In this document: positions 1 to 64,000 of the stretch, piece by piece
Numbering within the stretch: position 1 is the stretch's first letter
How the letters are laid out: each line of letters opens with the position of its first letter
Source of the DNA: Candidatus Limnocylindrales bacterium
GTDB taxonomy: Bacteria > Chloroflexota > Limnocylindria > Limnocylindrales > CSP1-4
Length of the DNA: 64,000 nucleotides
Direction of reading: 5' to 3'
Assembly (NCBI GenBank): GCA_035692005.1
Contig: DASSII010000101.1
Span: 35,470-99,469 of the forward strand
Program-made: the position numbers and the translations under genes
The notes under the pieces: model-generated
The model's database searches: none
Told to the model about the DNA's origin: nothing
Seen by the model: only the letters and a program-made list of their open reading frames with translations

Positions 1-3000
1 TGGGAGCCCATGGCCCGGGCGGTTTCTACGCGCAGGAGTTCTTCCACGACTACACGCCCGGGTACCTGTACGTCCTGTGGGTCGTCGGTGCCGTCGGCAA
101 CGCCTTCGGCGGCGTCGGCGATCTCATCAAGATCCCGCCCATCCTCGCGGACGTCGCGCTTGGCTACGTCGTCTGGTCGATGGTCCGCGAGCTCGGCGGG
201 CGGCCCCGGCTGGCGCTGCTCGGAGCCCTGGTCGTCATGGTCAATCCGATCTTCTGGTTCGACAACGTGGTCTGGGGTCAGGTCGATTCGGTCGGCGTGG
301 TGTTCCTGCTGCTGGGCCTCCGCGGGCTGTGGCGCGACCAGCCGGAGCGGGCGGCCATCTACACCGTGATCGCGGCCATCGTGAAGCCACAGCTCGGCAT
401 CCTGGTGCCGCTGGTCGCGGTCGTGACGATCCGGCGCGCCCTGTGGCCGATCGACGGGGGCACCACCGCGAGCGGCGATCGAGCCGCAGGTCCGCTCGAT
501 CGACTGCGCGCCTGGGAGCGGCGGACCGGTCGTCCGCTGCGCATCGTCAGTACCGGCCTGGCCGGCTTCCTGACCGCCGTCGTCCTGTGCTGGCCGTTCG
601 GACTGTCGGTGCTCGAGCCGACCGGCAGCGCGCCATTCTTCACATCCGGCCTGATCGACCAGATCGTCATCGCCGGCGGCGGCTACCCCTTCCTGACCGT
701 CAATGCCTACAACGCCTGGGCCGTCGTGCCGAGCGATCTCGGGCTCAGCCTCGCCACCTCCGGCCAATGGGTGTGCGATGCCGCCGGGATCGGCCTCGAT
801 CGATGCACGGCGGGCGTCGCCCAGTTCGGGCCCATCCCGGCGGTCGCCGTCGGCGCCGGGCTGCTGGTGGCCGGCATGGTCAGCGTGCTGTGGGTCGCCG
901 CGCGGCGGCCGGACCGGTTGACGCTGCTCGTCGCGTTGGCAGTGCTCGCCCTGGCGTTCTTCGCCTTGCCGACCCGCGTCCATGAGCGGTATGGCTTCCC
1001 GTTCTTCGCGCTCGGGGCGATCCTGTTCGCCGTCTCGCCGCGCTGGCGGGTGGCCTACGTCGTCCTGTCGATCGCCACCTTCGCCAACATGTACGTCGTG
1101 CTCACGACCCTGTATCCGCCGACGGACCCGGCGATCAGTCCGGTGCGGGACTGGCTGGGCATCGGGGAGCTCCTGCGTTCGCCAGCGGGCGTCGCTATCG
1201 TCGCGCTGCTGCATACCGGCGCGTTCCTGTGGGCGTGGCTGCAGCTGCGGGGATCCGCTGCCCGGCGCCTTGCGGCCGAGGTCGTCGCGGCCGCGACCGA
1301 CGCCGCCGGTCCGGTCGCGGGGCTCGATCCGCCGGGGACGAGGCCGCCCGTCGCACTCCCGCCCCGGTCGTCGGTCGCCGGGTTCGCGGCCTCCACCGCG
1401 GCCGCGGCCGTCGCCGTCCCGGTCGCGTCGACGGCCTTCGCCCTGCCGTCGTCGCCACCACTTCCTGCTTCGCGGCCGTCACCGGTGTCGACGCCAGCCC
1501 GTGCGCCAGCGTCAGCGCCGATGTCCGCGCGGATGTCCGCGCCGCCGTCCCGCGCCCGCCCGGCCGCCAGATCGATGCCCAGCTGGTCCGCGCCCCGATC
1601 GTTCATGGAGGCGGGCTGGACCGGCTGGCTGCGCGACCGCCTGACGGAGCGCCCGATCCGGGCCGACCGCAGTCGATCGCTGATCGGCGAAGGCGGTGGT
1701 CGCCTGGACCGAGTCGACGCGTGGTTCCTGGTGGTGCTCATCCTGGTCACGCTCGGGCTGCGCACGTTCCGACTCGCTGAGCCCTACCAGATGCACTTCG
1801 ACGAGGTCTATCACGCGCGGACAGCGACCGAGTTCCTGCAGGACTGGCGGTACGGCCAGTCGCACGACATCTACGAGTGGACCCACCCCCACCTGGCCAA
1901 GTACATCATGGCCGGCGGCATCGCCCTGTGGGGCGCCGACCGTGTCGAGGCGACGAGCGACCTGGCCATCCCGGTCCGGTCGGTGGCGATCGAGCACCGT
2001 CGCGTCGACGCGCTCACCGGCCAGCGGGCCGGCGAACGGCTGCACGTCGCGACGGGCGACGAGATCCGCACGTTCGACCTGCGGACCCGGGCGCTCGTCG
2101 GGGTGACGCCGGCCCCCGGGGCGATCACCCTGACCGTCGATGCCACGGCGGATCGACTCGTGGTCGGCTCGACGGATGGACGGGTCGGGACGGTCGATCT
2201 GGCCTCCATCGGGACCGACGGCATCGCGCCGGGCGGCGCACCGGTGGAGCTGGCCGCGCTTGCGCATCCCGTGACCCACCTGCTGGTCACCGACGACGGG
2301 GCGACCATCCTGGCGGCATCCGACAGCGAACTCGACGCCGTCGACGCCGTCGAAGGGACGATCGTCGGGTCCGTCGAGTTGCCGGGCATCGCCGACCTGT
2401 CGGACGCTGGCACCGGCCCCGCCCTGACGACGACTCCGGGCGCCATCGATGGGCCGGCGGCCGTCGCCTCGACCCTGGCCGACCTCCTCGACGGGGACGC
2501 CGCGGACTACGAGGCCAGGCTGGCGGCGGCGTCGCCCGACGCCACCGTCATCCTCGGCTCACCGGGGAGTGGCGACAAGCGCAAGGCGGTCGAGGCGGCC
2601 ATCGCCGACGGCCGCCTGGCCGGCGTCGAGATCGTGGACCTGCCGCGGGTCGCGGTGGCGACGGCGGACGGCGTGTCGTTCATCGATCCGACGACGGCCG
2701 GCGTGTCCGGCTCGATCGCCATGGAGGGTGGGGCGCACGGCCTGGCCCTGGTGACCGGCATCGACGATCCGAAGCTGTACGTCACGACCGGCAGCGTGGA
2801 CGAGCCCGGGTACGCGGTCATCACCGTCGGCGGCGACGCCGCAGCGAACGGCCCGGTCGATCGGGGTCGCCACCCGCTGCCTGGGCCCGGCACCCGGATC
2901 GCCTACGACGATGCCAGCCAGCAGGTCCATGTCCTCGGCCGGGCGCCGGCCTCGCGCGGTCCCGACGCCGGGTGGACGGTGTACGTCATCGAGCCACACG

Positions 3001-5342
3001 CCAATGCGGTCTACGCGGATGCAGCGCTACCGGCCGGGATGGTCCCGGCGGGCTGGGCGATGGACGTCGAGTCGCAGTACATGACCGACGACCCCGAGCA
3101 GCTGCTCGTCCTTGGCGAGGACGGCCAGAGCGCCTCCATCGACGTCGGCTCGCATGCCTTCGCGTGGCGCCTGCCGGGGGTCATCGCCGGCGTGTTGATG
3201 GCCGTCTGCCTCTACCTGCTGGCTCGCATCCTGTTCCGTCGTCGGCTCGTTGCCGGCTTGACGGCCGCCTTCGTGGTGCTCGACGGCATGTTCTTCGTCC
3301 AGTCGAGGATCGGCATGAACGACGTCTACGTCGGCCTGTTCATCGTCGCCGCCTACGCCCTGTTCGCGGCGGTCTGGACGGGCTGGTGGCGATGGCGTGG
3401 TGCGTTCTGGGTGGCCATGCCCGTCGTCGGCCTGCTGCTCGGGCTGGCACTCGCCTCCAAGTGGGTGGCCGCCTACGCGATCGGCGCGCTGGCCCTGCTG
3501 CTCCTCGTGCGCAGCGCGCTCGGGCGCGTCCTGGCCATCCTCGGTCTGATCGGGATCACCACCGTGCTGGGCTATCTGGCCATCACGCCGGCCGGGGTGG
3601 GCATCGGCAACATCCCGTTCATCACGATCATGGTCGGCCTGACCCTGGTCGCGGTCGTGACCGCCGTGTTCCATCCGATCGCCTGGACCGACGACGAGAC
3701 CCGGTTGGCTGTATTCGCCCCGATCGTGGCCGCCGCGGCCGTCATCGTCGGGGCGCTCGCGACCGGCCATCTCCGGACCGCCGTGGCCGTGGGACCGGTC
3801 ACCATCACACCCCTCGTCGTCGCACTCGTGCTCGCGCTCGGGTCCGTCCTGGCGTACGCAGCGTTCCGGATCGGCGGCTGGCTCGGCTACGGGCCGTTCG
3901 CCGACCGGTCGCGGCCGGCCGACTCGATGACCGGCCTGCCGTCGGTGGAGCCGCCGGCGGCCGCACCGACCGGCTGGTTGCGGCCCGGCTGGTTCGTCGG
4001 CGTACCGATGATCTGGGCGGCCCTGAGCCTGGTTGCCATCCCCGTGGTGGTGTACGTCGCGAGCTACCTGCCGTGGGCGGCGATCGAGAATCACCAGCTC
4101 TGGGCGGGCGTCCCGGCGGGCCACACCGGTCAGACCCTGGTCCAGCTGACCGGCCAGATGTACGCCTACCACAACGGCCTCGATTCGCCCCATCCGGCGT
4201 CGTCGCCGTGGTGGGCGTGGCCGTTCGATCTCAAGCCGGTGTGGTTCTACCAGGAGGGGTTCGCGGCCGGCACGAGCGCAGCGATCTACGATGCGGGCAA
4301 CCTCGTCATCTGGTGGTTCGGCATCATCGGGCTCGGGTTCGCGGCGGTCATGGCCTTCCGTCGGCGAAGCCTGGCGCTGGCGCTGATCACCATCGGTTTC
4401 GCTGCCCAGTGGGTGTCGTGGGCGCGGATCGACCGGGCGGCGTTCCAATACCACTACTACACCGCTCTGCCGTTCCTCGTGCTCGCCCTGGCCTACCTGG
4501 TCGCCGAGTTGTGGCACGGTGCCGCGCGGCGGACATGGCTGGTGGCCCGTGCCGCGGCCGCGCTCGCCATCGTCGCCCCGGCCGCGTTGTGGCTGTTCGC
4601 GCGGCCGCTGTGCGGGCTCGTCGGGGTCACGATCGTGAACCCGGGCTCGGCAGCCTGCCCGGCGGTCATCCCTGACTTCGTCGTGAGCGTCCGCTCGCTG
4701 GCACTGCTCGGTGTCATGGCGGTCGGGGCCGTCGTACTCGCTCGCGGCCTTCTCGCCCTGGGGCGCAACGCGGACGACGCGCCGTCGGAGACGCGGGCGA
4801 TGGGCCGCGAGGTCATCGCGGCGAGTGCCGTGGCCATCGGCATCGTCGTGGCCGCGCTGTTGCCCGACAGTGCGATCGTGACCTGGACGGGCATCCCGGT
4901 CGAACCGATCGCCCTCATCGTGGCCTTGCCCCTGCTCTATCTGGCGGGCCAGGTCTTCGCGGCCCGCGACGCGCGGCGGTTCGTGGTCGGCCTGCTCGTC
5001 GCCGTCGCGGCCTGGTTCGTGGTGTGGTATCCGAACATCGCCGCGGTGCCGTTGCCGTCGACCATGGTGAATGCCTACCAGGGTCTGTTGCCGACCTACC
5101 TCTACGCGTTCCAGTTCCCGGTCAACAACGTGGCGCGACCAAGCACGAGCCTGTTCGGCCCGACACTCGTCCTGCTGGGCATCGCCATCGCGGTGACCTG
5201 TCTCGTGGTCGCCTACTCGGCGTCGGTCTGGCGCTCGGCGCTGGCCGAGTCGCCGGCCGATGCCGGTGCCGCGGCCGGCTCGAGCGATGGCTCGGCCAGC
5301 GGCTCGGACGGCCTGGCCCGGACCGGCGGGGGCGGCGCCTGA
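1..5342 (+). CDS. 5'-truncated giant integral-membrane GT-C glycosyltransferase: GT87/DUF2029-like N-terminal domain fused to a PMT/GT39-like domain, a beta-propeller-like soluble region and a Pro/Ala/Ser-rich linker
   Basis: The frame continues upstream of ORF 180..5342 to base 3 with no stop ('GYLYVLWVVGAVGNAFGG...NPIFWFDNVVWGQVDS', GT87-like). It contains the PMT DE-loop motif 'HFDEVYHARTATEFLQDW...HPHLAKY'. Many TM helices are present. Residues ~440-560 are a low-complexity P/A/S linker. The last hydrophobic third resembles the PMT C-terminus ('YHNGLDSPHPASSPWWAWPFDLKPVWFYQEG'). Confidence 0.7.
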   Translation, partial: GAHGPGGFYAQEFFHDYTPGYLYVLWVVGAVGNAFGGVGDLIKIPPILADVALGYVVWSMVRELGGRPRLALLGALVVMVNPIFWFDNVVWGQVDSVGVVFLLLGLRGLWRDQPERAAIYTVIAAIVKPQLGILVPLVAVVTIRRALWPIDGGTTASGDRAAGPLDRLRAWERRTGRPLRIVSTGLAGFLTAVVLCWPFGLSVLEPTGSAPFFTSGLIDQIVIAGGGYPFLTVNAYNAWAVVPSDLGLSLATSGQWVCDAAGIGLDRCTAGVAQFGPIPAVAVGAGLLVAGMVSVLWVAARRPDRLTLLVALAVLALAFFALPTRVHERYGFPFFALGAILFAVSPRWRVAYVVLSIATFANMYVVLTTLYPPTDPAISPVRDWLGIGELLRSPAGVAIVALLHTGAFLWAWLQLRGSAARRLAAEVVAAATDAAGPVAGLDPPGTRPPVALPPRSSVAGFAASTAAAAVAVPVASTAFALPSSPPLPASRPSPVSTPARAPASAPMSARMSAPPSRARPAARSMPSWSAPRSFMEAGWTGWLRDRLTERPIRADRSRSLIGEGGGRLDRVDAWFLVVLILVTLGLRTFRLAEPYQMHFDEVYHARTATEFLQDWRYGQSHDIYEWTHPHLAKYIMAGGIALWGADRVEATSDLAIPVRSVAIEHRRVDALTGQRAGERLHVATGDEIRTFDLRTRALVGVTPAPGAITLTVDATADRLVVGSTDGRVGTVDLASIGTDGIAPGGAPVELAALAHPVTHLLVTDDGATILAASDSELDAVDAVEGTIVGSVELPGIADLSDAGTGPALTTTPGAIDGPAAVASTLADLLDGDAADYEARLAAASPDATVILGSPGSGDKRKAVEAAIADGRLAGVEIVDLPRVAVATADGVSFIDPTTAGVSGSIAMEGGAHGLALVTGIDDPKLYVTTGSVDEPGYAVITVGGDAAANGPVDRGRHPLPGPGTRIAYDDASQQVHVLGRAPASRGPDAGWTVYVIEPHANAVYADAALPAGMVPAGWAMDVESQYMTDDPEQLLVLGEDGQSASIDVGSHAFAWRLPGVIAGVLMAVCLYLLARILFRRRLVAGLTAAFVVLDGMFFVQSRIGMNDVYVGLFIVAAYALFAAVWTGWWRWRGAFWVAMPVVGLLLGLALASKWVAAYAIGALALLLLVRSALGRVLAILGLIGITTVLGYLAITPAGVGIGNIPFITIMVGLTLVAVVTAVFHPIAWTDDETRLAVFAPIVAAAAVIVGALATGHLRTAVAVGPVTITPLVVALVLALGSVLAYAAFRIGGWLGYGPFADRSRPADSMTGLPSVEPPAAAPTGWLRPGWFVGVPMIWAALSLVAIPVVVYVASYLPWAAIENHQLWAGVPAGHTGQTLVQLTGQMYAYHNGLDSPHPASSPWWAWPFDLKPVWFYQEGFAAGTSAAIYDAGNLVIWWFGIIGLGFAAVMAFRRRSLALALITIGFAAQWVSWARIDRAAFQYHYYTALPFLVLALAYLVAELWHGAARRTWLVARAAAALAIVAPAALWLFARPLCGLVGVTIVNPGSAACPAVIPDFVVSVRSLALLGVMAVGAVVLARGLLALGRNADDAPSETRAMGREVIAASAVAIGIVVAALLPDSAIVTWTGIPVEPIALIVALPLLYLAGQVFAARDARRFVVGLLVAVAAWFVVWYPNIAAVPLPSTMVNAYQGLLPTYLYAFQFPVNNVARPSTSLFGPTLVLLGIAIAVTCLVVAYSASVWRSALAESPADAGAAAGSSDGSASGSDGLARTGGGGA

Positions 5343-6493
5343 GGCACGGCCGCGTGGAAGCCGTCGGGGAGCGCCTCGGCGGCGGCCAGTCGCCGGATGA
5401 CGAAGCCGTAGTAGTCGTCTACCTTGGCCGTGACCCGCGGCCAGCTGAATTCCTCGGCCCGGGCACGCCCGGCGGCACCCATCCGCTCGCGCATGTCGGG
5501 GTCGCTCAGGACGCGGTCGATGGCGACCGCCAGCTCCCGCGGCGAGCGAGGCGGCACGAGCAGACCCTCGCGCCCGCGCCGGACCACCCCCTTGTAGCCG
5601 TGGATGTCCGAACAGACGATCGGCGTGCCGGCGGCCATCGCCTCGAGCAGGACGATCCCGAACGACTCGCCGCCGGTGGCCGGGGAGGCGTACACGTCGG
5701 CGGTCCGGAACAACTGGGCCTTCTCCGTGTCGGACACGCGGCCGAGGAACTCCACCCCCTGCAGCCCGCGGGTGGCGACGTAGCGCCGTGCCTCGCGCTC
5801 CTGGGGCCCGGAGCCCACGACGAGAAGCCGCTGCTGGGAGCCGGTCTTGCGCAGGATACGGTGGGCCTTGAGCAGGTCGAGCAGGCCCTTGCGCGGCTCG
5901 TGGCGGCCGACGAACAGGACATTGGGCGTGCCGTCCTGCCAGCGCGCGATCGGTACCGCGTTGGCGAAGCGGGGCACGTCGACGCCATTGGGGATGACCT
6001 TGTAGTCGCCGGGGAAGAACCGGTCGATGAAGTGGCGGGCGGCGGCGCTGACCGCGATGCGGCCGTGCAGCCGGCCGGCGTAGCCTCGCAACGCCCGACT
6101 GCCGAACTCGTACGACGGCGAAAAGCCGGCGTAGGCGTGGAACGTGGCGATGTTGACGCTGTTCGACTCACGCAGCAGGAACAACGACAGGAACGGCACG
6201 AACGGCTCGTGGAAATGCAGCAGGTCGAACTGCTCGCGCTCGAGCATCCGGCCGATCTGGCTCAGGTAGCGGGGCGAGAACGTCAGCGTGCCGACCGACG
6301 CGTTGATCGGTACCGAGAAGCCGACCCCGAGGCGGATGATGTCGCCCTCCGAGGCCCGCTGCGGGCCGTGGCTGGCGGTCAGGATGCGGACGTCGTGCCC
6401 GCGCAGGCGGAGGTTCTCGTAGAGGTAGCGCACGTGTTGCGCGACGCCGCCGTTGTCGGGGTAGATGTAGGGACAGACGAGACCGATCTTCAT
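5213..6493 (-). CDS. pimA: GDP-mannose-dependent phosphatidylinositol alpha-mannosyltransferase PimA (GT4)
   Basis: 'MKIGLVCPYIYPDNGGVAQHV...FHEPFVP...GRIAVSAAARHF...IPNGVDV...GGESFGIVLLEAMAAGTPIVCSD' is near-collinear with mycobacterial PimA. The ATG at 6493 overlaps the TGA of the upstream gene (ATGA). A 60-aa P/A-rich C-terminal tail overlaps the convergent gene's end. Confidence 0.85.
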   Translation of the reverse strand: MKIGLVCPYIYPDNGGVAQHVRYLYENLRLRGHDVRILTASHGPQRASEGDIIRLGVGFSVPINASVGTLTFSPRYLSQIGRMLEREQFDLLHFHEPFVPFLSLFLLRESNSVNIATFHAYAGFSPSYEFGSRALRGYAGRLHGRIAVSAAARHFIDRFFPGDYKVIPNGVDVPRFANAVPIARWQDGTPNVLFVGRHEPRKGLLDLLKAHRILRKTGSQQRLLVVGSGPQEREARRYVATRGLQGVEFLGRVSDTEKAQLFRTADVYASPATGGESFGIVLLEAMAAGTPIVCSDIHGYKGVVRRGREGLLVPPRSPRELAVAIDRVLSDPDMRERMGAAGRARAEEFSWPRVTAKVDDYYGFVIRRLAAAEALPDGFHAAVPQAPPPPVRARPSEPLAEPSLEPAAAPASAGDSASAERQTDAE

Positions 6494-7314
6494 CGCCCAT
6501 CCTCGTCTCGGTCGAAGCGCGGCGGCCGGGCGCGACCGCCGGGATAGCCGTGATCGCGACCGGTGCCGGATCGACGGACCCGCCCGACCACCTCGTCGCG
6601 CGCATCGATGGCCCGCTTGCGAAGCTGCCGACCGAACACCCCGACCTGCCCGGTCGTGCCGTGGAACGAGCCACCGTGGTCGGTCCGGCCGGCCGCGATC
6701 GCCACCCGCAGGTCCGCCGCGGTCCGCCCCTCGAACGTGGTCCAGCCCGACCCGATCGCGGCGAGCGCGTGGGCGTCGCTGTTCCCGACGTGGGCGAGTC
6801 CGTGGCGATCGGCGAACCGCACGACACGATCGTGCCACGGCCGTCCGAGCGCCGTCGGGTTGAACGTCTCGAGCGCATCCGGGTGGACAGCCGGATCCGG
6901 GTCGTCGAGGAGCCGTCGCAGGACCCATCCCTGCGCGCACAACGGGTAGGGCACCAGCGGATGCGCCGGGATGGCGATGCCCCCCGCGGCATGGACGTCG
7001 GCGATCGTGGTCCGCAGCGTCCGATAGGGGCGGATCGGCCGGTCGATGTACAGCGCCAGCAGGTGACCGCCGAGCGTGGTGACCTCCTCGCCGACGACCA
7101 CCTCGACCGCCAATCCCCGGTCGAGCGCCAGCGCCCGGCCCGCCAGCGCCGCGTCGACGCGCTCGTGGTCGGTGATGGCGATGACATCGAGCGTCGGGTC
7201 CGCCGCCGCACGCTCGATGATCGACACGACGTCGGCGGTGCCGTCCGAAGCGACCGTGTGGATATGCAGGTCCGCCCGGCCGGAGCGCACGCCGCTGACC
7301 GTCGGGCCGCTCAC
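6490..7314 (-). CDS. PHP-domain metal-dependent phosphoesterase (TrpH/YciV-like); candidate phosphatidylinositol-phosphate phosphatase by operon context
   Basis: It carries the PHP motif 'DLHIHTVASDGT' and a His-rich fold ('ITDHERV', 'HPLVPYP', 'NSDAHAL'). The GTG start at 7314 overlaps the upstream TGA (GTGA), and the stop overlaps the pimA ATG. Confidence 0.75.
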   Translation of the reverse strand: MSGPTVSGVRSGRADLHIHTVASDGTADVVSIIERAAADPTLDVIAITDHERVDAALAGRALALDRGLAVEVVVGEEVTTLGGHLLALYIDRPIRPYRTLRTTIADVHAAGGIAIPAHPLVPYPLCAQGWVLRRLLDDPDPAVHPDALETFNPTALGRPWHDRVVRFADRHGLAHVGNSDAHALAAIGSGWTTFEGRTAADLRVAIAAGRTDHGGSFHGTTGQVGVFGRQLRKRAIDARDEVVGRVRRSGTGRDHGYPGGRARPPRFDRDEDGR

Positions 7315-8246
7315 GTCGCTGGCTCGAGGTCCGGCCAGATCGGGAAGAACACCGCCCACCACTGCTCCGGCGCGTCCTCGACGATCCGCTCGAAGGCGCG
7401 GGCGATCGCGCTCGTCAGCACGGTCGCGCGCTCGCGCCTGGATCCTGCGCCGGCGTCCGCGATCGGCTCTGCGCGTCCGATGTAGTGCCGGCCCGCGACG
7501 CGTCGCACGCCGACGACGTACAGCGGCGCGCCTGTTTCGATGGCGAGCAGGGCCGGACCGAGGGGCAGCCTGGCTGGCGCCCCGAACAGCTCGGTCAGGA
7601 CGCCGCCGCCGGTCAGGTCGCGGTCACCGACCAGGCCGACGGCACTGCCCGACCGGAGCGCGCCGGTCAGTTCGCGGCGGGCCTCGCGCAGTCCGACGAT
7701 GCGCACACCGGCCGCGCCACGGGTGCGCACCATCCAGTCCTGCACGGTCGGATCGGCGATGGTCTCCATCGGTGCCACGGCTCCGCCGGCACGCGCCGCA
7801 AGGTACAGCGCCGGTAACTCGATGGCGCCGAAGTGGAGACCGACGAAGATCGACGCCCGACCGGGCGCGAACGCGCCCTCGACCACGTCGGGCGTCTCGA
7901 TGGAGACGAGCCGATCGAGATCCGCGACGCCCAGCGCCGGCGTGCGCGCGACCTCGAGGTAATAGCGCGCCGCGTGCCGGTAGGCGAGCCGGACCATCCG
8001 TTCGAGCGCCCGTGGGTCGGCCGCCGCAGCGCGAGCCAGCGGCGTCCCGCGATCATGGGCGGCCAGCCAGCCGACGACGCGCTCGAGGTTCTGACGAGCC
8101 CGGGCGGCGCGGTCGGGCGTGGCGCGATACCAGACGTCCCCGGCCGACTCGGCCAGGGTCACGAGCGGACGCTCGGGCAGCCGACAGGCCAGCCACGACA
8201 GCGCCACCAGGAGTCGACCGCGAACGAGCCCCGCCACGCGGGCCAC
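7311..8246 (-). CDS. patA: HtrB/LpxL-family lysophospholipid acyltransferase (PatA-like, PIM acyltransferase)
   Basis: It has an LPLAT/lipid A lauroyl-acyltransferase-like fold ('RYYLEVAR...GLHFGAIELPALYLA...GLVGDRDLTGGGV'). Its position matches mycobacterial Rv2611c between pgsA1 and pimA. The GTG start is at 8246. Confidence 0.8.
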   Translation of the reverse strand: MARVAGLVRGRLLVALSWLACRLPERPLVTLAESAGDVWYRATPDRAARARQNLERVVGWLAAHDRGTPLARAAAADPRALERMVRLAYRHAARYYLEVARTPALGVADLDRLVSIETPDVVEGAFAPGRASIFVGLHFGAIELPALYLAARAGGAVAPMETIADPTVQDWMVRTRGAAGVRIVGLREARRELTGALRSGSAVGLVGDRDLTGGGVLTELFGAPARLPLGPALLAIETGAPLYVVGVRRVAGRHYIGRAEPIADAGAGSRRERATVLTSAIARAFERIVEDAPEQWWAVFFPIWPDLEPAT

Positions 8247-8248
8247 GG

Positions 8249-9295
8249 TCAGGCGAACTCCGGCGCCGGCCCCGGATCCGGCTGACCCGCCTGCATCATC
8301 GTCGCGCGCCGCTCCAGGTCGGCCGCCTCATCCTCGGTCGCCGGCCACAGCGGCTTGAAGCTGTACCACTGGTCGGGCGCCGCAGCGATCGTCGAGGCCA
8401 GCGCGTCGGCCATCGCCTGCGTCGCGCGCTGGAGCTCGGCCGGGTCGGATGAAGCGAGATCGATCGGCTCGGGGAACGTGACCAGGAACGTGTCATCGGG
8501 GCGACGCCGGATGGTGATCGGCAGGATCCGCGAGCCGGTCTTGGCCGCGAGGGTGGCCGGGCCGGCGGGCAGCGTCGTCCACGAGCCGAACAGGCGCACC
8601 GGGATGCCGTCCGAGCGGTAGCCCCAATCGACGAGGAGGGCCAGCATCTCCTTGCGTCGGAGCACCCCGAAGATCTCGCGCAGATTTCGCCAGGCGATGA
8701 TCCGGACGCCCCACGATTCGCGTTGGCGGCGCAGGATCTCGAAGATCTCGGGGAATGACGAATCGTCGGCGACCACGCTGATCGGCATGTCGTGGCGCGC
8801 GATCGCCGCGGCCACCGCCTCGTTGTTGCCGACATGTCCGACGGTGAAGATGAGCCCGCCGCCCCCGGGCGCGGCACGCCACAGTCGCTTGATCTCGTCG
8901 GCGTCGATGTCGGGGACCATCTCGGCCACCTCGGCCGGAGGCAGCGACGGCAGGCGCATCAGCTCGACGAGGTAGCGGCCATAGCCGCGGTACGCCCGCA
9001 GCGCCTCCTGGCGCACCTTCGGATGATCCGGATGCAGGCCGAGCACGTTGGCGAAGTTGCGGTTCGACCAGCGGCGCTTGGTCGGCCAGGCGAGGTACGA
9101 CAGCTGGGAAGCCCTGCCGATGACCGCAGCGGCCGGTTTCGGCGGCAGGCTGGCCAGCAACCACGACGTCGCCCGGAAGCCGGCTACCGCCAGGCGCTCG
9201 ACGACGCGAGGGCTATCGCCCCCGCGTCGATGCGGTGCCTCGAGCCGTCGTTCGCCGGCGCTCGGACCGGTCCGTGGCTTGTCGCCTGCGGTCAC
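8249..9295 (-). CDS. Second HtrB/LpxL-family acyltransferase (PatA paralogue)
   Basis: It is acyltransferase-like ('[34 protein letters not shown]'; the N-terminus resembles PatA). The GTG at 9295 overlaps the ino1 TGA (GTGA). Confidence 0.75.
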
Positions 9296-10539
9296 TGCGC
9301 CGCGGCGGTGGCGACCTTCGCCCTGGAACCGGCAAGCTTGCGCAGCTTTCGGGCGACGGGCTTCTCCGTTCCGACGAGCGTCTCGGAGTCGTCACCCCGG
9401 ATGAACGCCTCGACGCGGTTGAACGCGATGTCGTCGTGGATCTGCTGCGGCGGCGACTTCATGAAGTAGGCCGACGGAGCCACGAGCGTGCCCTTCAGGC
9501 CGCGATCGAGGCCGAGCTTCAGGCAGCGGATCGCGTCGGTGATGACGCCGGCGCTGTTGGGGCTGTCCCAGACCTCGAGCTTGAGCTCGGCGTTGAGCGG
9601 GACGTCGCCGTAGGTCGTGCCCTCCATCCGGATGTAGCACCACTTGCGATCGAGCAGCCACGGCACGTGATCGCTCGGACCGACGTGGACGTCGTCGGGA
9701 TCGAGCTCGTAGTCGAGCATCGAGGTCACCGCGTTCGTCTTGCTGATCTTCTTGGACTCGAGGCGCTCCCGCTCGAGCATGTTGAGGAAGTCGGTGTTGC
9801 CACCGAAGTTGAGCTGGTACGTGCGGTCCAGCCGGACTCCGCGATCCATGAACAGGCGGGTCAGCACCCGGTGGCTGATGGTCGCGCCGACCTGGCTCTT
9901 GATGTCGTCGCCGATGACCGGCAGCCCGGCGTCCGCGAAGCGGCGTTGCCAGTACGGCTCGCGACCGATGAACACCGGGATGGCATTGACGAACGCCACA
10001 CCGGCGGCCAGCGCCTGCTCGGCGTACCACTTGGTCGCCTCCTCGCTGCCGACCGGCAGGTAGGAGACCATGACGTCGACCTCGCGCTCCTTGAGGATGC
10101 CGACGATGTCGGCCGTCTCGCCCGGGGCCTTCTCGATGATCTGGCTGAGGTACTTGCCGAGACCGTCGTGGACCATGCCACGCTCGACCGTCACGCCGGT
10201 CTTCTGGACCTGCTGGAAGACGTACGTGTTGTTCGGCTTGGTGTAGATCGCCTCGGACAAGTCCTTGCCGACCTTGTTCTTGTCGATGTCGAAGGCGGCC
10301 ACGAAGTCGATGTCGCGGATGTGATAGCCACCGAGGTTGACGTGCATCAGCCCGGGGACGAAGTCGTCATCGTTGGCGTTCTCGTAGTAATAGCGGCCCT
10401 GCACGAGGCTGCTGGCGCAGTTCCCCACGCCGACGATGGCGACGCGGATCTTGCCATCGCCGCGACGACCGGCGCCGGCCCAGGTGTTGGTCGGCGTCGC
10501 GCCGTCGTTGCCGCTGCCGTTGCTTCCGTTCTTGCTCAC
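9292..10539 (-). CDS. ino1: myo-inositol-1-phosphate synthase
   Basis: Rossmann motif '[18 protein letters not shown]', plus '[25 protein letters not shown]' and '[13 protein letters not shown]', typical of bacterial/archaeal Ino1. The ATG at 10539 overlaps the pgsA TGA (ATGA). Confidence 0.9.
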
Positions 10540-11198
10540 TGTGGTCTCCGTTGCTCCTGATCCGTTGGGCTGGTGATGGCTGACTGTTGCCTGGCTTGAC
10601 GGCGGACGTGGACGATCCGCTGGATGACGGTGATGGTCGCGCCGACGGCGATGATCCCGAGCGCGAACTCGAGCGCCTTGATCTCCGGCTCGGCGGCGAG
10701 GATGAGGCCGACGGTGAGGATCACGAGGCGGACCTCGCGGGGCATGAGCCCGACTGCCGCCATCCCCGTCCCGCTGCTGAATCCGAGGCCCTCGGCCTTG
10801 GCCCGGATGTAGCTGACCATGAAGGCGGCGCCCATGGCCGTGGCCGCCAGGACCGGCACGCGCGTGTGGCCGCCGACGGATGCGCCGACGACGATGGCGA
10901 TGTAGACGGCCGCTTCACCCCACCGATCGAAGACCGAGTCCATGAACGCGCCGAGCCGACTGACCTTGCCCGTCGCTCGCGCGAGCGTCCCGTCGAACAT
11001 GTCGAAGATGCCGCCGGCCAGGACGATGATGCCGCCCAGCGCCCAGTGCTGGAGGGCGAGCAATCCGGCGCCGCCGACGGTGATGGCGAAACCGATCAGC
11101 GTGAGCGCATCGGGGGTCAGCCCGAGCCGGCCCATGCCGACCGCGATGGGCTCGAAGGCATGCTTGACGCGGTCACGCGCGTCGTTGGACAGGGTCAT
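10536..11198 (-). CDS. pgsA: CDP-alcohol phosphatidyltransferase (phosphatidylinositol-phosphate synthase PgsA1-like)
   Basis: CDP-OH phosphatidyltransferase motif '[30 protein letters not shown]' with 6 TM helices, 221 aa. The ATG at 11198 shares 1 nt with the ArsR stop. The ORF-track start at 11570 is R-rich junk. Confidence 0.85.
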
Positions 11199-11536
11199 CA
11201 GCTGGCGATACCGAGGCCGAGGATGGCCCGCTCGCGTTCGGCGACCTCGCCGAACGCCTCGGGTCGCAGCGTGCAGATCGTCTCGCGGCCGACGCGCCGC
11301 GTCTCGATGAGCCCGGCGACCCGGAGTCGCTTGAGGTGATGGCTGACGAGCGGTTGCGAGAGCCCGACATGCGCGATCAGCGCCGCGACGCTGGCCTCGC
11401 CATCGGCCAGCCGACGGACGATGCGCAGTCGATTGACGTCCGCGAGGGCCTTGTGGAACGCCCGCAGTTCGCGCAGGTCCTCGGGCTGGAGGACGATCGA
11501 CGCGAGCGTGGACCGGAACCGGGCTGGGGATGGCAC
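11198..11536 (-). CDS. ArsR/SmtB-family HTH transcriptional regulator
   Basis: 'LADVNRLRIVRRLADGEASVAALIAHVGLSQPLVSHHLKRLRVAGLIE' is a typical ArsR wHTH. It is divergent from the MFS gene. The exact start is uncertain. Confidence 0.75.
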   Translation of the reverse strand: MPSPARFRSTLASIVLQPEDLRELRAFHKALADVNRLRIVRRLADGEASVAALIAHVGLSQPLVSHHLKRLRVAGLIETRRVGRETICTLRPEAFGEVAERERAILGLGIAS

Positions 11537-11564
11537 AGGTGGGGATGGACTCCGGGGGATGTCG

Positions 11565-11598
11565 TATCAACGGCGGTTGATATCAACGGATGTTGATG
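11565..11598. promoter_or_regulatory. Tandem palindromic operator TATCAAC-GGCG-GTTGATATCAAC-GGAT-GTTGAT in the ArsR/MFS divergent intergenic region
   Basis: Two adjacent 6-4-6 inverted repeats (ATCAAC-N4-GTTGAT) share a central palindrome GTTGATATCAAC. They lie between ArsR (start 11536, −) and MFS (start 11683, +). Confidence 0.45.
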
Positions 11599-11682
11599 CT
11601 ACGGGCGGGGGTCGAGCGTGTCAAGCAGCCAGCCCGCGGCACGTGCACGGTCGTCCGGGGCCGCCCCGATACACTCCGCCCC

Positions 11683-13335
11683 ATGGACCGCCGCTCGACG
11701 CTGGTGTTGCTCGTCGTGTTCGGCATCGGCGTGTTCCTGGCCGGACTCGAGCTGATGATCACGGCGGTCGCCTTGCCGTCGATCCTGGCCGACCTGGTCG
11801 ATGCCAACGGAACGTCGGCCTGGGTGGAGCTGCGCAAGGCGAGCTGGATCATCAACGGCTACCTGCTGGTGTACATCGTCGCCATGCCGCTGGCGGGACG
11901 GCTGGCCGACGTGTTCGGGACCCGCCGGCTGTTCCTCGCCGCGCTCGTGGTGTTCACCCTCGGTTCGGCGTTGGCGGGGATCGCCCAGAACCTCGACCAG
12001 CTCATCGCGGCACGCTTGGTCCAGGCCGTCGGCGGCGGTGTCCTCGTGCCCGTCGGCACCGCCGCGGCCGCGCACCTGTTCGATGGCCACGAGCGACCCC
12101 GTGCCCTCGGCTTCATCGGAGCGTTGACGTTCCTGGGCATGGCCGCCGGACCGTTCCTCGGGGCAGCCATCCTGTCGACCATCCACCCCGACGAGATCCT
12201 GGCGGCCGCCGGCCTGGGCGGATCGATGCTCGCCGATGGCGTCGCGCCCGCGTGGCGATGGGTGTTCTTCGCGAACGTCCCCGTGGCGCTGGCCGCGCTG
12301 GTGCTCGCCTGGGCGGCATCGCCCGGCTGGGAGACCCCGCGTCATGCGACCCGGGTGGACGTCGGGGGGGCAGTCCTGTTCGGCGTGGCGCTCGGGGCCG
12401 GCCTGCTCGGTCTCACCCTGATCGGTGCCGGGGATGGGGCCACCCAAGGCGGCGGGACCGCGGCACCGGCCGGTTCGGCCGTCCTCGGTGGGCTTGCCGT
12501 CGTGGCCACGCTGCTGGCCGTCGTCCGTGCCCTGCGGACGCCGGAGCCGTTCCTGGACGCCCGGCTGTTCCGCAACCTCGCCTTCAGCGCCGCGGTCCTC
12601 GTCTCGCTGCTGACCGGGTATGCGTTCGCGACGGCGATCATCGGCGGTGCCGTGTTCGTCGATCGTGTCCTGTACGGCGGTCCCGACGAACAACAGCTGG
12701 CCCTCGGGGCCCTGGCCGGCGCGACGGCGGTCGGCGCGCTGGTGTCCGGGTTCGCGGTCCGCGTGTTCACCTTTCGCATCGTGACGCTCGTCGGGCTGGG
12801 CGCCAGCGTCATCGGGCTGCTCGCGATGGCTCGCTGGACCCCGGCCACGAGCATCGGCGAGGCGGCGGCCGAGCTCGCCATCTTCGGGCTGGGCTTCGGG
12901 CTGAGCGTGACGCCCCGCTCGACAGCGGCGGTCGAGGCGGCGGGCCGCGCCTCGTTCGGGGCGGCGTCGTCGGTCGTGACGGTCGCTCGGATGCTCGGCA
13001 TGGCGGTCGGCCTGGCGGTCCTGACCGCCTATGGGTCGACGACGATCGATCGCCTGTCGACCGAGATCTACGCCACACCCGACGCCTATCGCGCCTACAT
13101 CCCGGAGTCCCTCCGTGACCGTCCCCTGCGCGACGCACTGGTCGTGGAGGCCCTCGAGACCTGGGCGTCGCGCGAAGCCGCCTCGATCATGGTCGGTCTG
13201 TTCCTCGTCGCGGGGCTGGTCACCGTGTCTGCCGTGCCGCCGGCGCTCGTGCTGGGCGGCGGGGCGGGGCGTCGATCCGGCGCGACTCGCAGCCCGACCG
13301 TCGAAGGGGCCGCCGACCCGGGCCTCATCCTCTGA
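11683..13335 (+). CDS. MFS transporter, 14-TMS drug:H+ antiporter (DHA2/EmrB-like)
   Basis: Hydrophobic throughout, with 'LAGRLADVFGTRRLFLAALVVFTLGSALAG' (MFS motif). Start chosen at 'MDRRSTLVLLVVFG', downstream of the operator. Confidence 0.75.
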   Translation: MDRRSTLVLLVVFGIGVFLAGLELMITAVALPSILADLVDANGTSAWVELRKASWIINGYLLVYIVAMPLAGRLADVFGTRRLFLAALVVFTLGSALAGIAQNLDQLIAARLVQAVGGGVLVPVGTAAAAHLFDGHERPRALGFIGALTFLGMAAGPFLGAAILSTIHPDEILAAAGLGGSMLADGVAPAWRWVFFANVPVALAALVLAWAASPGWETPRHATRVDVGGAVLFGVALGAGLLGLTLIGAGDGATQGGGTAAPAGSAVLGGLAVVATLLAVVRALRTPEPFLDARLFRNLAFSAAVLVSLLTGYAFATAIIGGAVFVDRVLYGGPDEQQLALGALAGATAVGALVSGFAVRVFTFRIVTLVGLGASVIGLLAMARWTPATSIGEAAAELAIFGLGFGLSVTPRSTAAVEAAGRASFGAASSVVTVARMLGMAVGLAVLTAYGSTTIDRLSTEIYATPDAYRAYIPESLRDRPLRDALVVEALETWASREAASIMVGLFLVAGLVTVSAVPPALVLGGGAGRRSGATRSPTVEGAADPGLIL

Positions 13336-13351
13336 CGTCAGCCGCACGAGT

Positions 13352-14428
13352 ATGCTGCGGCCGATGCCTCCGCCGACGCCGGTCCCCTCCGATCCCTCTG
13401 GCGGCCGCAGCGGTGAACCGGTAGCCAGCCGCCGGACGCCCGCATCGAGCGGTGCGCCGGGCCGGGTCCGCATCGCGGCGATGGTCGATGGGGCGCTGCG
13501 CGAGCTGGAGGGCGACCCCGCCCTGCAGCGGCTGCCGGAGCTGCTGGCCCAGGCGAGCGCCGCGGTCTGGGTGGACCTGGCCGGCCCCTTGCCGGAACAG
13601 CTGGCGCCGGTGGGCGCCGCCCTCGGCCTGCACCCGTTGATCATCGAGGACGTGCTCGAGGGCAACCAGCGGGCCAAGATCGAGACCACCGACGGGGTGA
13701 TCCACATCGTCCTGTTCGCCCTCGACCGGGCCGCCAGGATCGCGGTCAATGAGATCGACCTGGTCCTGGGAGCGGGATTCCTGCTCACCGTCCACGACCC
13801 GTCGTGGGAACCCCACGCCTCGCACCACCTTGCTTCGGGCGTCGGCCCGATGCTGGCCCATGGCCCGGACCACCTGCTCTGGGCGATCTGCGACGACATC
13901 GTCGACGGCTACTTCCCGTATGCCGATCGGCTCGGCGACGCCATCGACGAGGTCCAGGACGCCGTCATCGTCCGAGCCACGCCCGACACGCTGGAACGAC
14001 TGTTCTCCCTCAAGCGCGAGCTCATCGAGGTGCGTCGGGCGGCGAGTCCGACCCGCGAGGTGTTCAACCAGCTGACGAACCGCGACCTCACGCTGATCGA
14101 CCCGGAGGAGCTGATCTACTTCCGCGACGTGTACGACCACGTCATCCGGCTCACCGACGAGCTCGACAACTACCGCGAACTCGCGTCATCGACGCTGGAC
14201 GTGTACCTCACCCAGGTGAACAACAACCTGTCAGTGGTGATGAAGCGGCTGACCGGGGTGACGGTGGTGGTCGCCGGCGTCGGGGCGGTCGCGGGCATCT
14301 TCGGCATGAGCGAGGCCGCGACCGCGTTCGCCGGTGCCGAGGGCGGCGGCTTCTGGCTGGTGACCGCCCTGACGGTCGTCGCCGCCGCGATCGCCACGGT
14401 CGTCCTCCGGCGGATCGGCTGGATCTAG
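13352..14428 (+). CDS. corA: CorA-family divalent cation transporter (variant GMS instead of GMN motif)
   Basis: A cytoplasmic alpha/beta domain plus two C-terminal TM helices with 'GIFGMSE'. Length and topology are typical of CorA. Confidence 0.8.
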   Translation: MLRPMPPPTPVPSDPSGGRSGEPVASRRTPASSGAPGRVRIAAMVDGALRELEGDPALQRLPELLAQASAAVWVDLAGPLPEQLAPVGAALGLHPLIIEDVLEGNQRAKIETTDGVIHIVLFALDRAARIAVNEIDLVLGAGFLLTVHDPSWEPHASHHLASGVGPMLAHGPDHLLWAICDDIVDGYFPYADRLGDAIDEVQDAVIVRATPDTLERLFSLKRELIEVRRAASPTREVFNQLTNRDLTLIDPEELIYFRDVYDHVIRLTDELDNYRELASSTLDVYLTQVNNNLSVVMKRLTGVTVVVAGVGAVAGIFGMSEAATAFAGAEGGGFWLVTALTVVAAAIATVVLRRIGWI

Positions 14429-14461
14429 ACCGGACCGCCGCCGGCCGCCGTCAGTCGCCCG

Positions 14462-15163
14462 TCAGCCGCAGTCGACCGGGCGCGGTGTCGGATGCGCGGC
14501 AGCATGGCTGGAGGCCTTCACCCCGACCGGCTCGGCAACGACCTGCGTCTTGCCCACCGTGCCCTTCGGCCCTTCCGAGGTCTGCAGCCAGAGCTCCTCG
14601 GACGTGGCCGACAGCGGGCCGTTGAGCGTCGACTGGTTGCGCCGGACCTCGGTGATCCGGTAGGAGAACACGAAGTCGTCGCTCGTCCAGACTTCCACGA
14701 TCGCCCCGCGCTGCTGGCTGCCCTTCGTCTCGAGCAGGGGCAGGAACATGCCCTTGCGAGCGTGCGCATAGATGTACGTCGCCTTGCCGAAGCCTGGCTG
14801 CAGCAGCCCCGGGTTGACGAGGTACATCGCGACATCGCAGGCGGGGTAGCCGTTGCTGCCCTTGATGATCGGGAGGTCGATCCCGAGATCGCGGATGCGG
14901 ATGCGGGTCGCGACCCGATCGGCCGGCGGCGGGGGCGTGGCGGTCGGCGGGGCGGGCGTGGCCGTGCCGATCGGCGGGATGGTGGTCAGCGGCGATGGGG
15001 TCGCCACGACGCCGGTCGTCGGGCTCGGCATCCGGCTCGGGGCCGGCTCCGCCGCGACGGGGACGGTGTAGGTCATCAGTCCGGCCGCGAGGAGCGTCAC
15101 GCCGAAGGCGCTCAGGAGGGCGGGCAGGAGGCGCGTGCGGAACGGTTCGACGGGTCCGGTCAT
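14462..15163 (-). CDS. Membrane-anchored sortase-fold protein with Ser in place of the catalytic Cys
   Basis: N-terminal TM helix, Pro/Thr-rich linker, then 'RIRDLGIDLPIIKG...YAHARKGMF...VFSYRITEV...LWLQTSEGP', which aligns to the sortase beta-barrel (TLxTC becomes LQTSE). Confidence 0.5.
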   Translation of the reverse strand: MTGPVEPFRTRLLPALLSAFGVTLLAAGLMTYTVPVAAEPAPSRMPSPTTGVVATPSPLTTIPPIGTATPAPPTATPPPPADRVATRIRIRDLGIDLPIIKGSNGYPACDVAMYLVNPGLLQPGFGKATYIYAHARKGMFLPLLETKGSQQRGAIVEVWTSDDFVFSYRITEVRRNQSTLNGPLSATSEELWLQTSEGPKGTVGKTQVVAEPVGVKASSHAAAHPTPRPVDCG

Positions 15164-15234
15164 GGGGGCCGAATCCTAGCGCCGCCGCGCCCACTCCGCC
15201 GCTGACCGGTCCGTACTGGTACCCTCGCCCCCGC

Positions 15235-15942
15235 ATGTGGTCCCGACTCTCGATCCTGGCCGGGTTGCTGACCGGCGTCGTCGCGGCGATCCTCGTCCTC
15301 GGGGCCATCGTCGCGTTCGCGCCGGAACCGGGCGCGACCGCAACCCCGCTGCCGGCCCCATCGGGCTCGTTCGGGCTCGCGTCGGCAGATCCGTCGGGGG
15401 GTGCGTCGGAGGGTCCGTCGGCGTCGTCGAGCCCGTCTTCGGGACCGCCGGGTTCCGCGTCCGGCGGCCCGTCGGCGAGCGCCTCCGGATCGCCCGATGC
15501 ACTGTTCCATGTCGGCGAGCCGGCACCCGCGCTCGTGGTCCCGCAGGTCGGCGGCGGGACGATCGACCTGGCGAACCTCAAGGGTCAGCCGGTGTGGGTC
15601 AACTTCATGGGCACCTACTGCCCGCCGTGCATCGACGAGTTCCCGCTCATGAACGGCTTCGCCGCGCGCTACGCGGCGAACGGGCTCGTCGTCCTCGCGA
15701 TCGACGTCAAGGAGGACGAGGGCAAGGTGGCGGCCTTCGCCGAGAGCCTTGGCTCCACGTTCCCGCTGGGACTCGACAGCGACGGCTCCGCCCAGCTGCG
15801 CTGGGATGCCATCGCGCTGCCGGTCCATTTCTGGATCGACAAGGAGGGCATCATCCGGGACGGCGCGCTCGGCGGCATCGGGCCCGACATCATGGCCCGC
15901 GGCCTGCGCACCATCATGCCCGGAGTCGACGTCACGCCGTGA
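15235..15942 (+). CDS. TlpA/ResA-like membrane-anchored thiol:disulfide oxidoreductase (thioredoxin fold, CPPC)
   Basis: N-terminal TM helix, Ser/Gly/Pro linker, then 'WVNFMGTYCPPCIDEFP' (thioredoxin CxxC). Confidence 0.7.
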   Translation: MWSRLSILAGLLTGVVAAILVLGAIVAFAPEPGATATPLPAPSGSFGLASADPSGGASEGPSASSSPSSGPPGSASGGPSASASGSPDALFHVGEPAPALVVPQVGGGTIDLANLKGQPVWVNFMGTYCPPCIDEFPLMNGFAARYAANGLVVLAIDVKEDEGKVAAFAESLGSTFPLGLDSDGSAQLRWDAIALPVHFWIDKEGIIRDGALGGIGPDIMARGLRTIMPGVDVTP

Positions 15943-16886
15943 TCGACGCCGGGCTCCCGGCGATCGCCTCGAGCCCGACCGACATCGCCGCGGCCATCGA
16001 GCGGCTCGCCAGCGCCCCGGCCCCGCTCCTGGTCGTGGCCGATTTCGACGGCACGCTGGCGGTCGGGACCCGGGACCCCGCTGCCGCCGTCATCCTGCCC
16101 AGCGCCCAGCGCGCGCTCCGGGCGCTGGCCCGCCGGGGTGTCGAGCGACCCGATCGCGTCCGCGTCGCGATCCTGACCGGTCGCGTGGTCGCCGATGTGG
16201 CGGCCCGCGTGCGGGTCGGCGGCGTCGAGTACCTCGGCGATCACGGTCTCGAGCATGGGCTGCTCCCGCGTGGCGGTCGGGTCGAGCGGATGGCGGTCGC
16301 GACCGACGGTGCGTTCGATGGCCAACGCGACCCGGCCGAGGCCTTCGCCGTGGGCGTCCCGCGCGTGCTCGGCCGGCCGGACTGGCTATTCGTCGAACGC
16401 AAGGGGCCATCGGTCGCCTTCCACGTGCGCCAGGCCGACGACGTCGCCTCCGCGCGCGCGGCGGTCGTGGAGGCCATCCGGACGGTCGAGACGGAGGGCG
16501 GCCTCGGCGACCACGGTCTCGTCCACTATCGCGGTCGCTCGGTCGTCGACCTGCGACCCGCGACCGCCGGCGGGAAACGCGAGGCGGTCGAACGGCTCAT
16601 CGCGCGCCACCGACCAGGGGCGGTCGTCGTCCTGGGCGACGAGCTGAGCGATGTCGATGCCTTCGAGGCGGTCATCGCGGCACGGGCTGCTGGCCGACCG
16701 ACCGACGGGGTGACGGTCGGCGTGACGGTCGCGGTCCACGGCGCGACGCGACCGGCGCCACGCGAATTGCTCGCCGTGGCGGACGTGGCGCTGGCGGGCC
16801 CACCGGACGTCGGCCGGCTGCTGGCGACCCTCGCCGTCCGGCTCCGGCCGAGCCGGCCGGCCGAGGCGACCGGCCGAACGGGTTAG
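15939..16886 (+). CDS. HAD-IIB hydrolase, trehalose-6-phosphate phosphatase (OtsB) family
   Basis: HAD motifs 'VADFDGTLA', 'ILTGRV', 'GGKREAV' and 'VLGDELSDVDAFEAV'. The GTG at 15939 overlaps the TGA of the TlpA-like gene (GTGA). Confidence 0.7.
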   Translation: MIDAGLPAIASSPTDIAAAIERLASAPAPLLVVADFDGTLAVGTRDPAAAVILPSAQRALRALARRGVERPDRVRVAILTGRVVADVAARVRVGGVEYLGDHGLEHGLLPRGGRVERMAVATDGAFDGQRDPAEAFAVGVPRVLGRPDWLFVERKGPSVAFHVRQADDVASARAAVVEAIRTVETEGGLGDHGLVHYRGRSVVDLRPATAGGKREAVERLIARHRPGAVVVLGDELSDVDAFEAVIAARAAGRPTDGVTVGVTVAVHGATRPAPRELLAVADVALAGPPDVGRLLATLAVRLRPSRPAEATGRTG

Positions 16887-18385
16887 GGCAGCGCCTGGGC
16901 GGCAGCCGCCACGCACGGGCTGGCGCTGATGGCGCAGGCCGCCTGGTTGACGACGCCGAGCAGGGTGGTCGGGAACAGGCCGAGCAGGATCGTCAGCGCC
17001 GTGGCAGCCGCCAGGCCACCCCACATCAGCGCCCCGTGGCGGAGTGCCGGCGCGTCCGACGCCGGATCACGCATGAACATGTAGACCACGACCCGCAGGT
17101 AGTAGAACGCGGCGACCGCGGCGTTGAGCATGGCGATGACGGCCAGCACCGTCAGCCAGCCACCGGCCTGGACGGCCGCCAGGATGACGTACGCCTTGGC
17201 GAAGAAGCCGGCCGTCGGCGGGATGCCGGTGAGGGACAGCAGGAACAGGGTCATGAGCACGCCCAGCAGCGGTTCCCGGCGGCCGAGCCCGGCGAACGTG
17301 TCGAGCGCCGAGGTGACGCCGGCCCGCTTCTGCAGCGCCGCGATGACGGCGAACGCGCCGAGGTTCATGAAGGCGTACGCCGCCCCGTAGAACAGCAGCC
17401 CTTCGAGGCCGCGCAACTGGCCGGCCGCGTAGGCGGCCAGACCGACGAGCATGTAGCCGGTGTGCGCGATCGAGCTGTACCCGAGCATCCGCTTGACGTT
17501 GTCCTGGGTGAGGGCCACCAGGTTGCCCAGTGTCATCGTCAGCGTCGCGAGGACGATCATCACCGGCAACCACCATTCGGCCAGCGGGCCGAGCGCCTCG
17601 ACGAACAGGCGCAGGATCAGGGCGAATGCCCCGACCTTGGGGCCGACCGACAGGTACCCGGTGATCGGCGTCGGCGAGCCCTGGTAGGCGTCCGGAGTCC
17701 AGTAGTGGAATGGCACCGCGGCGATCTTGAACGCCACCCCCGTGGTCAGGAACGCGAGGCCCATCGCCAGGCCCGCCGACAGCGGCTCGGTCCCGGCGAC
17801 GACCGCGGCGAGGGCGTCCTTGATGCCTTCGATCCGGGTCGTGCCGGTCAGTCCCCACACGAAGGCGAGGCCGAACAGGAAGATCGCGGAACTGAACGAG
17901 CCGAGCAGGAAGTACTTGATCGCCCCCTCGGTCGAGTAACCGTCGGTCTTGTGGTAGCCCGCCAGGAGGTAGCCCGGCAGGACCATCAGCTCCAGACCGA
18001 GGAACAGCAGCAGCAGATCGGCGGACCCGGCGATGAGCATCGCGCCGGTCATCGCGAACACCAGGACGACGGCGAACTCGGCGATCGGCAGGCCACGTGG
18101 CAACAGGTAATCCGGGGCGAACACGACGGTCATCGCCACGACCGCGATGAACAGCACGTCGAGGAAGGTGGTGAGCGCGTCGACCTTGTACGACCCCCCG
18201 AACGCCGACGCGTCCGTCTGGCCGACGGCCAGGGTGATCGCGGCCGTGATCGCCAGCCCGATCAGCGCGGTCGCGATGGCTGGCGCACTCCGCCCCGGCC
18301 GCACCAGGTCGACCACGAGGATCGCCGCCGCCGTCAGGACGGCCGCGATGAGTGGCAGGATCGGGACGATGTCCTGGAAGCTCAC
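16883..18385 (-). CDS. nuoN: NADH-quinone oxidoreductase subunit N
   Basis: Polytopic antiporter-like subunit ('FHYWTPDAYQGSPTPITGYLSVGPK'). The GTG start overlaps the nuoM TGA. Confidence 0.9.
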   Translation of the reverse strand: MSFQDIVPILPLIAAVLTAAAILVVDLVRPGRSAPAIATALIGLAITAAITLAVGQTDASAFGGSYKVDALTTFLDVLFIAVVAMTVVFAPDYLLPRGLPIAEFAVVLVFAMTGAMLIAGSADLLLLFLGLELMVLPGYLLAGYHKTDGYSTEGAIKYFLLGSFSSAIFLFGLAFVWGLTGTTRIEGIKDALAAVVAGTEPLSAGLAMGLAFLTTGVAFKIAAVPFHYWTPDAYQGSPTPITGYLSVGPKVGAFALILRLFVEALGPLAEWWLPVMIVLATLTMTLGNLVALTQDNVKRMLGYSSIAHTGYMLVGLAAYAAGQLRGLEGLLFYGAAYAFMNLGAFAVIAALQKRAGVTSALDTFAGLGRREPLLGVLMTLFLLSLTGIPPTAGFFAKAYVILAAVQAGGWLTVLAVIAMLNAAVAAFYYLRVVVYMFMRDPASDAPALRHGALMWGGLAAATALTILLGLFPTTLLGVVNQAACAISASPCVAAAAQALP

Positions 18386-20046
18386 CGGGCTGCCTCACGG
18401 CCGACCAGGGCAGCGTCCGGCGGACCGCCGCGGCCCGCGGCCAGGACCCAGCCGATGCGGGCCGCGACACCGACCACCAACAGCGCGACGGCGACGATGA
18501 CGAGCTCCGGAGCGATGGCGAGGGCAGCCCCGGATCCGGCAGCGCGCAGCGTGTCGTCGACCGAGCCACGGACGAGGTCGAGCACGAGTCCGGGCTGGAG
18601 GCCGAACACGACGATGAGGGTGGCCAGCGGTACGAGCGTCAGGATCTCGATGGGATCCATGTCGGTCAGGTGGCCGCCCAGCCCGGTCAGGAAGTCGGAG
18701 ACCTCCTCGAACACGAGCCGGCCGTACATGTACAGCAGGTAGCCGGCGGCCAGGATCATCACGAACGCGGCGATGGCGGCCGCGGCCGGACTGATGGCGA
18801 ACGTGCCGACGATGGTCAGGAACTCCCCGACGAAGCCGGACAGGCCGGGCAACCCGCCGGACGCGAACACGAAGAACCCGAATACCGCCGCCCACAGCGG
18901 CATCCGGGCGGCCAGTCCGGTCATCTTGGCGATGGTCCGATCGTGGGTCCGCTCGTAGAGCACGCCGACGAGCAGGAACAGACCGCCGGTGATGAGTCCG
19001 TGGTTGACCATCTGCAGGATCGAGCCCTCGATGCCCTGCTGGGTGAACACGAACAGGCCGAGCGTGACGAAGCCCATGTGGCTGACCGACGAGTACGCCA
19101 CGAGCCGCTTGAGGTCCGGCTGGACGAGCGCCACGATGGCGCCGTAGATGATGGCGATGAGCGACAGGACGATGACCACCGGCGCGAACGTGTGGGCGGC
19201 GTCGGGGAACAGCGGGACGGCGAAGCGCATGAGCCCGTACGCCCCGAGCTTGAGCATGATCGAGGCGAGGATGACCGAGCCCGCGGTCGGCGCCTCGGTA
19301 TGCGCGTCCGGCAGCCAGGTGTGGAACGGGAACATCGGCACCTTGATCGCGAAGGCCAGGAAGAACGCCAGGAAGGCACCCACCTGCAGGGCCGGTGCGA
19401 AGCCGGTCGTCGCGGCGAAGTCCCGGAGCGTCACGAAATCGAACGCCCCGACCCACGATCCACCGTTGGCGGCCTGGTACGAGAAGCCGGTCGCCAGGAT
19501 CGCCACGAGCATGAGCAGCGAACCGGCGAGCGTGTAGAGGACGAACTTGATCGTCGCGTAGATCCGGTTCGCCCCGCCCCAGATCCCGATGATCAGGTAC
19601 ATCGGGACGAGCACGACCTCCCAGAAGATGTAGAACAGGAACAGGTCGAGCGCGAGGAACACGCCGATCAGGCCGACCTCGAGGATCAGGAACGAGATCA
19701 TGTATTCCTTGATCCGCGTCTGGATCGGCCGCCAGCTCGCGAGCAGCGAGACCCAGGTGATGGTCGTGGTCAGGACGACCAGGGCAGCGGACAGCCCGTC
19801 CACGCCGAGCTTGTACTGGATCCCGAACACGCCGATCCAGTCGGCCTGCTCGACGTACTGGAACTGCTGGCCCGGGCGCCCCGGCAGGTAGCCGATGAGC
19901 AGCAGCAGCGAGACGACCCAGGTCGCCAGGGCGAACCCGACCGCCACCTGTCGCGTGAGCGACGAGGGCAGGATGGCCACGACGATCGCCCCGACCAGCG
20001 GCAGGAACGTGACGACGGTCAGGATCGGCAGGTCGTTGAGGTTCAC
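18382..20046 (-). CDS. nuoM: NADH-quinone oxidoreductase subunit M
   Basis: 'HTWLPDAHTEAPTAGSVILASIMLKLGAYG' is NuoM-type. The GTG at 20046 overlaps the nuoL TGA. Confidence 0.9.
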   Translation of the reverse strand: MNLNDLPILTVVTFLPLVGAIVVAILPSSLTRQVAVGFALATWVVSLLLLIGYLPGRPGQQFQYVEQADWIGVFGIQYKLGVDGLSAALVVLTTTITWVSLLASWRPIQTRIKEYMISFLILEVGLIGVFLALDLFLFYIFWEVVLVPMYLIIGIWGGANRIYATIKFVLYTLAGSLLMLVAILATGFSYQAANGGSWVGAFDFVTLRDFAATTGFAPALQVGAFLAFFLAFAIKVPMFPFHTWLPDAHTEAPTAGSVILASIMLKLGAYGLMRFAVPLFPDAAHTFAPVVIVLSLIAIIYGAIVALVQPDLKRLVAYSSVSHMGFVTLGLFVFTQQGIEGSILQMVNHGLITGGLFLLVGVLYERTHDRTIAKMTGLAARMPLWAAVFGFFVFASGGLPGLSGFVGEFLTIVGTFAISPAAAAIAAFVMILAAGYLLYMYGRLVFEEVSDFLTGLGGHLTDMDPIEILTLVPLATLIVVFGLQPGLVLDLVRGSVDDTLRAAGSGAALAIAPELVIVAVALLVVGVAARIGWVLAAGRGGPPDAALVGREAAR

Positions 20047-22046
20047 CGCGGGCCACCGGTCAGGATCAGGTACGACCCGGCGATGACGATCAGGCCCAGG
20101 GCGATGCCGAGGGCGTAGTTCTGGACGTGTCCGGTCTGCACCCGGCCGAGCCCACGGCCGGCGACGACCGTCTGGCGGCCGATGGCGTTGACCGTGCCGT
20201 CGACGACCTCGCGGTCGAACCACCACATCGCCGCGGCGATCCGCCCGCCGATGACGATGAACAGGAGATGGTTCAGGTCGTCGAACCACCACTTGTTGAG
20301 TGACGCGCGATAGAGGAACGACAGGCCGGGACGGGCGCTCAGCTCACGCACGTCCTCGGGCCGCGCCGGCGCGCGGAACCGCCCGAGGTCGACACCGAAC
20401 AGCCGCCAGGCGGCGACCAGCCCGGCGACCGCCACGGTCACGCTGGCGAGGATCAGGGCACCATCGACGCCGAACAGCTCGTACGACTCATGGGGCAGGG
20501 CCAGGAGCTCGGTGGCGTGGTGGAACACCGGCTCGAGCCAGCCGTGCAGGACACTGGAGCCCAGCGGCAGGCCGATCGCCAGCCCGAGCAGGGCCGAGGG
20601 GATGGCCAGCAGGATGAGCGGGACGGTCATGACCCGGGGCGACTCGTGGATCTTGTCCCAGATGGCCGCCGGGCCACGGAACGAGCCCCAAAAGGTCAGG
20701 CCCATGAGCCGGAACATGTAGAACGCGGTCAGCAGGGCGACGAACAGCCCGACCCCCCACACCCAGTAGAAGCTGGCCTTGAACGCCTCACCGAGGATCT
20801 CGTCCTTGGAGAAGAATCCGGCGAAAGGCGGGATGCCCGCGATGGCGATGGAGCCGACGAACATCGTGGCGTAGGTGATCGGGATCTTCCGGCTCAGGCC
20901 GCCCATCCGGCGCATGTCCTGCTCCTCGTGGACCGCATGGATGACGGAGCCCGAGCCGAGGAAGAGGAGGCCCTTGAAGAAGCCGTGGGTCATCAGGTGG
21001 AAGATGGCCGCGGTGAACGCGCCGACCCCGAGGGCGGCGAACATGTACCCGAGCTGCGACAGCGTCGAATAGGCCAGCACCCGTTTGATGTCGGTCTGGG
21101 TCATCGCGATCGACGCCGCGAGGATGGCGGTGAAGATGCCGATCGCCGCCACCACGACCATGGCCGACGGGGTCGACGCGAACAGCGGGTTGGCCCGCGC
21201 GATGAGATAGACCCCGGCGTTGACCATCGTCGCGGCATGGATGAGCGCGGAGACCGGGGTGGGGCCCTCCATCGCATCGGGCAGCCAGACATGCAGCGGG
21301 AACTGGGCACTCTTGCCCATCGCGCCGGCGAACACAAGCAGCGCGACGACGACGAGCGGGATGGGATTGGCCTCCCCCTGGGCGAGCAGCAGCTCGATCG
21401 ACTCGCGGACGTTGAGCGTCGGGTGGCCGGCGGCCGCGGTATTCACGACGATCGCGGCGATGCCAAGGACGAAGCCCAGGTCGCCGACGCGGTTGACGAT
21501 GAACGCCTTCTTGGCCGCCAGCTGGGCGGAACGCTTGCGGTACCAGAAGCCGATGAGCAAGTAGCTCGACAGCCCGACCAGCTCCCAGGCCACGAACACG
21601 ACGAGCCAGTTGTCGGCCAGGACCAGCAGCAGCATCGAGAACATGAACAGGTTCAGGTAGGCGAAGAACCGCCAGTACCCCGGGTCGTGGCTCATGTAGC
21701 CGATCGAGTAGACGTGGACCAGCAGGCCGATCGTGGTCACGACGATCAGCAGACATGCCGTCAGCGGGTCGACGACCAGTCCGAAGTCGATGTGGAGATC
21801 GCCGGCGGGGATCCACGCCCACGGCCCGGCGACGTAGCCGTGCGTGTCCTCCGAGCCCGGCAGCAGCGGCGCCGCCCCGGTCAGCACGTTGGCGACGGCG
21901 ACCATCGCGATGATCCAGACCACGAGGATCGCCAGGACCGGGATCCAGTGGGCTGACTTGCCGAAGCGTCGGCCGATGAACGCCGTCACCAGGAACCCGC
22001 CCAGCGGCAGGAGGAGCAGCAGCGGCAGCAACGCCTCGATCGTCAC
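20043..22046 (-). CDS. nuoL: NADH-quinone oxidoreductase subunit L
   Basis: '[31 protein letters not shown]' and a long C-terminal amphipathic region. The GTG at 22046 overlaps the nuoK TGA. Confidence 0.9.
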
Positions 22047-22360
22047 TGGCGCATCGCGTCGTACTCGTCGACGAGCGGCGTCTTCTTGTTGCGATAGATG
22101 GCGATCACGATGGCGAGGCCGACGGTCGCCTCGGCCGCCGCGACAGCCATGACCATGAGCGCGAACACGGCACCCTGGGCGGATGCGTCGGGACCGGCAC
22201 CGAACACGCCGAAGGCGACGATGGCAAGGTTGACTGCGTTGAGCATCAGCTCGATCGACATGAGCATGCTGATCGCGTTGCGCCGGGCGAGGAAGCCGAA
22301 CGAGCCGATGGCGAACAGGATGCCGGACAGGATCAGATACGTGTCGAGGCTGTCGCTCAC
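22043..22360 (-). CDS. nuoK: NADH-quinone oxidoreductase subunit K
   Basis: 105-aa 3-TM protein ('[21 protein letters not shown]'). The GTG at 22360 overlaps the nuoJ TGA. Confidence 0.85.
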
Positions 22361-22950
22361 GACGGACCGCCGGGCTCGCGCTTCGCCAGGAAGACACCGC
22401 CGATCACGGCGGCGAGCAGGAGCACGCTGACGATCTCGAACGGGAACACGAAGTCGCGGAACAGGACCTTGGACATCGCGTTCGTCGAGATCCCGACCCG
22501 CTTGGCCGCGGCGCCCCAGTCGGTGGCGGTCACCGCCAGGGCGATGAGCACGGCGAACACGACCGCGGCGATGGCCGCGACGCCTGCCTGGGTCTGGAAC
22601 ACCAGCCGGCTCGGCGCATCCTTGGTCTGGGTGAGCATGATCGCGAACAGGATCAGGACGCTGATCGCGCCGATGTACACGATGACCTGCGCCGCGCCGA
22701 GCAGCGGCACGCCCATCAGCGTGTAGATCCCGGCGAGCGCGAGGAAGCAGACGATCATCGCCAGGCCGCAGCGGATGATGTCGCGCATCGTGACGACCAG
22801 CAGCCCGGACCCGAGCATGACCGCGGCGAGGATCCACAGGAGGGCGTCCTCCCAGTCCTGACCGAGGGCCAGGAGCATGAGCGCGGCGATGCCGAGCACC
22901 GCCCCCATGACGATGAGGCCGAGCAGGATGGGGACGAGCCGGGCGAGCAC
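22357..22950 (-). CDS. nuoJ: NADH-quinone oxidoreductase subunit J
   Basis: 197-aa hydrophobic NuoJ-like protein. Confidence 0.8.
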
Positions 22951-22959
22951 GGTCGGACC

Positions 22960-25608
22960 CTACTCGTGGCCGCCGGGGCCGAGCGCCGCCACGGCAGCGT
23001 GGCCGTCGCCATGGTCGTGCCCGTGGCCGTTGCCCGCGCCGTGGCCGCCGTGCGACGGGACGCCACCGATGGCTGGTGGGAGCATCGGCAGGAGACGGCT
23101 GGTGTCGATGCCACGCCCGTCGGCGGCCGCGCGGGCCGCCCAGTCGCGCTCGCGCCGGATGTAGGTCACCTCGGTCTCGCGGTCGATCGCCGCCAGCGCG
23201 ATCAGGTCGATGACGGGGTCGGTCCGGCTCGTGTGGGCGAGCTCGATGTCGGCACCGTCGCGCAGGGCGTCGTAGGGACACGCATCGACACAGATGCCGC
23301 ACAGGATGCAGCGGCTCTCGTCGACCTCGTACTTCTGCAGGACGCGCGGCTTGGGCATCAGCGCGCCGGTCGGGCAGGTCTCGGCACAGCGACCGCACGA
23401 CACGCACGGCGTGTCGTTGAGGCTCATGTCGAGCGGCGTCGTGACCAGCGTGTCGAAGCCGATGCGCATGAAGTCGTAGCACGCCGCGCCGACGACCTCG
23501 GCGCACACGTTGGCGCACCGTCCGCAATCGATGCAGCGCGATGGCTCACGCAGGATGAACGCGTGCGAATCGTCGCGGATGTAGTCGTGGTTGATGCCGG
23601 TGAACCGGTTCTCGGTGATGCTCCGATAGCCCGCCCCTTGGTGGAACTGCGGCTCGAGCGTCTTGAGCGTGGTGCCGTACTCGATGCCCAGACGTCGCAG
23701 GTCGCAGAAACCGATCGCCTCGCAGGTGCACTGCAGGCAGCGCGTCGATTCGGCGACGGCTGCCGCCGGTGTGTACGGCAGCTCGTACTCGACGTAGTCG
23801 TGGTTGCGCTCCTCGGCCGGCATCGCCTGCATCCGATAGCGCGGCTCCTTGATCTCGGCCGTGAACGGTACGATCGACAGGAACTCCGGCTGCGGCTCGG
23901 CGAGCGTCTGGCGGGTGCGGATCGCGCCCAGGTCCAGGCCCTTCATGAACGCGTCGACGGCGTATGCGGCACGGCGACCCTCGGCGACGGCCTGGACCAC
24001 GGTCGCCGCGCCGATGCGGACATCGCCCGTCCCGAACACGCCCGGGCGATCCGTCTCGAACGTGACCGCGTCGGCCTTGAGGCGTCGTTGCTTGGTCGCC
24101 GCCGGCCCCTCGTTGCCGGGCGCAGCAAGCCAGTCGAGCTCGGGACCCTGGCCGATCGCGAGCAGCACCCGGTCGCACGGGATCGTGAACTCGGTGCCGG
24201 GCGCCGGTTCCGGGCGACGGCGGCCGGAGGCATCCGGGGCGCCAAGAGCCATCCGGATGAACTCCACGCCGGTGACCTTGCCGCTCGCCTCGTCGGTGAT
24301 GACCCGCACGGGTCCGGCCTGGAAGATGGCGGTGACGCCCTCTTCGATGGCCTCGTGGACTTCATCGGCCGCCGGCATGTCCTTCATGTCGCGGCGGTAC
24401 ACGAGGGTGACGTCGCTGGCGCCCTGCCGGACGGAGGTGCGCGAGCAGTCCATCGAGGTGAAGCCACCGCCGATGACCACCACGCGCTTGCCGGCGTGAT
24501 CGGGGTAGGGCAGGCCGAGCGTGGCCGTGCGCAGGTATTCGAGACCGTCGATGACGCCGTCGGCGTCCTCACCGGGGATGCCCAGCTTGTTCGTGTCGTA
24601 GCAGCCGATCGCGACGAGCACCGAGTCGAAGCCCTGGTTGGTCAGGTCGTCGAGGGTGAAGTCGCGCCCGAGGCCGGCATTGGTGACCATCCTGGCGCCG
24701 AGACGCATGACCGACTCGTATTCGGCCTCGAGGACCTCTACCTTGGGCAGGCGGTACTGCGGGATCCCGTAGCGGAGCATGCCGCCCGGCGCGGGATCGC
24801 GCTCGAAGACCGTGACATCGTGGCCGGCGATGAGCAGGTAGTACGCCGCGCTCATGCCGGCCGGCCCCGACCCGATGACCGCGGCGCGGCGGCCTGAACG
24901 GACCTGTCGCTCGAACGGCACGGGCGGATCGACGTCGTCGTCGAGCTGCGCCTTGAGCACCTGGTCGCCGGCGTAGCGATGCGAATCGCGGATGGCGATG
25001 GCCTCATCGACCTCGTCCCGCCGGCAGTGCTCCTCGCACGGCGCGGGGCATACCCGGCCCAGGACCGAGGGGAACGGGATCGTCCGCTTGAAGATGCGCG
25101 TGCTCTCGCGCCAGTCCGCCTCGGCGTTGGCCTTGAGGAAGCCCGGGATGTCGATGTGGCTCGGGCACTTGTTCTGGCACGGTGGCAGGCAGTAGGCGTT
25201 GTGATCGCTGAAGATCAGTTCGAGGTTCGTGCGGCGCAGGCGGCGGACTTCCTCGGTCTGGGTCTGGACCTTCATGTCCGGCTCGCACGTGCGCGAGCAG
25301 GAGATGGGTGGATGCTCCTCGCCCTCGACCTCGACGACGCACATCCGGCAGGCACCGAAGCCCGGCAGCTTCGGCTCGTAGCACAGCGTCGGGATCTCGA
25401 TCCCGTTGTCGCGACAGACCTCGAGGATGGTCTGGCCCTCGAAGCCCTCGACCACCCGCCCGTCGACCTCGATCCGGATGCGCGGCGTCGACTGGGGACG
25501 CTGCGGCGACTGGGTCTCGAGCAGGCGCTCGGCCAGCGAGTCGGCGTTGGTCCGCGCGGACGTCGCGGGAACGGGGCGGCCCTCGGGGCGGGCGATCGTG
25601 TCGGTCAT
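22960..25608 (-). CDS. Non-canonical complex I 'NuoG' replacement: N-terminal NuoG-type [2Fe-2S] ferredoxin domain, then a GltD-like FAD/NAD(P)H oxidoreductase domain, then C-terminal NuoG-type [4Fe-4S] domains and a His-rich tail; no molybdopterin domain
   Basis: Domains in order: '[19 protein letters not shown]' (N1b-type 2Fe-2S), '[12 protein letters not shown]' and '[12 protein letters not shown]' (GltD N-terminal Fe-S), '[17 protein letters not shown]...GIPQYRLPK' (FAD/NADPH), then '[21 protein letters not shown]', '[12 protein letters not shown]' and '[12 protein letters not shown]'. The ATG at 25608 overlaps the nuoF TGA (ATGA). Confidence 0.75.
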
Positions 25609-26900
25609 CGGGAAGCCTCGGTCGCGGCCGGTCGGGGTCGGCGCTCGGGGTCGAACTCGGACCCGAAGTATCGCATCCCGCTGGTCAGCGGGAGCGTGGC
25701 GAGCCGCTCGTGGTCGCACAGGGCGGACGCGGCGATGTCGTGGGCCAGGTCGGTCGCCAGCTGCGCATCGACCGGACGCAACAGGCCCGCCTCGCGCCGG
25801 TCGACGATCTCGGCCAGTCGCTTCGTCCCGATGCGACACGGGATGGACTTGCCACACGCCTCGTTGGCGCAGAACCGGGTCAGTACGCCGACCAGCTCGA
25901 GCAGGTCGGTCCGATCGTCCACGGCCACCACGGACCCCGACCCCAGGTGGGCTCCGGCGTCGCGCAACGAGGCGAAGTCGTAGGGCGTGTCCAGCGCGTC
26001 GGGCGGCAGCAGACCACCCGATGGACCGCCGACCAGCACGGCCTTGAGCGAACGGTCGGCTGGCAGCCGACCGCCAAGCTTGAGCACATCCCTGAGCGGC
26101 GTGCCGAGCGGGACCTCGGCGATGCCGTCTCCCGAGGGGGTCCGCAGCTGGACGAGAACGGTGCCGGGAGCATGGGTGGAGCCGGTCGAGCTGAACGCGT
26201 CCTCGCCCTCGCGGACGATCCACGGCACGGCCGCCAACGTCTGCACGTTGTTGACCACGGTCGGCCGACCGAACAGGCCGCGCCGCGCAGGATGCGGCGG
26301 CCGCTGCTCGGGCTGGCCGCGCTTGCCCTCGAGCGCCTTGAGCAGGACCGTCTCCTCGCCGAGCATGTAGGCGCCCTGGACGGTCCGCACGGAGACGTCG
26401 ATGTCCCGCCCGGAGCCGAGCACGTCCGTGCCGAGATAGCCCGCCTCGCTGGCGGCCCCGATCGCCGCCGACAGCCGGGCGACGACGTCGCCGTGTTCGG
26501 CGCGAACCGCGATGAAGGCCTCGCTGGCCCCGATCGCGAAGGCGGCGATGGCCACCCCTTCGACCACGGCATATGGGTCGAGGAGCATCAGCGTGCGGTC
26601 CGTGTGCGAGGCCGGGTCTGCCCCGTAGCCGTTGGCCACGACGTAGCGCTGGTCAGCGTCGGTGTCGGCGGCCATCCGCCACTTCTCCCCGGTCGGGAAA
26701 CCCGCCCCGCCGCGGCCGCGCAGACCGGACCCGCTGATGGCTGCGATGGTGCCGGCCGGTCCGAGGTCGCGGATCGCGCGGCGCAGGCCCGCGAAGGCTC
26801 CGTCGGCGACGGCAGCATCGAGGTCGGTCGGGTCCTTGGCAGCGGCGCGGGCGAGAAGGATCCGCGGCCAGCCGGCCGGGGTCCGCAGGAGGGTCGCCAT
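25605..26900 (-). CDS. nuoF: NADH-quinone oxidoreductase subunit F (51-kDa, FMN/NADH-binding)
   Basis: 'GLRGRGGAGFPTGEKW' and 'GAYMLGEETVLLKALEG' (FMN), with a C-terminal N3 cluster ('FCANEACGKSIPCRIG...ALCDHE'). It starts 2 nt after the nuoI stop. Confidence 0.85.
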   Translation of the reverse strand: MATLLRTPAGWPRILLARAAAKDPTDLDAAVADGAFAGLRRAIRDLGPAGTIAAISGSGLRGRGGAGFPTGEKWRMAADTDADQRYVVANGYGADPASHTDRTLMLLDPYAVVEGVAIAAFAIGASEAFIAVRAEHGDVVARLSAAIGAASEAGYLGTDVLGSGRDIDVSVRTVQGAYMLGEETVLLKALEGKRGQPEQRPPHPARRGLFGRPTVVNNVQTLAAVPWIVREGEDAFSSTGSTHAPGTVLVQLRTPSGDGIAEVPLGTPLRDVLKLGGRLPADRSLKAVLVGGPSGGLLPPDALDTPYDFASLRDAGAHLGSGSVVAVDDRTDLLELVGVLTRFCANEACGKSIPCRIGTKRLAEIVDRREAGLLRPVDAQLATDLAHDIAASALCDHERLATLPLTSGMRYFGSEFDPERRPRPAATEASR

Positions 26901-26902
26901 GG

Positions 26903-27580
26903 TCAGGTCCGCGCCGCGGCGCCGGGCCGCCCGCTCCCGTCGAGCGCCGCGCCGAGCGTCGCGAGGTACGTCGTCTCCGCGGGCCGGTGGCGCGCGACCG
27001 CGTCCGCCTGCTCGGCGGCAGCGGCCGGCTCGAAGCGCAGGTGGGCGTAGAAGCTGGCCGTGCCGTAGATCATCGCGTACCAGGCACCCGTCCGGTGGCT
27101 GATCCGCTTGAGCGCGGCGACCGGCAGGTAGCCGTACGCGGACTGGGTCGCCTCGAGGATCGCCAGCATCCGGGCCGGATCGTGGTCGTACTCGTCGAGG
27201 ACCGCGTCGACGGCGGCCAGGTCGATCGGCGCGAATGGACGGAAGGCGGGATCGGGCACGGGTCGGCCCGAGCGCCGCAAGGCCGATTCCTCGCGACGTT
27301 CGTCGTACTGCTCGGGTGCGCCCCAGTGGACGTGGTAGCGGCCGCGCGTGTCGATGCCGCCCATGTCGATGCATTCGATCGGGCATGCCTGGGCGCACTG
27401 GAAGCAGGTCTCGCATTTGAGCGTGCCCCACTCGTCGTACAGCAGCTGCAGCCGACCGCGGAACCGCGGCGGCACGTCGAGCCGGACTTCGGGGTACTTG
27501 ATGGTGACCTTGGGCTCGAAGACGCGGCGCAGGGTCAGGGCCATGCCCTTGGCGATGCCAAGACCCGGGATGAAGGTCAT
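26903..27580 (-). CDS. nuoI: Atypical NuoI: a single CxxCxxCxxxCP [4Fe-4S] motif followed by a C-terminal extension resembling the N-terminal helical domain of NuoE
   Basis: The N-terminus aligns with NuoI ('LTLRRVFEPKVTIKYPEVRLDVPPRFRGR...KCETCFQCAQACPIEC'). The C-terminal ~90 aa 'RMLAILEATQSAYGYLPVAALKRISHRTGAWYAMIYGTASFYAHLRF' matches the NuoE N-terminus but has no Cys. No second ferredoxin motif is found in any frame. Confidence 0.65.
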   Translation of the reverse strand: MTFIPGLGIAKGMALTLRRVFEPKVTIKYPEVRLDVPPRFRGRLQLLYDEWGTLKCETCFQCAQACPIECIDMGGIDTRGRYHVHWGAPEQYDERREESALRRSGRPVPDPAFRPFAPIDLAAVDAVLDEYDHDPARMLAILEATQSAYGYLPVAALKRISHRTGAWYAMIYGTASFYAHLRFEPAAAAEQADAVARHRPAETTYLATLGAALDGSGRPGAAART

Positions 27581-27584
27581 CAGG

Positions 27585-28925
27585 TCAGCTCCGGATCACG
27601 ACGATGGCCGCGGCGGTCACGAACAGGTTGAGCAGCGATGCCGGCAGCAGCCACTTCCAGGCGAAGTCCATGAGCTGGTCGATGCGGACGCGAGGCAGCG
27701 TCCCCCGCATCCACACGAAGATGAACACGAAGACGTACGTCTTGAGCATGAACCAGAGGATACCGGCGACCCAGTCGAGGCCGATGTATGCCCACGCGCC
27801 CAGCATGGCGATGATGAACAGGTTGGCGAGCACGAACCCGGCGATGAGCGCCTGCCACCAGCGGATGCGCGAGCTGAGGACGAAGAACGGCGTCGCGAAC
27901 AGCAGCGTCAGCACGACCGGAGCGAGCCCGGCGATGAACAGCAGGCCGATCCCGAACGACGCTGGGTCGAGGCTGAGGGCGATGGGCCAGGGCCACGGGA
28001 ATGGCGCGTTCCAGCCGCCGAAGAAGAGCGTGACCGTGAGCGCCGACATGATGAACACGTTCACGTACTCGGCGAAGAAGAAGAACCCGAAGCGCATGCC
28101 CGAGTACTCCGTGGCGAAGCCCGCCACGATCTCGGAATCGGCCTCGGTCAGGTCGAACGGGGTGCGGTTGGCCTCGGCGGTCGCGGCGATGAAGAAGATC
28201 AGCGCCCCGAGCGGTTGCTGGAAGATGTACCAGTTCGTGAACCAGCCACCCTGGTTCTCGACGAGCGTGTTGAGGCTCATCGTCCCGGCCAGCAGGAGCA
28301 GGCCGACGACCGACAGTGTCAGCGGGATCTCGTAGCTGACGACCTGGGCGGCCGAGCGCAGCCCGCCCAGCAGCGAGTACTTGTTGTAGCTCGCCCAGCC
28401 GGCCATCAGCAGGCCCACGACCGACAGGCCGCCGATGGCGAAGAAGTAGAGCAGGCCGATGTTCAGGTCCGCCCCGTACAGGCCGGGCGCGAACGGGATG
28501 ACGAGCAGGGTCATCACGCTCGCCAGGTAGACGACCACCGGTGCCCAGGTGAACACGACCGGGTCGGCGCCGGTCGGGGTGAAGTCCTCCTTCATGAGGA
28601 CCTTGAGCCCGTGCACGACCGACAGCAGCGACCCGAACGGGCCTACCCGATCGGGGCCGATGCGCAGGTTCATCAGGGCGATGCCCTTCATCTCCATGTA
28701 GATGATCAGAAACGCCGTGGGCACCGTCATCAGCAGCACGAGCGTGACGGCGACGACGAAGCGGACGATCGGCAGGTTGGCGCCGAGGATGTCCAAGAGC
28801 GGGCCCCCGAACGCGACGATGGCCACGACCAGGCCGACGGTCAGCGCGATCAACAGCGGCACGATCGTGAACACGACCTTGCCCGGCAGTGTCAGCCGAT
28901 CCCAGCCGCGTCCGATGACCGTCAC
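27585..28925 (-). CDS. nuoH: NADH-quinone oxidoreductase subunit H
   Basis: 'GWASYNKYSLLGGLRSAAQVVSYEIPL' and 'RTPFDLTEADSEIVAGFATEYSGMRF' are NuoH-type. The GTG at 28925 overlaps the nuoD TGA. Confidence 0.9.
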   Translation of the reverse strand: MTVIGRGWDRLTLPGKVVFTIVPLLIALTVGLVVAIVAFGGPLLDILGANLPIVRFVVAVTLVLLMTVPTAFLIIYMEMKGIALMNLRIGPDRVGPFGSLLSVVHGLKVLMKEDFTPTGADPVVFTWAPVVVYLASVMTLLVIPFAPGLYGADLNIGLLYFFAIGGLSVVGLLMAGWASYNKYSLLGGLRSAAQVVSYEIPLTLSVVGLLLLAGTMSLNTLVENQGGWFTNWYIFQQPLGALIFFIAATAEANRTPFDLTEADSEIVAGFATEYSGMRFGFFFFAEYVNVFIMSALTVTLFFGGWNAPFPWPWPIALSLDPASFGIGLLFIAGLAPVVLTLLFATPFFVLSSRIRWWQALIAGFVLANLFIIAMLGAWAYIGLDWVAGILWFMLKTYVFVFIFVWMRGTLPRVRIDQLMDFAWKWLLPASLLNLFVTAAAIVVIRS

Positions 28926-30181
28926 TTGTCCACCCCGCCCATGATCGGGTCGAGCGAGGCCATGACCGCCATCGTGTCGGCGATGAGGTTGCCGGGCGTC
29001 ATGACCCCGACCGCCTGGAGGTGGATGAACGAGGGGTCGTGGATGCGCATCCGGAACGGCTGGTGTGTCCCGTCGCTGATGGCATAGGTCGCGTACTGTC
29101 CGCGCGGACCCTCGACGGCCGCGTATGCCCGTCCCGGTCGTGGTCGGATGAGCCGCGGCAGTTTGGCCATCACCGGCCCGTCCGGCATCTCGTGGAGGCA
29201 TTGGTCGATGATCCGCAGGCTCTGCCTGACCTCGTCCATGCGCAACAGGTAGCGGGCGAGGCAGTCGCCTTCGCTCCGCGTCGGGATGTCGAAATCGAGC
29301 TCCGGATACACGCTGTATGGATGCGCCCGGCGGACGTCGAAGGGCACGCCGGTCGCCCGCAGGTTCGGCCCACTGAAGCACATCCGCAGCGCCGTCTCGG
29401 TGTCGATGGTGCCCAGGCCGCGCATCCGGCGCACGAAGATTTCGTTCTCATTGAGCAGCGTATTGCCCGCCTCGATCTGCTCGGTCGCGTGGCTCATCCA
29501 GTCGCCGAGGCGGCTCATGAAGTCGTGGTTGAGATCGCCGTTGACGCCACCGATGCGGAAGTAGTTGAACAGCATCCGCTGGCCGGTCACCGCGGCCAGC
29601 ATGTCGACGATCTCGTCTCGCTCGATGAACGACCACAGGATCGGCGTCAGCCCACCGAGATCGAGCGCCATCCAGCCGAGGAACAGCGCGTGGCTGGCGA
29701 TCCGGTTCAGCTCGGCGGTCAGGACCCGGATGTACTGCGCGCGGCGCGGGACCTCGACGTCGAGCAGCTTCTCGAAGGCCATGACCGGCGACCACTCGTT
29801 GAACAGCGAGCTGACGTACTCGAGCGGATCGACCTGGCTGATGACATGGTGGTAGTCGGCGTTCTCGCACAGCTTCTCGACGCCCCGATGCAGGTAACCG
29901 AGGACAGGGTCGAGATCGACGACCTTCTCGCCGTCGAGCTTGAGCACGATCCGCAGCACGCCGTGGGTGGATGGATGCTGTGGACCCATGTTGATGAACA
30001 TCTCGCCGTCGCCGAGCGTGTAGAACTCGGCCTCGCGCTCCGTCCGCGGCGGGTACGGCGGCACCGGCTCGAAGACCCCGAGGTCGCGGTCGAGCCGGAC
30101 GCGCGGGTCATCGGTCGACGCGGCGCCGGACGAGCCTTGGTCGTCGGCGTGGGTGTCGGGGCGAGGCGTGGTGGCGGTCAT
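28922..30181 (-). CDS. nuoD: NADH-quinone oxidoreductase subunit D
   Basis: 'INMGPQHPSTHGVLRIVLKLDGE' and 'IHDPSFIHLQAV' are NuoD-type (49-kDa). Confidence 0.9.
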   Translation of the reverse strand: MTATTPRPDTHADDQGSSGAASTDDPRVRLDRDLGVFEPVPPYPPRTEREAEFYTLGDGEMFINMGPQHPSTHGVLRIVLKLDGEKVVDLDPVLGYLHRGVEKLCENADYHHVISQVDPLEYVSSLFNEWSPVMAFEKLLDVEVPRRAQYIRVLTAELNRIASHALFLGWMALDLGGLTPILWSFIERDEIVDMLAAVTGQRMLFNYFRIGGVNGDLNHDFMSRLGDWMSHATEQIEAGNTLLNENEIFVRRMRGLGTIDTETALRMCFSGPNLRATGVPFDVRRAHPYSVYPELDFDIPTRSEGDCLARYLLRMDEVRQSLRIIDQCLHEMPDGPVMAKLPRLIRPRPGRAYAAVEGPRGQYATYAISDGTHQPFRMRIHDPSFIHLQAVGVMTPGNLIADTMAVMASLDPIMGGVDK

Positions 30182-30204
30182 CGGTCGTCCGTTCGGTCTG
30201 TCGG

Positions 30205-30753
30205 TCAGGCGCCGCTGCGTCGCACGGTCGCTGCAGCCGGCGAGTTGCGGGGATCGTGGGTGCGCTCCATGGGCCGGACACCCGCACCGGGCGAGCGGGC
30301 AGCGTCGTCGGGCAGGTAGAAGTCCTTGCGCAACGGGAAGCTGCGGTAGTCGGGCGGCATATAGATGCGCCGCAGGTCACGGTTCCCCTCGAACGTGATG
30401 CCGAACATGTCGTAGGCCTCGCGCTCCATCCACTCGGCGCCCTTCCACAGGAAGGTCGCTGACGGCACCCGCGGGTCGTCGCGCGACAGGCCGCCGGCGA
30501 TGACCCGCAGCCAATCGGGCGTCGTCGTGCTCCACAAGTGGTACACGACCTGCATGACCTCACCCGTGTCGACGCCGGCCAGGTCGGCCAGGAACTGGAA
30601 CCCGAACGCCGGCTCGTCGTGGAGCGCGGTCAGCACCTGGGTCACGTCGCCCGGGCCGATGCGGATCTCGGTCTCGTCGTGGCGCTGGCGGATGGGGCCG
30701 ACCAGCTGCGCTCCGAAGCGGTCGGCGAGGCGAGCCTTGAACGCGCGATCCAT
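30205..30753 (-). CDS. nuoC: NADH-quinone oxidoreductase subunit C
   Basis: 'FLWKGAEWMEREAYDMFGITFEGNRDLRRI' is NuoC-type (30-kDa). Confidence 0.85.
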   Translation of the reverse strand: MDRAFKARLADRFGAQLVGPIRQRHDETEIRIGPGDVTQVLTALHDEPAFGFQFLADLAGVDTGEVMQVVYHLWSTTTPDWLRVIAGGLSRDDPRVPSATFLWKGAEWMEREAYDMFGITFEGNRDLRRIYMPPDYRSFPLRKDFYLPDDAARSPGAGVRPMERTHDPRNSPAAATVRRSGA

Positions 30754-30757
30754 GCCG

Positions 30758-31510
30758 CTAGACCTCGGCGGGGACGGTCGGGCCGATCGCCCGCTCCGGC
30801 CAATGCCCGCGCCGATCCTTCACCAGTTGCTGGAGCTTCATCATCCCGAAGATGAGGCCCTCCGGGCGGGGCGGACAACCCGGCACGTAGACGTCGACCG
30901 GCATGACCCGGTCGATCCCTTCGACCGTCGAGTAGCTCCGCTTGTAGCGACCGCCGGAGCAGGTGCAATCGCCCATCGCCACGGACCACTTCGGCTCGGG
31001 CATCTGCTCCCACAAGCGGACGAGTGGCCCGGCCATCTTGGTCGTCAGCGTGCCGGCGACGATCAGGACGTCGGCCTGGCGGGGGCTGGCCCGGAACGGG
31101 AACATGCCCCACCGATCCATGTCGTTCTTGGAGGTGGCGGCCGACATCATCTCGATCGCGCAGCACGCCAGGCCGGACAGCAGGGGCCACAGGCTGTTCA
31201 TCCGGATCAGGTCGAGCACGTAGTCGGCCTTCGTCGGGATCACCTCGAGCATGCCGCCCCAGCGGCCATCGTCACGCCGACCCGCCCCGCTCGCCTCGAA
31301 CTGGGCGAGGTGGGTGATGTCGGTCGGGCGACCGCCGTCGTATGCCGCCGGGTCGACCGCCTGCCAGAGCGAATTCGCCACGACGATCGGCGTCGTCAGC
31401 TCGTCCTGCGGTCGGGTCGCCGGCAGGGCCGGATGATTCGGCACGTCGGACGACACCGGAGTCTCGCCCTCGGGTCCCACCCCGAGGCGATCGTCGCCGC
31501 TCAGTGCCAT
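30758..31510 (-). CDS. nuoB: NADH-quinone oxidoreductase subunit B
   Basis: 'GLACCAIEMM', 'MGDCTCSGG' and 'VPGCPPRPE' are the N2 cluster ligands of NuoB. Confidence 0.9.
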   Translation of the reverse strand: MALSGDDRLGVGPEGETPVSSDVPNHPALPATRPQDELTTPIVVANSLWQAVDPAAYDGGRPTDITHLAQFEASGAGRRDDGRWGGMLEVIPTKADYVLDLIRMNSLWPLLSGLACCAIEMMSAATSKNDMDRWGMFPFRASPRQADVLIVAGTLTTKMAGPLVRLWEQMPEPKWSVAMGDCTCSGGRYKRSYSTVEGIDRVMPVDVYVPGCPPRPEGLIFGMMKLQQLVKDRRGHWPERAIGPTVPAEV

Positions 31511-31917
31511 GTCAGCGCGCCCTTGCGCCAGGCGTACGCCAGCCCGAACAGCAGGATCGCGACGAACACGACCATGCTGATCAAGCCGCCGAGCAGCAGG
31601 TCGTTGAACGCGATCGCCCAGAGATAGATGAAGATCACCTCGATGTCGAACGCCACGAACAGCAGGGCGTAGATGTAGAAGGACAGACCGAATCGGCCGT
31701 GCGTATCGCCGTACGTGTCGATACCGGATTCGTACGGCAGGCCCTTGTGCACGTCACCGCGGTTGCGATGCGAGACGAGCCACGCGGCGCCGATCGTCAG
31801 GAACACGAACGACACGCCCGCGAAGGCGAAGCCCACGACGTACCAGAGCTGTTCCAAGCGGACTCCCTTCGGGGGGACGTTGGAGGTGGCGGGCAGGGCG
31901 TCAGGGTGGACGTCCAC
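31501..31917 (-). CDS. nuoA: NADH-quinone oxidoreductase subunit A
   Basis: 3-TM protein 'GLPYESGIDTYGDTHGRFGLSFYIYALLFVAFDIEVIFIYLW' is NuoA-type. The start is uncertain. Confidence 0.85.
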   Translation of the reverse strand: MDVHPDALPATSNVPPKGVRLEQLWYVVGFAFAGVSFVFLTIGAAWLVSHRNRGDVHKGLPYESGIDTYGDTHGRFGLSFYIYALLFVAFDIEVIFIYLWAIAFNDLLLGGLISMVVFVAILLFGLAYAWRKGALTWH

Positions 31918-32202
31918 GCGGGCGCCATTCTAGCAGCGGCAACCGGCGGGCACGGCCGGCCGACGGGGAGCACGGCGGGCGCAGCACGCCCGGATCGACA
32001 GAGGAGGGCGTCGGTCCGGGGGCGTCCCGCCGTCGATGTCCGTGCGGGAAACCACCGACCCGGGGGGCGCGACGCGCCGAGCGCGCGTGCAGGATCACGT
32101 CCCACTCCCCGGGTGCGGTGCGGTCGTGCGACGACCGGGTCAAGCGTGACCGGACGGAGGGGCCCGGAGCAATACGGCATTCGCCCTAGTCGGGCGGCAG
32201 CG
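31918..32202 (-). promoter_or_regulatory. Putative nuo operon promoter/leader region
   Basis: A 285-nt non-coding gap sits between the MidA-like gene stop and the nuoA start. It is the only sizeable gap in a ~19-kb co-directional gene string. Confidence 0.3.
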
Positions 32203-33420
32203 TCAGGGTCGTCGTCGAGGACGTTCGGGGAGCCGATACGCGAACAGGCCCAGCGGCGGGGCTTCGGCATCGTCGGGCCAATCGCGCGCGAATGCCATGA
32301 CGACGAAGCGGCCCATCGCCGCCGGGTCGAGCAGTCGCATCAGGGCGGACCGCAGAACGGTGTACCGCTCGATGGTCGTCGTCGGATCGGCCTGGATGGC
32401 CCGGAGCCGCTGCTCGATGCCGAGGCCCATCAGCGCCTCGGCCTGGGTCGTGCTGCCGAGCGACGTCAGGCCGACCGACGCAGCCGCCCGCTCGACGGCG
32501 GTCACGTCGACGTGGGCCGTGAGGTCCTGCCGACCGACGTGCCGGTAGGGATCGTCGTGGACGCGATGCCGGACATACGCCCGCAGGGTTCCGTCTCGAC
32601 GGCGGATCGGGTCGTACAGCTCGGATGCGGGCGCGCCGTAGTCGATGAGCAGCAGCAGGCCGCGGCGGAGTGGCGCGCTCGCCGCCTCGATCCAGTCGTC
32701 GAGCGCGAGGCAGATGTCCGCCGTCTGGCCGTCGACCAGGGTGATGCCCTCCGCGACGAGACGGGCGGCGAGTGCCGGGGAACTGGGTTCGATCTCCGTC
32801 TCGACGAGCGAGCCGTCGGCGGCCACGGCGACCGCGACCTCGCGCAACCGACCGGCACGCTGGCGGACCCGGTGGACGGGGAGCGCATCGAGGATCTCGT
32901 TGCCCAGGACGACGCCGTCGAATGGTCCCGCATCGGGCGACTCCAGGTGATCCGCCAGGCCGGCGGCAGCCAGCCGCTCGCGCAGGCGCTCGACCCGACG
33001 CGGATCGACCTCGACCGCCTGGTAGCGCAGCGCGACGCCAAGCGGCATCGAGCCCGCCGCGGAGAGGATCGCTTCCGCCAGCGCGCCGTCGCCCGAGCCG
33101 TGCTCGCGCACGACGAACCGATCCGGTCGCCCGAGGCGATCCCAGACGTCGGCGACGGCGACGGCCAGCGAGGCGCCGAAGATCGGGTCGAGCTCGGGGG
33201 CGGTCAGGAAGTCCCCGCCACGTCCCGGGCGCGCTTCCGGGGAGCGGTAGTAGCCACCTGCCGGGTCGTACAGCGCGAGATCCATGAAGCGGGCGAACGG
33301 CATCGGGCCGTCCCGACGGATCTCGGTCCGGATCCGCTCGAGGAGGGCGTCGTCCTGGCCGACGTCGGGTTGCTCGACCGACGGGCGATGGTCGAGGTCG
33401 GCGCGCAACCGGCGGCTCAT
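32203..33420 (-). CDS. Class I SAM-dependent methyltransferase, MidA/NDUFAF7 (COG1565, DUF185) family
   Basis: 'FARFMDLALYDPAGGYYRS...DFLTAPELDPIFGASLA...VVREHGSGDGALAEAIL...GVVLGNEILDALPVH' matches the MidA/NDUFAF7 arrangement. The ATG at 33420 overlaps the upstream TGA (ATGA). Confidence 0.7.
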   Translation of the reverse strand: MSRRLRADLDHRPSVEQPDVGQDDALLERIRTEIRRDGPMPFARFMDLALYDPAGGYYRSPEARPGRGGDFLTAPELDPIFGASLAVAVADVWDRLGRPDRFVVREHGSGDGALAEAILSAAGSMPLGVALRYQAVEVDPRRVERLRERLAAAGLADHLESPDAGPFDGVVLGNEILDALPVHRVRQRAGRLREVAVAVAADGSLVETEIEPSSPALAARLVAEGITLVDGQTADICLALDDWIEAASAPLRRGLLLLIDYGAPASELYDPIRRRDGTLRAYVRHRVHDDPYRHVGRQDLTAHVDVTAVERAAASVGLTSLGSTTQAEALMGLGIEQRLRAIQADPTTTIERYTVLRSALMRLLDPAAMGRFVVMAFARDWPDDAEAPPLGLFAYRLPERPRRRP

Positions 33421-34502
33421 GGCCGCTGCCGCCGCGCATCGGTCGCGCCGCCCCCCGCCCGCGGGCGCAGTGCCAGCCGCAGGCCCGGGCCGACGAGCGT
33501 GTGGCCGCCGAGCACCACGGGCACGGGCGCCTCGGCCGCGGATCGGGTGAGGTCTCGGAGCCACGGGTCGACGATCGTCTCGTGGACCAGCAGGTCCGAG
33601 GCGTAGCGGTCCTCCGGTGTCGGCCAACGGCGTTCGTCCGTGCCGACGCGGTGCGCCAGCAGGACCCGGCTGTCGACCAGTGCCCCTCCCGCCAACTCGG
33701 CGACGATCCCGCCCAGCGCTCGCGCGCCGGTCCGGTCGAGCAGCAGGCCCAGCACGGAGCGCGCAGCGCGCTGGCCGGCGGCAGCCGTGCGCAGCCCGCG
33801 CTCCTCGACCAGCGCCCGCGTGCGCGACGCTGTCCCGCGCTCGAGCCAGGCCAGCTCACGGCTGGACAGGCGACCGGCCACCAGCAGCTCGGCGTGGGGA
33901 TCGGCGGCCACCCTGCGCAGGCGGGTGAGGACGGTCTGGACGCGCGCGGGCACCGCGGCGGGGAGTGCCATGGGCCAGCGTCCGCCGAGGAGAACGAGGT
34001 CGAGGGGGCCGTCGATGTCGACCGCCAGGCGAGTGTTGCCTCGCCGATCCGCGACGTGGATGCCGGCCGCGTCGGCCAGCCAGCGAGGCAACGCGTTGTC
34101 GCTGGCCAGATCCCGTGGGACCCCTGCCAGCACCGCACGCGCGCAGGCGATCGCCACGATGTCGGCGGAATAGCGGTTGTTGGCGAGGGCCCCGGGCACG
34201 TCCGCCGCGGCCGCCGCCACGAACGCGCGGCGATCCGAGGCCGTGGCCAACGGGATCGCCCCGGAGCCGAGCACGATGAGACCGCCCCGACCCAGGCCCT
34301 CGACGATGTCGCGCAACCGATCGCCGAAGGGTCGCTCGTCGGCGGGACCGACAACGACCCTGGCACGCGTCACCCCGGCAGCGAGGAACCCCGCCACATG
34401 CCGATCCGCGAGGGCTCGACGGGAGGTTGCCAGCGCCCGCGTCAGGGGGCCGGCGTCCAGCGGCGCCTCGGGGTGCAGGACCACGACGTCGACGTCGGTC
34501 AC
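33417..34502 (-). CDS. Conserved hypothetical protein (possible nucleotidyltransferase-like fold), co-operonic with the MidA-like methyltransferase
   Basis: This is the non-R-rich C-terminal 361 aa of ORF 33417..35354. The GTG at 34502 overlaps the PepE TGA (GTGA). The N-terminal part of that ORF is antisense junk over PepE. Confidence 0.5.
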   Translation of the reverse strand: MTDVDVVVLHPEAPLDAGPLTRALATSRRALADRHVAGFLAAGVTRARVVVGPADERPFGDRLRDIVEGLGRGGLIVLGSGAIPLATASDRRAFVAAAAADVPGALANNRYSADIVAIACARAVLAGVPRDLASDNALPRWLADAAGIHVADRRGNTRLAVDIDGPLDLVLLGGRWPMALPAAVPARVQTVLTRLRRVAADPHAELLVAGRLSSRELAWLERGTASRTRALVEERGLRTAAAGQRAARSVLGLLLDRTGARALGGIVAELAGGALVDSRVLLAHRVGTDERRWPTPEDRYASDLLVHETIVDPWLRDLTRSAAEAPVPVVLGGHTLVGPGLRLALRPRAGGGATDARRQRP

Positions 34503-35275
34503 GACTCGACCGCGGGCGCCAGGACATCGACCGGCAGGCGAGTCTCGACCGCGCCGTCGACGCCGGGCTCGACCCGGTAGGCGGCCGGGCCGGGATGCGC
34601 GGCGACCACCCTGACGAGCTCGGAGCCATCGAACAGTGCCGCGGCGTGATCGTCGACCGCCAAGCCAGCAGGAAGCACCCGGCGCTGCACCAGGTCGTGG
34701 TAGCGCGGACGGCGTTGCGGTTCGCCATCGTAGTGCGGGCAGTGGCTGCCCGGGATGAGCCCGAGCGCGCCCATCAGTGGCTCGATGCTCGGACCGAACG
34801 AATCGGTCGTCCCGCCGTCGAACCAGCAGATCGATCCGGCCGACCGACCAGCCAGGACGACGCCGGATTCGTGGGCCCGTCGCATCGCGCGGTCGACCCC
34901 GTGGGCGCGCCAGACGGCGAGCAGACTGGCCGTGTTGCCGCCCCCGACGAACACCGCGTCCAGCCCCAGGAGGAACGCCTCGATGTCCTCGACGGTGCGT
35001 TCGAACAGGGCGAGATCGACGACCTCGGCGGCGTCGCCGAAGACGGCCCGGAAGCGGGCCAGCCTCGTCGCGTCGTCGCCGCTGGCAGTGCCGACGTAGC
35101 ACACCCGCGGGCGCCCTCGCCCACGCACCCTCCGCGCTAGGGCGAGCCAGTATTCCTCGAGCGGCCCGAGGCCCGCATCGAGCGAGAAGGCGCCGCCACC
35201 GACGGCCATGATCGGTCGGCCGACGGGCGGAACCTGTGCGACCTCCATCGAGTCCTTCGAGTCCTTCGGATCCAT
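34499..35275 (-). CDS. Peptidase E / S51 family (cyanophycinase-like) dipeptidase
   Basis: 'RVCYVGTASGDDA...AVFVGGGNTASLLAVWRAHG...LAGRSAGSICWF' is the S51 Ser/His/Glu fold. The start is uncertain: M at 35275 or a later M. Confidence 0.7.
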   Translation of the reverse strand: MDPKDSKDSMEVAQVPPVGRPIMAVGGGAFSLDAGLGPLEEYWLALARRVRGRGRPRVCYVGTASGDDATRLARFRAVFGDAAEVVDLALFERTVEDIEAFLLGLDAVFVGGGNTASLLAVWRAHGVDRAMRRAHESGVVLAGRSAGSICWFDGGTTDSFGPSIEPLMGALGLIPGSHCPHYDGEPQRRPRYHDLVQRRVLPAGLAVDDHAAALFDGSELVRVVAAHPGPAAYRVEPGVDGAVETRLPVDVLAPAVES

Positions 35276-35298
35276 CGGGGCGATAGTAAGGTGGCGCG

Positions 35299-35943
35299 AT
35301 GTCGGACCCCACGGCGGCGTCCGCGCACTCGCGCGGAGCGGGCCGCGTGCGCACCTACCTGGGTCTTGGAGCCAACGTCGGCGATGCGGCGGGGACGCTG
35401 GCCGACGCGGTCGGCGCGATCGATGGCCTCGAAGGGATCGCGGTCCGTGATGTGTCGCGCCTGTTCGTGACGGCACCGTGGGGCGTGCCCGACCAGCCGC
35501 CGTTCCACAACGCGGTCGTGGCCGTCGACGTCCGCGCTCGTGGCGAACCGGCGGCCGCGGCGCTGGAGTTGCTGGCGCGGCTCAAGACACTCGAGCGTGC
35601 AGCAGGACGTCACGCCGGGCCCCGCTGGGGGCCCCGCGCCCTCGACCTGGACCTGCTCCTGTTCGGACGCCACCGGATCGCCGTCGAGCGGCCGCCCGAT
35701 GCTCGCTCGAACGACGCCGGCTCCGACCCGGCCAAGGCGGCGCGGTTGCTCGAGGTCCCGCATCGCGACCTCGCGGAGCGGCTCTTCGTGCTGGCTCCGC
35801 TGGCCGACCTTGCGGCGCGCCTCGTCCCGCCGGGCTGGAGCGAGACCATCGAGACGCGACGGCGCGCTGTGGCCGCCACCGAATCGCCCGATGCGGTCGT
35901 GCCGGTCGGCGAATGGGACGCGGCGGGGGTCCGCTGGCGATGA
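35299..35943 (+). CDS. folK: 2-amino-4-hydroxy-6-hydroxymethyldihydropteridine pyrophosphokinase (HPPK)
   Basis: 'YLGLGANVGD', 'PWGVPDQPPFHNAVVAV', 'ERAAGR' and 'WGPRALDLDLLLFG' are the HPPK signature. Confidence 0.8.
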   Translation: MSDPTAASAHSRGAGRVRTYLGLGANVGDAAGTLADAVGAIDGLEGIAVRDVSRLFVTAPWGVPDQPPFHNAVVAVDVRARGEPAAAALELLARLKTLERAAGRHAGPRWGPRALDLDLLLFGRHRIAVERPPDARSNDAGSDPAKAARLLEVPHRDLAERLFVLAPLADLAARLVPPGWSETIETRRRAVAATESPDAVVPVGEWDAAGVRWR

Positions 35944-35970
35944 GTGCCCGGCGGCCCGGCCCGGCGCGCG

Positions 35971-38262
35971 TCAGTCCCGGGTGGACGCGTCCCGCTGCTG
36001 GAGCGCGGTCCACACGCGCTCGGGGGTGAACGGGGCCTCTCGCAACCTGATCCCGGCAGCGCGGTAGACGGCGTTGGCGATGGCCGCGGCCACCGGGTTC
36101 AGCGAGCCTTCCCCGCCGCCCTTCGCCCCGTACAGGCCGACACCGTCGCCGCGCTCGGCGATGACCGTGCGCAGCTCTGGCAGGTCGGTCGTGCGCGGCA
36201 CGCGATAGTCGAACAGGTTCCCATTCATGAGGTTGCCGTCCTCGTAGACGAGCTCCTCCCGGGTGGCCATCCCGAGACCCATCATCGCGGCACCGATGTC
36301 CTGGCCCTCGACGAGCTGCGGGTTGATCGCGCAACCCACGTCGCCCACCGTCACCAGCCGCTCGACTCGGATCTCGCCGGTCGATTCGTCGACCGAGACC
36401 TCGACCCCGACGCAGCCGATCTCCCAGAACGGCGGCATCTCCGCCGTGTCTCCGGAACGCCGGATATAGCCGCGCCCGATCACCTCGCCGGCCGATCCAC
36501 CGAACCACGACCGGACGACAGCGCCCCAATCGTGGAAGGCGTCACCGATCCGGACCCCGCCCGGCGCCTCGATGACCGTGGGTCCGTCCGGGGCGAGGCT
36601 CTCCTGCGCCCACTGGACGAGCTGCGACCGCGCGTCACGAGCGGCAGCCCCGATGGCGAGGCCCATCAGGGTCGTCGTCCGGCTGGCGCCGGTCGAACGG
36701 TCGTAGCTCACGGCGGCCGTGTCGCTCTGGAGCAGGTGGACGCGCTCGAGGTCCACCCCGATCTCGCCGGCCGCCATCTGGGCGAGAACGGTCGACGAGC
36801 CCTGACCGATCTCGGTGCTGCCGCAGGTCACGGTGACCGAGCCGTCCGAGTGCACCCGCAGGACCGACGTCGTCATCGGCTCGGAGCCCGCATCCGATGC
36901 GGACAGGCAGATCGCCCGGCCGCGTCCGGGCGGCAGCGGAGTGTCCCAGCCGAGTTCCTCCGCGGCGAGGTCAAGGTCCGCGGGCAGGTCCGCGTCGATC
37001 CCCCGAACACCGGGCCAGGGTCGCTCCCCGGGCCGCAGGACATTCCGGCGCCGGATCTCGAGCCCGTCGATGCCGAGCCGCTCGGCGGCTTCATCCATCT
37101 GGGACTCGCCGGCGAGGGTGACCTGCGGTGCCCCGAAGCCGCGGAACGAGCTGGCCGGTGCCGTGTTCGTATAGACCGTCGAACAGGTGACCTCGAGCGC
37201 CGGGATGCGGTACGGACCTCCGAGGCGGTTGGCCGCCTTGCGGCCGACCAACGGCGAGTTCTCGGCATAGCCGCCGGTATCGAGCAGGATCGTGGCCTGG
37301 CGCCCAAGGAGGTGCCCGTCGCGGTCGAAGGCGCTGCGCAGGCGGATCGTGGCGGCGTCGCCGCGGGTGGTGAGGATCGATTCCTCGATGGACAGCGCGA
37401 GTCGGACCGGTCGCCCGGCACGCAGCGCCAACGCGGCGGTGAGTGGCTCGATCTTCGTGTACGACTTGCTCCCGTACCCGCCCCCGACGTAGGGGACGAT
37501 CACGCGCACGGCCGAGAGCGGCAGGTCGAAACAATGGGCCAGGTCCTCGCGGACCATGTATGGGTGCTGGCCCGACGTCCAGACGGTCAGCTCCCCTTCG
37601 CCCCACCTGGCGATCGCGTTGTACGGTTCCATCGCGTAGGCATACGAGCGCGGATAGCGGTACTCACCCTCGAGGACCAGGTCGGCCCGGGCGAACGCGT
37701 CGTCGATGTCGCCCCAGGCCTGGCGAGAGTGCGAGCAGACATTCGGGTGGGTGCGCTCGATGTCCTCCTCGAAGCCGCGATGCGCGCGTTGCTCGCCCGG
37801 TTTGTCGTGGATGATCGCAGCGTCCTCGGCGAGCGAGGCCGCGGCGCTCGTGCTGAACGGCAGCGGCTCGTAGTCGACGACGATGAGGCGCAACGCCTCC
37901 TCGGCCGTGACCGGATCCTCGGCGACGACACCGACCACGGGTTCACCCGCGAAGCGGACCTTGCCGGTCGCGATCAGGGGATGGTCGGCCACCGAGTGGC
38001 CGTAGATGAGGTTCACATCCGGCAGGTCGTCCGCGGTGACCACGGCGATGACGCCCGGGTGGTATCGGGCGTCGTCGGCATGGATGGCCCGGATCCTAGC
38101 GTGCGGGTACGGGCTGCGCAGGAGCTTGGCGTGGGCCAGACCGGGCATCCCGAGGTCGACCGTGAAGCGACCGGCGCCGGTGACCTTGGCGACGCCGTCG
38201 CGGCGCGGCACCGGCTCACCGATGGGCGAGGGTGGCGCAGGTCGCGTCGTGACGCGCCTCAT
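35971..38262 (-). CDS. Xanthine dehydrogenase/CO dehydrogenase-family molybdopterin-binding large subunit
   Basis: 'SSFRGFGAPQV', 'GGGYGSKS' and a C-terminal 'GGGEGSLNPVAAAIANAV'. The ATG at 38262 overlaps the small-subunit TGA. Confidence 0.8.
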   Translation of the reverse strand: MRRVTTRPAPPSPIGEPVPRRDGVAKVTGAGRFTVDLGMPGLAHAKLLRSPYPHARIRAIHADDARYHPGVIAVVTADDLPDVNLIYGHSVADHPLIATGKVRFAGEPVVGVVAEDPVTAEEALRLIVVDYEPLPFSTSAAASLAEDAAIIHDKPGEQRAHRGFEEDIERTHPNVCSHSRQAWGDIDDAFARADLVLEGEYRYPRSYAYAMEPYNAIARWGEGELTVWTSGQHPYMVREDLAHCFDLPLSAVRVIVPYVGGGYGSKSYTKIEPLTAALALRAGRPVRLALSIEESILTTRGDAATIRLRSAFDRDGHLLGRQATILLDTGGYAENSPLVGRKAANRLGGPYRIPALEVTCSTVYTNTAPASSFRGFGAPQVTLAGESQMDEAAERLGIDGLEIRRRNVLRPGERPWPGVRGIDADLPADLDLAAEELGWDTPLPPGRGRAICLSASDAGSEPMTTSVLRVHSDGSVTVTCGSTEIGQGSSTVLAQMAAGEIGVDLERVHLLQSDTAAVSYDRSTGASRTTTLMGLAIGAAARDARSQLVQWAQESLAPDGPTVIEAPGGVRIGDAFHDWGAVVRSWFGGSAGEVIGRGYIRRSGDTAEMPPFWEIGCVGVEVSVDESTGEIRVERLVTVGDVGCAINPQLVEGQDIGAAMMGLGMATREELVYEDGNLMNGNLFDYRVPRTTDLPELRTVIAERGDGVGLYGAKGGGEGSLNPVAAAIANAVYRAAGIRLREAPFTPERVWTALQQRDASTRD

Positions 38263-38744
38263 CGGTCCGGCCCCGGGACGCTGGCCGCCGCGGCCAGGAC
38301 GGCATCCACGATCTGGGCGTAGCCGGTGCATCGACAGAGGTTGCCCTCGAGGCCGTGGATCACCGCTTCGCGCGTCGGGTGCGGGTCCTCCTCGAGCAGC
38401 GCCGTCGCCGCCATGAGCATGCCCGGCGTGCAGAAGCCGCACTGGAATCCGGCGTGGTCGATGAACGACTGCTGGAGGGGGCTCAACGACCCGTCGGTCG
38501 AGAGGCCCTCCACGGTCCGGACCTCACGCCCGTCGGCATCGGCCGCCAGGTAGGTGCAGGCGCTGACCGCCAGGTCGTCTACGAGGACCGTGCACGCGCC
38601 ACACACCTGCGCGTCGCACGAGATCTTGGTCCCCGTCAGGGAGAGCCGCTCGCGCAGCACCTCGCCGAGGGTCGTTCGCGGCTCGATCTGCAGGGCGTGC
38701 GCCCGAGCGTTGACTGACAGCTCCAGCTCGATCGTGTCACGCAT
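38259..38744 (-). CDS. (2Fe-2S)-binding small subunit of molybdenum hydroxylase
   Basis: 'CDAQVCGACTV' and 'GFQCGFCTPGM...NLCRCTGY' are the two 2Fe-2S motifs. A GGGAGG RBS lies 9 nt upstream. Confidence 0.85.
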   Translation of the reverse strand: MRDTIELELSVNARAHALQIEPRTTLGEVLRERLSLTGTKISCDAQVCGACTVLVDDLAVSACTYLAADADGREVRTVEGLSTDGSLSPLQQSFIDHAGFQCGFCTPGMLMAATALLEEDPHPTREAVIHGLEGNLCRCTGYAQIVDAVLAAAASVPGPDR

Positions 38745-39612
38745 GTGCGCTGGCCTCCCGGACGGCGCCGCGGACCGCTCGACCGAGCAGGACGCCGGCA
38801 AGGTGTCGTTTGTACTCGGGAGACCCGTTCAGGTCGGCGGCGATGTCCAGGCCGCTGAACGCCTCGACGGCCGATCGGTGCGCCACGCCCAGCCCGTCCC
38901 CGGAGGTGTCGACACCCTCGAGAGCCGCGCCGGCGCCCGGGACGAGCGTCGGCGCCTCGGTCAGCGATCCGACGGCGACGATCGCGCGACGGATACGCCC
39001 GTCCATCACGCTGAGCGACACCGCCACGGACGCCGCCGGTCGCTCGAAGAAGGCGATCTTGTCGTAGGCGCGCCCCGTCGCCGGATCGGCCGGCGGCACG
39101 TGGATGGCGACGATGACCTCGTCCGGCTCGCGTGCGGTTGACAGCGGCCCCAGGACGAACTCGCCGATGGCCAGCTCGCGACGGCCGTTCGGACCGGCGA
39201 GCTCCACCGTCGCCCCGCAGGCAAGAAGGAACGTGGCGGGATCCGAATGCGGCTCGGCGAACGCGAGGTTGCCACCGAGCGTGCCGGTATTGCGGACCCG
39301 GACATTGGCCACGCGCGCCGCGAGGGCGGCCAGAGAGGGCAGGTGCTGCCGGACGATCGGCGAACGTTCGATGGCGCGGTGGGTGGTCGCCGCGCCGATG
39401 CGCAGCCGCCCGTCTGGCGCGATGTCGATCCCTCGCAGATCGTCGATGCCCTTGAGGTCGATCAGGGTGCCGAACTGGGCGAAGCCCATCTTCATGACCT
39501 GCAGGAGCTCGGTCCCGCCGGCCAGGTAGGCAGCGTCGCCATCGTGGTCGGCATGAGCCGCGAAGGCGTCCAGGAGCGTCGCGGGGCGGGTCAGCGAGAA
39601 GCGCGGGATCAC
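38737..39612 (-). CDS. FAD-binding medium subunit (CoxM/XdhB-like) of molybdenum hydroxylase
   Basis: 'AYLAGGTELLQVMKMG' and 'NTGTLGGNLAFAEPHSDP' mark the FAD-binding PCMH domain. The GTG start is at 39612. Confidence 0.75.
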   Translation of the reverse strand: MIPRFSLTRPATLLDAFAAHADHDGDAAYLAGGTELLQVMKMGFAQFGTLIDLKGIDDLRGIDIAPDGRLRIGAATTHRAIERSPIVRQHLPSLAALAARVANVRVRNTGTLGGNLAFAEPHSDPATFLLACGATVELAGPNGRRELAIGEFVLGPLSTAREPDEVIVAIHVPPADPATGRAYDKIAFFERPAASVAVSLSVMDGRIRRAIVAVGSLTEAPTLVPGAGAALEGVDTSGDGLGVAHRSAVEAFSGLDIAADLNGSPEYKRHLAGVLLGRAVRGAVREASAHA

Positions 39613-39688
39613 GGGCGACCTCGATCGCAGTTGGGTCCCCGTGCCGGCGCGGGGCGGATCCAATCGTAGCAGGCTAGTCCCGGATCGT

Positions 39689-39735
39689 GGGTACAAACCT
39701 TCTGATATTGTCTACGCTACGTACCCGACTGGTAC
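39689..39735. promoter_or_regulatory. AT-rich promoter box with inverted repeats GGGTAC-N26-GTACCC and GTACC-N5-GGTAC upstream of the cupin gene
   Basis: A local AT-rich island in 70% GC DNA. It contains 'GGGTACAAACC', and a GGAGGA RBS and GTG start follow. Confidence 0.4.
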
Positions 39736-39763
39736 CAGTGCTTGCACCGATCCGGAGGAACCT

Positions 39764-40282
39764 GTGTCCGACGCCAACAAGCTGGTCACCCGCGACGAGC
39801 AGCCGCTCAGCGGCACCGCCATCACCGAGATGACCCAGCGGGAGCAGTGGAACAAGAAGCACCCGCCGGTCGAGGCCACGATCGTCAAGGACCTCAAGAC
39901 GACCGAGCTCGTGGCCCGTGAGTATCGTGGGACCAAGGCCCGGTTCTACCGGCTGTCGGGGGCCATCCGACTCCAGCCGCACCTGTCCGAGCTGCCGCCT
40001 GGCCACGCGTCGGTCAACCACCGCCACACGACGGAGGCGGTGCTCTACATCGTCAAGGGCAAGGGCCATACCACGATGGGCTACGACGGCGAGGAGCTCG
40101 AGCGGGTCGACTGGGAGGAAGGCGACCTCATCGGCATCCCGCTGTGGGCCTGGCACCAGCACTTCAACGACTCGGACACCGAGACCGCGCGCTACCTGGC
40201 CATCCAGGACACCTTCACGGTGAAGTCCATGGGATTGCACCAGATCGAGCGCCATCCCGACAGCCCGGAGGGCGACGAGTAG
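39764..40282 (+). CDS. Cupin-domain protein (single cupin)
   Basis: Cupin motif 'PGHASVNHRHTTEAVLYIVKGKG'. A GGAGGA RBS lies 5 nt upstream of the GTG. Confidence 0.65.
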   Translation: MSDANKLVTRDEQPLSGTAITEMTQREQWNKKHPPVEATIVKDLKTTELVAREYRGTKARFYRLSGAIRLQPHLSELPPGHASVNHRHTTEAVLYIVKGKGHTTMGYDGEELERVDWEEGDLIGIPLWAWHQHFNDSDTETARYLAIQDTFTVKSMGLHQIERHPDSPEGDE

Positions 40283-40315
40283 GTCGTCGCCCGGGACCGG
40301 GACGGTTCGGCCCCG

Positions 40316-41032
40316 TCAGCCAGCGACGGCGGGGCGCTCGGGCGCGACGGAACGCAGGTAGTCGAGCACCGTATCGAGCGGGACGACATCGGCGTACTTC
40401 TGGTCCATGTCGTACAGGTTGATGGCGTGCGACGCCTCGTCGCGATCGAACACGCACGGTTCCGGCACGAGGACCCGGTAGCGGTAGCTCTTCCCATCGA
40501 CGACCGTCGCGCGGACACAGCCGCTGGTGGACTCCCCGGCGATCACCAGCGTGTCGATGCCGAGGCTCACCAGGTGGCCGATGAGCGAGGTGCCCCAGAA
40601 GGCGCTGGGGGAGTTCTTGCGCAGGACGACCTCCCCGTCGATCGGGGTCAGGCCGTCCATGATGTCGTAGCGCCGCCGTTGTCGTTCGAGGCCCGCCTCG
40701 TCCTCCCGACGGCCGCCGCGCGGCGTCGCCTCGCGCCAGCCCGGCATCCCGGCCATGCCGGTGATATGGACGACCGGGATCTCCAGGGCCCGAGCGTGTC
40801 CGAGGAGTCGTTCGATGTGCGGCAGCGCTTCCCAGCCGGCCAGCCCGCAGCTGCCTGGCCACGTCTTGATCGCGTCCAGGAGCGGCTCGGGCGCATCGCC
40901 GAAGGCTCCGCGGTACAGATCCACCATCAACAGGGCCGGTTTCGAACCGGCGCCCTTGCGAGCCGCCGGCTCGAGGCCGGAGCGGACGCGGTCTCGCTCG
41001 GACAGATATGGGTCCCAGACGCGCTCGACCAT
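40316..41032 (-). CDS. Isochorismatase-family cysteine hydrolase (amidase-like)
   Basis: 'ALLMVDLYRGAFG', 'VVHITGM' and 'LVIAGESTSGCVRATVVDG' (catalytic Cys). A GGGAGG RBS is present. Confidence 0.75.
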   Translation of the reverse strand: MVERVWDPYLSERDRVRSGLEPAARKGAGSKPALLMVDLYRGAFGDAPEPLLDAIKTWPGSCGLAGWEALPHIERLLGHARALEIPVVHITGMAGMPGWREATPRGGRREDEAGLERQRRRYDIMDGLTPIDGEVVLRKNSPSAFWGTSLIGHLVSLGIDTLVIAGESTSGCVRATVVDGKSYRYRVLVPEPCVFDRDEASHAINLYDMDQKYADVVPLDTVLDYLRSVAPERPAVAG

Positions 41033-41079
41033 GGATGGGCCTCCCTCATCGGACCGGCGGCTACGGGCGTGACACCGCC

Positions 41080-41111
41080 GAGGACCGTCGGATTGAACAC
41101 AAAGCGTTGGA
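41080..41111. promoter_or_regulatory. Inverted-repeat box GGAT-tgaac-ACAAAG-N7-CTTTGT-ATCC in the divergent isochorismatase/bicupin promoter region
   Basis: An AT-rich island. The rc contains 'GGATACAAAG', similar to the boxes at 44890, 51540 and 61677. Confidence 0.4.
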
Positions 41112-41222
41112 CTTTGTATCCTACGTGCTGCGATCGTCGACGACATGGCGCGGGCCGCGACAGACGACCCGGTCCGTCGGCCGCCCTGTTCGTCCCGGCC
41201 CCGATTACGAGGAAGCTCACCC

Positions 41223-42356
41223 ATGAGCGAGACCTGGCGCCCGGTCACCCGGCTCGAGCGGGCCGACTTCTACGCTGACTGGCTGGCTGCGAGCCAGCGC
41301 AACGCCATGGACGTCGAGCGCTCACCGATCGTCGCGCGCGGCCGCGACCTGACCTGGATCGAGACCCCGAACGAATACCGGATCGCGATGCTCATCGGCA
41401 ACCATGTCGGCTTCCCCACGAACGGCACCAACCTGTGCACGGTGGCCATCCCCGCCGGTCACCATACGGGACGCCACCGCCACGGCGAGGAGGCGATCCA
41501 CATCCTCCGTGGCTCGGGCTTCGTCGTGGTGGCCGGTCGGCGCTACGACATCCGTCCGGGCACGACCATCCACGTCCCCTACATGGACGACCATCAGTTG
41601 TTCAACACCGGGGCGTCGGACCTCGAATACGTGTCCGCGTCGACGATCGACCTGGACCTCTTCGTCAAGCTCGGCCGGCTCGAGCAACTCGACGAGAAGG
41701 GCCCGAACGAGCCGGGCGTCGAAGCCGCGTTCCCGGCCGAGGCCGGTCAGTTCGACTCGCTCGATCGGCGGATCGCCCTGCATCTGGAGGACGCTCCCAA
41801 CGAGGCCGACCGCCAACGCCGGAAGCAGGCCGCCGCCGAAGTCGACGAGCCTCCCCACGCCGACGAGAGCGGGTCCCGGCGCCACGACCACGACCGCCAC
41901 CAGGGTGGCGGCCATGGGTCCGACGACGCTGCCGGGCCGGGCAAGCGCCTGATCAAGAGCACCCATCCCCATCGCCACGGGGCGATCTTCAACCTGATGG
42001 GTGGCGGCGAGAGCCATAGCGAGCTCCGCAACGGCTTCACCGCGACGACGGTGGCCATGACCCAGATCTTCGAGGAGGTCCCTCACACCTCCAGCCACTG
42101 CCACACGCACACCGAGGCCGTCCTGTACGTGCTCGAGGGAGTCGGCTTCTCCGAGATCGACGACGAGCACTACGACTGGGAGGCCGGCGATGCCGTGCAG
42201 ATCCCACCCAAGATGACCCGGCACGAACATTTCAATCCGTCCGACCGGCAGACGCGGACCCTCCGCATCGAGTACGGGATCCGGTATTTCTATGAGCAGC
42301 TCTGGCCGGGGTACTTCAAGGTGGAGCACCGCGAGACCTCGATCGAGCGGCCCTAG
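41223..42356 (+). CDS. Bicupin dioxygenase-like protein (gentisate 1,2-dioxygenase family) with a His/Asp-rich inter-domain linker
   Basis: Two cupin motifs: 'PAGHHTGRHRHGEEAIHILRGSG' and 'HCHTHTEAVLYVLEGVG'. The linker is 'HADESGSRRHDHDRHQGGGHGSDD'. A GAGGAAG RBS is present. Confidence 0.7.
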   Translation: MSETWRPVTRLERADFYADWLAASQRNAMDVERSPIVARGRDLTWIETPNEYRIAMLIGNHVGFPTNGTNLCTVAIPAGHHTGRHRHGEEAIHILRGSGFVVVAGRRYDIRPGTTIHVPYMDDHQLFNTGASDLEYVSASTIDLDLFVKLGRLEQLDEKGPNEPGVEAAFPAEAGQFDSLDRRIALHLEDAPNEADRQRRKQAAAEVDEPPHADESGSRRHDHDRHQGGGHGSDDAAGPGKRLIKSTHPHRHGAIFNLMGGGESHSELRNGFTATTVAMTQIFEEVPHTSSHCHTHTEAVLYVLEGVGFSEIDDEHYDWEAGDAVQIPPKMTRHEHFNPSDRQTRTLRIEYGIRYFYEQLWPGYFKVEHRETSIERP

Positions 42357-42382
42357 CGCGCCCGCATCCGCCCAGTCGACCG

Positions 42383-43357
42383 ATGCGGTGCCTGCCTGCC
42401 CACCACTTCACCGTCGCGAAGGCGGTGTCGTGGCGCGCGGCGATCGACGAGGACCCGGTCTACCAGCGTGGTGGCGACGCGTGGACGCTCCAGCAGCGGC
42501 AGCGGTTCATCGATTCCCTGCTGAACGGCTATGACGTCCCCAAGATCTACCTCCATGACCTGCGAGGTCGGCACCCCACCAAGGTCTATGCCATCGTCGA
42601 CGGCAAGCAGCGTCTGACCGCGATCTGGTCGTACCTGGCGGACGGTTTCCCACTGGCGGATGGTGTTCGGCTCGAGGCACCGCCGCCCGAGTTCGAGCGA
42701 CAAGGCGTCGAGGCCTCCGACGGACCCAGGCGCTTCTCCGAATTGCAGCCGGCCTGGCGCCGGCGGCTGCTCGAGACCTACCTGTCGGTCGTCCTCATTC
42801 GCGACGCCGACGAGGCCGCCATCGACGAGTTGTTCGCGCGTCTCAACTCCGGCGTTCCGCTGACGGCCGCCGAACGCCGCAATGCCAGCGGCGGAGACCT
42901 TGCCGCGCTGGTCCGGGAGCTCGCTGCCCGTCCCGACCTGGCCGAGCTGTTGCCGTTTCGGGACGAACGCGGTTCGCACCGCGAGGTGGCCGCGGCGGTG
43001 CTGGCCTTGGCCGCGATCGAAGCTGGCGTGTCGAAAGCGCCGGCAGTCCTCGACGACGGCGTGCTCGACGACCTCGTCCAGGACCATCGACGGCTCGATC
43101 CGGCGATCCGCGCCACCCTCGAAGCAGGCGTCGAGCGTCGGCTCGCGTCGGCCGGCCGGGCATTCGATCGCGACGATCAACGGCTGGCCACACCACGGCA
43201 GGCGATCGCGGCCCTGCACGCGGCGTACCTCGCCGAGTCGGGCGACGTCGATGCGCCCGCAGGACACGCCGACGCCGGGTCAGGCGGGGTCACACTCAGG
43301 TCCGGCCGAGCGACGGATCAGGTCGGCGCAGCCCAACGGTCGAAGCGCACGGGATAG
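42383..43357 (+). CDS. DUF262 (ParB/Srx-like nuclease superfamily) domain protein
   Basis: 'PVYQRGGDAWTLQQRQRFIDSLLNGYDVPKIYLH' and 'YAIVDGKQRLTAI' are the DUF262 signature (DGQQR-like). There is no C-terminal DUF1524/HNH domain. Confidence 0.65.
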   Translation: MRCLPAHHFTVAKAVSWRAAIDEDPVYQRGGDAWTLQQRQRFIDSLLNGYDVPKIYLHDLRGRHPTKVYAIVDGKQRLTAIWSYLADGFPLADGVRLEAPPPEFERQGVEASDGPRRFSELQPAWRRRLLETYLSVVLIRDADEAAIDELFARLNSGVPLTAAERRNASGGDLAALVRELAARPDLAELLPFRDERGSHREVAAAVLALAAIEAGVSKAPAVLDDGVLDDLVQDHRRLDPAIRATLEAGVERRLASAGRAFDRDDQRLATPRQAIAALHAAYLAESGDVDAPAGHADAGSGGVTLRSGRATDQVGAAQRSKRTG

Positions 43358-44583
43358 CTGGCCCAGCGGGTGAACCGTTCCGTTCGGGTGTCGCGTCGCG
43401 GCGCTCGTTCGGGATCCGGGTGGATGCCGCGCCGCGCCACCTCGCGGATCTCGAGCGCGACGAGCCCGAAGATGTGCTCCGGATCCAGGTCGGCGTGGGC
43501 GGGGACGGGGAAGCCGCCGGCGACCGAGCGCCCCGGGCACTGGTGGGCACCCGCGCCGAAGGACAGGCCCCATCGCGGTGCGCCCGAGTCGATGACCCGG
43601 TCGGGGTCGAAGCGGTCCGCGTCATCGCCGAACAGCTCGCGATCGCGGTTGCCCGCCGCGGCATCGAGCACGATCAGGCTGTCCCGTGGTGCCACACGGC
43701 CGGCGACCACCGTGTCGGTTTCGACGCGACGTCGGATGCGGGGCGTCGTCGGCCGGAGCCGGAGGGTCTCGTGGACGACCCGCTGGCAGAATCCCAGGTC
43801 GTCGGCGCAGCGCGCGACGAGCGCAGGCTGGTCGGGCCCCGCGTCGGCCTCGAACAGCAGGTCGAACGCGTTGGCCATCGTCTGGGCGCTCGTGTGCGTG
43901 CCACCCTGCAGGTAGGTCGCCACCTCGCGGACGACCCGTCCCGCGTCCGCCAGCTCGAGTCTCGCGTCGTCGCGATGTTGCAGGAGCACCGACAGGATGT
44001 CGTGGGGCAGCACCTCGTCGCCGAGCGAATCGCGCCGATCGCGCTCGATCAGTGCGGCCCGACGTTCCCACGACGGGCGCAGCCAGTCGCGCTCGAACGT
44101 GGCGTATGTCTCGACGACGAGTCGTCGCACGGCTTCGGGATCCCTGGCGTCCAGGATGGCGCTGCCTTGCGAGAAGACGTCGACGTAGCGGACGAGCTCG
44201 CGCAGCTGCGCGAGGTCCTGCTCGTCGACATCGATGCCGGCTCGGAGCGCGGCCAGCACGACGGACAGCACCTCTGCGACGGCGAACAGGTCCACTGACG
44301 GCCCGTCGACCACCCGGTCGAGGAGATCGTTGAGGACCCTGGGGAACAGATCGCGCTCGTAGAGGCGCAGGACGTCGGGACGGAACTGCGAGTTCTCGAT
44401 CCGCCGCCGCATCCGATGCACCGGCCCGTGGCTGGTCGACACGACGCCGTCGCGGATGTTGCCCTCGTCGTACGTCCGGCGATCAAACGTTCGCGACAGT
44501 TCCGGGTGGAACAGCGCTTCACGGATGTCCTCGTATCGATCGAGCACGATCGTCGTCGTGAACGTCGTCAGCAGTGCTCCCAC
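43318..44583 (-). CDS. Cytochrome P450
   Basis: Heme loop 'FGAGAHQCPGRSVA' and ExxR 'ETLRLR'. Confidence 0.85.
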   Translation of the reverse strand: MGALLTTFTTTIVLDRYEDIREALFHPELSRTFDRRTYDEGNIRDGVVSTSHGPVHRMRRRIENSQFRPDVLRLYERDLFPRVLNDLLDRVVDGPSVDLFAVAEVLSVVLAALRAGIDVDEQDLAQLRELVRYVDVFSQGSAILDARDPEAVRRLVVETYATFERDWLRPSWERRAALIERDRRDSLGDEVLPHDILSVLLQHRDDARLELADAGRVVREVATYLQGGTHTSAQTMANAFDLLFEADAGPDQPALVARCADDLGFCQRVVHETLRLRPTTPRIRRRVETDTVVAGRVAPRDSLIVLDAAAGNRDRELFGDDADRFDPDRVIDSGAPRWGLSFGAGAHQCPGRSVAGGFPVPAHADLDPEHIFGLVALEIREVARRGIHPDPERAPRRDTRTERFTRWASYPVRFDRWAAPT

Positions 44584-44604
44584 GGACCATCCTCCCTGGA
44601 CGCC

Positions 44605-44838
44605 TCAGCGTCCATTCGATCGATACACGACCTCACCGTCGCGGACGATGTCGATCGCCTGGGTCGGGCAGCCGCGCGCCGCCTGGACGAGCACCTCGAA
44701 AGCGGTGCCGGCGACGCCGTTCGCGAGGGCGACCGAGACACCCTGGTCCTCGTCCAACTGGAAGGCGGCCGGTGCGAGGCGCGTGCAGTCGCCCGACCCG
44801 ATGCACAACTCGGGGTCCACCCTGCTCTCGATGGTCAC
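44605..44838 (-). CDS. Small [3Fe-4S]/[4Fe-4S] ferredoxin, P450 redox partner
   Basis: 'DPELCIGSGDC...RGCPTQAI' in 77 aa. A GAGGAGGA RBS lies before the GTG, and the gene ends 21 nt upstream of the P450 start. Confidence 0.7.
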   Translation of the reverse strand: MTIESRVDPELCIGSGDCTRLAPAAFQLDEDQGVSVALANGVAGTAFEVLVQAARGCPTQAIDIVRDGEVVYRSNGR

Positions 44839-44889
44839 GCGTTCCTCCTCGTCGACTTGACCTCGCTTCGGCCGGTGCTTGCCAGGACC

Positions 44890-44926
44890 GGATTGTACGC
44901 AGGACTGGTGACAGAGGATACAATCC
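44890..44926. promoter_or_regulatory. Perfect 8-bp inverted repeat GGATTGTA-N21-TACAATCC in the divergent fdx-P450 / aldehyde dehydrogenase promoter region
   Basis: Seen directly in the sequence. The right arm contains a TACAAT −10-like hexamer. Confidence 0.45.
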
Positions 44927-44976
44927 GGGAGCCTTGGCGCCGCCGGCGCCGACCGTGGATGCGAGGCCGACCGCCG

Positions 44977-46479
44977 ATGCTCATCGACCGGGTGCTCGAT
45001 GCCGAACCGACCCACCCGCCTCGCCTCGCGTCGTGGGTCGGCGGCGCGTACGAGGCGGCGGGCCCGGATGTGGCCGCAGACATCGCGGTCGACGATCCCG
45101 CCACCGGCCGAAGGCTGGCCACGCTGACGGAAGCGGGCGCGAACGGTGTCGATCGAGCCGTCGACGCGGCCGCGGCGGCCCTCCCCGGGTGGCGATCGAT
45201 GGCGGTCCGTGAGCGGGCCGCTCGGGTGACGCAGTTCGCCGAGCGGATCGCCCAGACGGCGGAGTCGCTCGCCCGGCTCGATAGCCTCGACACAGGGAAT
45301 CCGCTGACCGCGATGCGTGCGGACATCGCCAAGGGCGTGGCCGGCCTGCGCGATTCCGCCGGCCTGGCCATGCAGATGATCGGCGAGGTCTTCCCGCTCC
45401 CGGGCCTGCACTACACCCGGCGCGAGCCGTGGGGCGTCGTCGGCCGGATGATCACGTTCAATCACCCGGCCATGTTCACGTGCGCCCGACTGGGCCCGGC
45501 ACTGGTGGCCGGCAACACCGTCGTCCTCAAGCCATCGGAGCTCGCGTCGCTATCACCGTTGGCGATCGCCGAGTTGACCGCCGGTCTGTTTCCTGACGGC
45601 GTCGTCAACGTCGTGGTCGGCGGACCGGCCACCGGCGAGGCGCTGGTCCGTCAGCCCCGCGTCGAGCGACTGTCGTTCACCGGAAGCACCGCCACCGCAT
45701 TGCGTATCCAGGCGACGGCCGCGGCGACCGGTCGGATCAAGGCGCTCAGCTTCGAGCTCGGCGGCAAGAATCCCATCGTCGTGTTCGAGGACGTCGACGT
45801 CGACGAGGCCGCGGCGGCCATCGTCCGCGGCATGAACTTCACCCGCGTCCAGGGCCAGAGCTGCGGTTCGACCAGCCGCCTCGTGATCCACGCCTCCATC
45901 GCCGAGGCGGTGCTGGCACGCGTCGCCGCAGCGGCGGGGCGCATCCGCGTCGGCCTGCCCAGCGATCCGGCCACCGAGATGGGCTCGCTCATCGACCGCG
46001 CCGCGCGGGACCGATGCCTGGCCGTCGTCGACCGCGCCGTCGCCGGCGGGGCGCGGATCATCGCGGGCGGGAAGGTGCCCAAGGCGGCCGAGCTCGCCGC
46101 CGGTGCCTTTCTGCAGCCGACCGTCCTGACCGACGTGGCGCCGGGCTCCGAGCTGGCGCTCGAGGAGGTATTCGGTCCCGTGCTCGCAGCGATGACGTTC
46201 ACGACCGAATCGGAGGCGCTGGCGCTGGCGAACGACGGCCCGTACGGGCTGACGGCCGCGGTCTGGACCCAGGATCTGGACCGCGCATTCCGCGTCGTCG
46301 ACGGCCTGCACGCCGGCTACATCTGGGTCAACGATGTCGAGACCCGGTTCCCGGCGGTCCCGTTCGGGGGCTGGGGCGACTCCGGCATCGGCGTCGAGCA
46401 CGGGCTCGCCGAGATCCTGTCGTTCACCCGGATCAAGGCCGTCAACGTCCGCCTGCGCCCCGCCACGCCAACGGAATGA
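44977..46479 (+). CDS. NAD(P)-dependent aldehyde dehydrogenase
   Basis: 'FELGGKNP', 'GQSCGSTSR' (catalytic Cys) and 'EEVFGPV'. Confidence 0.85.
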   Translation: MLIDRVLDAEPTHPPRLASWVGGAYEAAGPDVAADIAVDDPATGRRLATLTEAGANGVDRAVDAAAAALPGWRSMAVRERAARVTQFAERIAQTAESLARLDSLDTGNPLTAMRADIAKGVAGLRDSAGLAMQMIGEVFPLPGLHYTRREPWGVVGRMITFNHPAMFTCARLGPALVAGNTVVLKPSELASLSPLAIAELTAGLFPDGVVNVVVGGPATGEALVRQPRVERLSFTGSTATALRIQATAAATGRIKALSFELGGKNPIVVFEDVDVDEAAAAIVRGMNFTRVQGQSCGSTSRLVIHASIAEAVLARVAAAAGRIRVGLPSDPATEMGSLIDRAARDRCLAVVDRAVAGGARIIAGGKVPKAAELAAGAFLQPTVLTDVAPGSELALEEVFGPVLAAMTFTTESEALALANDGPYGLTAAVWTQDLDRAFRVVDGLHAGYIWVNDVETRFPAVPFGGWGDSGIGVEHGLAEILSFTRIKAVNVRLRPATPTE

Positions 46480-46534
46480 CGGCAGGCGCGGTCAAGCCGG
46501 CGGCCGATCGCCTGCTCACGGGGACGCGCCGAGG

Positions 46535-47899
46535 CTAGCGCGCAGCGGGCGCGGTCGAACCCTGCTCAGCGACGGGCTCGAGATCGGCCGCCGCGTCGTC
46601 CGGCCGTGCAGCAAGCATCTGCCAGGCGCGACGCGTGGCGAACAGCCCGATCGGTGCCAGGATCGCGCCGGCGATCGCCGCCTGCTGTGCGCCCACCAGC
46701 GCTGCCAGACTGCCGACGACGAGGGCGGTGATCGGTCGGTTGCCGAGGTGGGCGGTCTGATGGAAGGCCATGACGCGGCCTCGCACGACGTCCGGCACCT
46801 CCAGCTGGAGCGTGCCCGTCAGCACCGGGAAACAGAGCGAAAAGCCGAAGCCGATCAGGCCCACGGCGACCAGCACGACCGCCAGCGATGGGGCCAGGGC
46901 CGTGCCGGCCAGCCCGATCGCCTGGAGGATGAGGCCCAGTGCGACCATCGCCCGCGACAGGTTCCGTCGTCGCAACGGCACGAACGCGATCAGCGCCAGG
47001 GCCGAACCGACGCTCTGTGCGGCCACGACGATGCCGGCCGCGCTCTCGGGCTGCCCGAGGCCCTCGACCACGATCGCGGGCGACAACGTTCGGACGACCT
47101 CGAGCGGGGCACTCACCGAGACGATCCCGATCAGCAGCGCGACCACCCACGAGTGCTCCCGCACGTACGATCCACCGCTGGCGGAGATGCGCCGTCCCGC
47201 GTCCCGGATGGCAGGAGCGGCTGAGCGGGTCCCGAGACCGTGGCGCTGCAGGTAGAGCATGCTCACGATCGGGCCGAGATAGGTCAGGGCATTGATGGTG
47301 AACGCCCAGGCGGCGCCGGCCGTGGCCATCACCAGGGCGGCGATGAGCGGACCGCTGATCTGGCCGAGGATGAACTGGAGCGTGTTCAGGCCGACGGCGT
47401 CGGTCACCTCATCGCGTGGCACGAGCCCCGGTAGGAGCGCGATCAACGACGGTTTCGCCATCGCATAGGTCGTGTTGAGCGCGAAGAAGACGGCGATGAG
47501 GTGGACCTCGCGCGCGATGCCGGCGAAGGTGATGACCGCCAGGCCAGCTGCGAGGATGCCGGACACGACGTGGGTCACGATGACGACCCGGCGCCGGTCG
47601 ACTCGATCGGACACGACCCCACCGGCGATGGAGAACAGGAAGATCGGCAGGAAGCCGGCGAAGTTCAGCAGGCCGACGGCCAACGCCGAGCCGGACAGCT
47701 GATAGACGAAGATCGAGCCCGCTACGGCCTGCAGCCACGACCCGAGGTTGGAGACCAGTCCGCCGGCCCAGTAGATCGCGAATGGCCGATGGCGGAATGG
47801 GCCGAGACGGCTCGTCCAGCCGCCTGGGGCACCGGCGGCGGTCGGCGGCGGCAGGCTCACGGGCGAGACCGGTGGTGGACAATCCTCATCATGATGCAT
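46535..47899 (-). CDS. MFS transporter (12 TMS)
   Basis: A hydrophobic 455-aa protein from 'MHHDEDCPP'. The N-terminal 148 aa of the track ORF are R-rich junk. Confidence 0.7.
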   Translation of the reverse strand: MHHDEDCPPPVSPVSLPPPTAAGAPGGWTSRLGPFRHRPFAIYWAGGLVSNLGSWLQAVAGSIFVYQLSGSALAVGLLNFAGFLPIFLFSIAGGVVSDRVDRRRVVIVTHVVSGILAAGLAVITFAGIAREVHLIAVFFALNTTYAMAKPSLIALLPGLVPRDEVTDAVGLNTLQFILGQISGPLIAALVMATAGAAWAFTINALTYLGPIVSMLYLQRHGLGTRSAAPAIRDAGRRISASGGSYVREHSWVVALLIGIVSVSAPLEVVRTLSPAIVVEGLGQPESAAGIVVAAQSVGSALALIAFVPLRRRNLSRAMVALGLILQAIGLAGTALAPSLAVVLVAVGLIGFGFSLCFPVLTGTLQLEVPDVVRGRVMAFHQTAHLGNRPITALVVGSLAALVGAQQAAIAGAILAPIGLFATRRAWQMLAARPDDAAADLEPVAEQGSTAPAAR

Positions 47900-47978
47900 A
47901 CATTCTACGGATGCCTGACCCCTCCGATCGCGCCGTCTGTGACCAGTCGCGTGCAGCCCGTGCGGTCGACGAGGAACC

Positions 47979-48797
47979 GTGTGCTGCGAGACGGGGCTCC
48001 GCGATGAGGCTCGTCCGTGCGACCATGTCGGACGTCCACCGGCCGCGCGAGTGGGGAGGGTGAAGGGCTTGGAGGTCGAACGTCTGTCGCGCGACGACCA
48101 GAACGCGAAGTTGGCGGAGATCATCGCGGCTGCGCGCCAGCAGAACGTGACCGCGCAGGAGCTCGTCCTGGCATCGGTCCGCAACGCCATCCTGTCGGGA
48201 GTCATGGGTCCCGGCGCCCGTCTGCGCCAGGAGGAGCTCGCCGAAGTCTTCGGCACCAGTCGGATCCCCGTCCGCGAGGCGCTCCGTGCGCTCGAATACG
48301 AGGGCCTGGTCGCGTCCGAGCCGCACCGCGGGTTCACCGTCACGGCCCTCGATGCGGACGACGTGGAGGAGGTCTACGACCTGCGCATCCTGCTCGAGAG
48401 CGAAGCTGTCAGGCTCGCCCTTCCGCTACTCACGGACGACGATCTGGAGGACCTCGAGCAGCTGTTCCAGGCGATGCAGTCGGCCGAATCGCCGGACCAG
48501 CAGCTCGCCTCGCGCGAGCGCTTCTATCTCCGGCTGTACTCGGTGACCGGCCGTCCGCGCCTGGTCGGGCTGATCGTCCGGCTCCGCCAGGAGGTCGCCC
48601 GCGTCCTGCGTTGGGCGACGATCCAGCACTCGAGCTCCATCCACGAGCACTTCTTCGAAGCCGTCCGCGTCGGCGACGCCGATCGCGCGGTGGCGCATCT
48701 GAGCGGGCACTACCGTCGCGTGGCGATCCTCATCCGTCGCTACATCAAGGAAGCCGAGGCCCGCGAGCGGGCCGACCGACGCACGCGCGGGGGCTGA
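47979..48797 (+). CDS. GntR-family transcriptional regulator (FadR/FCD subfamily)
   Basis: wHTH 'LRQEELAEVFGTSRIPVREALRALEYEGLV' plus an all-helical C-terminal FCD-like domain. The start may instead be the GTG at 48060. Confidence 0.75.
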   Translation: MCCETGLRDEARPCDHVGRPPAARVGRVKGLEVERLSRDDQNAKLAEIIAAARQQNVTAQELVLASVRNAILSGVMGPGARLRQEELAEVFGTSRIPVREALRALEYEGLVASEPHRGFTVTALDADDVEEVYDLRILLESEAVRLALPLLTDDDLEDLEQLFQAMQSAESPDQQLASRERFYLRLYSVTGRPRLVGLIVRLRQEVARVLRWATIQHSSSIHEHFFEAVRVGDADRAVAHLSGHYRRVAILIRRYIKEAEARERADRRTRGG

Positions 48798-48827
48798 GCC
48801 CGACGGCGAACGGGTCGTCCACGGGCG

Positions 48828-49664
48828 TCAGTTGAACTCGGGCCGCCACTTCTCGAACCGGCGTTCGATGCGCCGGACGCCTTCGCCGAGGACGACGCCG
48901 ATCAGGCCCAGGATGATGACCCCGAGCATGACCCGGTCCGTGCGCAGGGTCGTCCCGCTGAAGTTGATGAAGAAGCCGAGGCCCTTGTTGGCAGCGAAGA
49001 ACTCGGCCACCACCACGCCGACCAGGGCGCGCGTCGTTCCCAGACGCAGGGCGGTCAGGATGTACGGGAAGCTGCTCGGCATGATGACCGAGCGAAACGT
49101 CAACCAGCTCGACGCCCGGAAACTCTTGGCGAGCTCGAGGTAGCGCGCCTCGGCGGCTCGGACGCCGACCATCGTCGTGACCACGACGACGAAGATCGCC
49201 TCCAGCCAGACGATGAAGATCTTCGACTCGAGGCCGAGGCCCAGGACGAGGACGATGAGCGGGACGAGGGCGATCGTCGGCGTGGCGTAGATGGCCGACA
49301 GCCACGGGTCGAGGAAGTAGTTGAGCCGACGGAACAGGCCAAGCGCCAGGCCGAGCGGGACGCCCGTGAGCAGCGCCAGCCCAAGACCGAGGAAGAACTG
49401 CTGCGACGATTGGAAGAGGTGCGGCCACAGCGTCCCGTGGACCACAAGGTCCTCGAACGCGGCCTCGAGGATGAGCGACGGCGAGCTCAGCGTGACCTTC
49501 TTGACCAGGCCGAGCCGGACGACCAGCTCCCACAACGGCAGGACGACCACGAAGCCGATCAGGCCGTATTTGAGCCGATCGGGGACGGCGGGAAGTCGCA
49601 GGCGCCGAGATCCGTCGGGATGCTGGCCGACCGAACGGATGAGGCTGGGGGAGGACACCGTCAC
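48828..49664 (-). CDS. ABC transporter permease (NitT/TauT family)
   Basis: Six TM helices with the EAA-like loop 'LAKSFRASSWLTFRSVIMPSSFPYILTALRLG'. The GTG at 49664 overlaps the ATPase TGA. Confidence 0.8.
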   Translation of the reverse strand: MTVSSPSLIRSVGQHPDGSRRLRLPAVPDRLKYGLIGFVVVLPLWELVVRLGLVKKVTLSSPSLILEAAFEDLVVHGTLWPHLFQSSQQFFLGLGLALLTGVPLGLALGLFRRLNYFLDPWLSAIYATPTIALVPLIVLVLGLGLESKIFIVWLEAIFVVVVTTMVGVRAAEARYLELAKSFRASSWLTFRSVIMPSSFPYILTALRLGTTRALVGVVVAEFFAANKGLGFFINFSGTTLRTDRVMLGVIILGLIGVVLGEGVRRIERRFEKWRPEFN

Positions 49665-50476
49665 GCGACAGCCTCGGGGGCGGTCTCGCCGATCGCGTGG
49701 ATGTGCGGCTTGAGCTGGGACGAGATCAGCTCCCAGATCTGGTCCGCGTAGGTGATGAACTCCGGCGTCCGCTTGATCTCCAGCTGGCGTGGACGCGGCA
49801 GGTCGATCGCGATGTCGGCCAGGAAGCGACCGGGGCGAGCGCTCATGACCAGCACCCGGTCGGACAGGTAGATGGCCTCGTCGATCTGGTGGGTGATGAA
49901 CAGGACGGTCTTGTTGGCCTCGGCCCAGATGCGCAGCAGCTCGGCCTGCATGAGCTCGCGGGTCTGCGCGTCGAGCGCGGCGAACGGCTCGTCCATGAGC
50001 AGGATCTCCGGGTCGACGGTCAGGGCGCGGGCGAGGTTGGCACGCTGCTGCATGCCGCCCGACAGCTGGTACGGGAATTTCTTCTCGAAGCCCGACAAGC
50101 TCACCAGATCGATCAGCGGCTTCGCCCGCGCTTGGGCCTCCTTGCGTGGCACGCCCTGACAGACAAGGCCGAACGCGACGTTGTCGATGATCGTGTACCA
50201 GGGGAAGAGCGACGAGTCCTGGAAGACCATGGCGTGCGCCGCGGCCCCCTTGTTCGGCAGCGCGATCTCGATCGTGCCCTCGGTCGCCGGGAACAGGCCG
50301 TTGACGATCTTGAGGAACGTCGACTTCCCGCAGCCTGATGGTCCGACGATGCTGACGAACTGGCCCTCGGTGATGTCCAGGTCGACCCGTTCGATGGCGA
50401 GCAGCCGCTCGCCGGTCGCCTGGTCCACGTACTCCATGCGGACGCCCTCCGCCTGCAGTGCCAGACCCTCCCGCAT
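49661..50476 (-). CDS. ABC transporter ATP-binding protein (NitT/TauT family)
   Basis: Walker A 'GPSGCGKST', signature 'LSGGMQQR' and Walker B 'LLMDEPFAALD'. A GGAGG RBS overlaps the upstream permease's end. Confidence 0.85.
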   Translation of the reverse strand: MREGLALQAEGVRMEYVDQATGERLLAIERVDLDITEGQFVSIVGPSGCGKSTFLKIVNGLFPATEGTIEIALPNKGAAAHAMVFQDSSLFPWYTIIDNVAFGLVCQGVPRKEAQARAKPLIDLVSLSGFEKKFPYQLSGGMQQRANLARALTVDPEILLMDEPFAALDAQTRELMQAELLRIWAEANKTVLFITHQIDEAIYLSDRVLVMSARPGRFLADIAIDLPRPRQLEIKRTPEFITYADQIWELISSQLKPHIHAIGETAPEAVA

Positions 50477-50479
50477 CAC

Positions 50480-51316
50480 TTACCTCCGCTCGACCGACGT
50501 CGCCGGACGCCACTTCTGATAGCGCGATTCCAACCGCCGGATGACCTCGACCCCGATGATCCCCGACACCGTGAAGAGCAGGACGCCAAACAGGGCTCGG
50601 TCGCCCTGGCGGAGTTCGGTGGCGCGTCGGATGAGCACGCCGATCCCTTCGGTCTGGGTGTAGAGCTCGGCCGTGACGACCCCGATCAGTGCCCGGGCGA
50701 TGCCGAGGCGCAGGCCCGTGATGATGAATGGCACGGTCGACGGGATGACGACGGAGCGGAACAGCAGCCAGTCATTCGCGCCGAAGCTGCGCGCGACGTC
50801 GACGAAGCGCCGATCGGTCGTGCGCACGCCCTGCATCGTCGGGATGACGATGGAGAAGAACGCGCCGAGGAACACCACGGCGATCTTCGATGCGGGTCCG
50901 AAGACGCCGAAGATGATGACGAGGACGGGCAGCAGCGCGATGCGTGGCAGTGAGTTGAAGAAGTTGAGCCACGGGTCGAGCGCGAACTGCAGCCTCCGAA
51001 ACCGCCCGGCAGCGAGGCCGATCGGGATGCCGAGGGCGATGGCGAACAGATAGCCGATGCCGAACTCCGAGAAGCTGGCCCACAGGTCGCCCCAGAACCG
51101 TTCGGTCTGGATCTCGACCAAACCGGCCTGGATGATCCCGGTCGGCCGACCGAAGTACGCGCGATCGATCACCCCGGCCCGACTGCCCAGCTCCCAGGCA
51201 GCCAGGAACACGACGATCCCGGCCGCGCCGTACAGCAGGCGCTCGTTCTCGAGCAGGCGACCGAACAGCGATCGCGGCGGGCGGCGCAGGGGCTGACTCT
51301 GGATGGCGACGCTCAC
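50480..51316 (-). CDS. ABC transporter permease (NitT/TauT family), second copy
   Basis: 'VARSFGANDWLLFRSVVIPSTVPFIITGLRLG'; a paralogue of 48828..49664. Confidence 0.8.
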   Translation of the reverse strand: MSVAIQSQPLRRPPRSLFGRLLENERLLYGAAGIVVFLAAWELGSRAGVIDRAYFGRPTGIIQAGLVEIQTERFWGDLWASFSEFGIGYLFAIALGIPIGLAAGRFRRLQFALDPWLNFFNSLPRIALLPVLVIIFGVFGPASKIAVVFLGAFFSIVIPTMQGVRTTDRRFVDVARSFGANDWLLFRSVVIPSTVPFIITGLRLGIARALIGVVTAELYTQTEGIGVLIRRATELRQGDRALFGVLLFTVSGIIGVEVIRRLESRYQKWRPATSVERR

Positions 51317-51539
51317 CGCCGGACCTTTCCATGGTGGCCACGAGGGGACGCGGTACAGGCCGCGTTGGGGCAGGAGCCTGTCACGCCGACGAGGCGACTG
51401 GGAGCGTAGCGCATCCCGCGAGCACGACCCCGCAGAGGTGTCGTCGCCTCGGGCGGCGTCAGGGTTGGCACCGTTCGGATCTCCACATGTCGACTGCGGA
51501 CGCTCGCGGCCCGGCCGGGCGATGGCGCAGTTTGTGGTC

Positions 51540-51576
51540 GGAATGTAGACAATGTCAAACGTTTCGATTACATTCC
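51540..51576. promoter_or_regulatory. Perfect 8-bp inverted repeat GGAATGTA-N21-TACATTCC in the divergent ABC permease / SBP promoter region
   Basis: Same architecture as 44890..44926. It contains TAGACA-N17-TACATT, a sigma-70-like −35/−10 pair. Confidence 0.45.
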
Positions 51577-51636
51577 GGCGACGGCGCGCTCCGGGCGACC
51601 CGGTGCTGGCGCTCGATGGAGGAGGACGACACGACT

Positions 51637-52719
51637 ATGGCGACGCGCACGCGGATCCTCGCATTGCTCGCATCGACGGCGTTCCTCGCCGTCGCTTGTA
51701 GCGGAGGCGGTGCGAGCATCGCCCCCAGCCCCTCTGCCGCCGCCAGCGCGAGTGCGGCGCCGGTCGAATCGACCGTTCCGGGCGCGCTCCCGACGCCGGA
51801 GAAGACCGACATCAAGATCGGTCTGAGCGTCACCGAGACGAGCCAGTTCGCGGCCAAGCTGGCGGAGATGGCCGGCATCTATGAGAAGAACGGCCTGAAG
51901 ACCCAGATCACCGTGTTCGAGGGTGACGGCAAGGTCATGCAGGCGCTGCAGGCCGGCCAGCTCGACGTCGGCTTCGGTGGTACCTCCGCGTTCATCACGT
52001 CGCAGACGACGGACGTCCCGGTCGTTGCGCTGGCGGTCAACGCGGTCATCCTGACCGACGAATTGGTGTCCACGGCGGACGTCAAGGATGCCGCGGGCCT
52101 CAAGGGCAAGTGCGTCGCCGTCAGCACGTTCGGCGGCACCTCGCATGGCGCCGTGATCCTGTCGCTCAAGGAGCTCGGTCTGACGCCGGACGACGTGGTC
52201 ATCACCGAGGTCGGCGGCCAGAGTGCCCGGATCGCCGCCCTGCAGGGTGGTGCCTGCGCGGCCGCTCCTGTCGACGCCGCTCGCCACGAGGAGATGGCCG
52301 GCCTCGGCTTCAACTTCCTGGTCAACCTCAAGGAGGCCCAGCTTCCGTGGGGTCGCTCCGGCATGGGCGTGACCAAGGAGTGGCTGGCGGCCAATCCCAA
52401 CACGGCGACCGTGGTGGCCGCCTCCGTCCTCGAGGCGCAGAACATGATGTGGACGGATCCCGACACCGCCTCCAAGGACTACGCCGAGTTCACCCAGAGC
52501 TCGATCGAGGACGCGAAGGCGCTCATCCTCGAGTTCCAGGAGATCGGCAACCGGCCCATGACCTGGGACGACGCGGCCTTCGAGAACCCGAAGACGGTGC
52601 TCGCAGCGGTCAACCCCGACATGGCCGCTGTCGCAGTCTCGGACGCGTTCGATCGGAGCGTGCTCGAGAACCTCAAGACCAGCGGCTTCTATGAGGCGAA
52701 GGGCATTCCCACCGAGTAG
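51637..52719 (+). CDS. ABC transporter substrate-binding lipoprotein (NitT/TauT/SsuA-like)
   Basis: Lipobox 'LAVAC', a type-2 periplasmic binding fold, and a GGAGGAGG RBS. Confidence 0.8.
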   Translation: MATRTRILALLASTAFLAVACSGGGASIAPSPSAAASASAAPVESTVPGALPTPEKTDIKIGLSVTETSQFAAKLAEMAGIYEKNGLKTQITVFEGDGKVMQALQAGQLDVGFGGTSAFITSQTTDVPVVALAVNAVILTDELVSTADVKDAAGLKGKCVAVSTFGGTSHGAVILSLKELGLTPDDVVITEVGGQSARIAALQGGACAAAPVDAARHEEMAGLGFNFLVNLKEAQLPWGRSGMGVTKEWLAANPNTATVVAASVLEAQNMMWTDPDTASKDYAEFTQSSIEDAKALILEFQEIGNRPMTWDDAAFENPKTVLAAVNPDMAAVAVSDAFDRSVLENLKTSGFYEAKGIPTE

Positions 52720-52732
52720 CTCCTCCATCACT

Positions 52733-52798
52733 GACCGCCCTCGGAGTTCGCGCTCCGGGGGCGGTCGTGCGCACGGTCGTTTCGGCCGTCGCACGACC
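52733..52798 (+). terminator. Two overlapping GC-rich stem-loops downstream of the SBP gene (candidate terminator)
   Basis: 'GACCGCCCTCGGAG-ttcgcg-CTCCGGGGGCGGTC' followed by 'GGTCGTGCG...CGCACGACC', 14 nt after the TAG stop. No strong U-tract follows. Confidence 0.3.
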
Positions 52799-53039
52799 GG
52801 CCCGCGACCCTGGTTGCGAGGCACCGCGAGCCGGCGATCGACGCAGGCCTTCCCGGTGAATGCCGGCCACGGACCGGCATTCGAAAGCGGCGCCACACCG
52901 GGTCCACGGTGCGGAGGCCGCACGGTCGCAATCATGTGGACAAAATCGACATCTTTGGCTACATTCAGGTACGAACCGTATCCGTCGGAGGCCGGCTGAG
53001 CCGTCGCCCTTCGTCCTCCAGCGCCGTGATCGAGGACTG

Positions 53040-53990
53040 ATGCGCATCGAACAGGTTCGCTTCCATAGCCACGGCGCCGTCCTCGCGGGGACGCTGATGC
53101 TCCCGGACACGGCGAGCGCCGAGTCGCCCGTGGCAGCCGTCGTCCAGGGTCCCGGTTGGCTCGGGCTGCGCGATGCCAAGCTCTACCAGCCGTATCACGA
53201 CGCGCTGTCGGCGGCCGGCATCGCCGTCCTCGTCTTCGACTATCGCGGGTTCGGCGACTCCGAGGGGGACGCAACGTACCTCGACCCGCGCGGCCAGGTG
53301 GAGGACTATCGGAGCGCGGCGACGTACCTCGAGACGCGCGACGACGTGGATGCCCGCCGGCTGGGTGCGTTCGGCTCGGGCGGCACGGGCGGTGGCAACG
53401 CCATCATGGCGGCGGGGATCGACGCTCGGTTCAAGGCCATGGTCAGCCAGGTCCCGATCGCCGACGGCCGGGACTGGCTCCATCGGATGCGCCGCGAACA
53501 CGAGTGGCTCGAATTCCTCGAACGACTCCGCGTCGACCGCCTGGAGCGATCACGGAGCGGCGTCGGCGAGCTCGTCGCGCCGCGGGACGGGATCATGGTC
53601 CCGACGCCGGAGCGCAAGGCCACGACCATCAAGGCGGACGTCGATCAGCGCGTCCCGTCGCAGGTTGCCCTGGCCAGTGCCGAGGCGATCTTCGAGTACC
53701 GCCCGATCGACGTCGTCGGCGACATCGCGCCGCGCGCCGCCATGTTCATCTGCGTGGAACACGACGCCACGACGCCCGAGGACCACAGCTACGACCTGTA
53801 CGACGCGGCCGGCGCGCCGAAACGGCTCGTCGTCCAGACCGGCACCACCCACTATGCCGCCTACGAGCAGTACCGGGACATCGTCGCGCCACTCATCGCC
53901 GAGTGGTTCGTCACCCATCTGGTCGATGGCGACGTGCACGTCCACGAAGCCCCCGCGGAGGCGTCCGTGACCTACCTCCGTCGATCATGA
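53040..53990 (+). CDS. Alpha/beta-hydrolase fold protein (dienelactone-hydrolase/CocE-like)
   Basis: 'AAVVQGPGWLGLRD', 'VLVFDYRGFGDSEG' and 'GAFGSGGTGGGNA'. It is preceded by the AT-rich box 'GGCTACATTCA'. Confidence 0.6.
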   Translation: MRIEQVRFHSHGAVLAGTLMLPDTASAESPVAAVVQGPGWLGLRDAKLYQPYHDALSAAGIAVLVFDYRGFGDSEGDATYLDPRGQVEDYRSAATYLETRDDVDARRLGAFGSGGTGGGNAIMAAGIDARFKAMVSQVPIADGRDWLHRMRREHEWLEFLERLRVDRLERSRSGVGELVAPRDGIMVPTPERKATTIKADVDQRVPSQVALASAEAIFEYRPIDVVGDIAPRAAMFICVEHDATTPEDHSYDLYDAAGAPKRLVVQTGTTHYAAYEQYRDIVAPLIAEWFVTHLVDGDVHVHEAPAEASVTYLRRS

Positions 53991-55390
53991 GCGAGCTCGC
54001 CGAGCAGCCGGTCGGTCCCGCCGACCTCGTCATCCGCAACGGCACGGTCGTCACTCCGGAAGGGATCCGCCCGGGAGACGTGGTCATCACTGGCGAGCGG
54101 ATCCGGGCGATCGTCGAGCCGGGTACCCCCTTCGAGACAGCGCGCACGATCGACGCGACCGGCAGGCACGTGATCCCCGGCGCGGTCGACGTCCACTCGC
54201 ACCATCGCGAGCCGGGGTTCACCCACAAGGAGGACATCATCTCGGCCACATCGGCGTGTGCCGCCGGTGGGGTGACGACCTCCTTCGCGATGCCCAACGT
54301 GTCCCCCCCGCCGAATACCGTGGCCAACCTCGATTCGATGCTCGAGTCGTATCGGCAGAAGGCGCTCATCGACTGGAACATCAACGCCGCGGGAACGGTG
54401 CCCGAGGAGATCGCCGGGCTGGCGACGCGCGGCATCGCCGCCTTCAAGGTGTTCATGGTCGTCGACACCGGCCGTTCCTATCCACACATGCCGGGCATCG
54501 GCGTGCACGACCACGGCAAGTTGCTGGAGATCTTCGAGACCGTCGGCCAGACTGGGCTGCCGCTCATGGTCCATCCCCACGACCAGGCCCTGATGACCCA
54601 CATCGAGGAGGGCTTCTGGGCCCGCGGCGAGCGTGATGCGCGCGCCTACGCCAAGGCGTACGCGGCCTACGACGGGATCATCTGGGATACCGCGGCGGCC
54701 CTGCTGCTGCGCCTCCAACTCGCGACCGGTACCCGGCTGCACCTGCTGCACACGCAGACCGAGGGCGTGGTCGACCAGCTGCGACGAGCAAAGGCGGCGG
54801 GCCAGGCGGTGACCGCCGAGCTCAACCCGTGGGCCCTGTTCCTCGGCAACGACTGGTCGAACATCGAGCGGCTCGGCTCGTACGCGCTGTCGTACTGGGT
54901 CCCCGAGCGCAATGTCGAGCCACTCTGGGCAGGGCTGCGCGACGGGACGATCGATCTCATCTCGACCGACCACGGACCGCACACCCGGGAGGAGAAGGAG
55001 CCCGGCTGGACGGACGGCTGGAAGGCCCATACGGGCACCCCGTCGGCCCAGGTCTACGTCCCGTTGTTCCTCGATGCGGCCGTCCGAGGCGTCATCAGCC
55101 TCGAGCGCGTCGTCGACCTCATCGCGGGCGCACCGGCGCGCGCGTTCGGGCTGGCCGACAAGGGTCGGCTGGCGGCCGGCGCGCACGCAGATATCGCCAT
55201 CGTCGACCTCGATCGGACCTTCGAGATCCGCGATGAGGACGTCCTGAGCAAGATCGGCTGGACGCCCTACGCCGGCCGGCAGATCCGCGGCTGGGTCGAT
55301 ACGACCCTCGTCCGCGGCCGCGTCGTCTACGAACACGGCACCGTCGTCGGCGAGCCCGGGTGGGGCCGCCAGGCGAGTCCCGCCCGCTGA
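53987..55390 (+). CDS. Cyclic amidohydrolase (dihydroorotase/hydantoinase/allantoinase superfamily)
   Basis: 'VDVHSHHREPG', 'FAMPN' and 'STDHGPHT' are the metal ligands. The ATG overlaps the upstream TGA (ATGA). Confidence 0.8.
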   Translation: MSELAEQPVGPADLVIRNGTVVTPEGIRPGDVVITGERIRAIVEPGTPFETARTIDATGRHVIPGAVDVHSHHREPGFTHKEDIISATSACAAGGVTTSFAMPNVSPPPNTVANLDSMLESYRQKALIDWNINAAGTVPEEIAGLATRGIAAFKVFMVVDTGRSYPHMPGIGVHDHGKLLEIFETVGQTGLPLMVHPHDQALMTHIEEGFWARGERDARAYAKAYAAYDGIIWDTAAALLLRLQLATGTRLHLLHTQTEGVVDQLRRAKAAGQAVTAELNPWALFLGNDWSNIERLGSYALSYWVPERNVEPLWAGLRDGTIDLISTDHGPHTREEKEPGWTDGWKAHTGTPSAQVYVPLFLDAAVRGVISLERVVDLIAGAPARAFGLADKGRLAAGAHADIAIVDLDRTFEIRDEDVLSKIGWTPYAGRQIRGWVDTTLVRGRVVYEHGTVVGEPGWGRQASPAR

Positions 55391-55419
55391 CCACCCGCGA
55401 CACGGAGGTTCCCTGTTCC

Positions 55420-56415
55420 ATGGCTACCCGCTTCGGTCTCCTCGTCCCGCACTTCGGGCTCGAGGCCGACCAGGACCTGCTCATCGGTGGTGCCCGGCTG
55501 GCGGATCGCCTCGGCTTCGACTCCCTGTGGGTGCGCGACCACCTTGTCTTCCATCCGCACGGCATGGAGGGGACCGACCGCACCTTCATCGAGCCGTTCG
55601 TGACCCTGACTTATCTCGCCGGCGTGACCGAACGGATCGGGCTCGGCGCCGCGACGATCATCCCGTTCCGCCATCCGATCAACATGGCCTACAGCGTGGC
55701 TTCGATGTCGTGGATGACCCGTCGCAAGTTCGATCTCGGGATCGGCGCCGGCAATTTCCAGCACGAGTTCGACGTGATCAGCCAAGGCGATCTCAAGCGC
55801 CCGGAACTCATGAAGGAGCAGACGCTCATCGCCCGCAAGCTGTGGACGGGCGAAAGCGTCGAGTGGCACAGCGACAACTACGACTTCGATGACGTCGACC
55901 TCAAGCCGCAGCCGCTCTATCCGGTCCCCGTCTGGTGGGGCGGCGCGACGCCGGCCAGCGCGCGCCTGGCGGTCGACTTCTGCGAGGGCTGGCTGCCCGG
56001 GCGGATCACCTTCCCGACCTACGAGGCGCGGGTCGCCAAGATCCGCGAGCTGACCGCCGAACAGGGCAAGCCGATGATCATGACCGGCGCCGTGCCGGTC
56101 ACCAGCATCGACACCTCGTTCGAGGCGGCGACCGGCCGGATGAACGTGCCCGGCCTGATCAAGAACGCCAACGCTCAGAAGTTCTGGCTCAAGCCGGAGG
56201 GCGGCGAGTTCACGACGATCGAGGAGCTCGACGGCTCGATCCTGGCGGGTTCGCCGGACGACATCGTCCGGGGCATCCAGCGATACCAGGAGATCGGCGC
56301 CGACCTGCTGATCTTCGACTTCCGCATGCGCTTCCCGGACTGGCTCGAGCAGATCGAGATCCTCGCGCGTGACGTCTTGCCCCGGGTGAGTGAGCCGACC
56401 GCCGTCGGCGTCTGA
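55420..56415 (+). CDS. LLM-class (luciferase-like) flavin/F420-dependent oxidoreductase
   Basis: 'RFGLLVPHFG...LGFDSLWVRDHLVFHP' has a TIM-barrel LLM N-terminus. An ACGGAGG RBS is present. Confidence 0.8.
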   Translation: MATRFGLLVPHFGLEADQDLLIGGARLADRLGFDSLWVRDHLVFHPHGMEGTDRTFIEPFVTLTYLAGVTERIGLGAATIIPFRHPINMAYSVASMSWMTRRKFDLGIGAGNFQHEFDVISQGDLKRPELMKEQTLIARKLWTGESVEWHSDNYDFDDVDLKPQPLYPVPVWWGGATPASARLAVDFCEGWLPGRITFPTYEARVAKIRELTAEQGKPMIMTGAVPVTSIDTSFEAATGRMNVPGLIKNANAQKFWLKPEGGEFTTIEELDGSILAGSPDDIVRGIQRYQEIGADLLIFDFRMRFPDWLEQIEILARDVLPRVSEPTAVGV

Positions 56416-56432
56416 GGCCTACCCAGGCGCGG

Positions 56433-56460
56433 AAGGCCGCGGGTACCCCCGCCCGCGGCC
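56433..56460 (+). terminator. Perfect 10-bp GC stem / 8-nt loop hairpin followed by TTTCGCG (candidate intrinsic terminator or attenuator)
   Basis: 'AGGCCGCGGG-tacccccg-CCCGCGGCCT' lies 18 nt after the LLM stop and 35 nt before the bicupin ATG. Confidence 0.35.
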
Positions 56461-56494
56461 TTTCGCGCGACCCCAGCGCACAGGAGACGATCGC

Positions 56495-57541
56495 ATGAAG
56501 ACCACGACCTCGACGCAGGTCACCCACTACGAGATCCAGAAGAAGCGTCGGGAGTCGCTGCTCGAGGAATGGCGTGGATACCACAAGAAGGTCCTCAGGC
56601 GAAGCGACGTCAGGATGGTCGACTCGCCGAGCCGGCGTACCCGACGGGGTGTGTATGCCGGTTGGGACGGCGATCGGCCGACCAAGAATCTCGACGCGAC
56701 CCTGCACGAGATCGATCCGGGCGTGACGACCACCATCCATCGCCACAGCTGGGACGCGATCATGTTCGTCGAGTCCGGGTCAGGCTGGACCGAGATCGAC
56801 GGGCAGCGCATCGAGTGGAAGCCGTGGGACACGATCCACCTGCCCGGCTGGGCCTGGCACCGCCACGGCAACGAGGGCGACAAGACGGCTGTGTTCCACA
56901 CCTGGAGCGTGCAGCCGATGCTCGAGCAGTTCGGGGTCGCGCTCCTTGAGGATGGCGGTGACGTGCCCGTGGCCGAACTTCCGCCGCGGCCGCAGCAGGT
57001 CGCCCCGATCAGCGGTGACGACCCCTACGCACGGCGTACCCAGCGGCTCGCGCGACAATGGGAAGGCAACGAGAGCGCCCGCCTCATCACCCGCTTCGAG
57101 GACGTTCGCGGGCTCGTCACCAAGCGGGGCGCTCGCAGCCTGTTCCTCGTCGACAAGTCCATCGGCTATCACACGGCCGGCCTGTCCGCGGTCATGCACG
57201 AGCTGGCCCCGGGCAAGTATCAATCCCGCCATCGCCACGGCGGCGAGGCGTGGCTGCTGGGCGTGTCCGGCTCGGGCTACAGCGTCGTCGACGACGTGCG
57301 CCACGATTGGGAAGCTGGCGACCTGGTCGTGGTCGACCATTGGCAGATGCACCAGCACTTCAACGCCTCGAACGACAAGACCGCGCGGCTGATCCGCGTC
57401 CACAACTTCGATGCGCTGTACGACATGATGCGGATCCTGCTTGACCCGCTGAACCTGTTCGAGGAGCTTCCGACGCTCGACGCGCCCGATCTCAGCGACG
57501 TCGTCTGGCCGGATCACCTCGACGGGCGACCGGAGGCCTGA
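56495..57541 (+). CDS. Bicupin dioxygenase-like protein (second copy)
   Basis: 'HRHSWDAIMFVESGSG' and 'HRHGGEAWLLGVSGSG'. An AGGAGA RBS lies 7 nt upstream. Confidence 0.7.
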   Translation: MKTTTSTQVTHYEIQKKRRESLLEEWRGYHKKVLRRSDVRMVDSPSRRTRRGVYAGWDGDRPTKNLDATLHEIDPGVTTTIHRHSWDAIMFVESGSGWTEIDGQRIEWKPWDTIHLPGWAWHRHGNEGDKTAVFHTWSVQPMLEQFGVALLEDGGDVPVAELPPRPQQVAPISGDDPYARRTQRLARQWEGNESARLITRFEDVRGLVTKRGARSLFLVDKSIGYHTAGLSAVMHELAPGKYQSRHRHGGEAWLLGVSGSGYSVVDDVRHDWEAGDLVVVDHWQMHQHFNASNDKTARLIRVHNFDALYDMMRILLDPLNLFEELPTLDAPDLSDVVWPDHLDGRPEA

Positions 57542-57546
57542 GGCCC

Positions 57547-58437
57547 GTGCCAGCGATCACCGTCCCGCCCGGCGTCGAGGGCCTGGCCGGCATCACCGAG
57601 TTGCCCGATGACGCGTGGCGCGACCGCTGGGATCGCATCGTCCTCCCGTCCGATCAGAAGGACCGACTGCTCAACTACCTGTTGTTCCTGCTCCGCCACC
57701 GTGGGCGGGTCAGCCAGGTCGGCCTGCCGATCCACGGCCTGGTGGTCCTGTCCGGCCCGCCCGGCACGGGCAAGACGACCCTTGCCGGCGGCCTGGCGGA
57801 CCAGGCGGCCCGGGCGCTCGAGGGGGAGCCACTGATCTTCGTGGACATCGATCCCCACGTCTTCCCGAGCCAGCTTCTCGGGGAGAGCCAGCGGGCCGTG
57901 GCCCGCCTGTTCGAGCGGACGCTGCCCGATCTGGCGCGCCGCGGCCATCCGATGGTCGTGCTGCTTGACGAGGTCGAGGCGCTGGCTGTCAGCCGCAGCC
58001 GGGCGTCCCTCGAGACCAACCCCGTCGATGTCCACCGGGCCACGGACGCCGTCCTGTCCGGGATCGACCGCGTCGCACGCACCTGGCCGAACGTGACGTT
58101 CGTCGCCACCACGAACTATGCGTCGGGCGTGGACGCCGCGTTCCTGTCCCGGGCCGATCTCATCGAGCATGTCGGCGTCCCCGGGGCGGCGGCCATCGAG
58201 GCGATCCTCGCCGACACGATGGCCGAGGTCACCGGGACAGAGGTGGCGGATGGCGCGGCGCTCAGCGCGCTGTCGGAGCGGCTCGCGGCGCAGCGCATCG
58301 ATGCCCGCCAGGTTCGCAAGCTCGTCCTGCGCGCGGTCTGCTCGCGCCAGGAGCTCGCGTTGGCGCCGGAGCGACTGACGCTCGACGACGTCGCGGCGGT
58401 GGCGGGCGAGGGGAGCGCGGACCAGGCGGCGACGTGA
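57547..58437 (+). CDS. AAA+ ATPase (single-module, CbbX/MoxR-like)
   Basis: Walker A 'GPPGTGKT', Walker B 'VVLLDEVE' and sensor 'TTNYASGVD'. Confidence 0.7.
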   Translation: MPAITVPPGVEGLAGITELPDDAWRDRWDRIVLPSDQKDRLLNYLLFLLRHRGRVSQVGLPIHGLVVLSGPPGTGKTTLAGGLADQAARALEGEPLIFVDIDPHVFPSQLLGESQRAVARLFERTLPDLARRGHPMVVLLDEVEALAVSRSRASLETNPVDVHRATDAVLSGIDRVARTWPNVTFVATTNYASGVDAAFLSRADLIEHVGVPGAAAIEAILADTMAEVTGTEVADGAALSALSERLAAQRIDARQVRKLVLRAVCSRQELALAPERLTLDDVAAVAGEGSADQAAT

Positions 58438-59816
58438 CGGACTCGTCCAGCCGCGACACCGCCGTCGCCGGACCAGCGATCCCGGCCGACACGGACGCCC
58501 CCAGCGCCGGTCCGCCGATCGGGCCCGGGCCGGCTGCCGACGGCGCGGGCACCAGCCCGCCGACGACTCCCGGCGCTCCGGCCGGAGTGGATGAGGCCGG
58601 CACGAAGATCCCGCGTGAGTCGCTCCAGCTGGCCGCCTCCATGTTCCTGCTGATCGCCGCGACCAATATCCTCACCCCGCTCCTGCCCGATGTCCGCGAT
58701 GACTTCGGCGTCAGCATCACGACGGCCGGCCTCATCGTCGGGTCGTATGGCCTGGCCCGCCTCGCGGTCGACCTGCCGGCCGGCTTCCTCGCCGACACGG
58801 TCGGACCGCGTCGCCTGAGCGTCATCGCGGTCATCGTGCTGATCGGCGCGTCCTTCGTGGGGCTTCTGTCGCCGACCGTCGAGACGCTCATCGCGGCGCG
58901 GATCGGGTCGGGGCTGGCCGTGGGCGTGCTGGCGACCGTGGTGCTCTCGGCGCTCAGCTCGACGGCCTCGCCGGCGAACCGCGGCAAGGTGATGAGCCTG
59001 TTCCATGTCGCCAACAACACCGGTATCGCGCTGTACCCGATGGTCGGCGGCCTCATCGGCCTGGCGGTCGGCTGGCGGGCGACCTTCGCTGTCACCGCGG
59101 TCCTGGCCGTGATCGCCGCGCTGATCCTCCTGCCGCTCCTGCTCCGCCTGGACCTGTCGGGATCGAACGGCGGTGGCAAGGGCGGTGGCGACAGTCGGCG
59201 GGTGCTGCACGGACGTCAGCGGCGCATCGCCATCGCGGTCACCGACTTCGGCGTGGTGGCGAACATGATCCATCGGCACGGCGTCCGGAACACGATCCTG
59301 CCCTTGTATGCGGCCACGGCGCTCGGTCTTGGCGGCGTCTCCATCGCCACGGCCATCGCCCTGATGTCGATCACCGGCCTGCTCGTGGCGACGCCCGGCG
59401 GCATCCTCGGCGATCGACTCGGCCGGCGCCGGGTCATCACCGCCGGACTGGCCGCAGTCGCCGTCGGGGACCTCGTCTTCATCCTCACCGGTGACCTGCT
59501 GTCGTTCCTGCTGGTGTCGGCCGCGATCGGGCTCGGAGATTTCTTCACGAGCTCCCAGACCGCGCTCCTGTCCGAGGTCGTCCCCCCGAGCGAGCGCACC
59601 AAGGTACTCGCGGGGTACCGGTTCTCGGCCGACCTCGGCGCCCTCATCGGTCCCGTGCTGCTGGCCGCCGTGATGGACGCGGCCGGCGCCCCGATGGCCA
59701 TCATCGTGGCCGCCGCGATCCTGCTCAGCGCCTCGCTCGCCGCTCGACTCGGCGTGCCGGCAACGTCCACGCCCGACGGCCGTCCATCGGTCGCCCGCAG
59801 CCAGGAGTCGCCATGA
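58434..59816 (+). CDS. MFS transporter
   Basis: 12 TMS. The GTG at 58434 overlaps the AAA gene's TGA (GTGA). Confidence 0.75.
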   Translation: MTDSSSRDTAVAGPAIPADTDAPSAGPPIGPGPAADGAGTSPPTTPGAPAGVDEAGTKIPRESLQLAASMFLLIAATNILTPLLPDVRDDFGVSITTAGLIVGSYGLARLAVDLPAGFLADTVGPRRLSVIAVIVLIGASFVGLLSPTVETLIAARIGSGLAVGVLATVVLSALSSTASPANRGKVMSLFHVANNTGIALYPMVGGLIGLAVGWRATFAVTAVLAVIAALILLPLLLRLDLSGSNGGGKGGGDSRRVLHGRQRRIAIAVTDFGVVANMIHRHGVRNTILPLYAATALGLGGVSIATAIALMSITGLLVATPGGILGDRLGRRRVITAGLAAVAVGDLVFILTGDLLSFLLVSAAIGLGDFFTSSQTALLSEVVPPSERTKVLAGYRFSADLGALIGPVLLAAVMDAAGAPMAIIVAAAILLSASLAARLGVPATSTPDGRPSVARSQESP

Positions 59817-61147
59817 CCCCCGATGACGTCGTTGCCACGATCGACCCGCAGGAGGTCATCGACCTCGCCCTCGCCCTCGGCAATATCGATAGCCCCACCG
59901 GCAGCGAAGGTGCGGCGGGGATCTTCGTGCGGGACTGGCTGGCCGACAACGGCTTCCGCCCCAGGACGTTCGCCCTCACCGAGGACCGCATCAATGTCGC
60001 GGCCTGGATCGACGGCACGGGCGGTGGCTACAGCCTGATCTACAACTCGCACCTGGACACGACCCTGCGGCCGGACGCCACATGGTCCGCCCGGGATCCC
60101 AACGACCCGCTGTACCACTCGGCCTGGGTCGAAGGCGACGAGATCTTCGGCGACGGCGTGGTCAACGACAAGGGCCCGATGGCCGCGTTCCTGGTGGCCG
60201 GCAAGGCGATCCTCCAGTCCGGGTACCCGCTCAAGGGCGACCTCATCCTGAGTGCCGTCGCCGGGGAGATCTCGCGCGAGCCCATCGAGGAGTGGCAAGG
60301 CCCGGCATACCTGAGCAAGGATCTCGGGGCACGTTTCATGGTCACCCACGGGGCCGTCGCGGACTACGCGCTCGTGGCCGAAGGCACCGGATTCGGCATC
60401 GTCGGGATCGAGCCCGGAAAGGCCCACTTCAAGGTCACGGTCTACACCGACACACCGCGCTACTACACGCCCTATCTGCCCCGACCGACGGGCGTCGCGG
60501 ATGCTCCCAACGCGATCGTCCGCACGGCGGCCGTCATCGAGGCGTTCGAGCGCTGGGCATATGACTACCAACTCGGCAACACCTACGAGAGCGCCAACGG
60601 GACCATCGTCCCGAAGGCGTCCATCAACGCGATCCGATCTGGCTACCCGTTCAACCTGACCAGCGCGCCGCAGCTGTGCTCGTTCTACGTCGACACGCGC
60701 ATCCTGCCCGGCGCGAACCCGCTCGACGTGCGCGACGGCCTGCGCGCCATCCTGCGCGAGGTCGGCGTCGAGGGGTCCGTCGAGCTGTTCCTGTACCGGC
60801 CTGGATTCGAGGCGACGGGGGCAGAGCCGCTGATCGATACCGTTCGGCGCTGCCACGCCCAGGTGTTCGAGACGCCACCGGCCATCGTCGGCGAGCCGGT
60901 CACGAGCATGTGGCGCGACACGAACGCGTTCAACGAGCTCGGCATCCCGGCCATCAGCTACGCGCCGCGCTCGTCGAGTCACGCGGCGCGCAAGTCGTTC
61001 AAGGTCAAGGACCTCACCGACGCGTCCATCGCGTACGCTCGCATCGCCATGGACCTGTGCAACCAGGAGCGTCCGGCCGGGTGGCCGCTCGGCGCTCATC
61101 CGAACCGAGCCATCGCCGCCACCGTCGCCGATCGCCAGCGCGCCTGA
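59813..61147 (+). CDS. M20-family metallohydrolase (ArgE/DapE/carboxypeptidase G2-like)
   Basis: 'YNSHLDTT', 'GDGVVNDKGPMAA' and the 'EGTGF' dimerisation-domain region. The ATG overlaps the MFS TGA (ATGA). Confidence 0.7.
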   Translation: MTPDDVVATIDPQEVIDLALALGNIDSPTGSEGAAGIFVRDWLADNGFRPRTFALTEDRINVAAWIDGTGGGYSLIYNSHLDTTLRPDATWSARDPNDPLYHSAWVEGDEIFGDGVVNDKGPMAAFLVAGKAILQSGYPLKGDLILSAVAGEISREPIEEWQGPAYLSKDLGARFMVTHGAVADYALVAEGTGFGIVGIEPGKAHFKVTVYTDTPRYYTPYLPRPTGVADAPNAIVRTAAVIEAFERWAYDYQLGNTYESANGTIVPKASINAIRSGYPFNLTSAPQLCSFYVDTRILPGANPLDVRDGLRAILREVGVEGSVELFLYRPGFEATGAEPLIDTVRRCHAQVFETPPAIVGEPVTSMWRDTNAFNELGIPAISYAPRSSSHAARKSFKVKDLTDASIAYARIAMDLCNQERPAGWPLGAHPNRAIAATVADRQRA

Positions 61148-61155
61148 GGCGCGCG

Positions 61156-61695
61156 ATGGGACGTGGCGGTCACTACGCGACCCTCGAGCTGCAACCCGGG
61201 GCGGGTCAGCGCGAGATCCGGGCCGCCTATCGTCGGCTCGCGCGGGCGACGCACCCCGACGGCCATCCCGGGGATCCAGCGCTGGAGCGGCGGTTCAAAC
61301 GGATCGCGCGCGCGTACGAGGTGCTGAGCGATCCGCAGCGTCGCCGGGCGTACGACGAGCGTCTGACCCGGGGCAGGTTCGCCTCGCCCGGGAGGGCGGG
61401 TCGGGCGACCTATGCCGTGGATGCCGGTCCCGTCTATCACAGCGACCTCGGCCATCACAGCGACTTCTATCAGGCTGGCGACCCACTCACGGTCGGCGAC
61501 GCGGCGAGGCTCGTCCGACGGGATGCCGGCTGGCTCCGACGGGCCATCCGGGGCGGACGACTGCGGGCGTCGCGCGGGGCCACCGGCTACCTGCTGCGCA
61601 GGCGCGACGTGGAGCGGCTCGATCGCTCGGCACGGCGCCGCGGTCGCGGACTGACCGTCGCTGACCCGAACCATATGGATACAAGTGAGTCATGA
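61156..61695 (+). CDS. J-domain protein fused to an excisionase/MerR-type HTH
   Basis: J-domain 'YATLELQPGAGQREIRAAYRRLARATHPDGHP...YEVLSDPQRRRAYD' (HPD). The C-terminus 'LTVGDAARLVRRDAGWLRRAIRGGRLRASRGATGYLLRRRDVERL' is HTH_17-like. Confidence 0.6.
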   Translation: MGRGGHYATLELQPGAGQREIRAAYRRLARATHPDGHPGDPALERRFKRIARAYEVLSDPQRRRAYDERLTRGRFASPGRAGRATYAVDAGPVYHSDLGHHSDFYQAGDPLTVGDAARLVRRDAGWLRRAIRGGRLRASRGATGYLLRRRDVERLDRSARRRGRGLTVADPNHMDTSES

Positions 61696-61707
61696 TTGGG
61701 TACAATC
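61677..61707. promoter_or_regulatory. AT-rich promoter box with two GG(A/G)TACAA(G/T) repeats upstream of the Fgd-like gene
   Basis: 'GGATACAAGTgagtcatgattGGGTACAATC'. It overlaps the J-domain gene's stop. Confidence 0.35.
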
Positions 61708-61762
61708 TCGTCGACCGGACGAACGCCATCGTCGGATCGATGCACCACACCGGAGGACGACG

Positions 61763-62755
61763 ATGACGACGATCGGCTATGCCGCGATGCTCGAGCAGTT
61801 CCACCCGACCGACCTGCTCGACTGGTGTGCCCAGGCCGAAGCCAGCGGCTTCGAGGCCGGATTCATGGTCAGCGAGCACTTCCATCCGTGGACGCCACAG
61901 CAGGGCCAGAGCGCCTTTGCCTGGGCGTTCATGGGCGCCCTTGGCCAGCGCACCTCGCTGCGCTTCGGGACGGCCGTCACCTGTCCCGGCTTCCGCTACC
62001 ACCCGGCGGTCATCGCCCATGCCGCGGCGACCCTGGGGGCGATGTACCCCGGCCGGTTCTACCTGGGCCTTGGTGCCGGTGAGGCGCTCAACGAGCACGT
62101 CATCGGCGGGGTCTGGCCGGAGGTGCCGATCCGCAGCGCGATGATGTTCGAGGCCATCGAGGTCATCAACAAGCTGTTCACGGGCAACGTCGTCCGCCAC
62201 AAGGGCGAGTACTTCACGCTCGAGCGGGCCAAGCTCTACACCCGGCCCGAACAGCCGGTCCCGATCTACGTCGCGACGGCCGGACCGGTCAACGCCAAGA
62301 AGACCGGCAAGTTCGCCGACGGGATCATCACGGTGGGGGCCGCTGACGAGAAGATGGGCATGATCTGGGGCAAGTTCGAGGAGGGCGCGCGAGAGGCCGG
62401 CAAGGATCCCGCCGGAGCCCCGAAGATGCTCCAGATCCATATCTCCTGGGCGCCCACGGACCAGCAGGCCATCGACAATGCGATGGTCGAATGGCCCAAC
62501 GGCGGGATGGCCTTCTTCCCCAAGCAGGACATCAAGAACCCCGAGGACTTCGAGGGGATCGCCAAGCTCGTCCGGCCCGAGGACTTCAAGAACCGGGTCC
62601 TCATCAGCAGCGACCTCGAGGCGCACACGAGCCACATCCAGCACTACGTCGACATGGGCTACGACGAGATCCACCTCCACAACGTCGGGCGCGATCAGGC
62701 CCAGTTCATCGAGGTCTTCGGGCGCGAGGTCATCCCGAACCTGCGCCTGGGCTGA
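61763..62755 (+). CDS. F420-dependent glucose-6-phosphate dehydrogenase (Fgd) family LLM oxidoreductase
   Basis: Collinear with mycobacterial Fgd1 in 'TIGYAAMLEQFHP...SEHFHPW...RFGTAVTCPGFRYHPAVIAHAAATLGAMYPGRFYLGLGAGEALNE'. A CGGAGGA RBS is present. Confidence 0.8.
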   Translation: MTTIGYAAMLEQFHPTDLLDWCAQAEASGFEAGFMVSEHFHPWTPQQGQSAFAWAFMGALGQRTSLRFGTAVTCPGFRYHPAVIAHAAATLGAMYPGRFYLGLGAGEALNEHVIGGVWPEVPIRSAMMFEAIEVINKLFTGNVVRHKGEYFTLERAKLYTRPEQPVPIYVATAGPVNAKKTGKFADGIITVGAADEKMGMIWGKFEEGAREAGKDPAGAPKMLQIHISWAPTDQQAIDNAMVEWPNGGMAFFPKQDIKNPEDFEGIAKLVRPEDFKNRVLISSDLEAHTSHIQHYVDMGYDEIHLHNVGRDQAQFIEVFGREVIPNLRLG

Positions 62756-62773
62756 CCACGCTCGACGGGCGGC

Positions 62774-63946
62774 TCAGTCGCGCTGACGTGTCCCGGCGGC
62801 GACGGCCGCGCTGATCGCCACGGTGATGCCGGCGGTCGCCAGCACTCCGGGGCTACCGGCCACCGCGGCGACAGCCCCGGCAGCCAGCGGGATGGCGACC
62901 TGCCCCACGCGATTGCCCAGCAGGCGCAGCGACATCGCGGTGCCGCGTGACCCGACCGTGGCCCGCGCCGCCACCCACGACATCGTCATCGGTTGCCCGA
63001 CGCCAAGGGTCCAGCCGGCGACGGCCATCGCCACGAACATCAGCGGCAATGGCAGGACGGCCAGGCTCACCACGGCGACGGCCGCCACCCCGAGGCTGGC
63101 GATCATCAGCCGCTCGCGCCCGAACCAGCCGATGAGCCGACCGAGCAGGAACCGCGACGCCATCGACGCCCCTGCGCGCACGGCCAGGAGCGCCCCGATG
63201 GTCGCCGGCGTGATGCCGCGCTCCTCCCCGAGGGCCGGCAGGTAGACCACCAGGATGTCCATCGCGGACAGCACGGTCAGGCTGGCCAGCATGGCGGGGC
63301 CCATGCCCGGCATGCGCAGGATGGACAGGACGGAAGGACGCGGTCCGTCGTCCGGCCGTGGGGCCACCGCGTGACCCGGGTCGAGCCGTCGCACGCCGAC
63401 CGCCAGCGGCAGCGCCCCGGCCGCCAGGAGGGCCCCGAGGAGCAGCGCATTGCTCGTCCCCTCGGGCGTGCCGTCGGCGGCGACCAGACCGGCCGCGGCC
63501 GGCCCGATCAACTGCCCGAGTGACGCCACGAACGACAGGTGTCCGAAGCGGCCGTCGTAGGAGCCGCTGGCAGTCCGGGTCGCCACGGCCGTTTGATTGG
63601 CCACCACGAACACCAGCTGCGCGAGCCCCAGTACGGCCAGGAGCAGGAGCAGTCCGGCCATCGAGTCGACCATCGAGAGGCCGGCCGACGCGGCGCCCAG
63701 CGCTAGGACGGCGCCGATCAGGAAGCGAGATTCGCCGAATCGGTCGATCAACCGGCCGATCGACAGGGCGAAGACGACCGGGGCGATCGCGAAGGCCGCG
63801 GCCACCAGCCCGAGCGAGCCGGGCGCCACGCCGATGTCGAGCGCCCGGTACGAGGCCATCGGTCGTGCCACCGCCGTGGCGGCCTGGAGCAGGGTCGCCA
63901 TGACCAGCAGGGCGATGAACCAGCGTCGGCCGTCGGGCGATGTCAT
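62774..63946 (-). CDS. MFS transporter
   Basis: 12 TMS, 390 aa. The ATG at 63946 overlaps the TGA of an upstream gene (ATGA). Confidence 0.75.
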   Translation of the reverse strand: MTSPDGRRWFIALLVMATLLQAATAVARPMASYRALDIGVAPGSLGLVAAAFAIAPVVFALSIGRLIDRFGESRFLIGAVLALGAASAGLSMVDSMAGLLLLLAVLGLAQLVFVVANQTAVATRTASGSYDGRFGHLSFVASLGQLIGPAAAGLVAADGTPEGTSNALLLGALLAAGALPLAVGVRRLDPGHAVAPRPDDGPRPSVLSILRMPGMGPAMLASLTVLSAMDILVVYLPALGEERGITPATIGALLAVRAGASMASRFLLGRLIGWFGRERLMIASLGVAAVAVVSLAVLPLPLMFVAMAVAGWTLGVGQPMTMSWVAARATVGSRGTAMSLRLLGNRVGQVAIPLAAGAVAAVAGSPGVLATAGITVAISAAVAAGTRQRD

Positions 63947-64000
63947 GGCTGCAGCTCGACGTCGGGCAGCGTCGCCAGGAGGTCTGCCAGACGATCCAGC
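63944..64000 (-). CDS. 3' end of an unidentified gene running off the window
   Basis: The open frame '...LDRLADLLATLPDVELQP*' ends in a TGA that overlaps the MFS ATG. Confidence 0.3.

What the first reader, a model, noticed from the sequence alone, without database searches (positions are those of the whole stretch)
1..5342. Polyprenol-phosphate-sugar glycosyltransferase of more than 1780 aa fusing GT87/DUF2029-like and PMT/GT39-like modules, convergent on the PIM operon
The 5'-truncated frame encodes a GT87/PimE-like N-terminal membrane module, then a long Pro/Ala/Ser low-complexity linker, then a PMT-like module carrying the DE-loop 'HFDEVYHARTATEFLQDWRYG'. A soluble beta-strand-rich region follows ('LVVGSTDGRVGTVDL...YVTTGSVDEPGYAVITVGG') and then a second large polytopic domain. 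Both families use polyprenol-P-mannose donors. Fusing a PimE-type and a Pmt-type enzyme in one polypeptide, next to pimA, is unusual. The linker region also contains nucleotide-level direct repeats (for example 'gatgtccgcgc' twice at about 1517–1545).
Basis: partly seen in the sequence, partly recalled or inferred. Interest (0 to 1): 0.55.

Follow-up and report, generated by a model that had tools for sequence, protein, structure and literature searches.

The report
Single-chain PMT–GT87–propeller glycosyltransferase
This is one real, conserved giant membrane enzyme of Chloroflexota (class Limnocylindria) that joins in a single chain a PimE/ALG6-like glycosyltransferase, a protein-O-mannosyltransferase-like glycosyltransferase and a beta-propeller, the same three parts that a 2026 preprint reports as separate subunits of the mycobacterial protein-mannosylation complex.

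Summary
Window 3..5342 (+) is one stop-free frame of 1780 codons. It is cut at the window edge; a 99.7%-identical metagenome protein gives the full 1852 aa. It is not an assembly artefact: at least 62 of 80 species-representative Limnocylindria genomes carry the same uninterrupted ORF, and GC3 periodicity runs through the linker.

There are two GT-C modules, not three.
- Module 1 folds like ALG6/PimE. Its Pfam GT87 hit is borderline.
- A variable, Arg-rich linker of about 155 aa follows.
- Module 2 is a GT39/PMT-type enzyme (Pfam PMT plus PMT_4TMC). Its first external loop, just after the DE motif, is interrupted by a 400-aa seven-bladed beta-propeller. Five extra TM helices follow the core.

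Candidate catalytic residues of both modules are invariant across 62 species. In one divergent relative the two modules are adjacent genes with overlapping stop and start.

The neighbouring convergent operon really is PIM-like, with a PimA-like GT4. However, the whole 25-kb region is syntenic, so the adjacency proves little.

Best reading: a single-chain equivalent of the Pmt–GT87–propeller complex, driven by polyprenyl-phosphate sugar. This is a new variant of a known kind; interest 0.6.

The parts
3..1241 (+). Module 1: GT-C glycosyltransferase module (ALG6/PimE-like, borderline Pfam GT87). It is 5'-truncated by the window edge; 73 residues are missing, including TM1 and the loop with invariant D62.
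   Evidence: Pfam GT87 27 bits against cut-off 25. AF2 model of the full module: pLDDT 84.6, pTM 0.87. Foldseek top hits: ALG6 6snh (E 7e-6, TMq 0.63), PimE 9dm5 (E 6.5e-5), Gpi14, PIG-U, ALG3. Invariant D62, D89, D123, D160, D168, K201, Q203, R398, H400, E401, R402 and Y403 (P0001 numbering) in 62 species.
1242..1709 (+). Low-complexity Pro/Ala/Ser/Arg linker between the two GT-C modules. It is inferred to be cytoplasmic.
   Evidence: Column identity is 8-33% over the central linker, P0001 481-600, rising to about 60% near the PMT module, against 50-86% elsewhere. Length ranges from 73 to 150 aa across species. There are 19 R+K against 9 D+E. pLDDT is below 50 at both model ends. GC3 periodicity is kept.
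1511..1556 (+).
1710..1943 (+). Module 2, N-terminal part: PMT TM1 plus the two juxtamembrane helices of external loop 1, with the catalytic DE motif (FDEVYHAR, nt 1797-1820) and THPHLAKY.
   Evidence: Aligns to the DE region of yeast Pmt4 and C. thermophilum Pmt4 (VFDEVHFGKFA) and to Pfam PMT positions 6-63. D and E are invariant in 63 of 63 sequences.
1944..3143 (+). Seven-bladed (7 x 4 strands) WD40-like beta-propeller inserted in external loop 1 of the PMT module.
   Evidence: AF2 block pLDDT is mostly 80-96, with 28 strands in 7 groups of 4. The top Foldseek matches are all beta-propellers: Rsa4, NLE1, Tup1, G-beta, RACK1 (TMt 0.77), BamB. There are weak WD-repeat sequence hits (Utp17, WDR18, ERB1). 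No Pfam family matches. Length is 391-412 aa in 62 species.
2433..2663 (+). Alpha/beta subdomain inserted in propeller blade 4, carried on a long beta-hairpin.
   Evidence: DSSP of the model shows E247-259, three helices and one strand, then E324-336. The profile matches the N-terminal domain of a class B PBP (4ovd res 70-164, E 2.9e-4). The subdomain is missing in divergent relatives P0150, P0152, P0156 and P0161.
3144..4625 (+). Module 2, core: PMT TM2 to TM11, with the EL2 motif RIGMND (nt 3306-3323), HPASSPWW (4191-4214) and RIDRAAFQYHYY (4425-4460).
   Evidence: Pfam PMT 39.7 bits (cut-off 22.7) at window aa 1052-1169 and PMT_4TMC 57.6 bits (cut-off 32.4) at aa 1378-1537. PDB sequence hits to Pmt4 (E 1.8e-4 to 8.7e-6). 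R1175, D1180, H1470, R1551 and F1554 are invariant.
4626..5258 (+). C-terminal extension of about five more TM helices and two beta-hairpins beyond the canonical PMT core (motifs YPNI and YAFQFP). Function unknown.
   Evidence: AF2 helices 1012-1198 of the model. No Pfam hit. Conserved as the 'tail' segment in all complete relatives.
5259..5342 (+). Low-complexity C-terminal tail and stop codon. It lies within the 130-nt tail-to-tail overlap (5213-5342) with the 3' end of the convergent pimA-like gene.
   Evidence: The same overlap of 130-139 nt appears in the gene calls of relatives.
5213..6493 (-). PimA-like GT4 glycosyltransferase; last gene of the convergent PIM-type operon.
   Evidence: 214 bits, E 4e-62, full length, to M. 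smegmatis PimA (2gej, 4n9w). The next hit, PimB', scores 82 bits. Pfam Glycos_transf_1 and Glyco_transf_4 match.
6490..11570 (-). Rest of the PIM-type operon: PHP-domain phosphoesterase (6490-7362), two PatA-like acyltransferases (7311-8246, 8249-9295), inositol-3-phosphate synthase (9292-10539) and a PIP-synthase-like CDP-alcohol phosphatidyltransferase (10536-11570; this ORF is probably over-extended at its 5' end).
   Evidence: Pfam. The best NCBIfam hits are all below their curated cut-offs: 'phosphatidylinositol mannoside acyltransferase' at 123 and 142 bits (cut-off 209), 'phosphatidylinositol phosphate synthase' at 133 bits (cut-off 170), and mycothiol_INO1 at 536 bits (cut-off 638). 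Same order in relatives.

Best explanation
The gene encodes a single-chain glycosyltransferase complex of about 1850 aa that acts on the outer face of the membrane and depends on polyprenyl-phosphate sugar (most likely mannose).

Module 2 is a GT39/PMT-type transferase. Its catalytic Asp-Glu lies in external loop 1. In the same loop, 48 residues downstream, a seven-bladed beta-propeller is inserted. It is expected to sit over the active site and to select or gate the acceptor, most likely secreted or membrane proteins that are O-mannosylated on Ser/Thr.

Module 1 is an ALG6/PimE-like GT-C domain. It is tethered through a disordered linker, inferred to be cytoplasmic, and is expected to pack beside module 2 as a pseudo-heterodimer. 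This would resemble yeast Pmt1-Pmt2 and the mycobacterial Pmt-Rv0051 pair. Because module 1 keeps an invariant Asp at the start of its first juxtamembrane helix, plus invariant Lys, His and Arg residues, it probably performs a second transfer. That transfer could be elongation of the O-linked mannose, as PimE does in mycobacteria, and/or mannosylation of a PI-anchored glycolipid.

Shown here: the fusion, the domain order, the folds, and the conservation of the motif residues.
Inferred: the donor sugar, the protein acceptor, the packing of the modules, the position of the propeller over the active site, and the activity of module 1.
For: 1. One conserved ORF.
2. Module 2 passes both Pfam models that define the PMT core (definition in PMC12331936 section 6). 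It keeps the residues shown to be essential in M. tuberculosis PMT: the DE motif, the Rx4D Asp of EL2, and an Rx2[F/Y] in the PMT_4TMC region (PMC12331936 section 8).
3. The insert is a confidently modelled beta-propeller placed between the EL1 juxtamembrane helices and TM2.
4. Module 1 folds like ALG6 and PimE and has invariant D62, K201, H400 and R402.
5. bioRxiv 10.64898/2026.07.15.738315 (section 14) reports, with AlphaFold models, correlated knock-down phenotypes and a Pmt-3xFLAG pull-down, that mycobacterial Pmt works with a GT87-like protein and a periplasmic beta-propeller positioned over the Pmt active site. It also notes Paenibacillus GT39 enzymes fused to a GT87 enzyme. The protein here contains all three components.
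6. In a 43%-identical relative with the same synteny (L083), module 1 and module 2 are separate genes whose stop and start overlap by 11 nt (ATGGAGACTGA). This is the fused-versus-split pattern expected of obligate partners.
7. PimE is reported to elongate O-mannose chains in mycobacteria (PMC12757957).
8. In relatives, a polyprenyl-phosphate-sugar-synthase-type GT2 lies three genes upstream of the fusion gene, on the opposite strand. Its nearest solved homologues are ArnC, GtrB and DPMS.
Against: - No acceptor or donor can be read from sequence.
- Module 2 scores only 21-26 bits against NCBI's bacterial Pmt equivalog model (cut-off 800), so it is not an orthologue of the characterised actinobacterial enzyme.
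- The GT87 assignment of module 1 is borderline.
- The mycobacterial partner Rv0051 is described as catalytically dead, whereas module 1 looks intact, so the parallel is incomplete.
- The mycobacterial propeller is eight-bladed and a separate protein, so homology with this seven-bladed insert is untested.
- I could not model the full-length chain (1200-aa limit), so the packing of the modules and the position of the propeller are inferred.
- The mycobacterial complex rests on a single recent preprint.
Confidence: 0.55

Rival explanations
1. Bifunctional lipoglycan synthase. Both GT-C modules extend the phosphatidylinositol-mannoside made by the adjacent PimA operon into a higher PIM or lipomannan-like lipoglycan on the outer face of the membrane. 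The propeller would bind the growing glycan.
For: - The PIM-type operon lies directly downstream and overlaps the 3' end. This arrangement is kept in nearly all loci long enough to show it.
- No PimB'-like second cytoplasmic GT is seen in the operon, so later steps must be done elsewhere.
- The characterised GT87 enzyme PimE is a glycolipid mannosyltransferase (PMC12041525).
- Two more GT-C genes and a polyprenyl-P-sugar synthase sit upstream in relatives.
Against: - The genes are convergent, not co-transcribed.
- The entire region from dnaN to CorA is syntenic across the clade, so the adjacency is not specific.
- The characterised enzymes matching the PMT and PMT_4TMC models are protein O-mannosyltransferases (PMC12331936).
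- The GT39 + GT87 + propeller combination matches the protein-mannosylation complex reported in mycobacteria.
Confidence: 0.25
2. PMT holoenzyme with a non-catalytic partner. Module 1 is only a scaffold or acceptor-recruiting pseudo-enzyme, as proposed for mycobacterial Rv0051/ML2687c and in part for yeast Pmt2. Only module 2 transfers sugar.
For: The preprint (10.64898/2026.07.15.738315) describes the GT87-like partner of Pmt as lacking catalytic residues yet important for activity. Fusion or operonic coupling is equally expected for a structural partner.
Against: Module 1 is as conserved as module 2. It keeps an invariant Asp (D62) just after TM1, at the start of the first juxtamembrane helix, plus D89, D160, D168, K201, H400, E401 and R402 in 62 species at 48-69% identity. 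Purely structural pseudo-enzymes usually lose such residues.
Confidence: 0.15
3. Artefact. Two neighbouring genes were joined by a mis-assembly or a frameshift error in the GC-rich, low-complexity linker.
For: About 8 of 80 related loci show a frame change, five of them in the linker. One divergent relative has two genes.
Against: - The same uninterrupted ORF occurs in at least 62 independent species-level assemblies from many projects and in more than 120 protein clusters of 1750-1860 aa.
- There is a near-identical independent contig.
- GC3 phase is continuous.
- Frame changes in the minority also fall inside modules, and most of them come from long-read MFD MAGs.
Confidence: 0.02

Closest known systems
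Mycobacterial protein-O-mannosylation complex: Pmt (Rv1002c, GT39) + GT87-like Rv0051/ML2687c + beta-propeller Rv3212/ML0810c + DivIVA-like Rv1209 (bioRxiv 10.64898/2026.07.15.738315)
   Same: It has the same three kinds of component: a GT39 catalytic core with a DE motif, a GT87-like GT-C partner, and an extracytoplasmic beta-propeller associated with the loop that carries the active site.
   Different: Here all three are one polypeptide, and the propeller is an insertion in external loop 1 rather than a separate protein. The propeller has seven blades rather than eight. The GT87-like module keeps its conserved acidic and basic residues instead of having lost them. No DivIVA-like component was identified. 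There is an extra five-TM C-terminal extension. The phylum is Chloroflexota, not Actinomycetota. Homology of the propellers and of module 1 with Rv0051 was not testable here.
Paenibacillus GT39 enzymes translationally fused to a GT87-family enzyme (UniProt V9WAU2, mentioned in the same preprint)
   Same: Translational fusion of a GT39 and a GT87-type GT-C domain.
   Different: That sequence could not be retrieved here, so its domain order and the presence of a propeller are unknown to me. The preprint does not mention a propeller.
Yeast Pmt1-Pmt2 and Pmt4 protein O-mannosyltransferases (PDB 6p25, 9e61)
   Same: PMT and PMT_4TMC core, DE motif in loop 1, a dimer of two GT-C subunits, and a soluble lumenal domain capping the active site.
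   Different: The partner here is not a second PMT but an ALG6/PimE-like module. The soluble domain is a beta-propeller in loop 1, not a MIR beta-trefoil in the later lumenal loop that carries it in the eukaryotic enzymes. Sequence similarity is low (22-29 bits to Pmt4).
PimE (GT87; PDB 9dm5; PMC12041525) and ALG6 (GT57; PDB 6snh)
   Same: Module 1 shares the GT-C fold (Foldseek E 6.5e-5 and 7e-6). It has an Asp in the first external loop and conserved Lys and His residues at positions comparable with PimE K195 and H322.
   Different: The Pfam GT87 score is borderline and ALG6 is the better structural match. Residue equivalence with PimE D58, K195 and H322 was not established by alignment. Module 1 is never free-standing in this clade.

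Membership tests
GT39 / PMT protein O-mannosyltransferases | [quoted passage not shown] | tested here: met
   PMT 39.7 bits (cut-off 22.7) and PMT_4TMC 57.6 bits (cut-off 32.4). The PMT match is split by the propeller: profile positions 6-63 come before it and 82-198 after it.
GT39 / PMT protein O-mannosyltransferases | Asp-Glu motif in external loop 1, upstream of the first juxtamembrane helix (MtPMT D74-E75) | tested here: met
   FDEVYHAR aligns with VFDEVHFGKFA of Pmt4. D673 and E674 are invariant in 63 of 63 sequences. The helix starts at the motif in the model.
GT39 / PMT protein O-mannosyltransferases | Second essential Asp in external loop 2 (Rx4-6D; MtPMT D176) | tested here: met
   RIGMND: R1175 and D1180 are invariant. 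The motif lies inside the Pfam PMT match, and its R and D pair with the R and D of 'TRLILLD' in Pmt4. That alignment is weak on its own (domain 2).
GT39 / PMT protein O-mannosyltransferases | Rx2[Y/F] motif in the late external loop (MtPMT R441/Y444) | tested here: inconclusive
   R1551-A-A-F1554 followed by QYHYY is invariant and lies inside the PMT_4TMC match. The PDB alignments stopped before it, so equivalence rests on position only.
GT39 / PMT protein O-mannosyltransferases | Orthology with the characterised bacterial Pmt (NCBIfam NF058602 equivalog) | tested here: not met
   21-26 bits against a cut-off of 800.
GT39 / PMT protein O-mannosyltransferases | Transfers mannose from polyprenyl-phosphate-mannose to Ser/Thr of proteins | not testable with these tools
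   Needs biochemistry or genetics.
GT87 (PimE-type mannosyltransferases) | Pfam GT87 (PF09594) above the gathering score | tested here: inconclusive
   26.8-27.0 bits against a cut-off of 25, covering only profile positions 28-123 of 237. Only 2 of 120 relatives carry a precomputed PF09594 hit.
GT87 (PimE-type mannosyltransferases) | GT-C fold matching PimE | tested here: met
   Foldseek 9dm5: E 6.5e-5, TMt 0.55. ALG6 (GT57) matches better: E 7.4e-6, TMq 0.63.
GT87 (PimE-type mannosyltransferases) | Catalytic Asp on the first juxtamembrane helix (PimE D58), and Lys/His that hold the phosphate (K195, H322) (PMC12041525) | tested here: inconclusive
   Candidates D62, K201 and H400 are invariant and lie in the expected loops of the model. 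No residue-level alignment with PimE could be obtained: there was no PimE hit in the PDB sequence searches.
Mycobacterial-type Pmt complex (GT39 + GT87-like + beta-propeller) | Physical association of a GT39 enzyme with a GT87-like GT-C protein | tested here: met
   Covalent fusion in at least 62 species. Adjacent genes with overlapping stop and start in L083.
Mycobacterial-type Pmt complex (GT39 + GT87-like + beta-propeller) | Beta-propeller positioned over the Pmt active site | tested here: inconclusive
   A propeller is present and inserted 48 residues after the DE motif, in the same loop. Blade number is 7 rather than 8, and homology to Rv3212 was not tested.
Mycobacterial-type Pmt complex (GT39 + GT87-like + beta-propeller) | GT87-like partner lacks catalytic residues | tested here: not met
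   Module 1 keeps invariant D62, D89, D160, D168, K201, H400, E401 and R402.
PIM early-pathway operon (neighbouring genes) | PimA (GDP-Man:PI alpha-1,2-mannosyltransferase) | tested here: met
   214 bits, E 4e-62, residues 1-363 against 21-381 of M. smegmatis PimA. The next hit, PimB', scores 82 bits.
PIM early-pathway operon (neighbouring genes) | PIP synthase, inositol-3-phosphate synthase and PatA-type acyltransferase | tested here: inconclusive
   The best NCBIfam hits are exactly these families, but all fall below the curated cut-offs: 133 against 170, 536 against 638, and 123 and 142 against 209. The Pfam domains are clear.

The most novel reading that the evidence does not exclude
Limnocylindria (Chloroflexota) possess an actinobacterial-type envelope glycobiology consisting of PimA-initiated phosphatidylinositol mannosides plus protein O-mannosylation. 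Their ~1850-aa protein would be a natural single-chain form of the whole Pmt complex in which both GT-C active sites work. Initiation (GT39) would then be coupled to elongation or to PI-glycolipid mannosylation (PimE-like module) under one propeller-gated entry. That would give independent evolutionary proof of the recently proposed mycobacterial Pmt-GT87-propeller complex, and a ready-made single-particle target for solving it.
Probability: 0.35. Interest if true: 0.75.

Novelty: new variant of a known kind. Interest (0 to 1): 0.6.

Why it matters
1. It would be a fused-versus-split ('Rosetta-stone') confirmation, from a different phylum, of a complex between Pmt, a GT87-like protein and a beta-propeller. 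So far that complex rests on one preprint. Fusion in at least 62 species, and operonic coupling in a relative, argue that these parts work together.

2. A single polypeptide holding the whole assembly would be an attractive cryo-EM and biochemical target. The mycobacterial enzyme is described as hard to isolate (PMC12331936).

3. Module 1 keeps its conserved charged residues. This raises the testable idea that the ancestral partner was an active second transferase that later decayed to a scaffold in mycobacteria.

4. Together with the PimA operon, it suggests that PIM-type glycolipids and PMT-type glycosylation are not confined to Actinomycetota. My literature searches found nothing describing this for Chloroflexota.

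Tried and rejected
- **Assembly or frameshift artefact:** rejected.
- **'Three modules' reading:** rejected, because the Pfam PMT match is split around the soluble region.
- **Fold search of the module 2 model:** only beta-propellers appeared in the top 50, so it gave no structural confirmation of the PMT core. The PMT assignment rests on Pfam and on PDB sequence matches.
- **PDB sequence and profile searches:** they did not reach PimE or ALG6, so no residue-level mapping of module 1 was possible.
- **hhalign of the family profile against the neighbouring 484-aa weak-GT87 protein:** uninformative.
- **Representative search:** the top 150 were mostly family members and fragments. Apparent free-standing 'PMT+propeller' proteins P0122 and P0140 share 90% clusters with mates of 1798 and 2127 aa, so they are probably truncated gene calls. 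Only L083 looks like a genuine split.
- **Pfam on long variants P0208, P0142 and P0161:** did not identify their extra regions.
- **Other scans:** no tRNA, Rfam family, promoter-like or terminator-like site near the gene end.
- **Synteny as evidence for a link to the PIM operon:** down-weighted, because all flanking genes are equally conserved.
- **NCBIfam on module 1:** no hit.
Full report
**Observation**

Window nt 3-5342 (+) is a single open frame of 1780 codons ending in TGA. It is cut by the window edge. A JGI metagenome protein, P0001 (1852 aa), matches the window protein at 1774 of 1779 residues and supplies the missing 73 N-terminal residues: TM1 and the loop 'PGSGFEADLTSFRFW'. The DNA is 69-75% GC. 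Codon position 3 has the highest GC (0.80-0.98) in every 150-nt window, including the Pro/Ala/Ser linker. There is no stop and no phase change in the linker. It belongs to an in-frame 12-nt tandem repeat at 1511-1556, which is a trivial low-complexity feature.

**Is the fusion real?**

A search of 5.8 billion proteins returned more than 120 clusters of 1750-1860 aa, most covering the whole query at 59-85% identity. The few that carry an organism name are Chloroflexota or Candidatus Limnocylindrales MAGs, apart from one labelled Methylomirabilota.

A scan of one genome per GTDB species found at least 591 loci encoding a relative. The best 80 are almost all labelled Chloroflexota, mostly Limnocylindria/Limnocylindrales, with two MAGs labelled otherwise. 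In 62 of them a single stop-free ORF of at least 1650 codons holds both modules, at 48-69% identity to P0001. About eight loci have a frame change. Five of these lie in the linker and the others inside a module, and most come from MFD long-read MAGs, so they look like errors. The artefact explanation is therefore rejected.

**Anatomy**

Pfam finds PMT (39.7 bits) at window aa 1052-1169 and PMT_4TMC (57.6 bits) at aa 1378-1537. The stretch with the DE motif (aa about 580-645) matches PMT profile positions 6-63. Yeast and Chaetomium Pmt4 align at the DE region and in the PMT_4TMC region. The PMT module is therefore split. TM1 and the first external loop with 'FDEVYHAR' lie before the soluble region, and TM2 onwards lies after it. 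There are two GT-C modules, not three.

- **Module 1.** An AlphaFold2 model of P0001 1-520 (66-sequence alignment) has pLDDT 84.6 and pTM 0.87. Foldseek against the PDB gives ALG6 (E 7e-6, TMq 0.63), PimE (E 6.5e-5), Gpi14, PIG-U and ALG3. Pfam GT87 is just above threshold (27 against 25 bits), over 95 of 237 positions, and NCBIfam finds nothing.
- **Module 2.** The model of window nt 1656-5255 (1200 aa) has pLDDT 78. Residues 97-496 form 28 strands in seven groups of four, with block pLDDT mostly 80-96. The top 50 Foldseek matches shown are all WD40-type or BamB-type propellers.
- **Subdomain.** An alpha/beta subdomain sits on a long hairpin in blade 4. In a profile search it weakly resembles the N-terminal domain of a class B PBP (E 2.9e-4).
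- **C-terminal extension.** After the PMT_4TMC region come about five further TM helices with no Pfam match.
- **Linker.** It is about 155 aa, poorly conserved (8-33% column identity over its central part), 73-150 aa long in relatives, and has 19 R+K against 9 D+E. PimE has both termini in the cytoplasm (PMC12041525) and the N-terminus of PMT is cytoplasmic (PMC12757957). The linker is therefore inferred, not shown, to be cytoplasmic.

**Catalytic residues**

Across 62 species the following are invariant or nearly so (P0001 numbering):
- Module 1: D62 (61 of 62), D89, D123, D160, D168, K201, Q203, R398, H400, E401, R402, Y403.
- Module 2: D673/E674 (DE), R1175 and D1180 (RIGMND, an Rx4D motif), H1470, and R1551 and F1554 (RAAF).

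The module 2 set corresponds to the residues shown by mutagenesis to be essential in M. tuberculosis PMT: D74, D176, and R441/Y444 (PMC12331936). The first two correspondences are supported by alignment. The third is supported by position only. For module 1, D62 lies just after TM1 at the start of the first juxtamembrane helix, which is the canonical place for the GT-C catalytic Asp (PMC12331936; PMC12041525). I could not obtain a residue-level alignment with PimE.

**Context**

Downstream on the minus strand, overlapping the 3' end by 130 nt, lies an operon. In window order, from the end nearest the fusion gene:
- a GT4 that matches M. smegmatis PimA over its full length (214 bits; the next hit, PimB', scores 82 bits);
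- a PHP-domain phosphoesterase;
- two acyltransferases whose best NCBIfam hit is the PIM acyltransferase;
- inositol-3-phosphate synthase;
- a PIP-synthase-like enzyme.

In relatives, the genes upstream of the fusion gene are a polyprenyl-phosphate-sugar-synthase-type GT2 (nearest solved homologues ArnC, GtrB and DPMS), a TMEM260-like GT-C, and a 484-aa protein with a sub-threshold GT87 hit.

The whole stretch from dnaN through DciA, rhomboid and BFN to the MFS and CorA genes is syntenic in the clade, and the fusion gene is convergent with the PIM operon. The adjacency is therefore conserved but not specific evidence of a shared pathway.

**Wider family**

An exhaustive HMMER search of 1.84 billion cluster representatives with module 2 gave 4047 hits at E ≤ 1e-3 and 660 at E ≤ 1e-30. 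Mapping my own HMMs of the five segments onto the top 150 shows the same order (module 1, PMT-N, propeller, PMT core, tail) in all complete members. Variants of 1500-2390 aa either lack the alpha/beta subdomain or carry extra sequence between the modules.

Two apparently free-standing module 2 proteins share clusters with mates of 1798 and 2127 aa, so they are probably truncated calls.

One relative looks truly split (L083, 43% identity, identical synteny). A 702-aa gene matches the module 1 HMM at E 5e-111 and keeps 'GFPND' and 'RAHERY'. It ends in a TGA that overlaps by 11 nt the ATG of a 1439-aa PMT+propeller gene.

**Comparison with what is known**

A July 2026 preprint (10.64898/2026.07.15.738315, section 14) reports that mycobacterial Pmt (GT39) forms a complex with three partners:
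- a GT87-like protein (Rv0051/ML2687c), described as lacking catalytic residues;
- an eight-bladed periplasmic beta-propeller (Rv3212/ML0810c) placed directly over the Pmt active site;
- a small DivIVA-like protein.

The preprint likens the arrangement to yeast Pmt1-Pmt2 with its MIR domains. It notes that some Paenibacillus GT39 enzymes are fused to a GT87 enzyme. A 2025 review states that PimE (GT87) elongates O-mannose chains (PMC12757957).

The protein in this window contains a GT39 core, a GT87/ALG6-like partner and a beta-propeller attached to the catalytic loop, all in one chain. That is the most economical explanation of its architecture.

It differs in five ways:
- the propeller is inserted into loop 1 and has seven blades;
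- the partner module looks catalytically intact;
- there is an extra C-terminal TM bundle;
- the organism is a Chloroflexota;
- it is not an orthologue of the characterised bacterial Pmt (21-26 bits against a cut-off of 800).

Literature searches found no description of this family, and none of PIM genes in Chloroflexota.

**Verdict**

Most likely (0.55) this is a single-chain PMT-type holoenzyme driven by polyprenyl-phosphate sugar, with a propeller gate and a probably active PimE/ALG6-like second module. The main rival (0.25) is a lipoglycan synthase acting on the neighbouring operon's PI-mannoside; a variant in which module 1 is only a scaffold gets 0.15. It is a new variant of a known kind, with interest 0.6.

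Noticed in passing
window 5213-11570 (-): A complete early PIM-type operon in a Chloroflexota genome: PIP-synthase-like enzyme, inositol-3-phosphate synthase, two PatA-like acyltransferases, a PHP phosphoesterase and a PimA-like GT4. PimA similarity is 214 bits over the full length. My literature searches found no report of PIM genes in Chloroflexota.
   Followed up: partly
window 6490-7362 (-): A PHP-domain metallo-phosphoesterase sits inside the PIM-type operon in nearly all related loci long enough to show it. It is a candidate for the phosphatase step that converts PI-phosphate to PI. That role is my speculation and was not tested.
   Followed up: no
window 5213-5342: The convergent fusion gene and the pimA-like gene overlap tail-to-tail by 130 nt, both in low-complexity C-terminal tails. 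The same 130-139-nt overlap appears in gene calls of relatives, and the fusion protein's last residues (DGLARTGGGA) are conserved.
   Followed up: partly
window 2433-2663 (+): An alpha/beta subdomain inserted in blade 4 of the propeller weakly resembles the N-terminal (non-catalytic) domain of a class B penicillin-binding protein (4ovd, E 2.9e-4). It is absent from divergent family members.
   Followed up: partly
window 4626-5258 (+): There are about five extra TM helices and two beta-hairpins after the canonical PMT core. They are conserved (YPNI, YAFQFP) but match no family.
   Followed up: no
L001 6225-9968 (-), upstream of the fusion gene in relatives (outside the window): Divergently transcribed trio: a polyprenyl-phosphate-sugar-synthase-type GT2, a TMEM260-like GT-C, and a 484-aa protein with a sub-threshold GT87 hit. 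With the fusion gene, four GT-C modules are clustered with a lipid-linked sugar donor synthase.
   Followed up: partly
L083 5903-12320 (+): In a 43%-identical relative the two modules are separate genes whose stop and start overlap by 11 nt (ATGGAGACTGA). This suggests translational coupling rather than fusion.
   Followed up: partly
P0208, P0142, P0161 (family members): Longer variants (2012-2390 aa) carry about 100-900 extra residues between the modules or after the tail. These regions have no Pfam match.
   Followed up: partly
window about nt 774-806 (P0001 C331 and C341): Two invariant cysteines lie in the large loop of module 1 between TM helices. The loop is probably external and the cysteines probably form a disulfide.
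   Followed up: no
L005, L013, L024, L035, L026, L043, L044, L078: Single-base frame changes break the gene in several MFD long-read MAGs. Automatic annotation of these genomes will therefore show it as two or three genes.
   Followed up: partly

What the first reader, a model, noticed from the sequence alone, without database searches (positions are those of the whole stretch)
22960..25608. Complex I 'NuoG' replaced by a [2Fe-2S]–GltD-like flavoprotein–polyferredoxin fusion lacking the molybdopterin-type domain
The gene in the NuoG slot keeps NuoG's N-terminal N1b-type 2Fe-2S domain ('[19 protein letters not shown]'). It also keeps the His-ligated and 2x[4Fe-4S] ferredoxin motifs, but these are relocated to the C-terminus. 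It has no formate-dehydrogenase-like domain. Between the Fe-S parts sits a complete GltD-like FAD/NAD(P)H oxidoreductase domain ('GRVCPAPCE', '[15 protein letters not shown]'), of the type found in NfnB, SudA, glutamate-synthase-beta and SfrB. The protein ends in a His/Gly-rich tail ('[17 protein letters not shown]'). Because it is translationally coupled to nuoF (ATGA) inside an otherwise canonical nuo operon, the N-module would have two flavin/nucleotide sites. That would allow NADPH input or bifurcation-like chemistry.
Basis: partly seen in the sequence, partly recalled or inferred. Interest (0 to 1): 0.75.

Follow-up and report, generated by a model that had tools for sequence, protein, structure and literature searches.

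The report
Transhydrogenase-type input module splitting complex I NuoI
In this soil/freshwater Chloroflexota genome, a three-gene NADH/NADPH-oxidising module related to soluble Nfn/Stn transhydrogenases sits inside the complex I gene nuoI. It cuts nuoI into two halves, each fused to an end of the module, which suggests a respiratory complex I that can also take electrons from NADPH.

Summary
The ORF is real: minus strand 22960-25608, 882 aa, GC3 0.91, and full length in more than 100 homologue clusters.

Two points are new. First, the dead formate-dehydrogenase-like C-terminal domain of NfnA/StnC is replaced by the C-terminal half of NuoI. Second, the operon is not canonical. Its order is nuoA-B-C-D-H-[NuoI N-half + NuoE N-domain]-[NuoF-like]-[this gene]-J-K-L-M-N. 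A whole nfnCBA/stnABC-like operon therefore lies inside nuoI.

The two NuoI halves cover complementary parts of the NuoI profile. Joined, they align collinearly with solved NuoI, including all eight Cys.

The arrangement is conserved in 65 of 65 informative Limnocylindria loci. It also occurs in Thermoleophilia, where the full bifurcation-type B and C subunits are retained. The window's version lacks those elements. The most likely function is a non-bifurcating NADH + NADPH:quinone oxidoreductase.

No description was found in the searchable literature. This is a new variant of a known kind, and function is inferred only.

The parts
22960..25608 (-). Target gene: NfnA/StnC-type Fe-S flavoprotein fused to the NuoI C-terminal half (882 aa)
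   Evidence: Intact ORF. PDB 9bov_A E 2e-158, 9n5u_A and 8oh5_C. Foldseek returns the same top three.
25237..25482 (-). [2Fe-2S] N1b-like domain, aa 43-124 (C76, C87, C90, C104)
   Evidence: Pfam Fer2_4, 1.2e-19. The Cys are invariant in both phyla.
24934..25236 (-). GltD/NfnL N-terminal two-[4Fe-4S] region, aa 125-225 (C140/144/148, C187/191/195; H136 invariant)
   Evidence: Pfam Fer4_20, 1.6e-16. Invariant columns.
23929..24933 (-). FAD + NADPH Rossmann domains, aa 226-560 (GSGPAG; GGGFTSMD...VYRR)
   Evidence: Pfam Pyr_redox_2, 2e-29. Alignment to NfnA, StnC, NfnB and NfnI-L. AF2 pLDDT 75-95.
23557..23763 (-). All-Cys [4Fe-4S] motif at the NuoG-N5 position (C624, C627, C629, C635) plus an 18-aa Limnocylindria-specific insertion
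   Evidence: Cys invariant.
23353..23556 (-). 2x[4Fe-4S] ferredoxin domain, aa 685-752 (C692/695/698/702; C735/738/741/745)
   Evidence: Pfam Fer4_Nqo3 and Fer4_7. Aligns with StnC, NfnA and HydA. dN/dS 0.07.
23119..23352 (-). C-terminal half of NuoI, aa 753-830 (C767/770/773/777-P)
   Evidence: TIGR01971 profile positions 71-117. PDB NuoI/TYKY/Nqo9 C-halves. dN/dS 0.195.
22963..23118 (-). Weakly constrained C-terminal tail, His/Gly-rich at its end
   Evidence: dN/dS 0.40. Absent in Thermoleophilia.
25605..26900 (-). NuoF/BfuB-core flavoprotein (431 aa): FMN/NADH site and N3-type cluster, without the Bfu N- and C-terminal cluster domains
   Evidence: Pfam Complex1_51K and NADH_4Fe-4S. PDB 9bov_B residues 104-515 only. 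Motif conservation.
26903..27580 (-). 225-aa fusion: NuoI N-terminal half (aa 1-~90, window 27311-27580; C56/59/62/66-P) plus NuoE/NfnC N-terminal helical domain (aa ~118-187, window 27020-27229). No [2Fe-2S] domain.
   Evidence: Cys invariant in 58 of 58 sequences.
27585..28925 (-). nuoH
   Evidence: Pfam NADHdh, 8e-107.
28922..30181 (-). nuoD
   Evidence: Pfam Complex1_49kDa.
30205..30753 (-). nuoC
   Evidence: Pfam Complex1_30kDa.
30758..31510 (-). nuoB
   Evidence: Pfam Oxidored_q6.
31501..31917 (-). nuoA
   Evidence: Pfam Oxidored_q4.
22357..22950 (-). nuoJ
   Evidence: Pfam Oxidored_q3.
22043..22363 (-). nuoK
   Evidence: Pfam Oxidored_q2.
20043..22046 (-). nuoL
   Evidence: ORF and translation. 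Orthologue in L001 carries Proton_antipo_N/M.
18382..20046 (-). nuoM
16883..18385 (-). nuoN

Best explanation
The gene encodes the large Fe-S flavoprotein of a non-canonical electron-input module of a proton-pumping complex I in Candidatus Limnocylindria.

Anatomy (shown):
- An operon of the nfnCBA/stnABC type (E-like, F-like, GltD-containing G-like) lies inside nuoI of an 11-gene-type nuo operon.
- The 5' half of nuoI is fused to the N-terminal helical domain of the E-like subunit.
- The 3' half of nuoI is fused to the C-terminus of the NfnA/StnC-like subunit. There it replaces that family's catalytically dead formate-dehydrogenase-like domain.

Mechanism (inferred):
- The two NuoI halves reassemble into the 2x[4Fe-4S] subunit (N6a/N6b). 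Each cluster of that fold needs Cys from both motifs.
- This tethers both ends of the input module covalently to the quinone module. The tethers would substitute for the docking surface normally given by the NuoG C-terminal domain.
- NADH is oxidised at FMN in the F-like subunit, and NADPH at FAD in the GltD-like domain.
- Both feed the Fe-S network of the large subunit. Its 2x[4Fe-4S] domain is a dead-end side branch in soluble NfnA/StnC. Here it passes electrons on to N6a, N6b, N2 and then quinone, driving proton pumping.
- The E-like [2Fe-2S] (C1) and the B-subunit sites B2-B5 are missing, so the window's enzyme is not expected to bifurcate.
For: Gene order and domain content.

Homology to NfnABC/StnABC for all three subunits:
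- Large subunit: 9bov_A E 2e-158, 9n5u_A and 8oh5_C.
- F-like subunit: 9bov_B E 2e-99.
- E-like subunit: 9bov_C E 4e-14.
- Foldseek gives the same top hits.

Split NuoI:
- TIGR01971 covers profile positions 1-63 in the 225-aa protein (53 bits).
- It covers positions 71-117 in target residues 755-801 (54 bits).
- An artificial join covers positions 1-117 in one stretch (100.7 bits).
- The join aligns collinearly with solved NuoI/TYKY/Nqo9 at E 2e-20, with all eight Cys matched. The halves alone give about 1e-10 each.
- No other nuoI is in the operon.

Conservation:
- The same synteny holds in all 65 loci that have enough flank.
- At least 587 species-level genomes encode the C-terminal region.
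- All 28 Fe-S Cys are invariant across two phyla.
- dN/dS is 0.07-0.20 in the cofactor domains, including the NuoI half.

Independent lineage: Thermoleophilia have the same breakpoints with complete E- and B-type subunits.

Nucleotide sites:
- The NADPH motif ...VYRR aligns with NADPH enzymes.
- The NADH/FMN motifs GRGGAGF..KW, GAYxLGEET and NNVQT are near-invariant, and four N3 Cys are conserved.

Literature:
- The dead-end branch is described in PMC11829005 (A4/A5) and PMC10482914 (C1/C2).
- The E-like N-domain is the anchoring part (PMC11829005).
- The N6a environment maps to the second NuoI motif and the N6b environment to the first (PMC8357420).
Against: - Nothing is shown biochemically.
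- Reassembly of the NuoI halves could not be modelled. AF2 on the joined halves gave pLDDT 37. The full-length model is unreliable for residues 627-882.
- The F-like subunit has lineage-wide changes next to the flavin: NGYGADP instead of NADEGDPG.
- It also has a ligand swap at the N3 cluster.
- It is less conserved than the large subunit, at 61-90% against 83-98%. NADH oxidation there is not certain.
- Some Thermoleophilia orthologues have a degenerate NADPH motif, so NADPH input is not universal in the family.
- Whether these genomes also carry a canonical nuoEFG/nuoI could not be checked.
Confidence: 0.6

Rival explanations
1. A NuoG in a canonical nuo operon acquired a GltD domain and lost its molybdopterin domain. 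The two-flavin N-module performs bifurcation-like chemistry.
For: Two flavin sites are present. The closest solved relatives, NfnABC and StnABC, are bifurcating enzymes.
Against: The operon is not canonical. The architecture is inherited from the NfnA/StnC family. The window lacks the C1 [2Fe-2S] domain and the B2-B5 domains, which PMC11829005 and PMC9304861 describe as present in all true bifurcating Bfu enzymes. There is no ferredoxin-binding C-terminal domain on the F-like subunit.
Confidence: 0.08
2. NADPH-only complex I. The GltD-FAD site is the working donor site. The F-like and E-like pieces are kept mainly as scaffold, or as a relay through the N3 cluster.
For: The large subunit is the most conserved gene of the module. 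The F-like subunit carries non-canonical residues next to the flavin and has lost a canonical N3 ligand. The E-like subunit is reduced to its anchoring domain.
Against: The FMN loop, GEET (the Glu that disfavours NADPH in NuoF, from my own knowledge of E. coli NuoF E183) and NNVQT are near-invariant. A replacement Cys for N3 is conserved in 60 of 61 sequences. This is the pattern of a working site, not of decay.
Confidence: 0.15
3. The module works mainly as an outlet. Either pmf-driven reverse electron flow from quinol, or NADH oxidation, is used to reduce NADP+. That would make it an energy-linked transhydrogenase built on complex I.
For: Soluble relatives are transhydrogenases that connect the FAD and FMN sites by an Fe-S wire (PMC10482914, PMC11829005). 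The same wire is conserved here. Complex I is reversible (established knowledge).
Against: There is no direct evidence. The window contains no lithotrophic quinone-reducing system that would require reverse flow. NADPH and NADH have the same standard potential, so the direction depends on cellular ratios that are unknown here.
Confidence: 0.15
4. The NuoI halves are inert relics. The three-gene module is a soluble enzyme merely encoded within the nuo operon, and the membrane complex gets electrons from another donor.
For: Eleven-subunit complex I-like enzymes with unknown or other donors exist (PMC3144371, PMC11238625).
Against: Without the halves the complex would have no NuoI at all. All eight NuoI Cys are invariant and the NuoI-C segment is under purifying selection, dN/dS 0.195. 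Tight translational coupling runs through the whole operon. The same fusion is kept in two phyla.
Confidence: 0.03

Closest known systems
NfnABC / StnABC (Bfu-family NADPH-dependent transhydrogenases: Caldicellulosiruptor saccharolyticus 9bov, Thermococcus sibiricus 9n5u, Sporomusa ovata 8oh5)
   Same: Same three-gene order (E-like, F-like, large subunit). The large subunit has the same domain order: [2Fe-2S], an inserted GltD/NfnL FAD-NADPH domain with two [4Fe-4S], a CxxCxC...C cluster, then 2x[4Fe-4S]. Identity is 37-39%, E down to 2e-158.
   Different: - The C-terminal Fdh-like domain, needed for tetramerisation in Stn, is replaced by half of NuoI.
- The E-like subunit has lost its [2Fe-2S] domain and is fused to the other NuoI half.
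- The F-like subunit lacks the N- and C-terminal cluster/Zn domains.
- The module is encoded inside a nuo operon rather than as a soluble enzyme.
- It is found in aerobic-type soil and freshwater lineages rather than in anaerobes.
Canonical complex I N-module (NuoE, NuoF, NuoG) and connecting subunit NuoI (Nqo9/TYKY)
   Same: Homologous FMN subunit, N1b-type [2Fe-2S] domain and ferredoxin-type domain. The NuoI sequence is complete when the halves are joined. The Q- and P-module genes are of the ordinary kind.
   Different: - NuoI is encoded in two pieces on two polypeptides.
- The E-F-G-like genes lie after nuoH and inside nuoI, instead of between nuoD and nuoH.
- There is no N1a cluster, no His-ligated N5 motif and no molybdopterin-like domain.
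- There is an extra FAD/NADPH domain.
- NCBIfam NuoG scores 92 bits against a cut-off of 470.
Predicted 'Nuo-Bfu' complexes (Schut et al. 2022, PMC9304861; Geobacter, Deferribacteres, Planctomycetes, Nitrospirae)
   Same: The idea of a complex I whose NuoEFG is replaced by a Bfu-type module. The Thermoleophilia relatives of this locus have complete BfuB and BfuC features.
   Different: Nuo-Bfu is described as a 14-gene A-N cluster with the module in the usual EFG position. It has no GltD domain and an intact NuoI. Its taxa are different. The window's version lacks the Bfu-defining B2-B5 and C1 sites.
Eleven-subunit complex I-like enzymes with alternative donors (NDH-1 with ferredoxin, Fpo with FpoF/F420H2)
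   Same: An A-B-C-D-H-I-J-K-L-M-N backbone gene order, to which a lineage-specific input device is added (PMC3144371).
   Different: Here the input device is inserted into, and covalently fused with, NuoI. It uses pyridine nucleotides.

Membership tests
NuoG (Nqo3 / 75-kDa subunit of complex I) | N-terminal [2Fe-2S] N1b domain | tested here: met
   Pfam Fer2_4, 1.2e-19. PDB NuoG/NDUFS1 N-termini align to residues 43-145.
NuoG (Nqo3 / 75-kDa subunit of complex I) | His-ligated [4Fe-4S] N5 motif HxxxCxxCx5C directly after the N1b domain | tested here: not met
   Pfam NADH-G_4Fe-4S_3 gives only a partial match below threshold, at residues 125-141. The positional equivalent after the GltD insertion is all-Cys, C624/627/629/635.
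NuoG (Nqo3 / 75-kDa subunit of complex I) | C-terminal molybdopterin-oxidoreductase-like domain; family HMM above cut-off | tested here: not met
   No molybdopterin Pfam domain. TIGR01973 NuoG scores 92 bits against a cut-off of 470.
NuoG (Nqo3 / 75-kDa subunit of complex I) | Gene between nuoF and nuoH in a nuoA-N operon | tested here: not met
   The gene lies between the nuoF-like gene and nuoJ, downstream of nuoH.
NfnA / StnC (BfuA with GltD insertion) | [2Fe-2S] domain, then a GltD/NfnL domain with FAD, NADPH and two [4Fe-4S], then NuoG-like 4Fe-4S clusters in one chain | tested here: met
   9bov_A aligned over residues 44-777, E 2e-158. Motif alignments. Foldseek top hits 9bov_A, 9n5u_A and 8oh5_C.
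NfnA / StnC (BfuA with GltD insertion) | C-terminal Fdh-like domain with its [4Fe-4S], mediating tetramer formation | tested here: not met
   The alignment to 9bov_A and 8oh5_C stops at about residue 777. The sequence beyond is NuoI-like.
Bfu family (electron-bifurcating BfuABC) | BfuB with the extra B2-B5 sites (N-terminal thioredoxin-like domain, C-terminal 2x[4Fe-4S]) | tested here: not met
   The 431-aa F-like protein matches only residues 104-515 of 9bov_B. Pfam finds only Complex1_51K and NADH_4Fe-4S. The feature is met in Thermoleophilia relatives of 630-642 aa.
Bfu family (electron-bifurcating BfuABC) | BfuC with the C1 [2Fe-2S] thioredoxin-like domain | tested here: not met
   Only profile positions 2-64 of 145 of PF01257 are matched, and there is no Cys after residue 70. 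The feature is met in Thermoleophilia.
Bfu family (electron-bifurcating BfuABC) | Ferredoxin-coupled bifurcating activity | not testable with these tools
   Needs enzymology.
NuoI (Nqo9 / TYKY) | N-terminal segment plus two CxxCxxCxxxCP motifs forming N6a and N6b in one polypeptide | tested here: not met
   Motif 1 is on the 225-aa protein and motif 2 is on the 882-aa protein.
NuoI (Nqo9 / TYKY) | Complete, collinear NuoI sequence content | tested here: inconclusive
   The joined halves cover TIGR01971 positions 1-117 of 121, but at 100.7 bits against a cut-off of 113. They align to solved NuoI at E 2e-20 with all eight Cys. Physical reassembly is not shown.
GltD / NfnB / DPD-type NADPH flavoprotein domain | Two N-terminal [4Fe-4S] (Fer4_20), FAD GxGxxG, and an NADPH Rossmann fold with the YRR 2'-phosphate motif | tested here: met
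   AF2 pLDDT 75-95 and TM 0.77 to 5jca_L, 4ylf_B and 6s6s_E.
Predicted Nuo-Bfu (PMC9304861) | 14-gene nuoA-N cluster with BfuABC in the EFG position and intact NuoI | tested here: not met
   13 genes; the module lies inside nuoI.

The most novel reading that the evidence does not exclude
This family is a membrane-coupled Nfn: a proton-pumping complex I permanently wired to a transhydrogenase-type module. It would have arisen by in-frame insertion of a whole operon into nuoI. In the complete (Thermoleophilia) form it would couple NADH, NADPH and ferredoxin to quinone and the proton-motive force by con- or bifurcation. In the reduced (Limnocylindria) form it would let abundant soil and freshwater bacteria respire NADPH with energy conservation, or make NADPH by reverse electron flow. 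The 'dead-end' Fe-S branch of soluble NfnA/StnC would be the live wire to N6a.
Probability: 0.2. Interest if true: 0.9.

Novelty: new variant of a known kind. Interest (0 to 1): 0.78.

Why it matters
Three reasons it would matter if true:

1. Donor specificity. Complex I is regarded as NADH-specific. From my own knowledge, NADPH use had to be engineered in E. coli. A natural, widespread complex I with a dedicated NADPH site would change how energy budgets of Limnocylindria and Thermoleophilia are modelled. At least 587 species-level genomes carry it, and both groups are abundant in soil and fresh water.

2. The Nfn/Stn side branch. It would give a functional meaning to the Fe-S side branch that the structural papers on NfnABC and StnABC call a dead end or evolutionary remnant.

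3. Evolution and annotation. A core subunit split by insertion of a three-gene operon, with both halves surviving as fusions, would be an unusual case of modular evolution. It would also be a natural experiment on how the N-module docks to the Q-module. Current annotations hide it. They read 'FAD-dependent oxidoreductase', 'formate dehydrogenase major subunit', 'ferredoxin' and 'NAD(P)H-dependent oxidoreductase subunit E'. Automated pipelines would also score these genomes as lacking nuoI, nuoE and nuoG.

Tried and rejected
- AF2 on the artificially joined NuoI halves, single sequence: pLDDT 37, unusable.
- AF2 of the full protein with 38 homologues. It is good for residues 43-560 but below pLDDT 30 for residues 627-882. 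It says nothing about the C-terminal Fe-S domains or the NuoI half. Foldseek therefore only re-confirms the NfnA/StnC/GltD relationship.
- The single genome-contig scan was saturated by Limnocylindria. The best 80 hits are all 91-99% identical. The taxonomic spread of the other 500 or more hits is unknown.
- The third protein search, with the NuoI-N/NuoE fusion profile, was likewise saturated by 225-aa Limnocylindria proteins.
- The 50%-representative search gave only one further lineage with the NuoI-C fusion, P0140. Other 810-850-aa hits are formate-dehydrogenase-type proteins truncated at a probable selenocysteine codon.
- Rejected: frameshift or two-gene artefact.
- Rejected: the plus-strand ORF as the gene.
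- Rejected: a second nuoEFG in the window.
- Literature searches for a split NuoI or for a GltD/Nfn-type module on complex I found nothing. The searchable library lacks most subscription-journal papers.
Full report
**Observation**

The window is about 70% G+C. The gene lies on the minus strand at 22960-25608. It is one uninterrupted reading frame of 882 codons plus stop. Third-position G+C is 0.91. The long plus-strand ORF at 22966-24897 is its antisense shadow. The start codon overlaps the stop of the upstream NuoF-like gene (ATGA).

Pfam finds a [2Fe-2S] Fer2_4 domain at residues 43-118. It finds the two-cluster N-terminal region of GltD/DPD-type enzymes (Fer4_20) at 140-219. It finds a pyridine-nucleotide-disulphide-oxidoreductase domain at 242-544 and 4Fe-4S dicluster domains at 685-783. 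There is no molybdopterin domain.

More than 120 homologue clusters of 865-894 aa share 83-98% identity. Against 65 orthologues, every cofactor-binding segment has dN/dS of 0.07-0.20. The ORF is therefore real, intact and functional.

**What the protein is**

Its closest solved relatives are not NuoG. They are the large subunits of the Bfu-type transhydrogenases:
- Caldicellulosiruptor saccharolyticus NfnA (9bov_A, E 2e-158, aligned over residues 44-777)
- Thermococcus sibiricus NfnA (9n5u_A)
- Sporomusa ovata StnC (8oh5_C)

Foldseek with the AF2 model gives the same three first. Those proteins are described as a fusion of a [2Fe-2S] domain, a GltD/NfnL NADPH-FAD domain and a NuoG/Fdh-like part (PMC10482914, PMC11829005). 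The '[2Fe-2S]-GltD-ferredoxin' order is therefore a known architecture.

The FAD motif and the NADPH Rossmann motif, with its ...VYRR 2'-phosphate signature, align with NfnA, StnC, T. maritima NfnB and P. furiosus NfnI-L. The cluster at the position of NuoG's His-ligated N5 is all-Cys (C624, C627, C629, C635).

**What is new: the C-terminus and the operon**

Homology to NfnA/StnC ends after the 2x[4Fe-4S] domain. Residues of about 755-830 instead match the C-terminal half of NuoI/Nqo9/TYKY. They cover positions 71-117 of the 121-position NCBIfam NuoI profile.

The gene order on the minus strand is nuoA, B, C, D, H, a 225-aa gene, the NuoF-like gene, the target, then nuoJ, K, L, M, N. There is no separate nuoI, nuoE or nuoG in the operon, and none elsewhere in the window.

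The 225-aa protein begins with the N-terminal half of NuoI. That half covers profile positions 1-63 and carries one CxxCxxCxxxCP motif. It continues into the N-terminal helical domain of NuoE/NfnC. It lacks the thioredoxin-like [2Fe-2S] domain.

Joining the two halves in silico gives a single collinear match. It covers TIGR01971 positions 1-117 at 100.7 bits, against 53 and 54 bits for the halves. It also matches solved NuoI chains at E 2e-20 with all eight cysteines aligned.

The plain reading is that an E-like/F-like/large-subunit operon sits in frame inside nuoI. That is the gene order of stnABC. Each nuoI half survives as a fusion.

**The F-like subunit**

It is closest to Bfu B subunits (9bov_B, E 2e-99). 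It matches only their core, residues 104-515. It lacks both the N-terminal thioredoxin-like domain and the C-terminal 2x[4Fe-4S] domain.

Across 61 orthologues the FMN loop, GAYxLGEET and NNVQT are near-invariant. The lineage has fixed NGYGADP in place of NADEGDPG. It has also exchanged one N3 ligand. The middle Cys of CxxCxxC is Ser or Thr, and a new upstream Cys is conserved in 60 of 61 sequences. This looks like a derived but working site.

**Distribution**

Source names place the window in Candidatus Limnocylindria/Limnocylindrales, Chloroflexota. The nearest record is DAIUES010000095, at 98-99% identity.

All 65 fetched loci with enough flank keep the three genes in the same order. So does a 3.1-Mb contig with the whole operon.

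A second lineage was found through the 50%-identity representative library: Thermoleophilia, Actinomycetota. Five loci have the same backbone order and the same nuoI breakpoints. There the E-like part has its full [2Fe-2S] domain. The F-like subunit is a complete 630-642-aa Bfu B subunit.

All 28 Fe-S cysteines of the large subunit are invariant across both phyla. All operon genes are 30-52% identical between the phyla, the module genes no more or less than the others. This fits common descent or transfer of the whole operon. The window thus carries a reduced derivative of a complete Bfu-type module.

**Mechanism**

Shown: the anatomy above, purifying selection, and conservation of all ligands and nucleotide motifs.

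Inferred:
1. The two NuoI halves re-form the N6a/N6b ferredoxin fold. In that fold each cluster takes three Cys from one motif and the fourth from the other, so neither half can hold a complete cluster alone.
2. The fusions tether the module to the quinone module. In canonical enzymes the N-module docks largely through NuoG and lineage-specific extensions (PMC8357420). Here the NuoG-like C-terminal domain is gone. In NfnABC the N-domain of the E-like subunit is the part that anchors it to the B subunit (PMC11829005). That N-domain is exactly the part kept here.
3. NADH at FMN and NADPH at FAD feed the same Fe-S network. In NfnABC and StnABC a wire links FAD to FMN, and a side branch through the second ferredoxin cluster is called a dead end or remnant (PMC11829005, PMC10482914). 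Here that branch is followed, about 20 residues later, by the NuoI motif. In E. coli that motif lies next to N6a, the entry cluster. The side branch is therefore the likely exit to N6a, N6b, N2 and quinone.
4. The window lacks C1 and B2-B5, which the Bfu papers regard as needed for bifurcation (PMC11829005, PMC9304861). The enzyme should therefore be a plain, possibly dual-donor, NAD(P)H:quinone oxidoreductase.

I put this at about 0.6. The anatomy is near certain, and the donor usage is the uncertain part.

**Rivals**

- NADPH-only input with a scaffold-like F subunit (0.15)
- A mainly NADP+-reducing or transhydrogenase role, including reverse electron flow (0.15)
- An unattached soluble module (0.03)

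The evidence for and against each is given in the rival entries.

**Comparison with what is known**

The protein passes the tests for the NfnA/StnC core and for a GltD-type NADPH flavoprotein domain. It fails the tests for NuoG: N5 motif, molybdopterin domain, family HMM and gene position. It fails the tests for a complete NfnA/StnC, because it has no Fdh-like domain. Its partner subunits fail the Bfu-defining tests.

The closest published concept is the predicted 'Nuo-Bfu' of Schut et al. 2022. That is a 14-gene cluster with an intact NuoI, no GltD domain and different taxa.

Full-text searches found no description of a split NuoI or of an Nfn/Stn-type module on complex I. The library misses most subscription journals, so prior description cannot be excluded.

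**Verdict**

The important feature was missed: a transhydrogenase-type operon inserted into nuoI. This is a new variant of a known kind. It is widespread and currently mis-annotated. It makes testable predictions about NADPH respiration and about the 'dead-end' branch of Nfn/Stn enzymes. Interest 0.78.

Noticed in passing
window 27585-28925 (-): NuoH is 446 aa here and 449 aa in L001, against 371-375 aa in the Thermoleophilia loci. The Pfam NADHdh match is split in two, which suggests a lineage-specific insertion with extra hydrophobic segments near the C-terminus.
   Followed up: no
window 30758-31510 (-) and 28922-30181 (-): NuoB has an N-terminal extension of about 100 aa (the Pfam domain starts at residue 116 of 250). 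NuoD has an N-terminal extension of about 50 aa. These could be extra docking elements or mis-called starts.
   Followed up: no
window 22963-23075 (-), target aa ~845-882: A His/Gly-rich low-complexity tail is kept in character in Limnocylindria, absent in Thermoleophilia, and weakly constrained (dN/dS 0.40). Metal binding or a flexible tether is possible but unexplained.
   Followed up: partly
window 25605-26900 (-), F-like residues 90-96 and 344-355: Two lineage-wide changes were found. NGYGADP replaces the canonical NADEGDPG next to the flavin. One N3 ligand is swapped: a new Cys344 is present and position 352 is Ser or Thr instead of Cys.
   Followed up: partly
P0140, P0273, P0276 (Thermoleophilia; L002, L084): These orthologues have a degenerate NADPH Rossmann motif (GDGFAA, no YRR), while other Thermoleophilia keep it. 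NADPH input may have been lost in a sub-lineage.
   Followed up: no
P0128, P0151, P0155, P0197, P0213, P0218 (representative library): These GltD-fused formate-dehydrogenase-type proteins of 810-850 aa all end in 'NN(I/V)DHCARL'. They look like gene calls truncated at a selenocysteine TGA codon.
   Followed up: no
L007, L029, L082; P0095, P0499: Near-identical copies (83-96%) of the Limnocylindria genes sit in MAGs labelled Saccharimonadales, Actinomycetota, Sulfomarinibacteraceae, Verrucomicrobiae and Patescibacteria. Most are on short contigs, so binning contamination is probable.
   Followed up: no
window 3-5342 (+): A reading frame of 1779 codons runs off the window start. Protein-O-mannosyltransferase domains (PMT, PMT_4TMC) occur only in its C-terminal third. 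The N-terminal 1000 residues have no Pfam match at E <= 1e-5.
   Followed up: no
window 35971-39711 (-): A xanthine-dehydrogenase/aldehyde-oxidase-family molybdopterin subunit is followed by two further coding-like ORFs that were not scanned. A cytochrome P450 and an aldehyde dehydrogenase lie further on, at 43318-46479.
   Followed up: no
window 16883-31917 (-): Most of the 13 nuo genes overlap by 4 nt or are separated by 2-9 nt. A few junctions differ: nuoA/B overlap by 10 nt and nuoK/J by 7 nt, and nuoC/D are 23 nt apart. This implies translational coupling along most of the operon.
   Followed up: partly

What the first reader, a model, noticed from the sequence alone, without database searches (positions are those of the whole stretch)
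26903..27580. No nuoE gene; NuoI has a single Fe-S motif and carries a NuoE N-terminal-domain-like C-terminal extension
Between nuoH and nuoF there is one ORF. Its first 110 aa align with NuoI up to the first CxxCxxCxxxCP motif ('CETCFQCAQACP', plus 'IEC'). No second ferredoxin motif exists in any frame. The last ~90 aa ('RMLAILEATQSAYGYLPVAALKRISHRTGAWYAMIYGTASFYAHLRF') match the N-terminal helical, NuoF-docking domain of NuoE. The thioredoxin-like N1a-cluster domain with its four Cys is absent. The gene ends 2 nt before nuoF. This is either a genuinely streamlined N-module (no N1a, one cluster in NuoI) or a degraded second nuo copy.
Basis: seen in the sequence. Interest (0 to 1): 0.65.

Follow-up and report, generated by a model that had tools for sequence, protein, structure and literature searches.

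The report
Split NuoI in rewired complex I
The odd gene is real and conserved: an inserted NAD(P)H-oxidising module appears to have cut the complex I subunit NuoI in two, leaving one half fused to a stump of NuoE and the other on the end of a NuoG/glutamate-synthase-like protein, which is an apparently undescribed way of plugging an electron input into respiratory complex I.

Summary
Residues 9-82 are the N-terminal half of NuoI with one CxxCxxCxxxCP motif. Residues 118-187 are the helical N-terminal domain of a NuoE/NfnC-type subunit. There is no thioredoxin-like [2Fe-2S] domain, and the stop codon lies 2 nt before nuoF.

It is not degraded. The order nuoA-B-C-D-H-X-F-BIG-J recurs in about 80 Limnocylindria (Chloroflexota) species. 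All five Cys of X are invariant, and dN/dS is 0.18-0.40 over residues 1-187.

The key correction is that NuoI's second half is not missing. It forms the C-terminus (about aa 753-830) of the 882-aa gene after nuoF, and its four Cys are also invariant. X plus that tail cover Thermus Nqo9 residues 6-68 and 86-172.

The three genes between the NuoI halves are closest to the NfnABC/StnABC transhydrogenases, including the FAD/NADPH (GltD-like) domain. They lack the parts needed for bifurcation.

Thermoleophilia carry the same split NuoI with a complete Nfn-type module.

Most likely this is a complex I whose N-module is an Nfn-derived NAD(P)H input tethered through a two-polypeptide NuoI. I found no description of this in the literature I could search.

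The parts
26903..27580 (-). ORF X (225 aa): a fusion of the NuoI N-terminal half with a NuoE/NfnC N-terminal domain. This is the finding itself.
   Evidence: A 100%-identical protein (P0001) is named 'NAD(P)H-dependent oxidoreductase subunit E [Candidatus Limnocylindrales bacterium]'.
27335..27580 (-). X aa 1-82: the NuoI N-terminal half, comprising the N-terminal helix (aa 7-21) and the first ferredoxin motif.
   Evidence: NF004536 positions 13-87/180 and TIGR01971 positions 1-63/121. Matches Nqo9 residues 6-68. dN/dS 0.24. AF2 pLDDT is 36-49 for aa 25-98 when modelled alone.
27383..27415 (-). CxxCxxCxxxC motif of X (C56, C59, C62, C66). C70 follows four residues later.
   Evidence: All five Cys are invariant in 80/80 orthologs.
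27230..27334 (-). X aa 83-117: a conserved linker between the two domains.
   Evidence: It has the lowest dN/dS of the gene, 0.18, and matches no family.
27020..27229 (-). X aa 118-187: the NuoE/NfnC-type N-terminal helical (flavoprotein-anchoring) domain.
   Evidence: PF01257 positions 2-64/145. NfnC 9bov_C E 4e-14. AF2 pLDDT 81-97. Foldseek best hit NfnC 9bp5_C, 48% identity, rmsd 1.0 over 66 columns.
26903..27019 (-). X aa 188-225 plus the stop codon: a variable Ala/Gly-rich tail in place of the thioredoxin-like [2Fe-2S] domain.
   Evidence: dN/dS 0.66. Most orthologs align only to about aa 184-218.
25605..26900 (-). F (431 aa): a NuoF/NfnB-type flavoprotein core. It lacks the N- and C-terminal cluster domains of NfnB, and its second N3/B1 Cys is replaced by Ser.
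   Evidence: PF01512 and PF10589. NfnB 9bov_B scores 337 bits, against 286 for M. smegmatis NuoF and 255 for E. coli NuoF.
22960..25608 (-). BIG (882 aa): an NfnA/StnC-like protein. It comprises a [2Fe-2S] domain, a GltD/NfnL-like FAD/NADPH domain, [4Fe-4S] domains and the NuoI C-terminal half.
   Evidence: NfnA 9bov_A residues 4-699 align to aa 44-777 at 532 bits. It is the most conserved protein of the operon, median 84% identity.
23938..25191 (-). BIG aa about 140-557: the GltD/NfnL-like domain (two [4Fe-4S], FAD, NADPH site).
   Evidence: PF14691 and PF07992, PRK12814. GSGPAG and GGGFTSMD...VYRR are invariant.
23119..23352 (-). BIG aa about 753-830: the NuoI C-terminal half, comprising the second CxxCxxCxxxCP (C767-C777, nt 23278-23310) and the NuoI-type C-terminal extension.
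   Evidence: TIGR01971 positions 71-117/121. When this piece is searched alone, its six best families are all NuoI. It aligns to Nqo9 residues 86-172. Cys and flanks are invariant in 50/50 orthologs.
27585..28925 (-). nuoH, immediately upstream of X.
   Evidence: PF00146. Junction.
22357..22950 (-). nuoJ, immediately downstream of BIG. nuoK (22043-22360), nuoL (20043-22046), nuoM (18382-20046) and nuoN (16883-18385) follow.
   Evidence: PF00499. Coordinates.
28922..31917 (-). nuoA (31501-31917), nuoB (30758-31510), nuoC (30205-30753) and nuoD (28922-30181).
   Evidence: Identified from their translations and order. The same order recurs in related loci.
32203..33420 (-). An NDUFAF7/MidA-family methyltransferase gene directly upstream of nuoA.
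   Evidence: PF02636, E 1.6e-49. The start was chosen.

Best explanation
ORF X is a functional subunit of a non-canonical respiratory complex I in Limnocylindria.

**Origin (inferred).** An 11-subunit-type nuo operon (A-B-C-D-H-I-J-K-L-M-N, with an NDUFAF7 gene beside it) appears to have received a three-gene Nfn/Stn-type (Bfu-family) cassette inside nuoI. The insertion point is the loop between NuoI's two cluster-binding motifs.

**Resulting genes (shown).**
- The NuoI N-half is fused to the first cassette gene. Here only the NuoE/NfnC N-terminal anchor domain of that gene survives. This fusion is X.
- A NuoF/NfnB-type flavoprotein core follows (F).
- The NuoI C-half ends up on the C-terminus of the NfnA-like protein (BIG). 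It takes the place of NfnA's vestigial formate-dehydrogenase-like domain.

**Assembly (inferred).** The two NuoI halves reassemble into one 2x[4Fe-4S] ferredoxin domain (N6a/N6b). In that fold each cluster takes three Cys from one motif and the fourth from the other (established knowledge). Both clusters would therefore be ligated across the X-BIG interface, which also tethers the input module to the Q-module at both ends.

**Electron path (inferred by homology with Csac NfnABC).**
- NADPH route: NADPH -> FAD -> A7 -> A6 -> A3 -> A2 -> A4 -> NuoI clusters -> N2 (NuoB) -> quinone.
- Possible NADH route: NADH -> FMN -> B1 -> A1 -> A2, joining the same exit.
- NfnA's 'dead-end' branch A2-A4-A5 becomes the outlet.

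**No bifurcation (inferred).** The C1 [2Fe-2S] domain and NfnB's extra cluster domains are gone, so the Limnocylindria enzyme is not expected to bifurcate electrons. It would be a proton-pumping NAD(P)H:quinone oxidoreductase.
For: **Shown**
1. X is the NuoI N-half plus the NuoE N-domain.
2. BIG aa 755-801 match NuoI profile positions 71-117/121. Searched alone, that tail's six best NCBIfam families are all NuoI. It aligns to Thermus Nqo9 residues 86-172, while X aligns to residues 6-68.
3. An artificial joining of X(1-81) and BIG(757-831) matches TIGR01971 as a single stretch, positions 1-117/121, at 104.6 bits. The pieces alone score about 55 and 43 bits.
4. Motif parity. X has 1 CxxCxxCxxxC motif and BIG has 3. 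The same 1 + 3 pattern holds in four distant lineages, L082, L083, L086 and L088.
5. All eight NuoI-type Cys are invariant: 80/80 orthologs for X and 50/50 for BIG.
6. The order nuoA-B-C-D-H-X-F-BIG-J recurs across the 80 loci, and no intact nuoI was seen between nuoH and nuoJ. Genes are tightly packed or overlapping.
7. Purifying selection: dN/dS is 0.24, 0.18 and 0.40 over the three conserved segments of X.
8. Nfn ancestry. X, F and BIG each have their best PDB relative in the same complexes: Csac NfnABC (9bov), T. sibiricus NfnABC (9n5u) and StnABC (8oh5). The GltD-like domain sits at the same place as in NfnA.
9. The FAD and NADPH-site motifs of BIG are invariant. BIG is the most conserved protein of the operon.
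10. An evolutionary series exists. Thermoleophilia have the same split NuoI with a full NuoE (4 Cys), a full NfnB-like 636-aa subunit and an 824-aa NfnA-like protein carrying the NuoI-C half. Intermediate forms keep the thioredoxin fold but have lost Cys.

**From papers**
- The NfnA cluster path and the dead-end branch A2-A4-A5 (PMC11829005).
- The NfnC N-terminal domain anchors the subunit between NfnA and NfnB.
- It is the only part of NfnC that stays ordered in the NAD-bound structures, where the chains are 64-67 residues long.
Against: - There is no direct evidence that the two halves associate. AF2 was allowed on single chains only. It gave low confidence for both half-domains: X aa 25-98 at pLDDT 36-49 and BIG aa 630-882 at about 30.
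- The joined NuoI scores 104.6 bits, just under TIGR01971's 113.05 cut-off.
- F looks partly degenerate. The second Cys of the N3/B1 motif is Thr/Ser in 62/66 orthologs. The FMN-site motif NADEGDPG is NGYGADP. F is the least conserved operon protein at a median of 64% identity. The NADH/FMN route may therefore be weak or lost.
- The rest of the genome could not be searched for a canonical nuoI, nuoE or a second nuo operon.
- In one locus (L012) the operon is followed by unrelated genes right after F.
- Substrate, quinone reduction and proton pumping are all inferred. No expression or biochemical data exist.
Confidence: 0.72

Rival explanations
1. An NADPH-only variant of the same architecture. 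F is kept mainly as a structural relic or scaffold that holds the NuoE stump. Electrons enter only through the GltD-like FAD/NADPH domain of BIG. The FMN site no longer oxidises NADH.
For: - BIG is the most conserved operon protein (median 84%) and F the least (64%).
- The N3/B1 motif of F has lost its second Cys in 62/66 orthologs. L083's F has lost the third Cys instead.
- The acidic FMN-site motif is replaced by NGYGADP in exactly those lineages that lost or degraded the NuoE cluster domain.
- By homology with NfnA, the path FAD -> A7 -> A6 -> A3 -> A2 -> A4 does not pass through F.
Against: - The FMN P-loop GRGGAGF and the GEET motif are conserved. Three of the four N3/B1 Cys are invariant in 66/66 orthologs, and residue 352 is restricted to Thr/Ser. 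This looks like a modified site rather than a decaying one.
- F is retained in every locus.
Confidence: 0.3
2. One reading: a streamlined N-module in which NuoI binds only one [4Fe-4S] cluster using X's single motif (perhaps with C70). The ferredoxin motif at the end of BIG would be unrelated to NuoI.
For: - X has only one motif plus an extra invariant Cys, C70.
- By summed score, the best PDB hits of BIG's tail are polyferredoxins, so the Cys motif by itself is generic.
Against: - BIG's tail aligns to NuoI well beyond the motif: Nqo9 residues 86-172 and NuoI profile positions 71-117. Its best curated families are all NuoI.
- X and the tail are exactly complementary in NuoI coordinates.
- The 1 + 3 motif parity is conserved in five lineages.
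- C70 is specific to the 225-aa clade and is not a family feature.
- In the standard ferredoxin fold the CP cysteine of a motif ligates the other cluster (established knowledge), so one isolated motif is not a complete site.
Confidence: 0.07
3. One reading: a decaying second nuo copy, or frameshift/assembly errors that hide a normal nuoI followed by a full nuoE.
For: - The window alone cannot exclude another nuo operon elsewhere in the genome.
- The tail of X (aa 188-225) evolves almost neutrally, with dN/dS 0.66.
Against: - The same gene structure is found in 80 species-level genomes from many independent assemblies, including contigs above 1 Mb and a closed chromosome.
- 2944 database relatives are mostly 223-232 aa long.
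- The cysteines are invariant and dN/dS is 0.18-0.40.
- No remnant of the thioredoxin-like domain or of a second motif is found in any frame.
- All neighbouring nuo genes are intact.
Confidence: 0.02
4. The Nfn-like module is a soluble enzyme whose genes merely sit inside the nuo operon. X's NuoI-half and BIG's NuoI-half would be vestiges that do not dock onto the membrane complex.
For: - L088 carries nuoB-nuoD-X-F-BIG without membrane-subunit genes within 10 kb.
- NfnABC and StnABC are soluble enzymes.
Against: - In the window and in about 80 loci the operon has no other NuoI. Electrons cannot reach N2 in known complex I without it (established knowledge).
- The NuoH-contacting N-terminus of NuoI is retained and constrained in X.
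- L088 still pairs the module with genuine NuoB and NuoD.
Confidence: 0.05

Closest known systems
NuoI / Nqo9 / TYKY (NDUFS8), the 2x[4Fe-4S] connecting subunit of complex I
   Same: - X keeps the N-terminal helix and first CxxCxxCxxxCP, aligning to Nqo9 residues 6-68.
- BIG's tail keeps the second motif and the NuoI-type C-terminal extension, aligning to Nqo9 residues 86-172.
- The genes lie between nuoH and nuoJ.
   Different: - The subunit is encoded as two halves on two different polypeptides, separated by about 3.6 kb and a three-gene module.
- Neither half reaches the family cut-off alone.
NuoE / NDUFV2 / NfnC / HydC (PF01257, thioredoxin-like [2Fe-2S] subunit)
   Same: The N-terminal helical domain that binds the flavoprotein is present. 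It is 48% identical to Csac NfnC over 66 columns, with rmsd 1.0.
   Different: - The thioredoxin-like domain and its four Cys (cluster N1a/C1) are absent.
- The domain is fused behind half of NuoI.
NfnABC / StnABC electron-bifurcating transhydrogenases (Bfu family; PDB 9bov, 9n5u, 8oh5)
   Same: - The gene order C-B-A is the same.
- The A subunit has a [2Fe-2S] N-domain, an inserted GltD/NfnL-like FAD/NADPH domain and the A2-A4 cluster region.
- The B subunit has the FMN core.
- These complexes are the best PDB relatives of all three proteins.
   Different: - There is no Fdh-like domain in A; it is replaced by the NuoI C-half.
- B has no N-terminal or C-terminal cluster/Zn domains.
- C has no C1 cluster.
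- The genes are embedded in a nuo operon. A membrane-bound, non-bifurcating enzyme is predicted.
Canonical 14-subunit complex I with the NuoEFG N-module
   Same: It has the same overall logic: a flavoprotein input, an Fe-S chain, then NuoI, NuoB (N2), quinone and the antiporter-like subunits. All 11 core genes are present.
   Different: - The input genes lie inside nuoI rather than between nuoD and nuoH.
- They are of Nfn type and carry an extra FAD/NADPH domain.
- There is no N1a cluster and no NuoG C-terminal domain.
- NuoI is split.
11-subunit complex I relatives with alternative input modules (cyanobacterial NDH-1 with ferredoxin, archaeal Fpo with FpoF; from general knowledge) and actinobacterial 11-subunit nuo operons flanked by NDUFAF7 (bioRxiv 10.1101/2021.02.01.429150)
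   Same: A core of 11 subunits is combined with a lineage-specific electron input. An NDUFAF7-family gene lies next to the operon.
   Different: Here the input module is covalently spliced into NuoI rather than docking as separate subunits.

Membership tests
NuoI (TIGR01971 / NF004536) | N-terminal region that precedes the clusters, with the gene positioned between nuoH and nuoJ. | tested here: met
   X aa 9-55 align to the start of the NuoI profiles and to Nqo9 residues 6-52. The gene follows nuoH by 4 nt.
NuoI (TIGR01971 / NF004536) | Two CxxCxxCxxxCP motifs in one polypeptide. | tested here: not met
   X has one motif. The second is on BIG at aa 767-778.
NuoI (TIGR01971 / NF004536) | Score above the curated family cut-off. 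| tested here: not met
   X scores 53.4 bits against a cut-off of 113.05. The artificial X+BIG-tail join scores 104.6 bits over positions 1-117/121.
NuoE / PF01257 2Fe-2S_thioredx | N-terminal helical domain. | tested here: met
   PF01257 positions 2-64/145 at 38 bits, above the 24.8 cut-off. Fold match to NfnC, HydC and NuoE.
NuoE / PF01257 2Fe-2S_thioredx | Thioredoxin-like domain with four Cys binding [2Fe-2S] (N1a/C1). | tested here: not met
   X has no Cys after C70. Profile positions 65-145 are unmatched. No such sequence occurs elsewhere in the window.
Bfu family (NfnABC/StnABC), A subunit | [2Fe-2S] N-domain with the NfnL/GltD-like FAD/NADPH domain inserted before the [4Fe-4S] ferredoxin-like region. 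| tested here: met
   BIG aa 44-777 are collinear with NfnA residues 4-699 at 532 bits.
Bfu family (NfnABC/StnABC), A subunit | C-terminal Fdh/NuoG-like (molybdopterin-fold) domain. | tested here: not met
   BIG is 882 aa against 1178 aa for NfnA. The alignment stops at NfnA residue 699, and the NuoI C-half follows.
Bfu family, bifurcation site [B1-FMN-C1] plus ferredoxin-reducing clusters B3/B4 | C1 [2Fe-2S] in the C subunit, an intact B1, and the C-terminal cluster domain in the B subunit. | tested here: not met
   C1 is absent. B1 has 3 Cys plus Ser/Thr. F matches only the core, NfnB residues 104-515 of 584. The definition of the site is taken from PMC11829005.
Respiratory complex I (nuo operon) | Genes for the 11 core subunits A, B, C, D, H, I, J, K, L, M and N in one operon. 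| tested here: met
   All are present on the minus strand at 16883-31917, with I as two halves. The same order recurs in related loci.
Respiratory complex I (nuo operon) | NAD(P)H:quinone oxidoreductase activity coupled to proton translocation. | not testable with these tools
   This needs membranes or purified enzyme.

The most novel reading that the evidence does not exclude
A soluble Nfn/Stn-type (Bfu) oxidoreductase was spliced, as a gene cassette, into the inter-motif loop of nuoI of an 11-subunit complex I. This created a second, independent origin of an NAD(P)H-oxidising N-module, docked through a ferredoxin domain that is rebuilt from two polypeptides.

In Limnocylindria the result would be a proton-pumping NADPH(/NADH):quinone oxidoreductase.

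In Thermoleophilia the inserted module keeps every element of the bifurcating flavobicluster and the ferredoxin-side clusters. That version could be a respiratory complex I that couples NAD(P)H, ferredoxin and quinone.
Probability: 0.4. Interest if true: 0.85.

Novelty: new variant of a known kind. Interest (0 to 1): 0.7.

Why it matters
- **Input diversity.** How 11-subunit complex I relatives acquire electron-input modules is a long-standing question. Only a few solutions are known: NuoEFG, FpoF, and ferredoxin via NdhS. This locus shows another, in two abundant soil and freshwater lineages (Limnocylindria and Thermoleophilia).
- **Evolutionary route.** It suggests a simple way to attach a soluble enzyme to a membrane complex. 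Inserting the genes into a loop of the connecting ferredoxin subunit tethers the module at both ends from the first generation.
- **Physiology.** It predicts a respiratory enzyme with an NADPH site. That would change how redox balance and energy yield are modelled for these uncultured groups.
- **Annotation.** Pipelines currently label the parts 'ferredoxin', 'NAD(P)H-dependent oxidoreductase subunit E' and 'FAD-dependent oxidoreductase'. These genomes may therefore be scored as lacking nuoE, nuoG and nuoI.
- **A lead on bifurcation.** The Thermoleophilia form, with a full Bfu module, is a candidate for linking flavin-based bifurcation to a quinone-reducing proton pump.

Tried and rejected
- **AF2 of BIG.** With a 45-sequence alignment it gave pLDDT of about 30 for aa 630-882. 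It says nothing about the NuoI C-half, so I ran no fold search on it.
- **AF2 of X.** Only the NuoE-N domain and the N-terminal helix were confident.
- **Literature.** Ten full-text searches were run: NuoI/NuoE fusion, split NuoI, GltD in nuo operons, Bfu plus NuoH/NuoI, Limnocylindria and Thermoleophilia complex I. None returned a description of this architecture. The nearest items concern gltD-like proteins replacing NuoI in mbx-like operons and 11-subunit operons next to NDUFAF7.
- **Taxonomy of the 253-aa subfamily.** Cluster members returned no names. The question was solved instead through the partner protein.
- **Second nuo copy or stand-alone nuoE.** This could be tested only inside the 64-kb window, where the result was negative.
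- **Is L088's NuoB/NuoD pair a [NiFe]-hydrogenase?** I considered this and rejected it. Both proteins match Nuo models.
- **Is C70 a fifth ligand making X a one-cluster protein?** I considered this too. C70 is clade-specific, so it is not a family-level explanation.
Full report
**What is at the coordinates**

The window has 70% G+C. It carries a nuo operon on the minus strand: nuoA, B, C, D and H; then the ORF in question (X, 26903-27580, 225 aa); a nuoF-like gene (F, 25605-26900); an 882-aa gene (BIG, 22960-25608); and nuoJ, K, L, M and N.

The genes are packed tightly:
- nuoH's stop, 4 nt, then X's ATG, with a GGAG 8 nt upstream.
- X's TGA, 2 nt, then the ATG of F.
- The stop of F and the start of BIG overlap as ATGA.
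- BIG's stop, 9 nt, then the GTG of nuoJ.

A protein 100% identical to X is on record from a 'Candidatus Limnocylindrales bacterium' MAG, named 'NAD(P)H-dependent oxidoreductase subunit E'.

- Residues 9-82 match NuoI models only over their first half: NF004536 positions 13-87/180 and TIGR01971 positions 1-63/121. They also match Nqo9/TYKY chains at residues 6-68.
- There is a single CxxCxxCxxxCP (C56-C66), followed by C70.
- Residues 118-187 match the first 64 positions of PF01257, above its cut-off. The best PDB match is the NfnC subunit of Caldicellulosiruptor NfnABC (E 4e-14).
- An AF2 model is confident for this domain (pLDDT 81-97). Its best structural match is NfnC, at 48% identity and rmsd 1.0 Å over 66 columns.
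- No thioredoxin-like [2Fe-2S] part exists in X or anywhere else in the window in any frame.
- The last 38 residues are a poorly conserved tail.

**The second half of NuoI is not missing**

BIG residues 755-801 match TIGR01971 positions 71-117/121. Several further checks agree:
- Searched alone, BIG's last 131 residues have NuoI models as their six best curated families.
- The same tail aligns to Thermus Nqo9 residues 86-172, which reaches well beyond the generic Cys motif.
- X (Nqo9 residues 6-68) and this tail (residues 86-172) are therefore complementary. By the alignment offsets, X C56/59/62/66 correspond to Nqo9 positions 53/56/59/63, and BIG C767/770/773/777 to positions 98/101/104/108. 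I recall these as the eight Nqo9 ligands; the numbering is from memory.
- An artificial join of the two pieces matches the NuoI model as one stretch, positions 1-117/121, at 104.6 bits. That is twice either piece alone, though just below the 113-bit cut-off.
- A six-frame scan finds one CxxCxxCxxxC motif in X and three in BIG. That makes four motifs, or two dicluster domains.
- In 2x[4Fe-4S] ferredoxins each cluster takes three Cys from one motif and the CP-Cys of the other (established knowledge). Orphan motifs on two chains make sense only if they pair.

**The genes between the NuoI halves are Nfn/Stn-type**

X's C-domain, F and BIG each find their best solved relatives in the same three complexes: Csac NfnABC (9bov), T. 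sibiricus NfnABC (9n5u) and S. ovata StnABC (8oh5).

- BIG aa 44-777 are collinear with NfnA residues 4-699 at 532 bits. This includes the GltD/NfnL-like FAD/NADPH domain, inserted at the same place.
- F scores 337 bits to NfnB. It scores 286 bits to mycobacterial NuoF, 255 to E. coli NuoF and 251 to Thermus Nqo1.

Compared with NfnABC, four things differ:
- A has lost the vestigial Fdh-like domain, and the NuoI C-half replaces it.
- B is reduced to its core.
- C is reduced to its N-terminal domain.
- The second Cys of the N3/B1 motif of F is Ser/Thr, and its FMN-site motif NADEGDPG reads NGYGADP.

**It is a real, selected gene**

- X has 2944 relatives in the 90%-clustered database, mostly 223-232 aa long.
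- The genome collection yielded 126 loci. The 80 retained are from Limnocylindria/Chloroflexota MAGs, including megabase contigs and one closed chromosome.
- tblastn shows the order nuoA-B-C-D-H-X-F-BIG-J throughout. Two loci depart from it. In L012, unrelated genes follow F. L078 gave no nuoB or nuoD match.
- All five Cys of X (80/80) and all cluster Cys of BIG (50/50) are invariant.
- dN/dS against 79 orthologs is 0.24 (NuoI-N), 0.18 (linker), 0.40 (NuoE-N) and 0.66 (tail).
- BIG is the most conserved protein of the operon, at a median of 84% identity. F is the least conserved, at 64%.

**A wider family and an evolutionary series**

A search of 50%-identity representatives and a profile search revealed several kinds of relative:
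- Some carry the NuoI N-half plus a complete NuoE with four Cys (253-aa group; P0239).
- Some keep a thioredoxin fold that has lost Cys (P0156, P0243, P0247).
- Some are truncated (239-aa group, also from Limnocylindria/Chloroflexota).

Their gene contexts are as follows:
- **L086** (1.8-Mb contig): nuoABCDH, X253, a 636-aa full NfnB-like protein with both extra cluster domains, an 824-aa NfnA-like protein ending in the NuoI C-half, then nuoJKLMN. NCBI names for that protein family place it in Thermoleophilia/Actinobacteria.
- **L082**: the same split NuoI but different wiring. The GltD domain is fused to NuoF, and the NuoI C-half sits on a 265-aa HoxU-like protein.
- **L088**: genuine nuoB and nuoD, then X239-F-BIG and an NDUFAF7-like gene, with no membrane-subunit genes nearby.

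In all four lineages the X-like protein has one ferredoxin motif and its partner has three.

**How it most likely works**

The domain identities, complementarity, conservation and synteny above are shown. The rest is inferred.

- The two NuoI halves rebuild the N6a/N6b domain between X and BIG. X's N-terminus sits on NuoH as in ordinary NuoI. X's NuoE-type domain holds F, as the NfnC N-domain holds NfnB.
- In Csac NfnA, electrons run FAD-A7-A6-A3-A2-A1-[B1-FMN-C1]. A2-A4-A5 is a dead-end branch toward the lost pterin site.
- In BIG the NuoI C-half follows the A4 motif by about 20 residues, exactly where A5's domain begins in NfnA.
- The likely outlet is therefore A2-A4-NuoI clusters-N2-quinone.
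- NADPH via FAD is the best-supported donor. NADH via FMN/B1/A1 is possible but uncertain, given the altered motifs of F.
- Without C1 and B3/B4, bifurcation is not expected in Limnocylindria. The Thermoleophilia version retains all of these elements.

**Origin**

Three observations argue for an Nfn-type cassette inserted into nuoI of an 11-subunit-type operon, independent of the classical NuoEFG acquisition:
- The input genes lie inside nuoI rather than between nuoD and nuoH.
- They have Nfn affinities.
- An NDUFAF7-family gene lies beside the operon, as reported for actinobacterial 11-subunit operons.

This is an inference. I built no phylogeny.

**Novelty and limits**

Ten full-text searches found no description of a split NuoI, a NuoI-NuoE fusion or an Nfn-type module in a nuo operon. 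Papers in subscription journals were not searchable.

I could not do three things:
- model the two chains together;
- search whole genomes for canonical nuoI or nuoE;
- test activity.

**Verdict**

It is wrong on two points, the one-cluster NuoI and the degraded copy. The locus is an apparently undescribed variant of complex I.

Noticed in passing
window 32203-33420 (-): A PF02636 (NDUFAF7/MidA-family) methyltransferase gene lies directly upstream of nuoA on the same strand (E 1.6e-49). The same family follows the BIG-like gene in L088. In mitochondria this family methylates the NuoD homolog during complex I assembly (general knowledge).
   Followed up: partly
window 25605-26900 (-), F aa 90-96 and 349-355: - The NuoF-like protein has C-G-K-S-I-P-C in place of CxxCxxC. 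Residue 352 is Thr or Ser in 62 of 66 orthologs.
- Its FMN-site motif is NGYGADP in place of NADEGDPG.
- Across five lineages the Tyr substitution at the first acidic position (NAY/NGY for NADE/NGDE) co-occurs with loss or decay of the NuoE [2Fe-2S] domain.
- L083's F has lost the third Cys instead.
   Followed up: partly
window 24979-24981 (-), BIG H210: An invariant His (50/50 orthologs) aligns with Lys170 of Csac NfnA. That Lys is the unusual non-Cys ligand of cluster A7, next to FAD.
   Followed up: partly
window 22960-23070 (-), BIG aa about 846-882: A His/Gly-rich C-terminal tail ([18 protein letters not shown]). It is not conserved in orthologs, whose alignments end near aa 845. Its function is unknown.
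   Followed up: no
L086:6255-20762 (GCA_040769125.1, Thermoleophilia-type): The same split NuoI surrounds a complete Bfu-type module:
- a full NuoE with 4 Cys;
- a 636-aa NfnB-like protein with an N-terminal thioredoxin-like domain and a C-terminal dicluster domain;
- canonical FMN and N3 motifs.

This is a candidate for a complex I linked to a bifurcating-type module.
   Followed up: partly
L082:359-11571: A different domain wiring with the same split NuoI. The order is nuoH; NuoI-N::full NuoE; a 1048-aa protein with a NuoE-like part, NuoF and a GltD-like domain; a 265-aa HoxU-like protein ending in the NuoI C-half; then nuoJKLMN. The lineage was not identified.
   Followed up: partly
L088:8228-15441 (GCA_041643075.1): The order here is nuoB, nuoD, X-like (239 aa), F, BIG, then an NDUFAF7-like gene. 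There is no nuoA, C, H or J-N within 10 kb. The nuo genes of this Chloroflexota lineage may be split over several loci, or this may be a separate peripheral-arm module.
   Followed up: partly
L012:10686-16500 and L078: These are exceptions to the synteny. In L012, F is followed by unrelated genes (the ORFs look thyX-like and 2-oxoglutarate-dehydrogenase-like; their families were not checked) instead of BIG and nuoJ. L078 gave no nuoB or nuoD match between nuoA, nuoC and nuoH. I could not tell rearrangement from mis-assembly.
   Followed up: partly
window 35971-39696 (-): Three genes of a CoxL/S/M-type molybdenum hydroxylase: the MoCo-binding large subunit, the [2Fe-2S] small subunit and the FAD-binding medium subunit. 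Nearby are a Peptidase_S51 gene (34499-35476, minus strand), an AhpC/TSA-family gene (14995-15942, plus strand) and a trehalose-phosphatase-like gene (15237-16886, plus strand).
   Followed up: no
proteins P0153, P0172, P0185, P0220, P0249: Several 'relatives' in the 50%-identity representative library are partly wrong-frame translations of this high-G+C gene. Correct stretches are joined to Arg/Ala/Pro-rich nonsense. They inflate the apparent diversity of the family.
   Followed up: no
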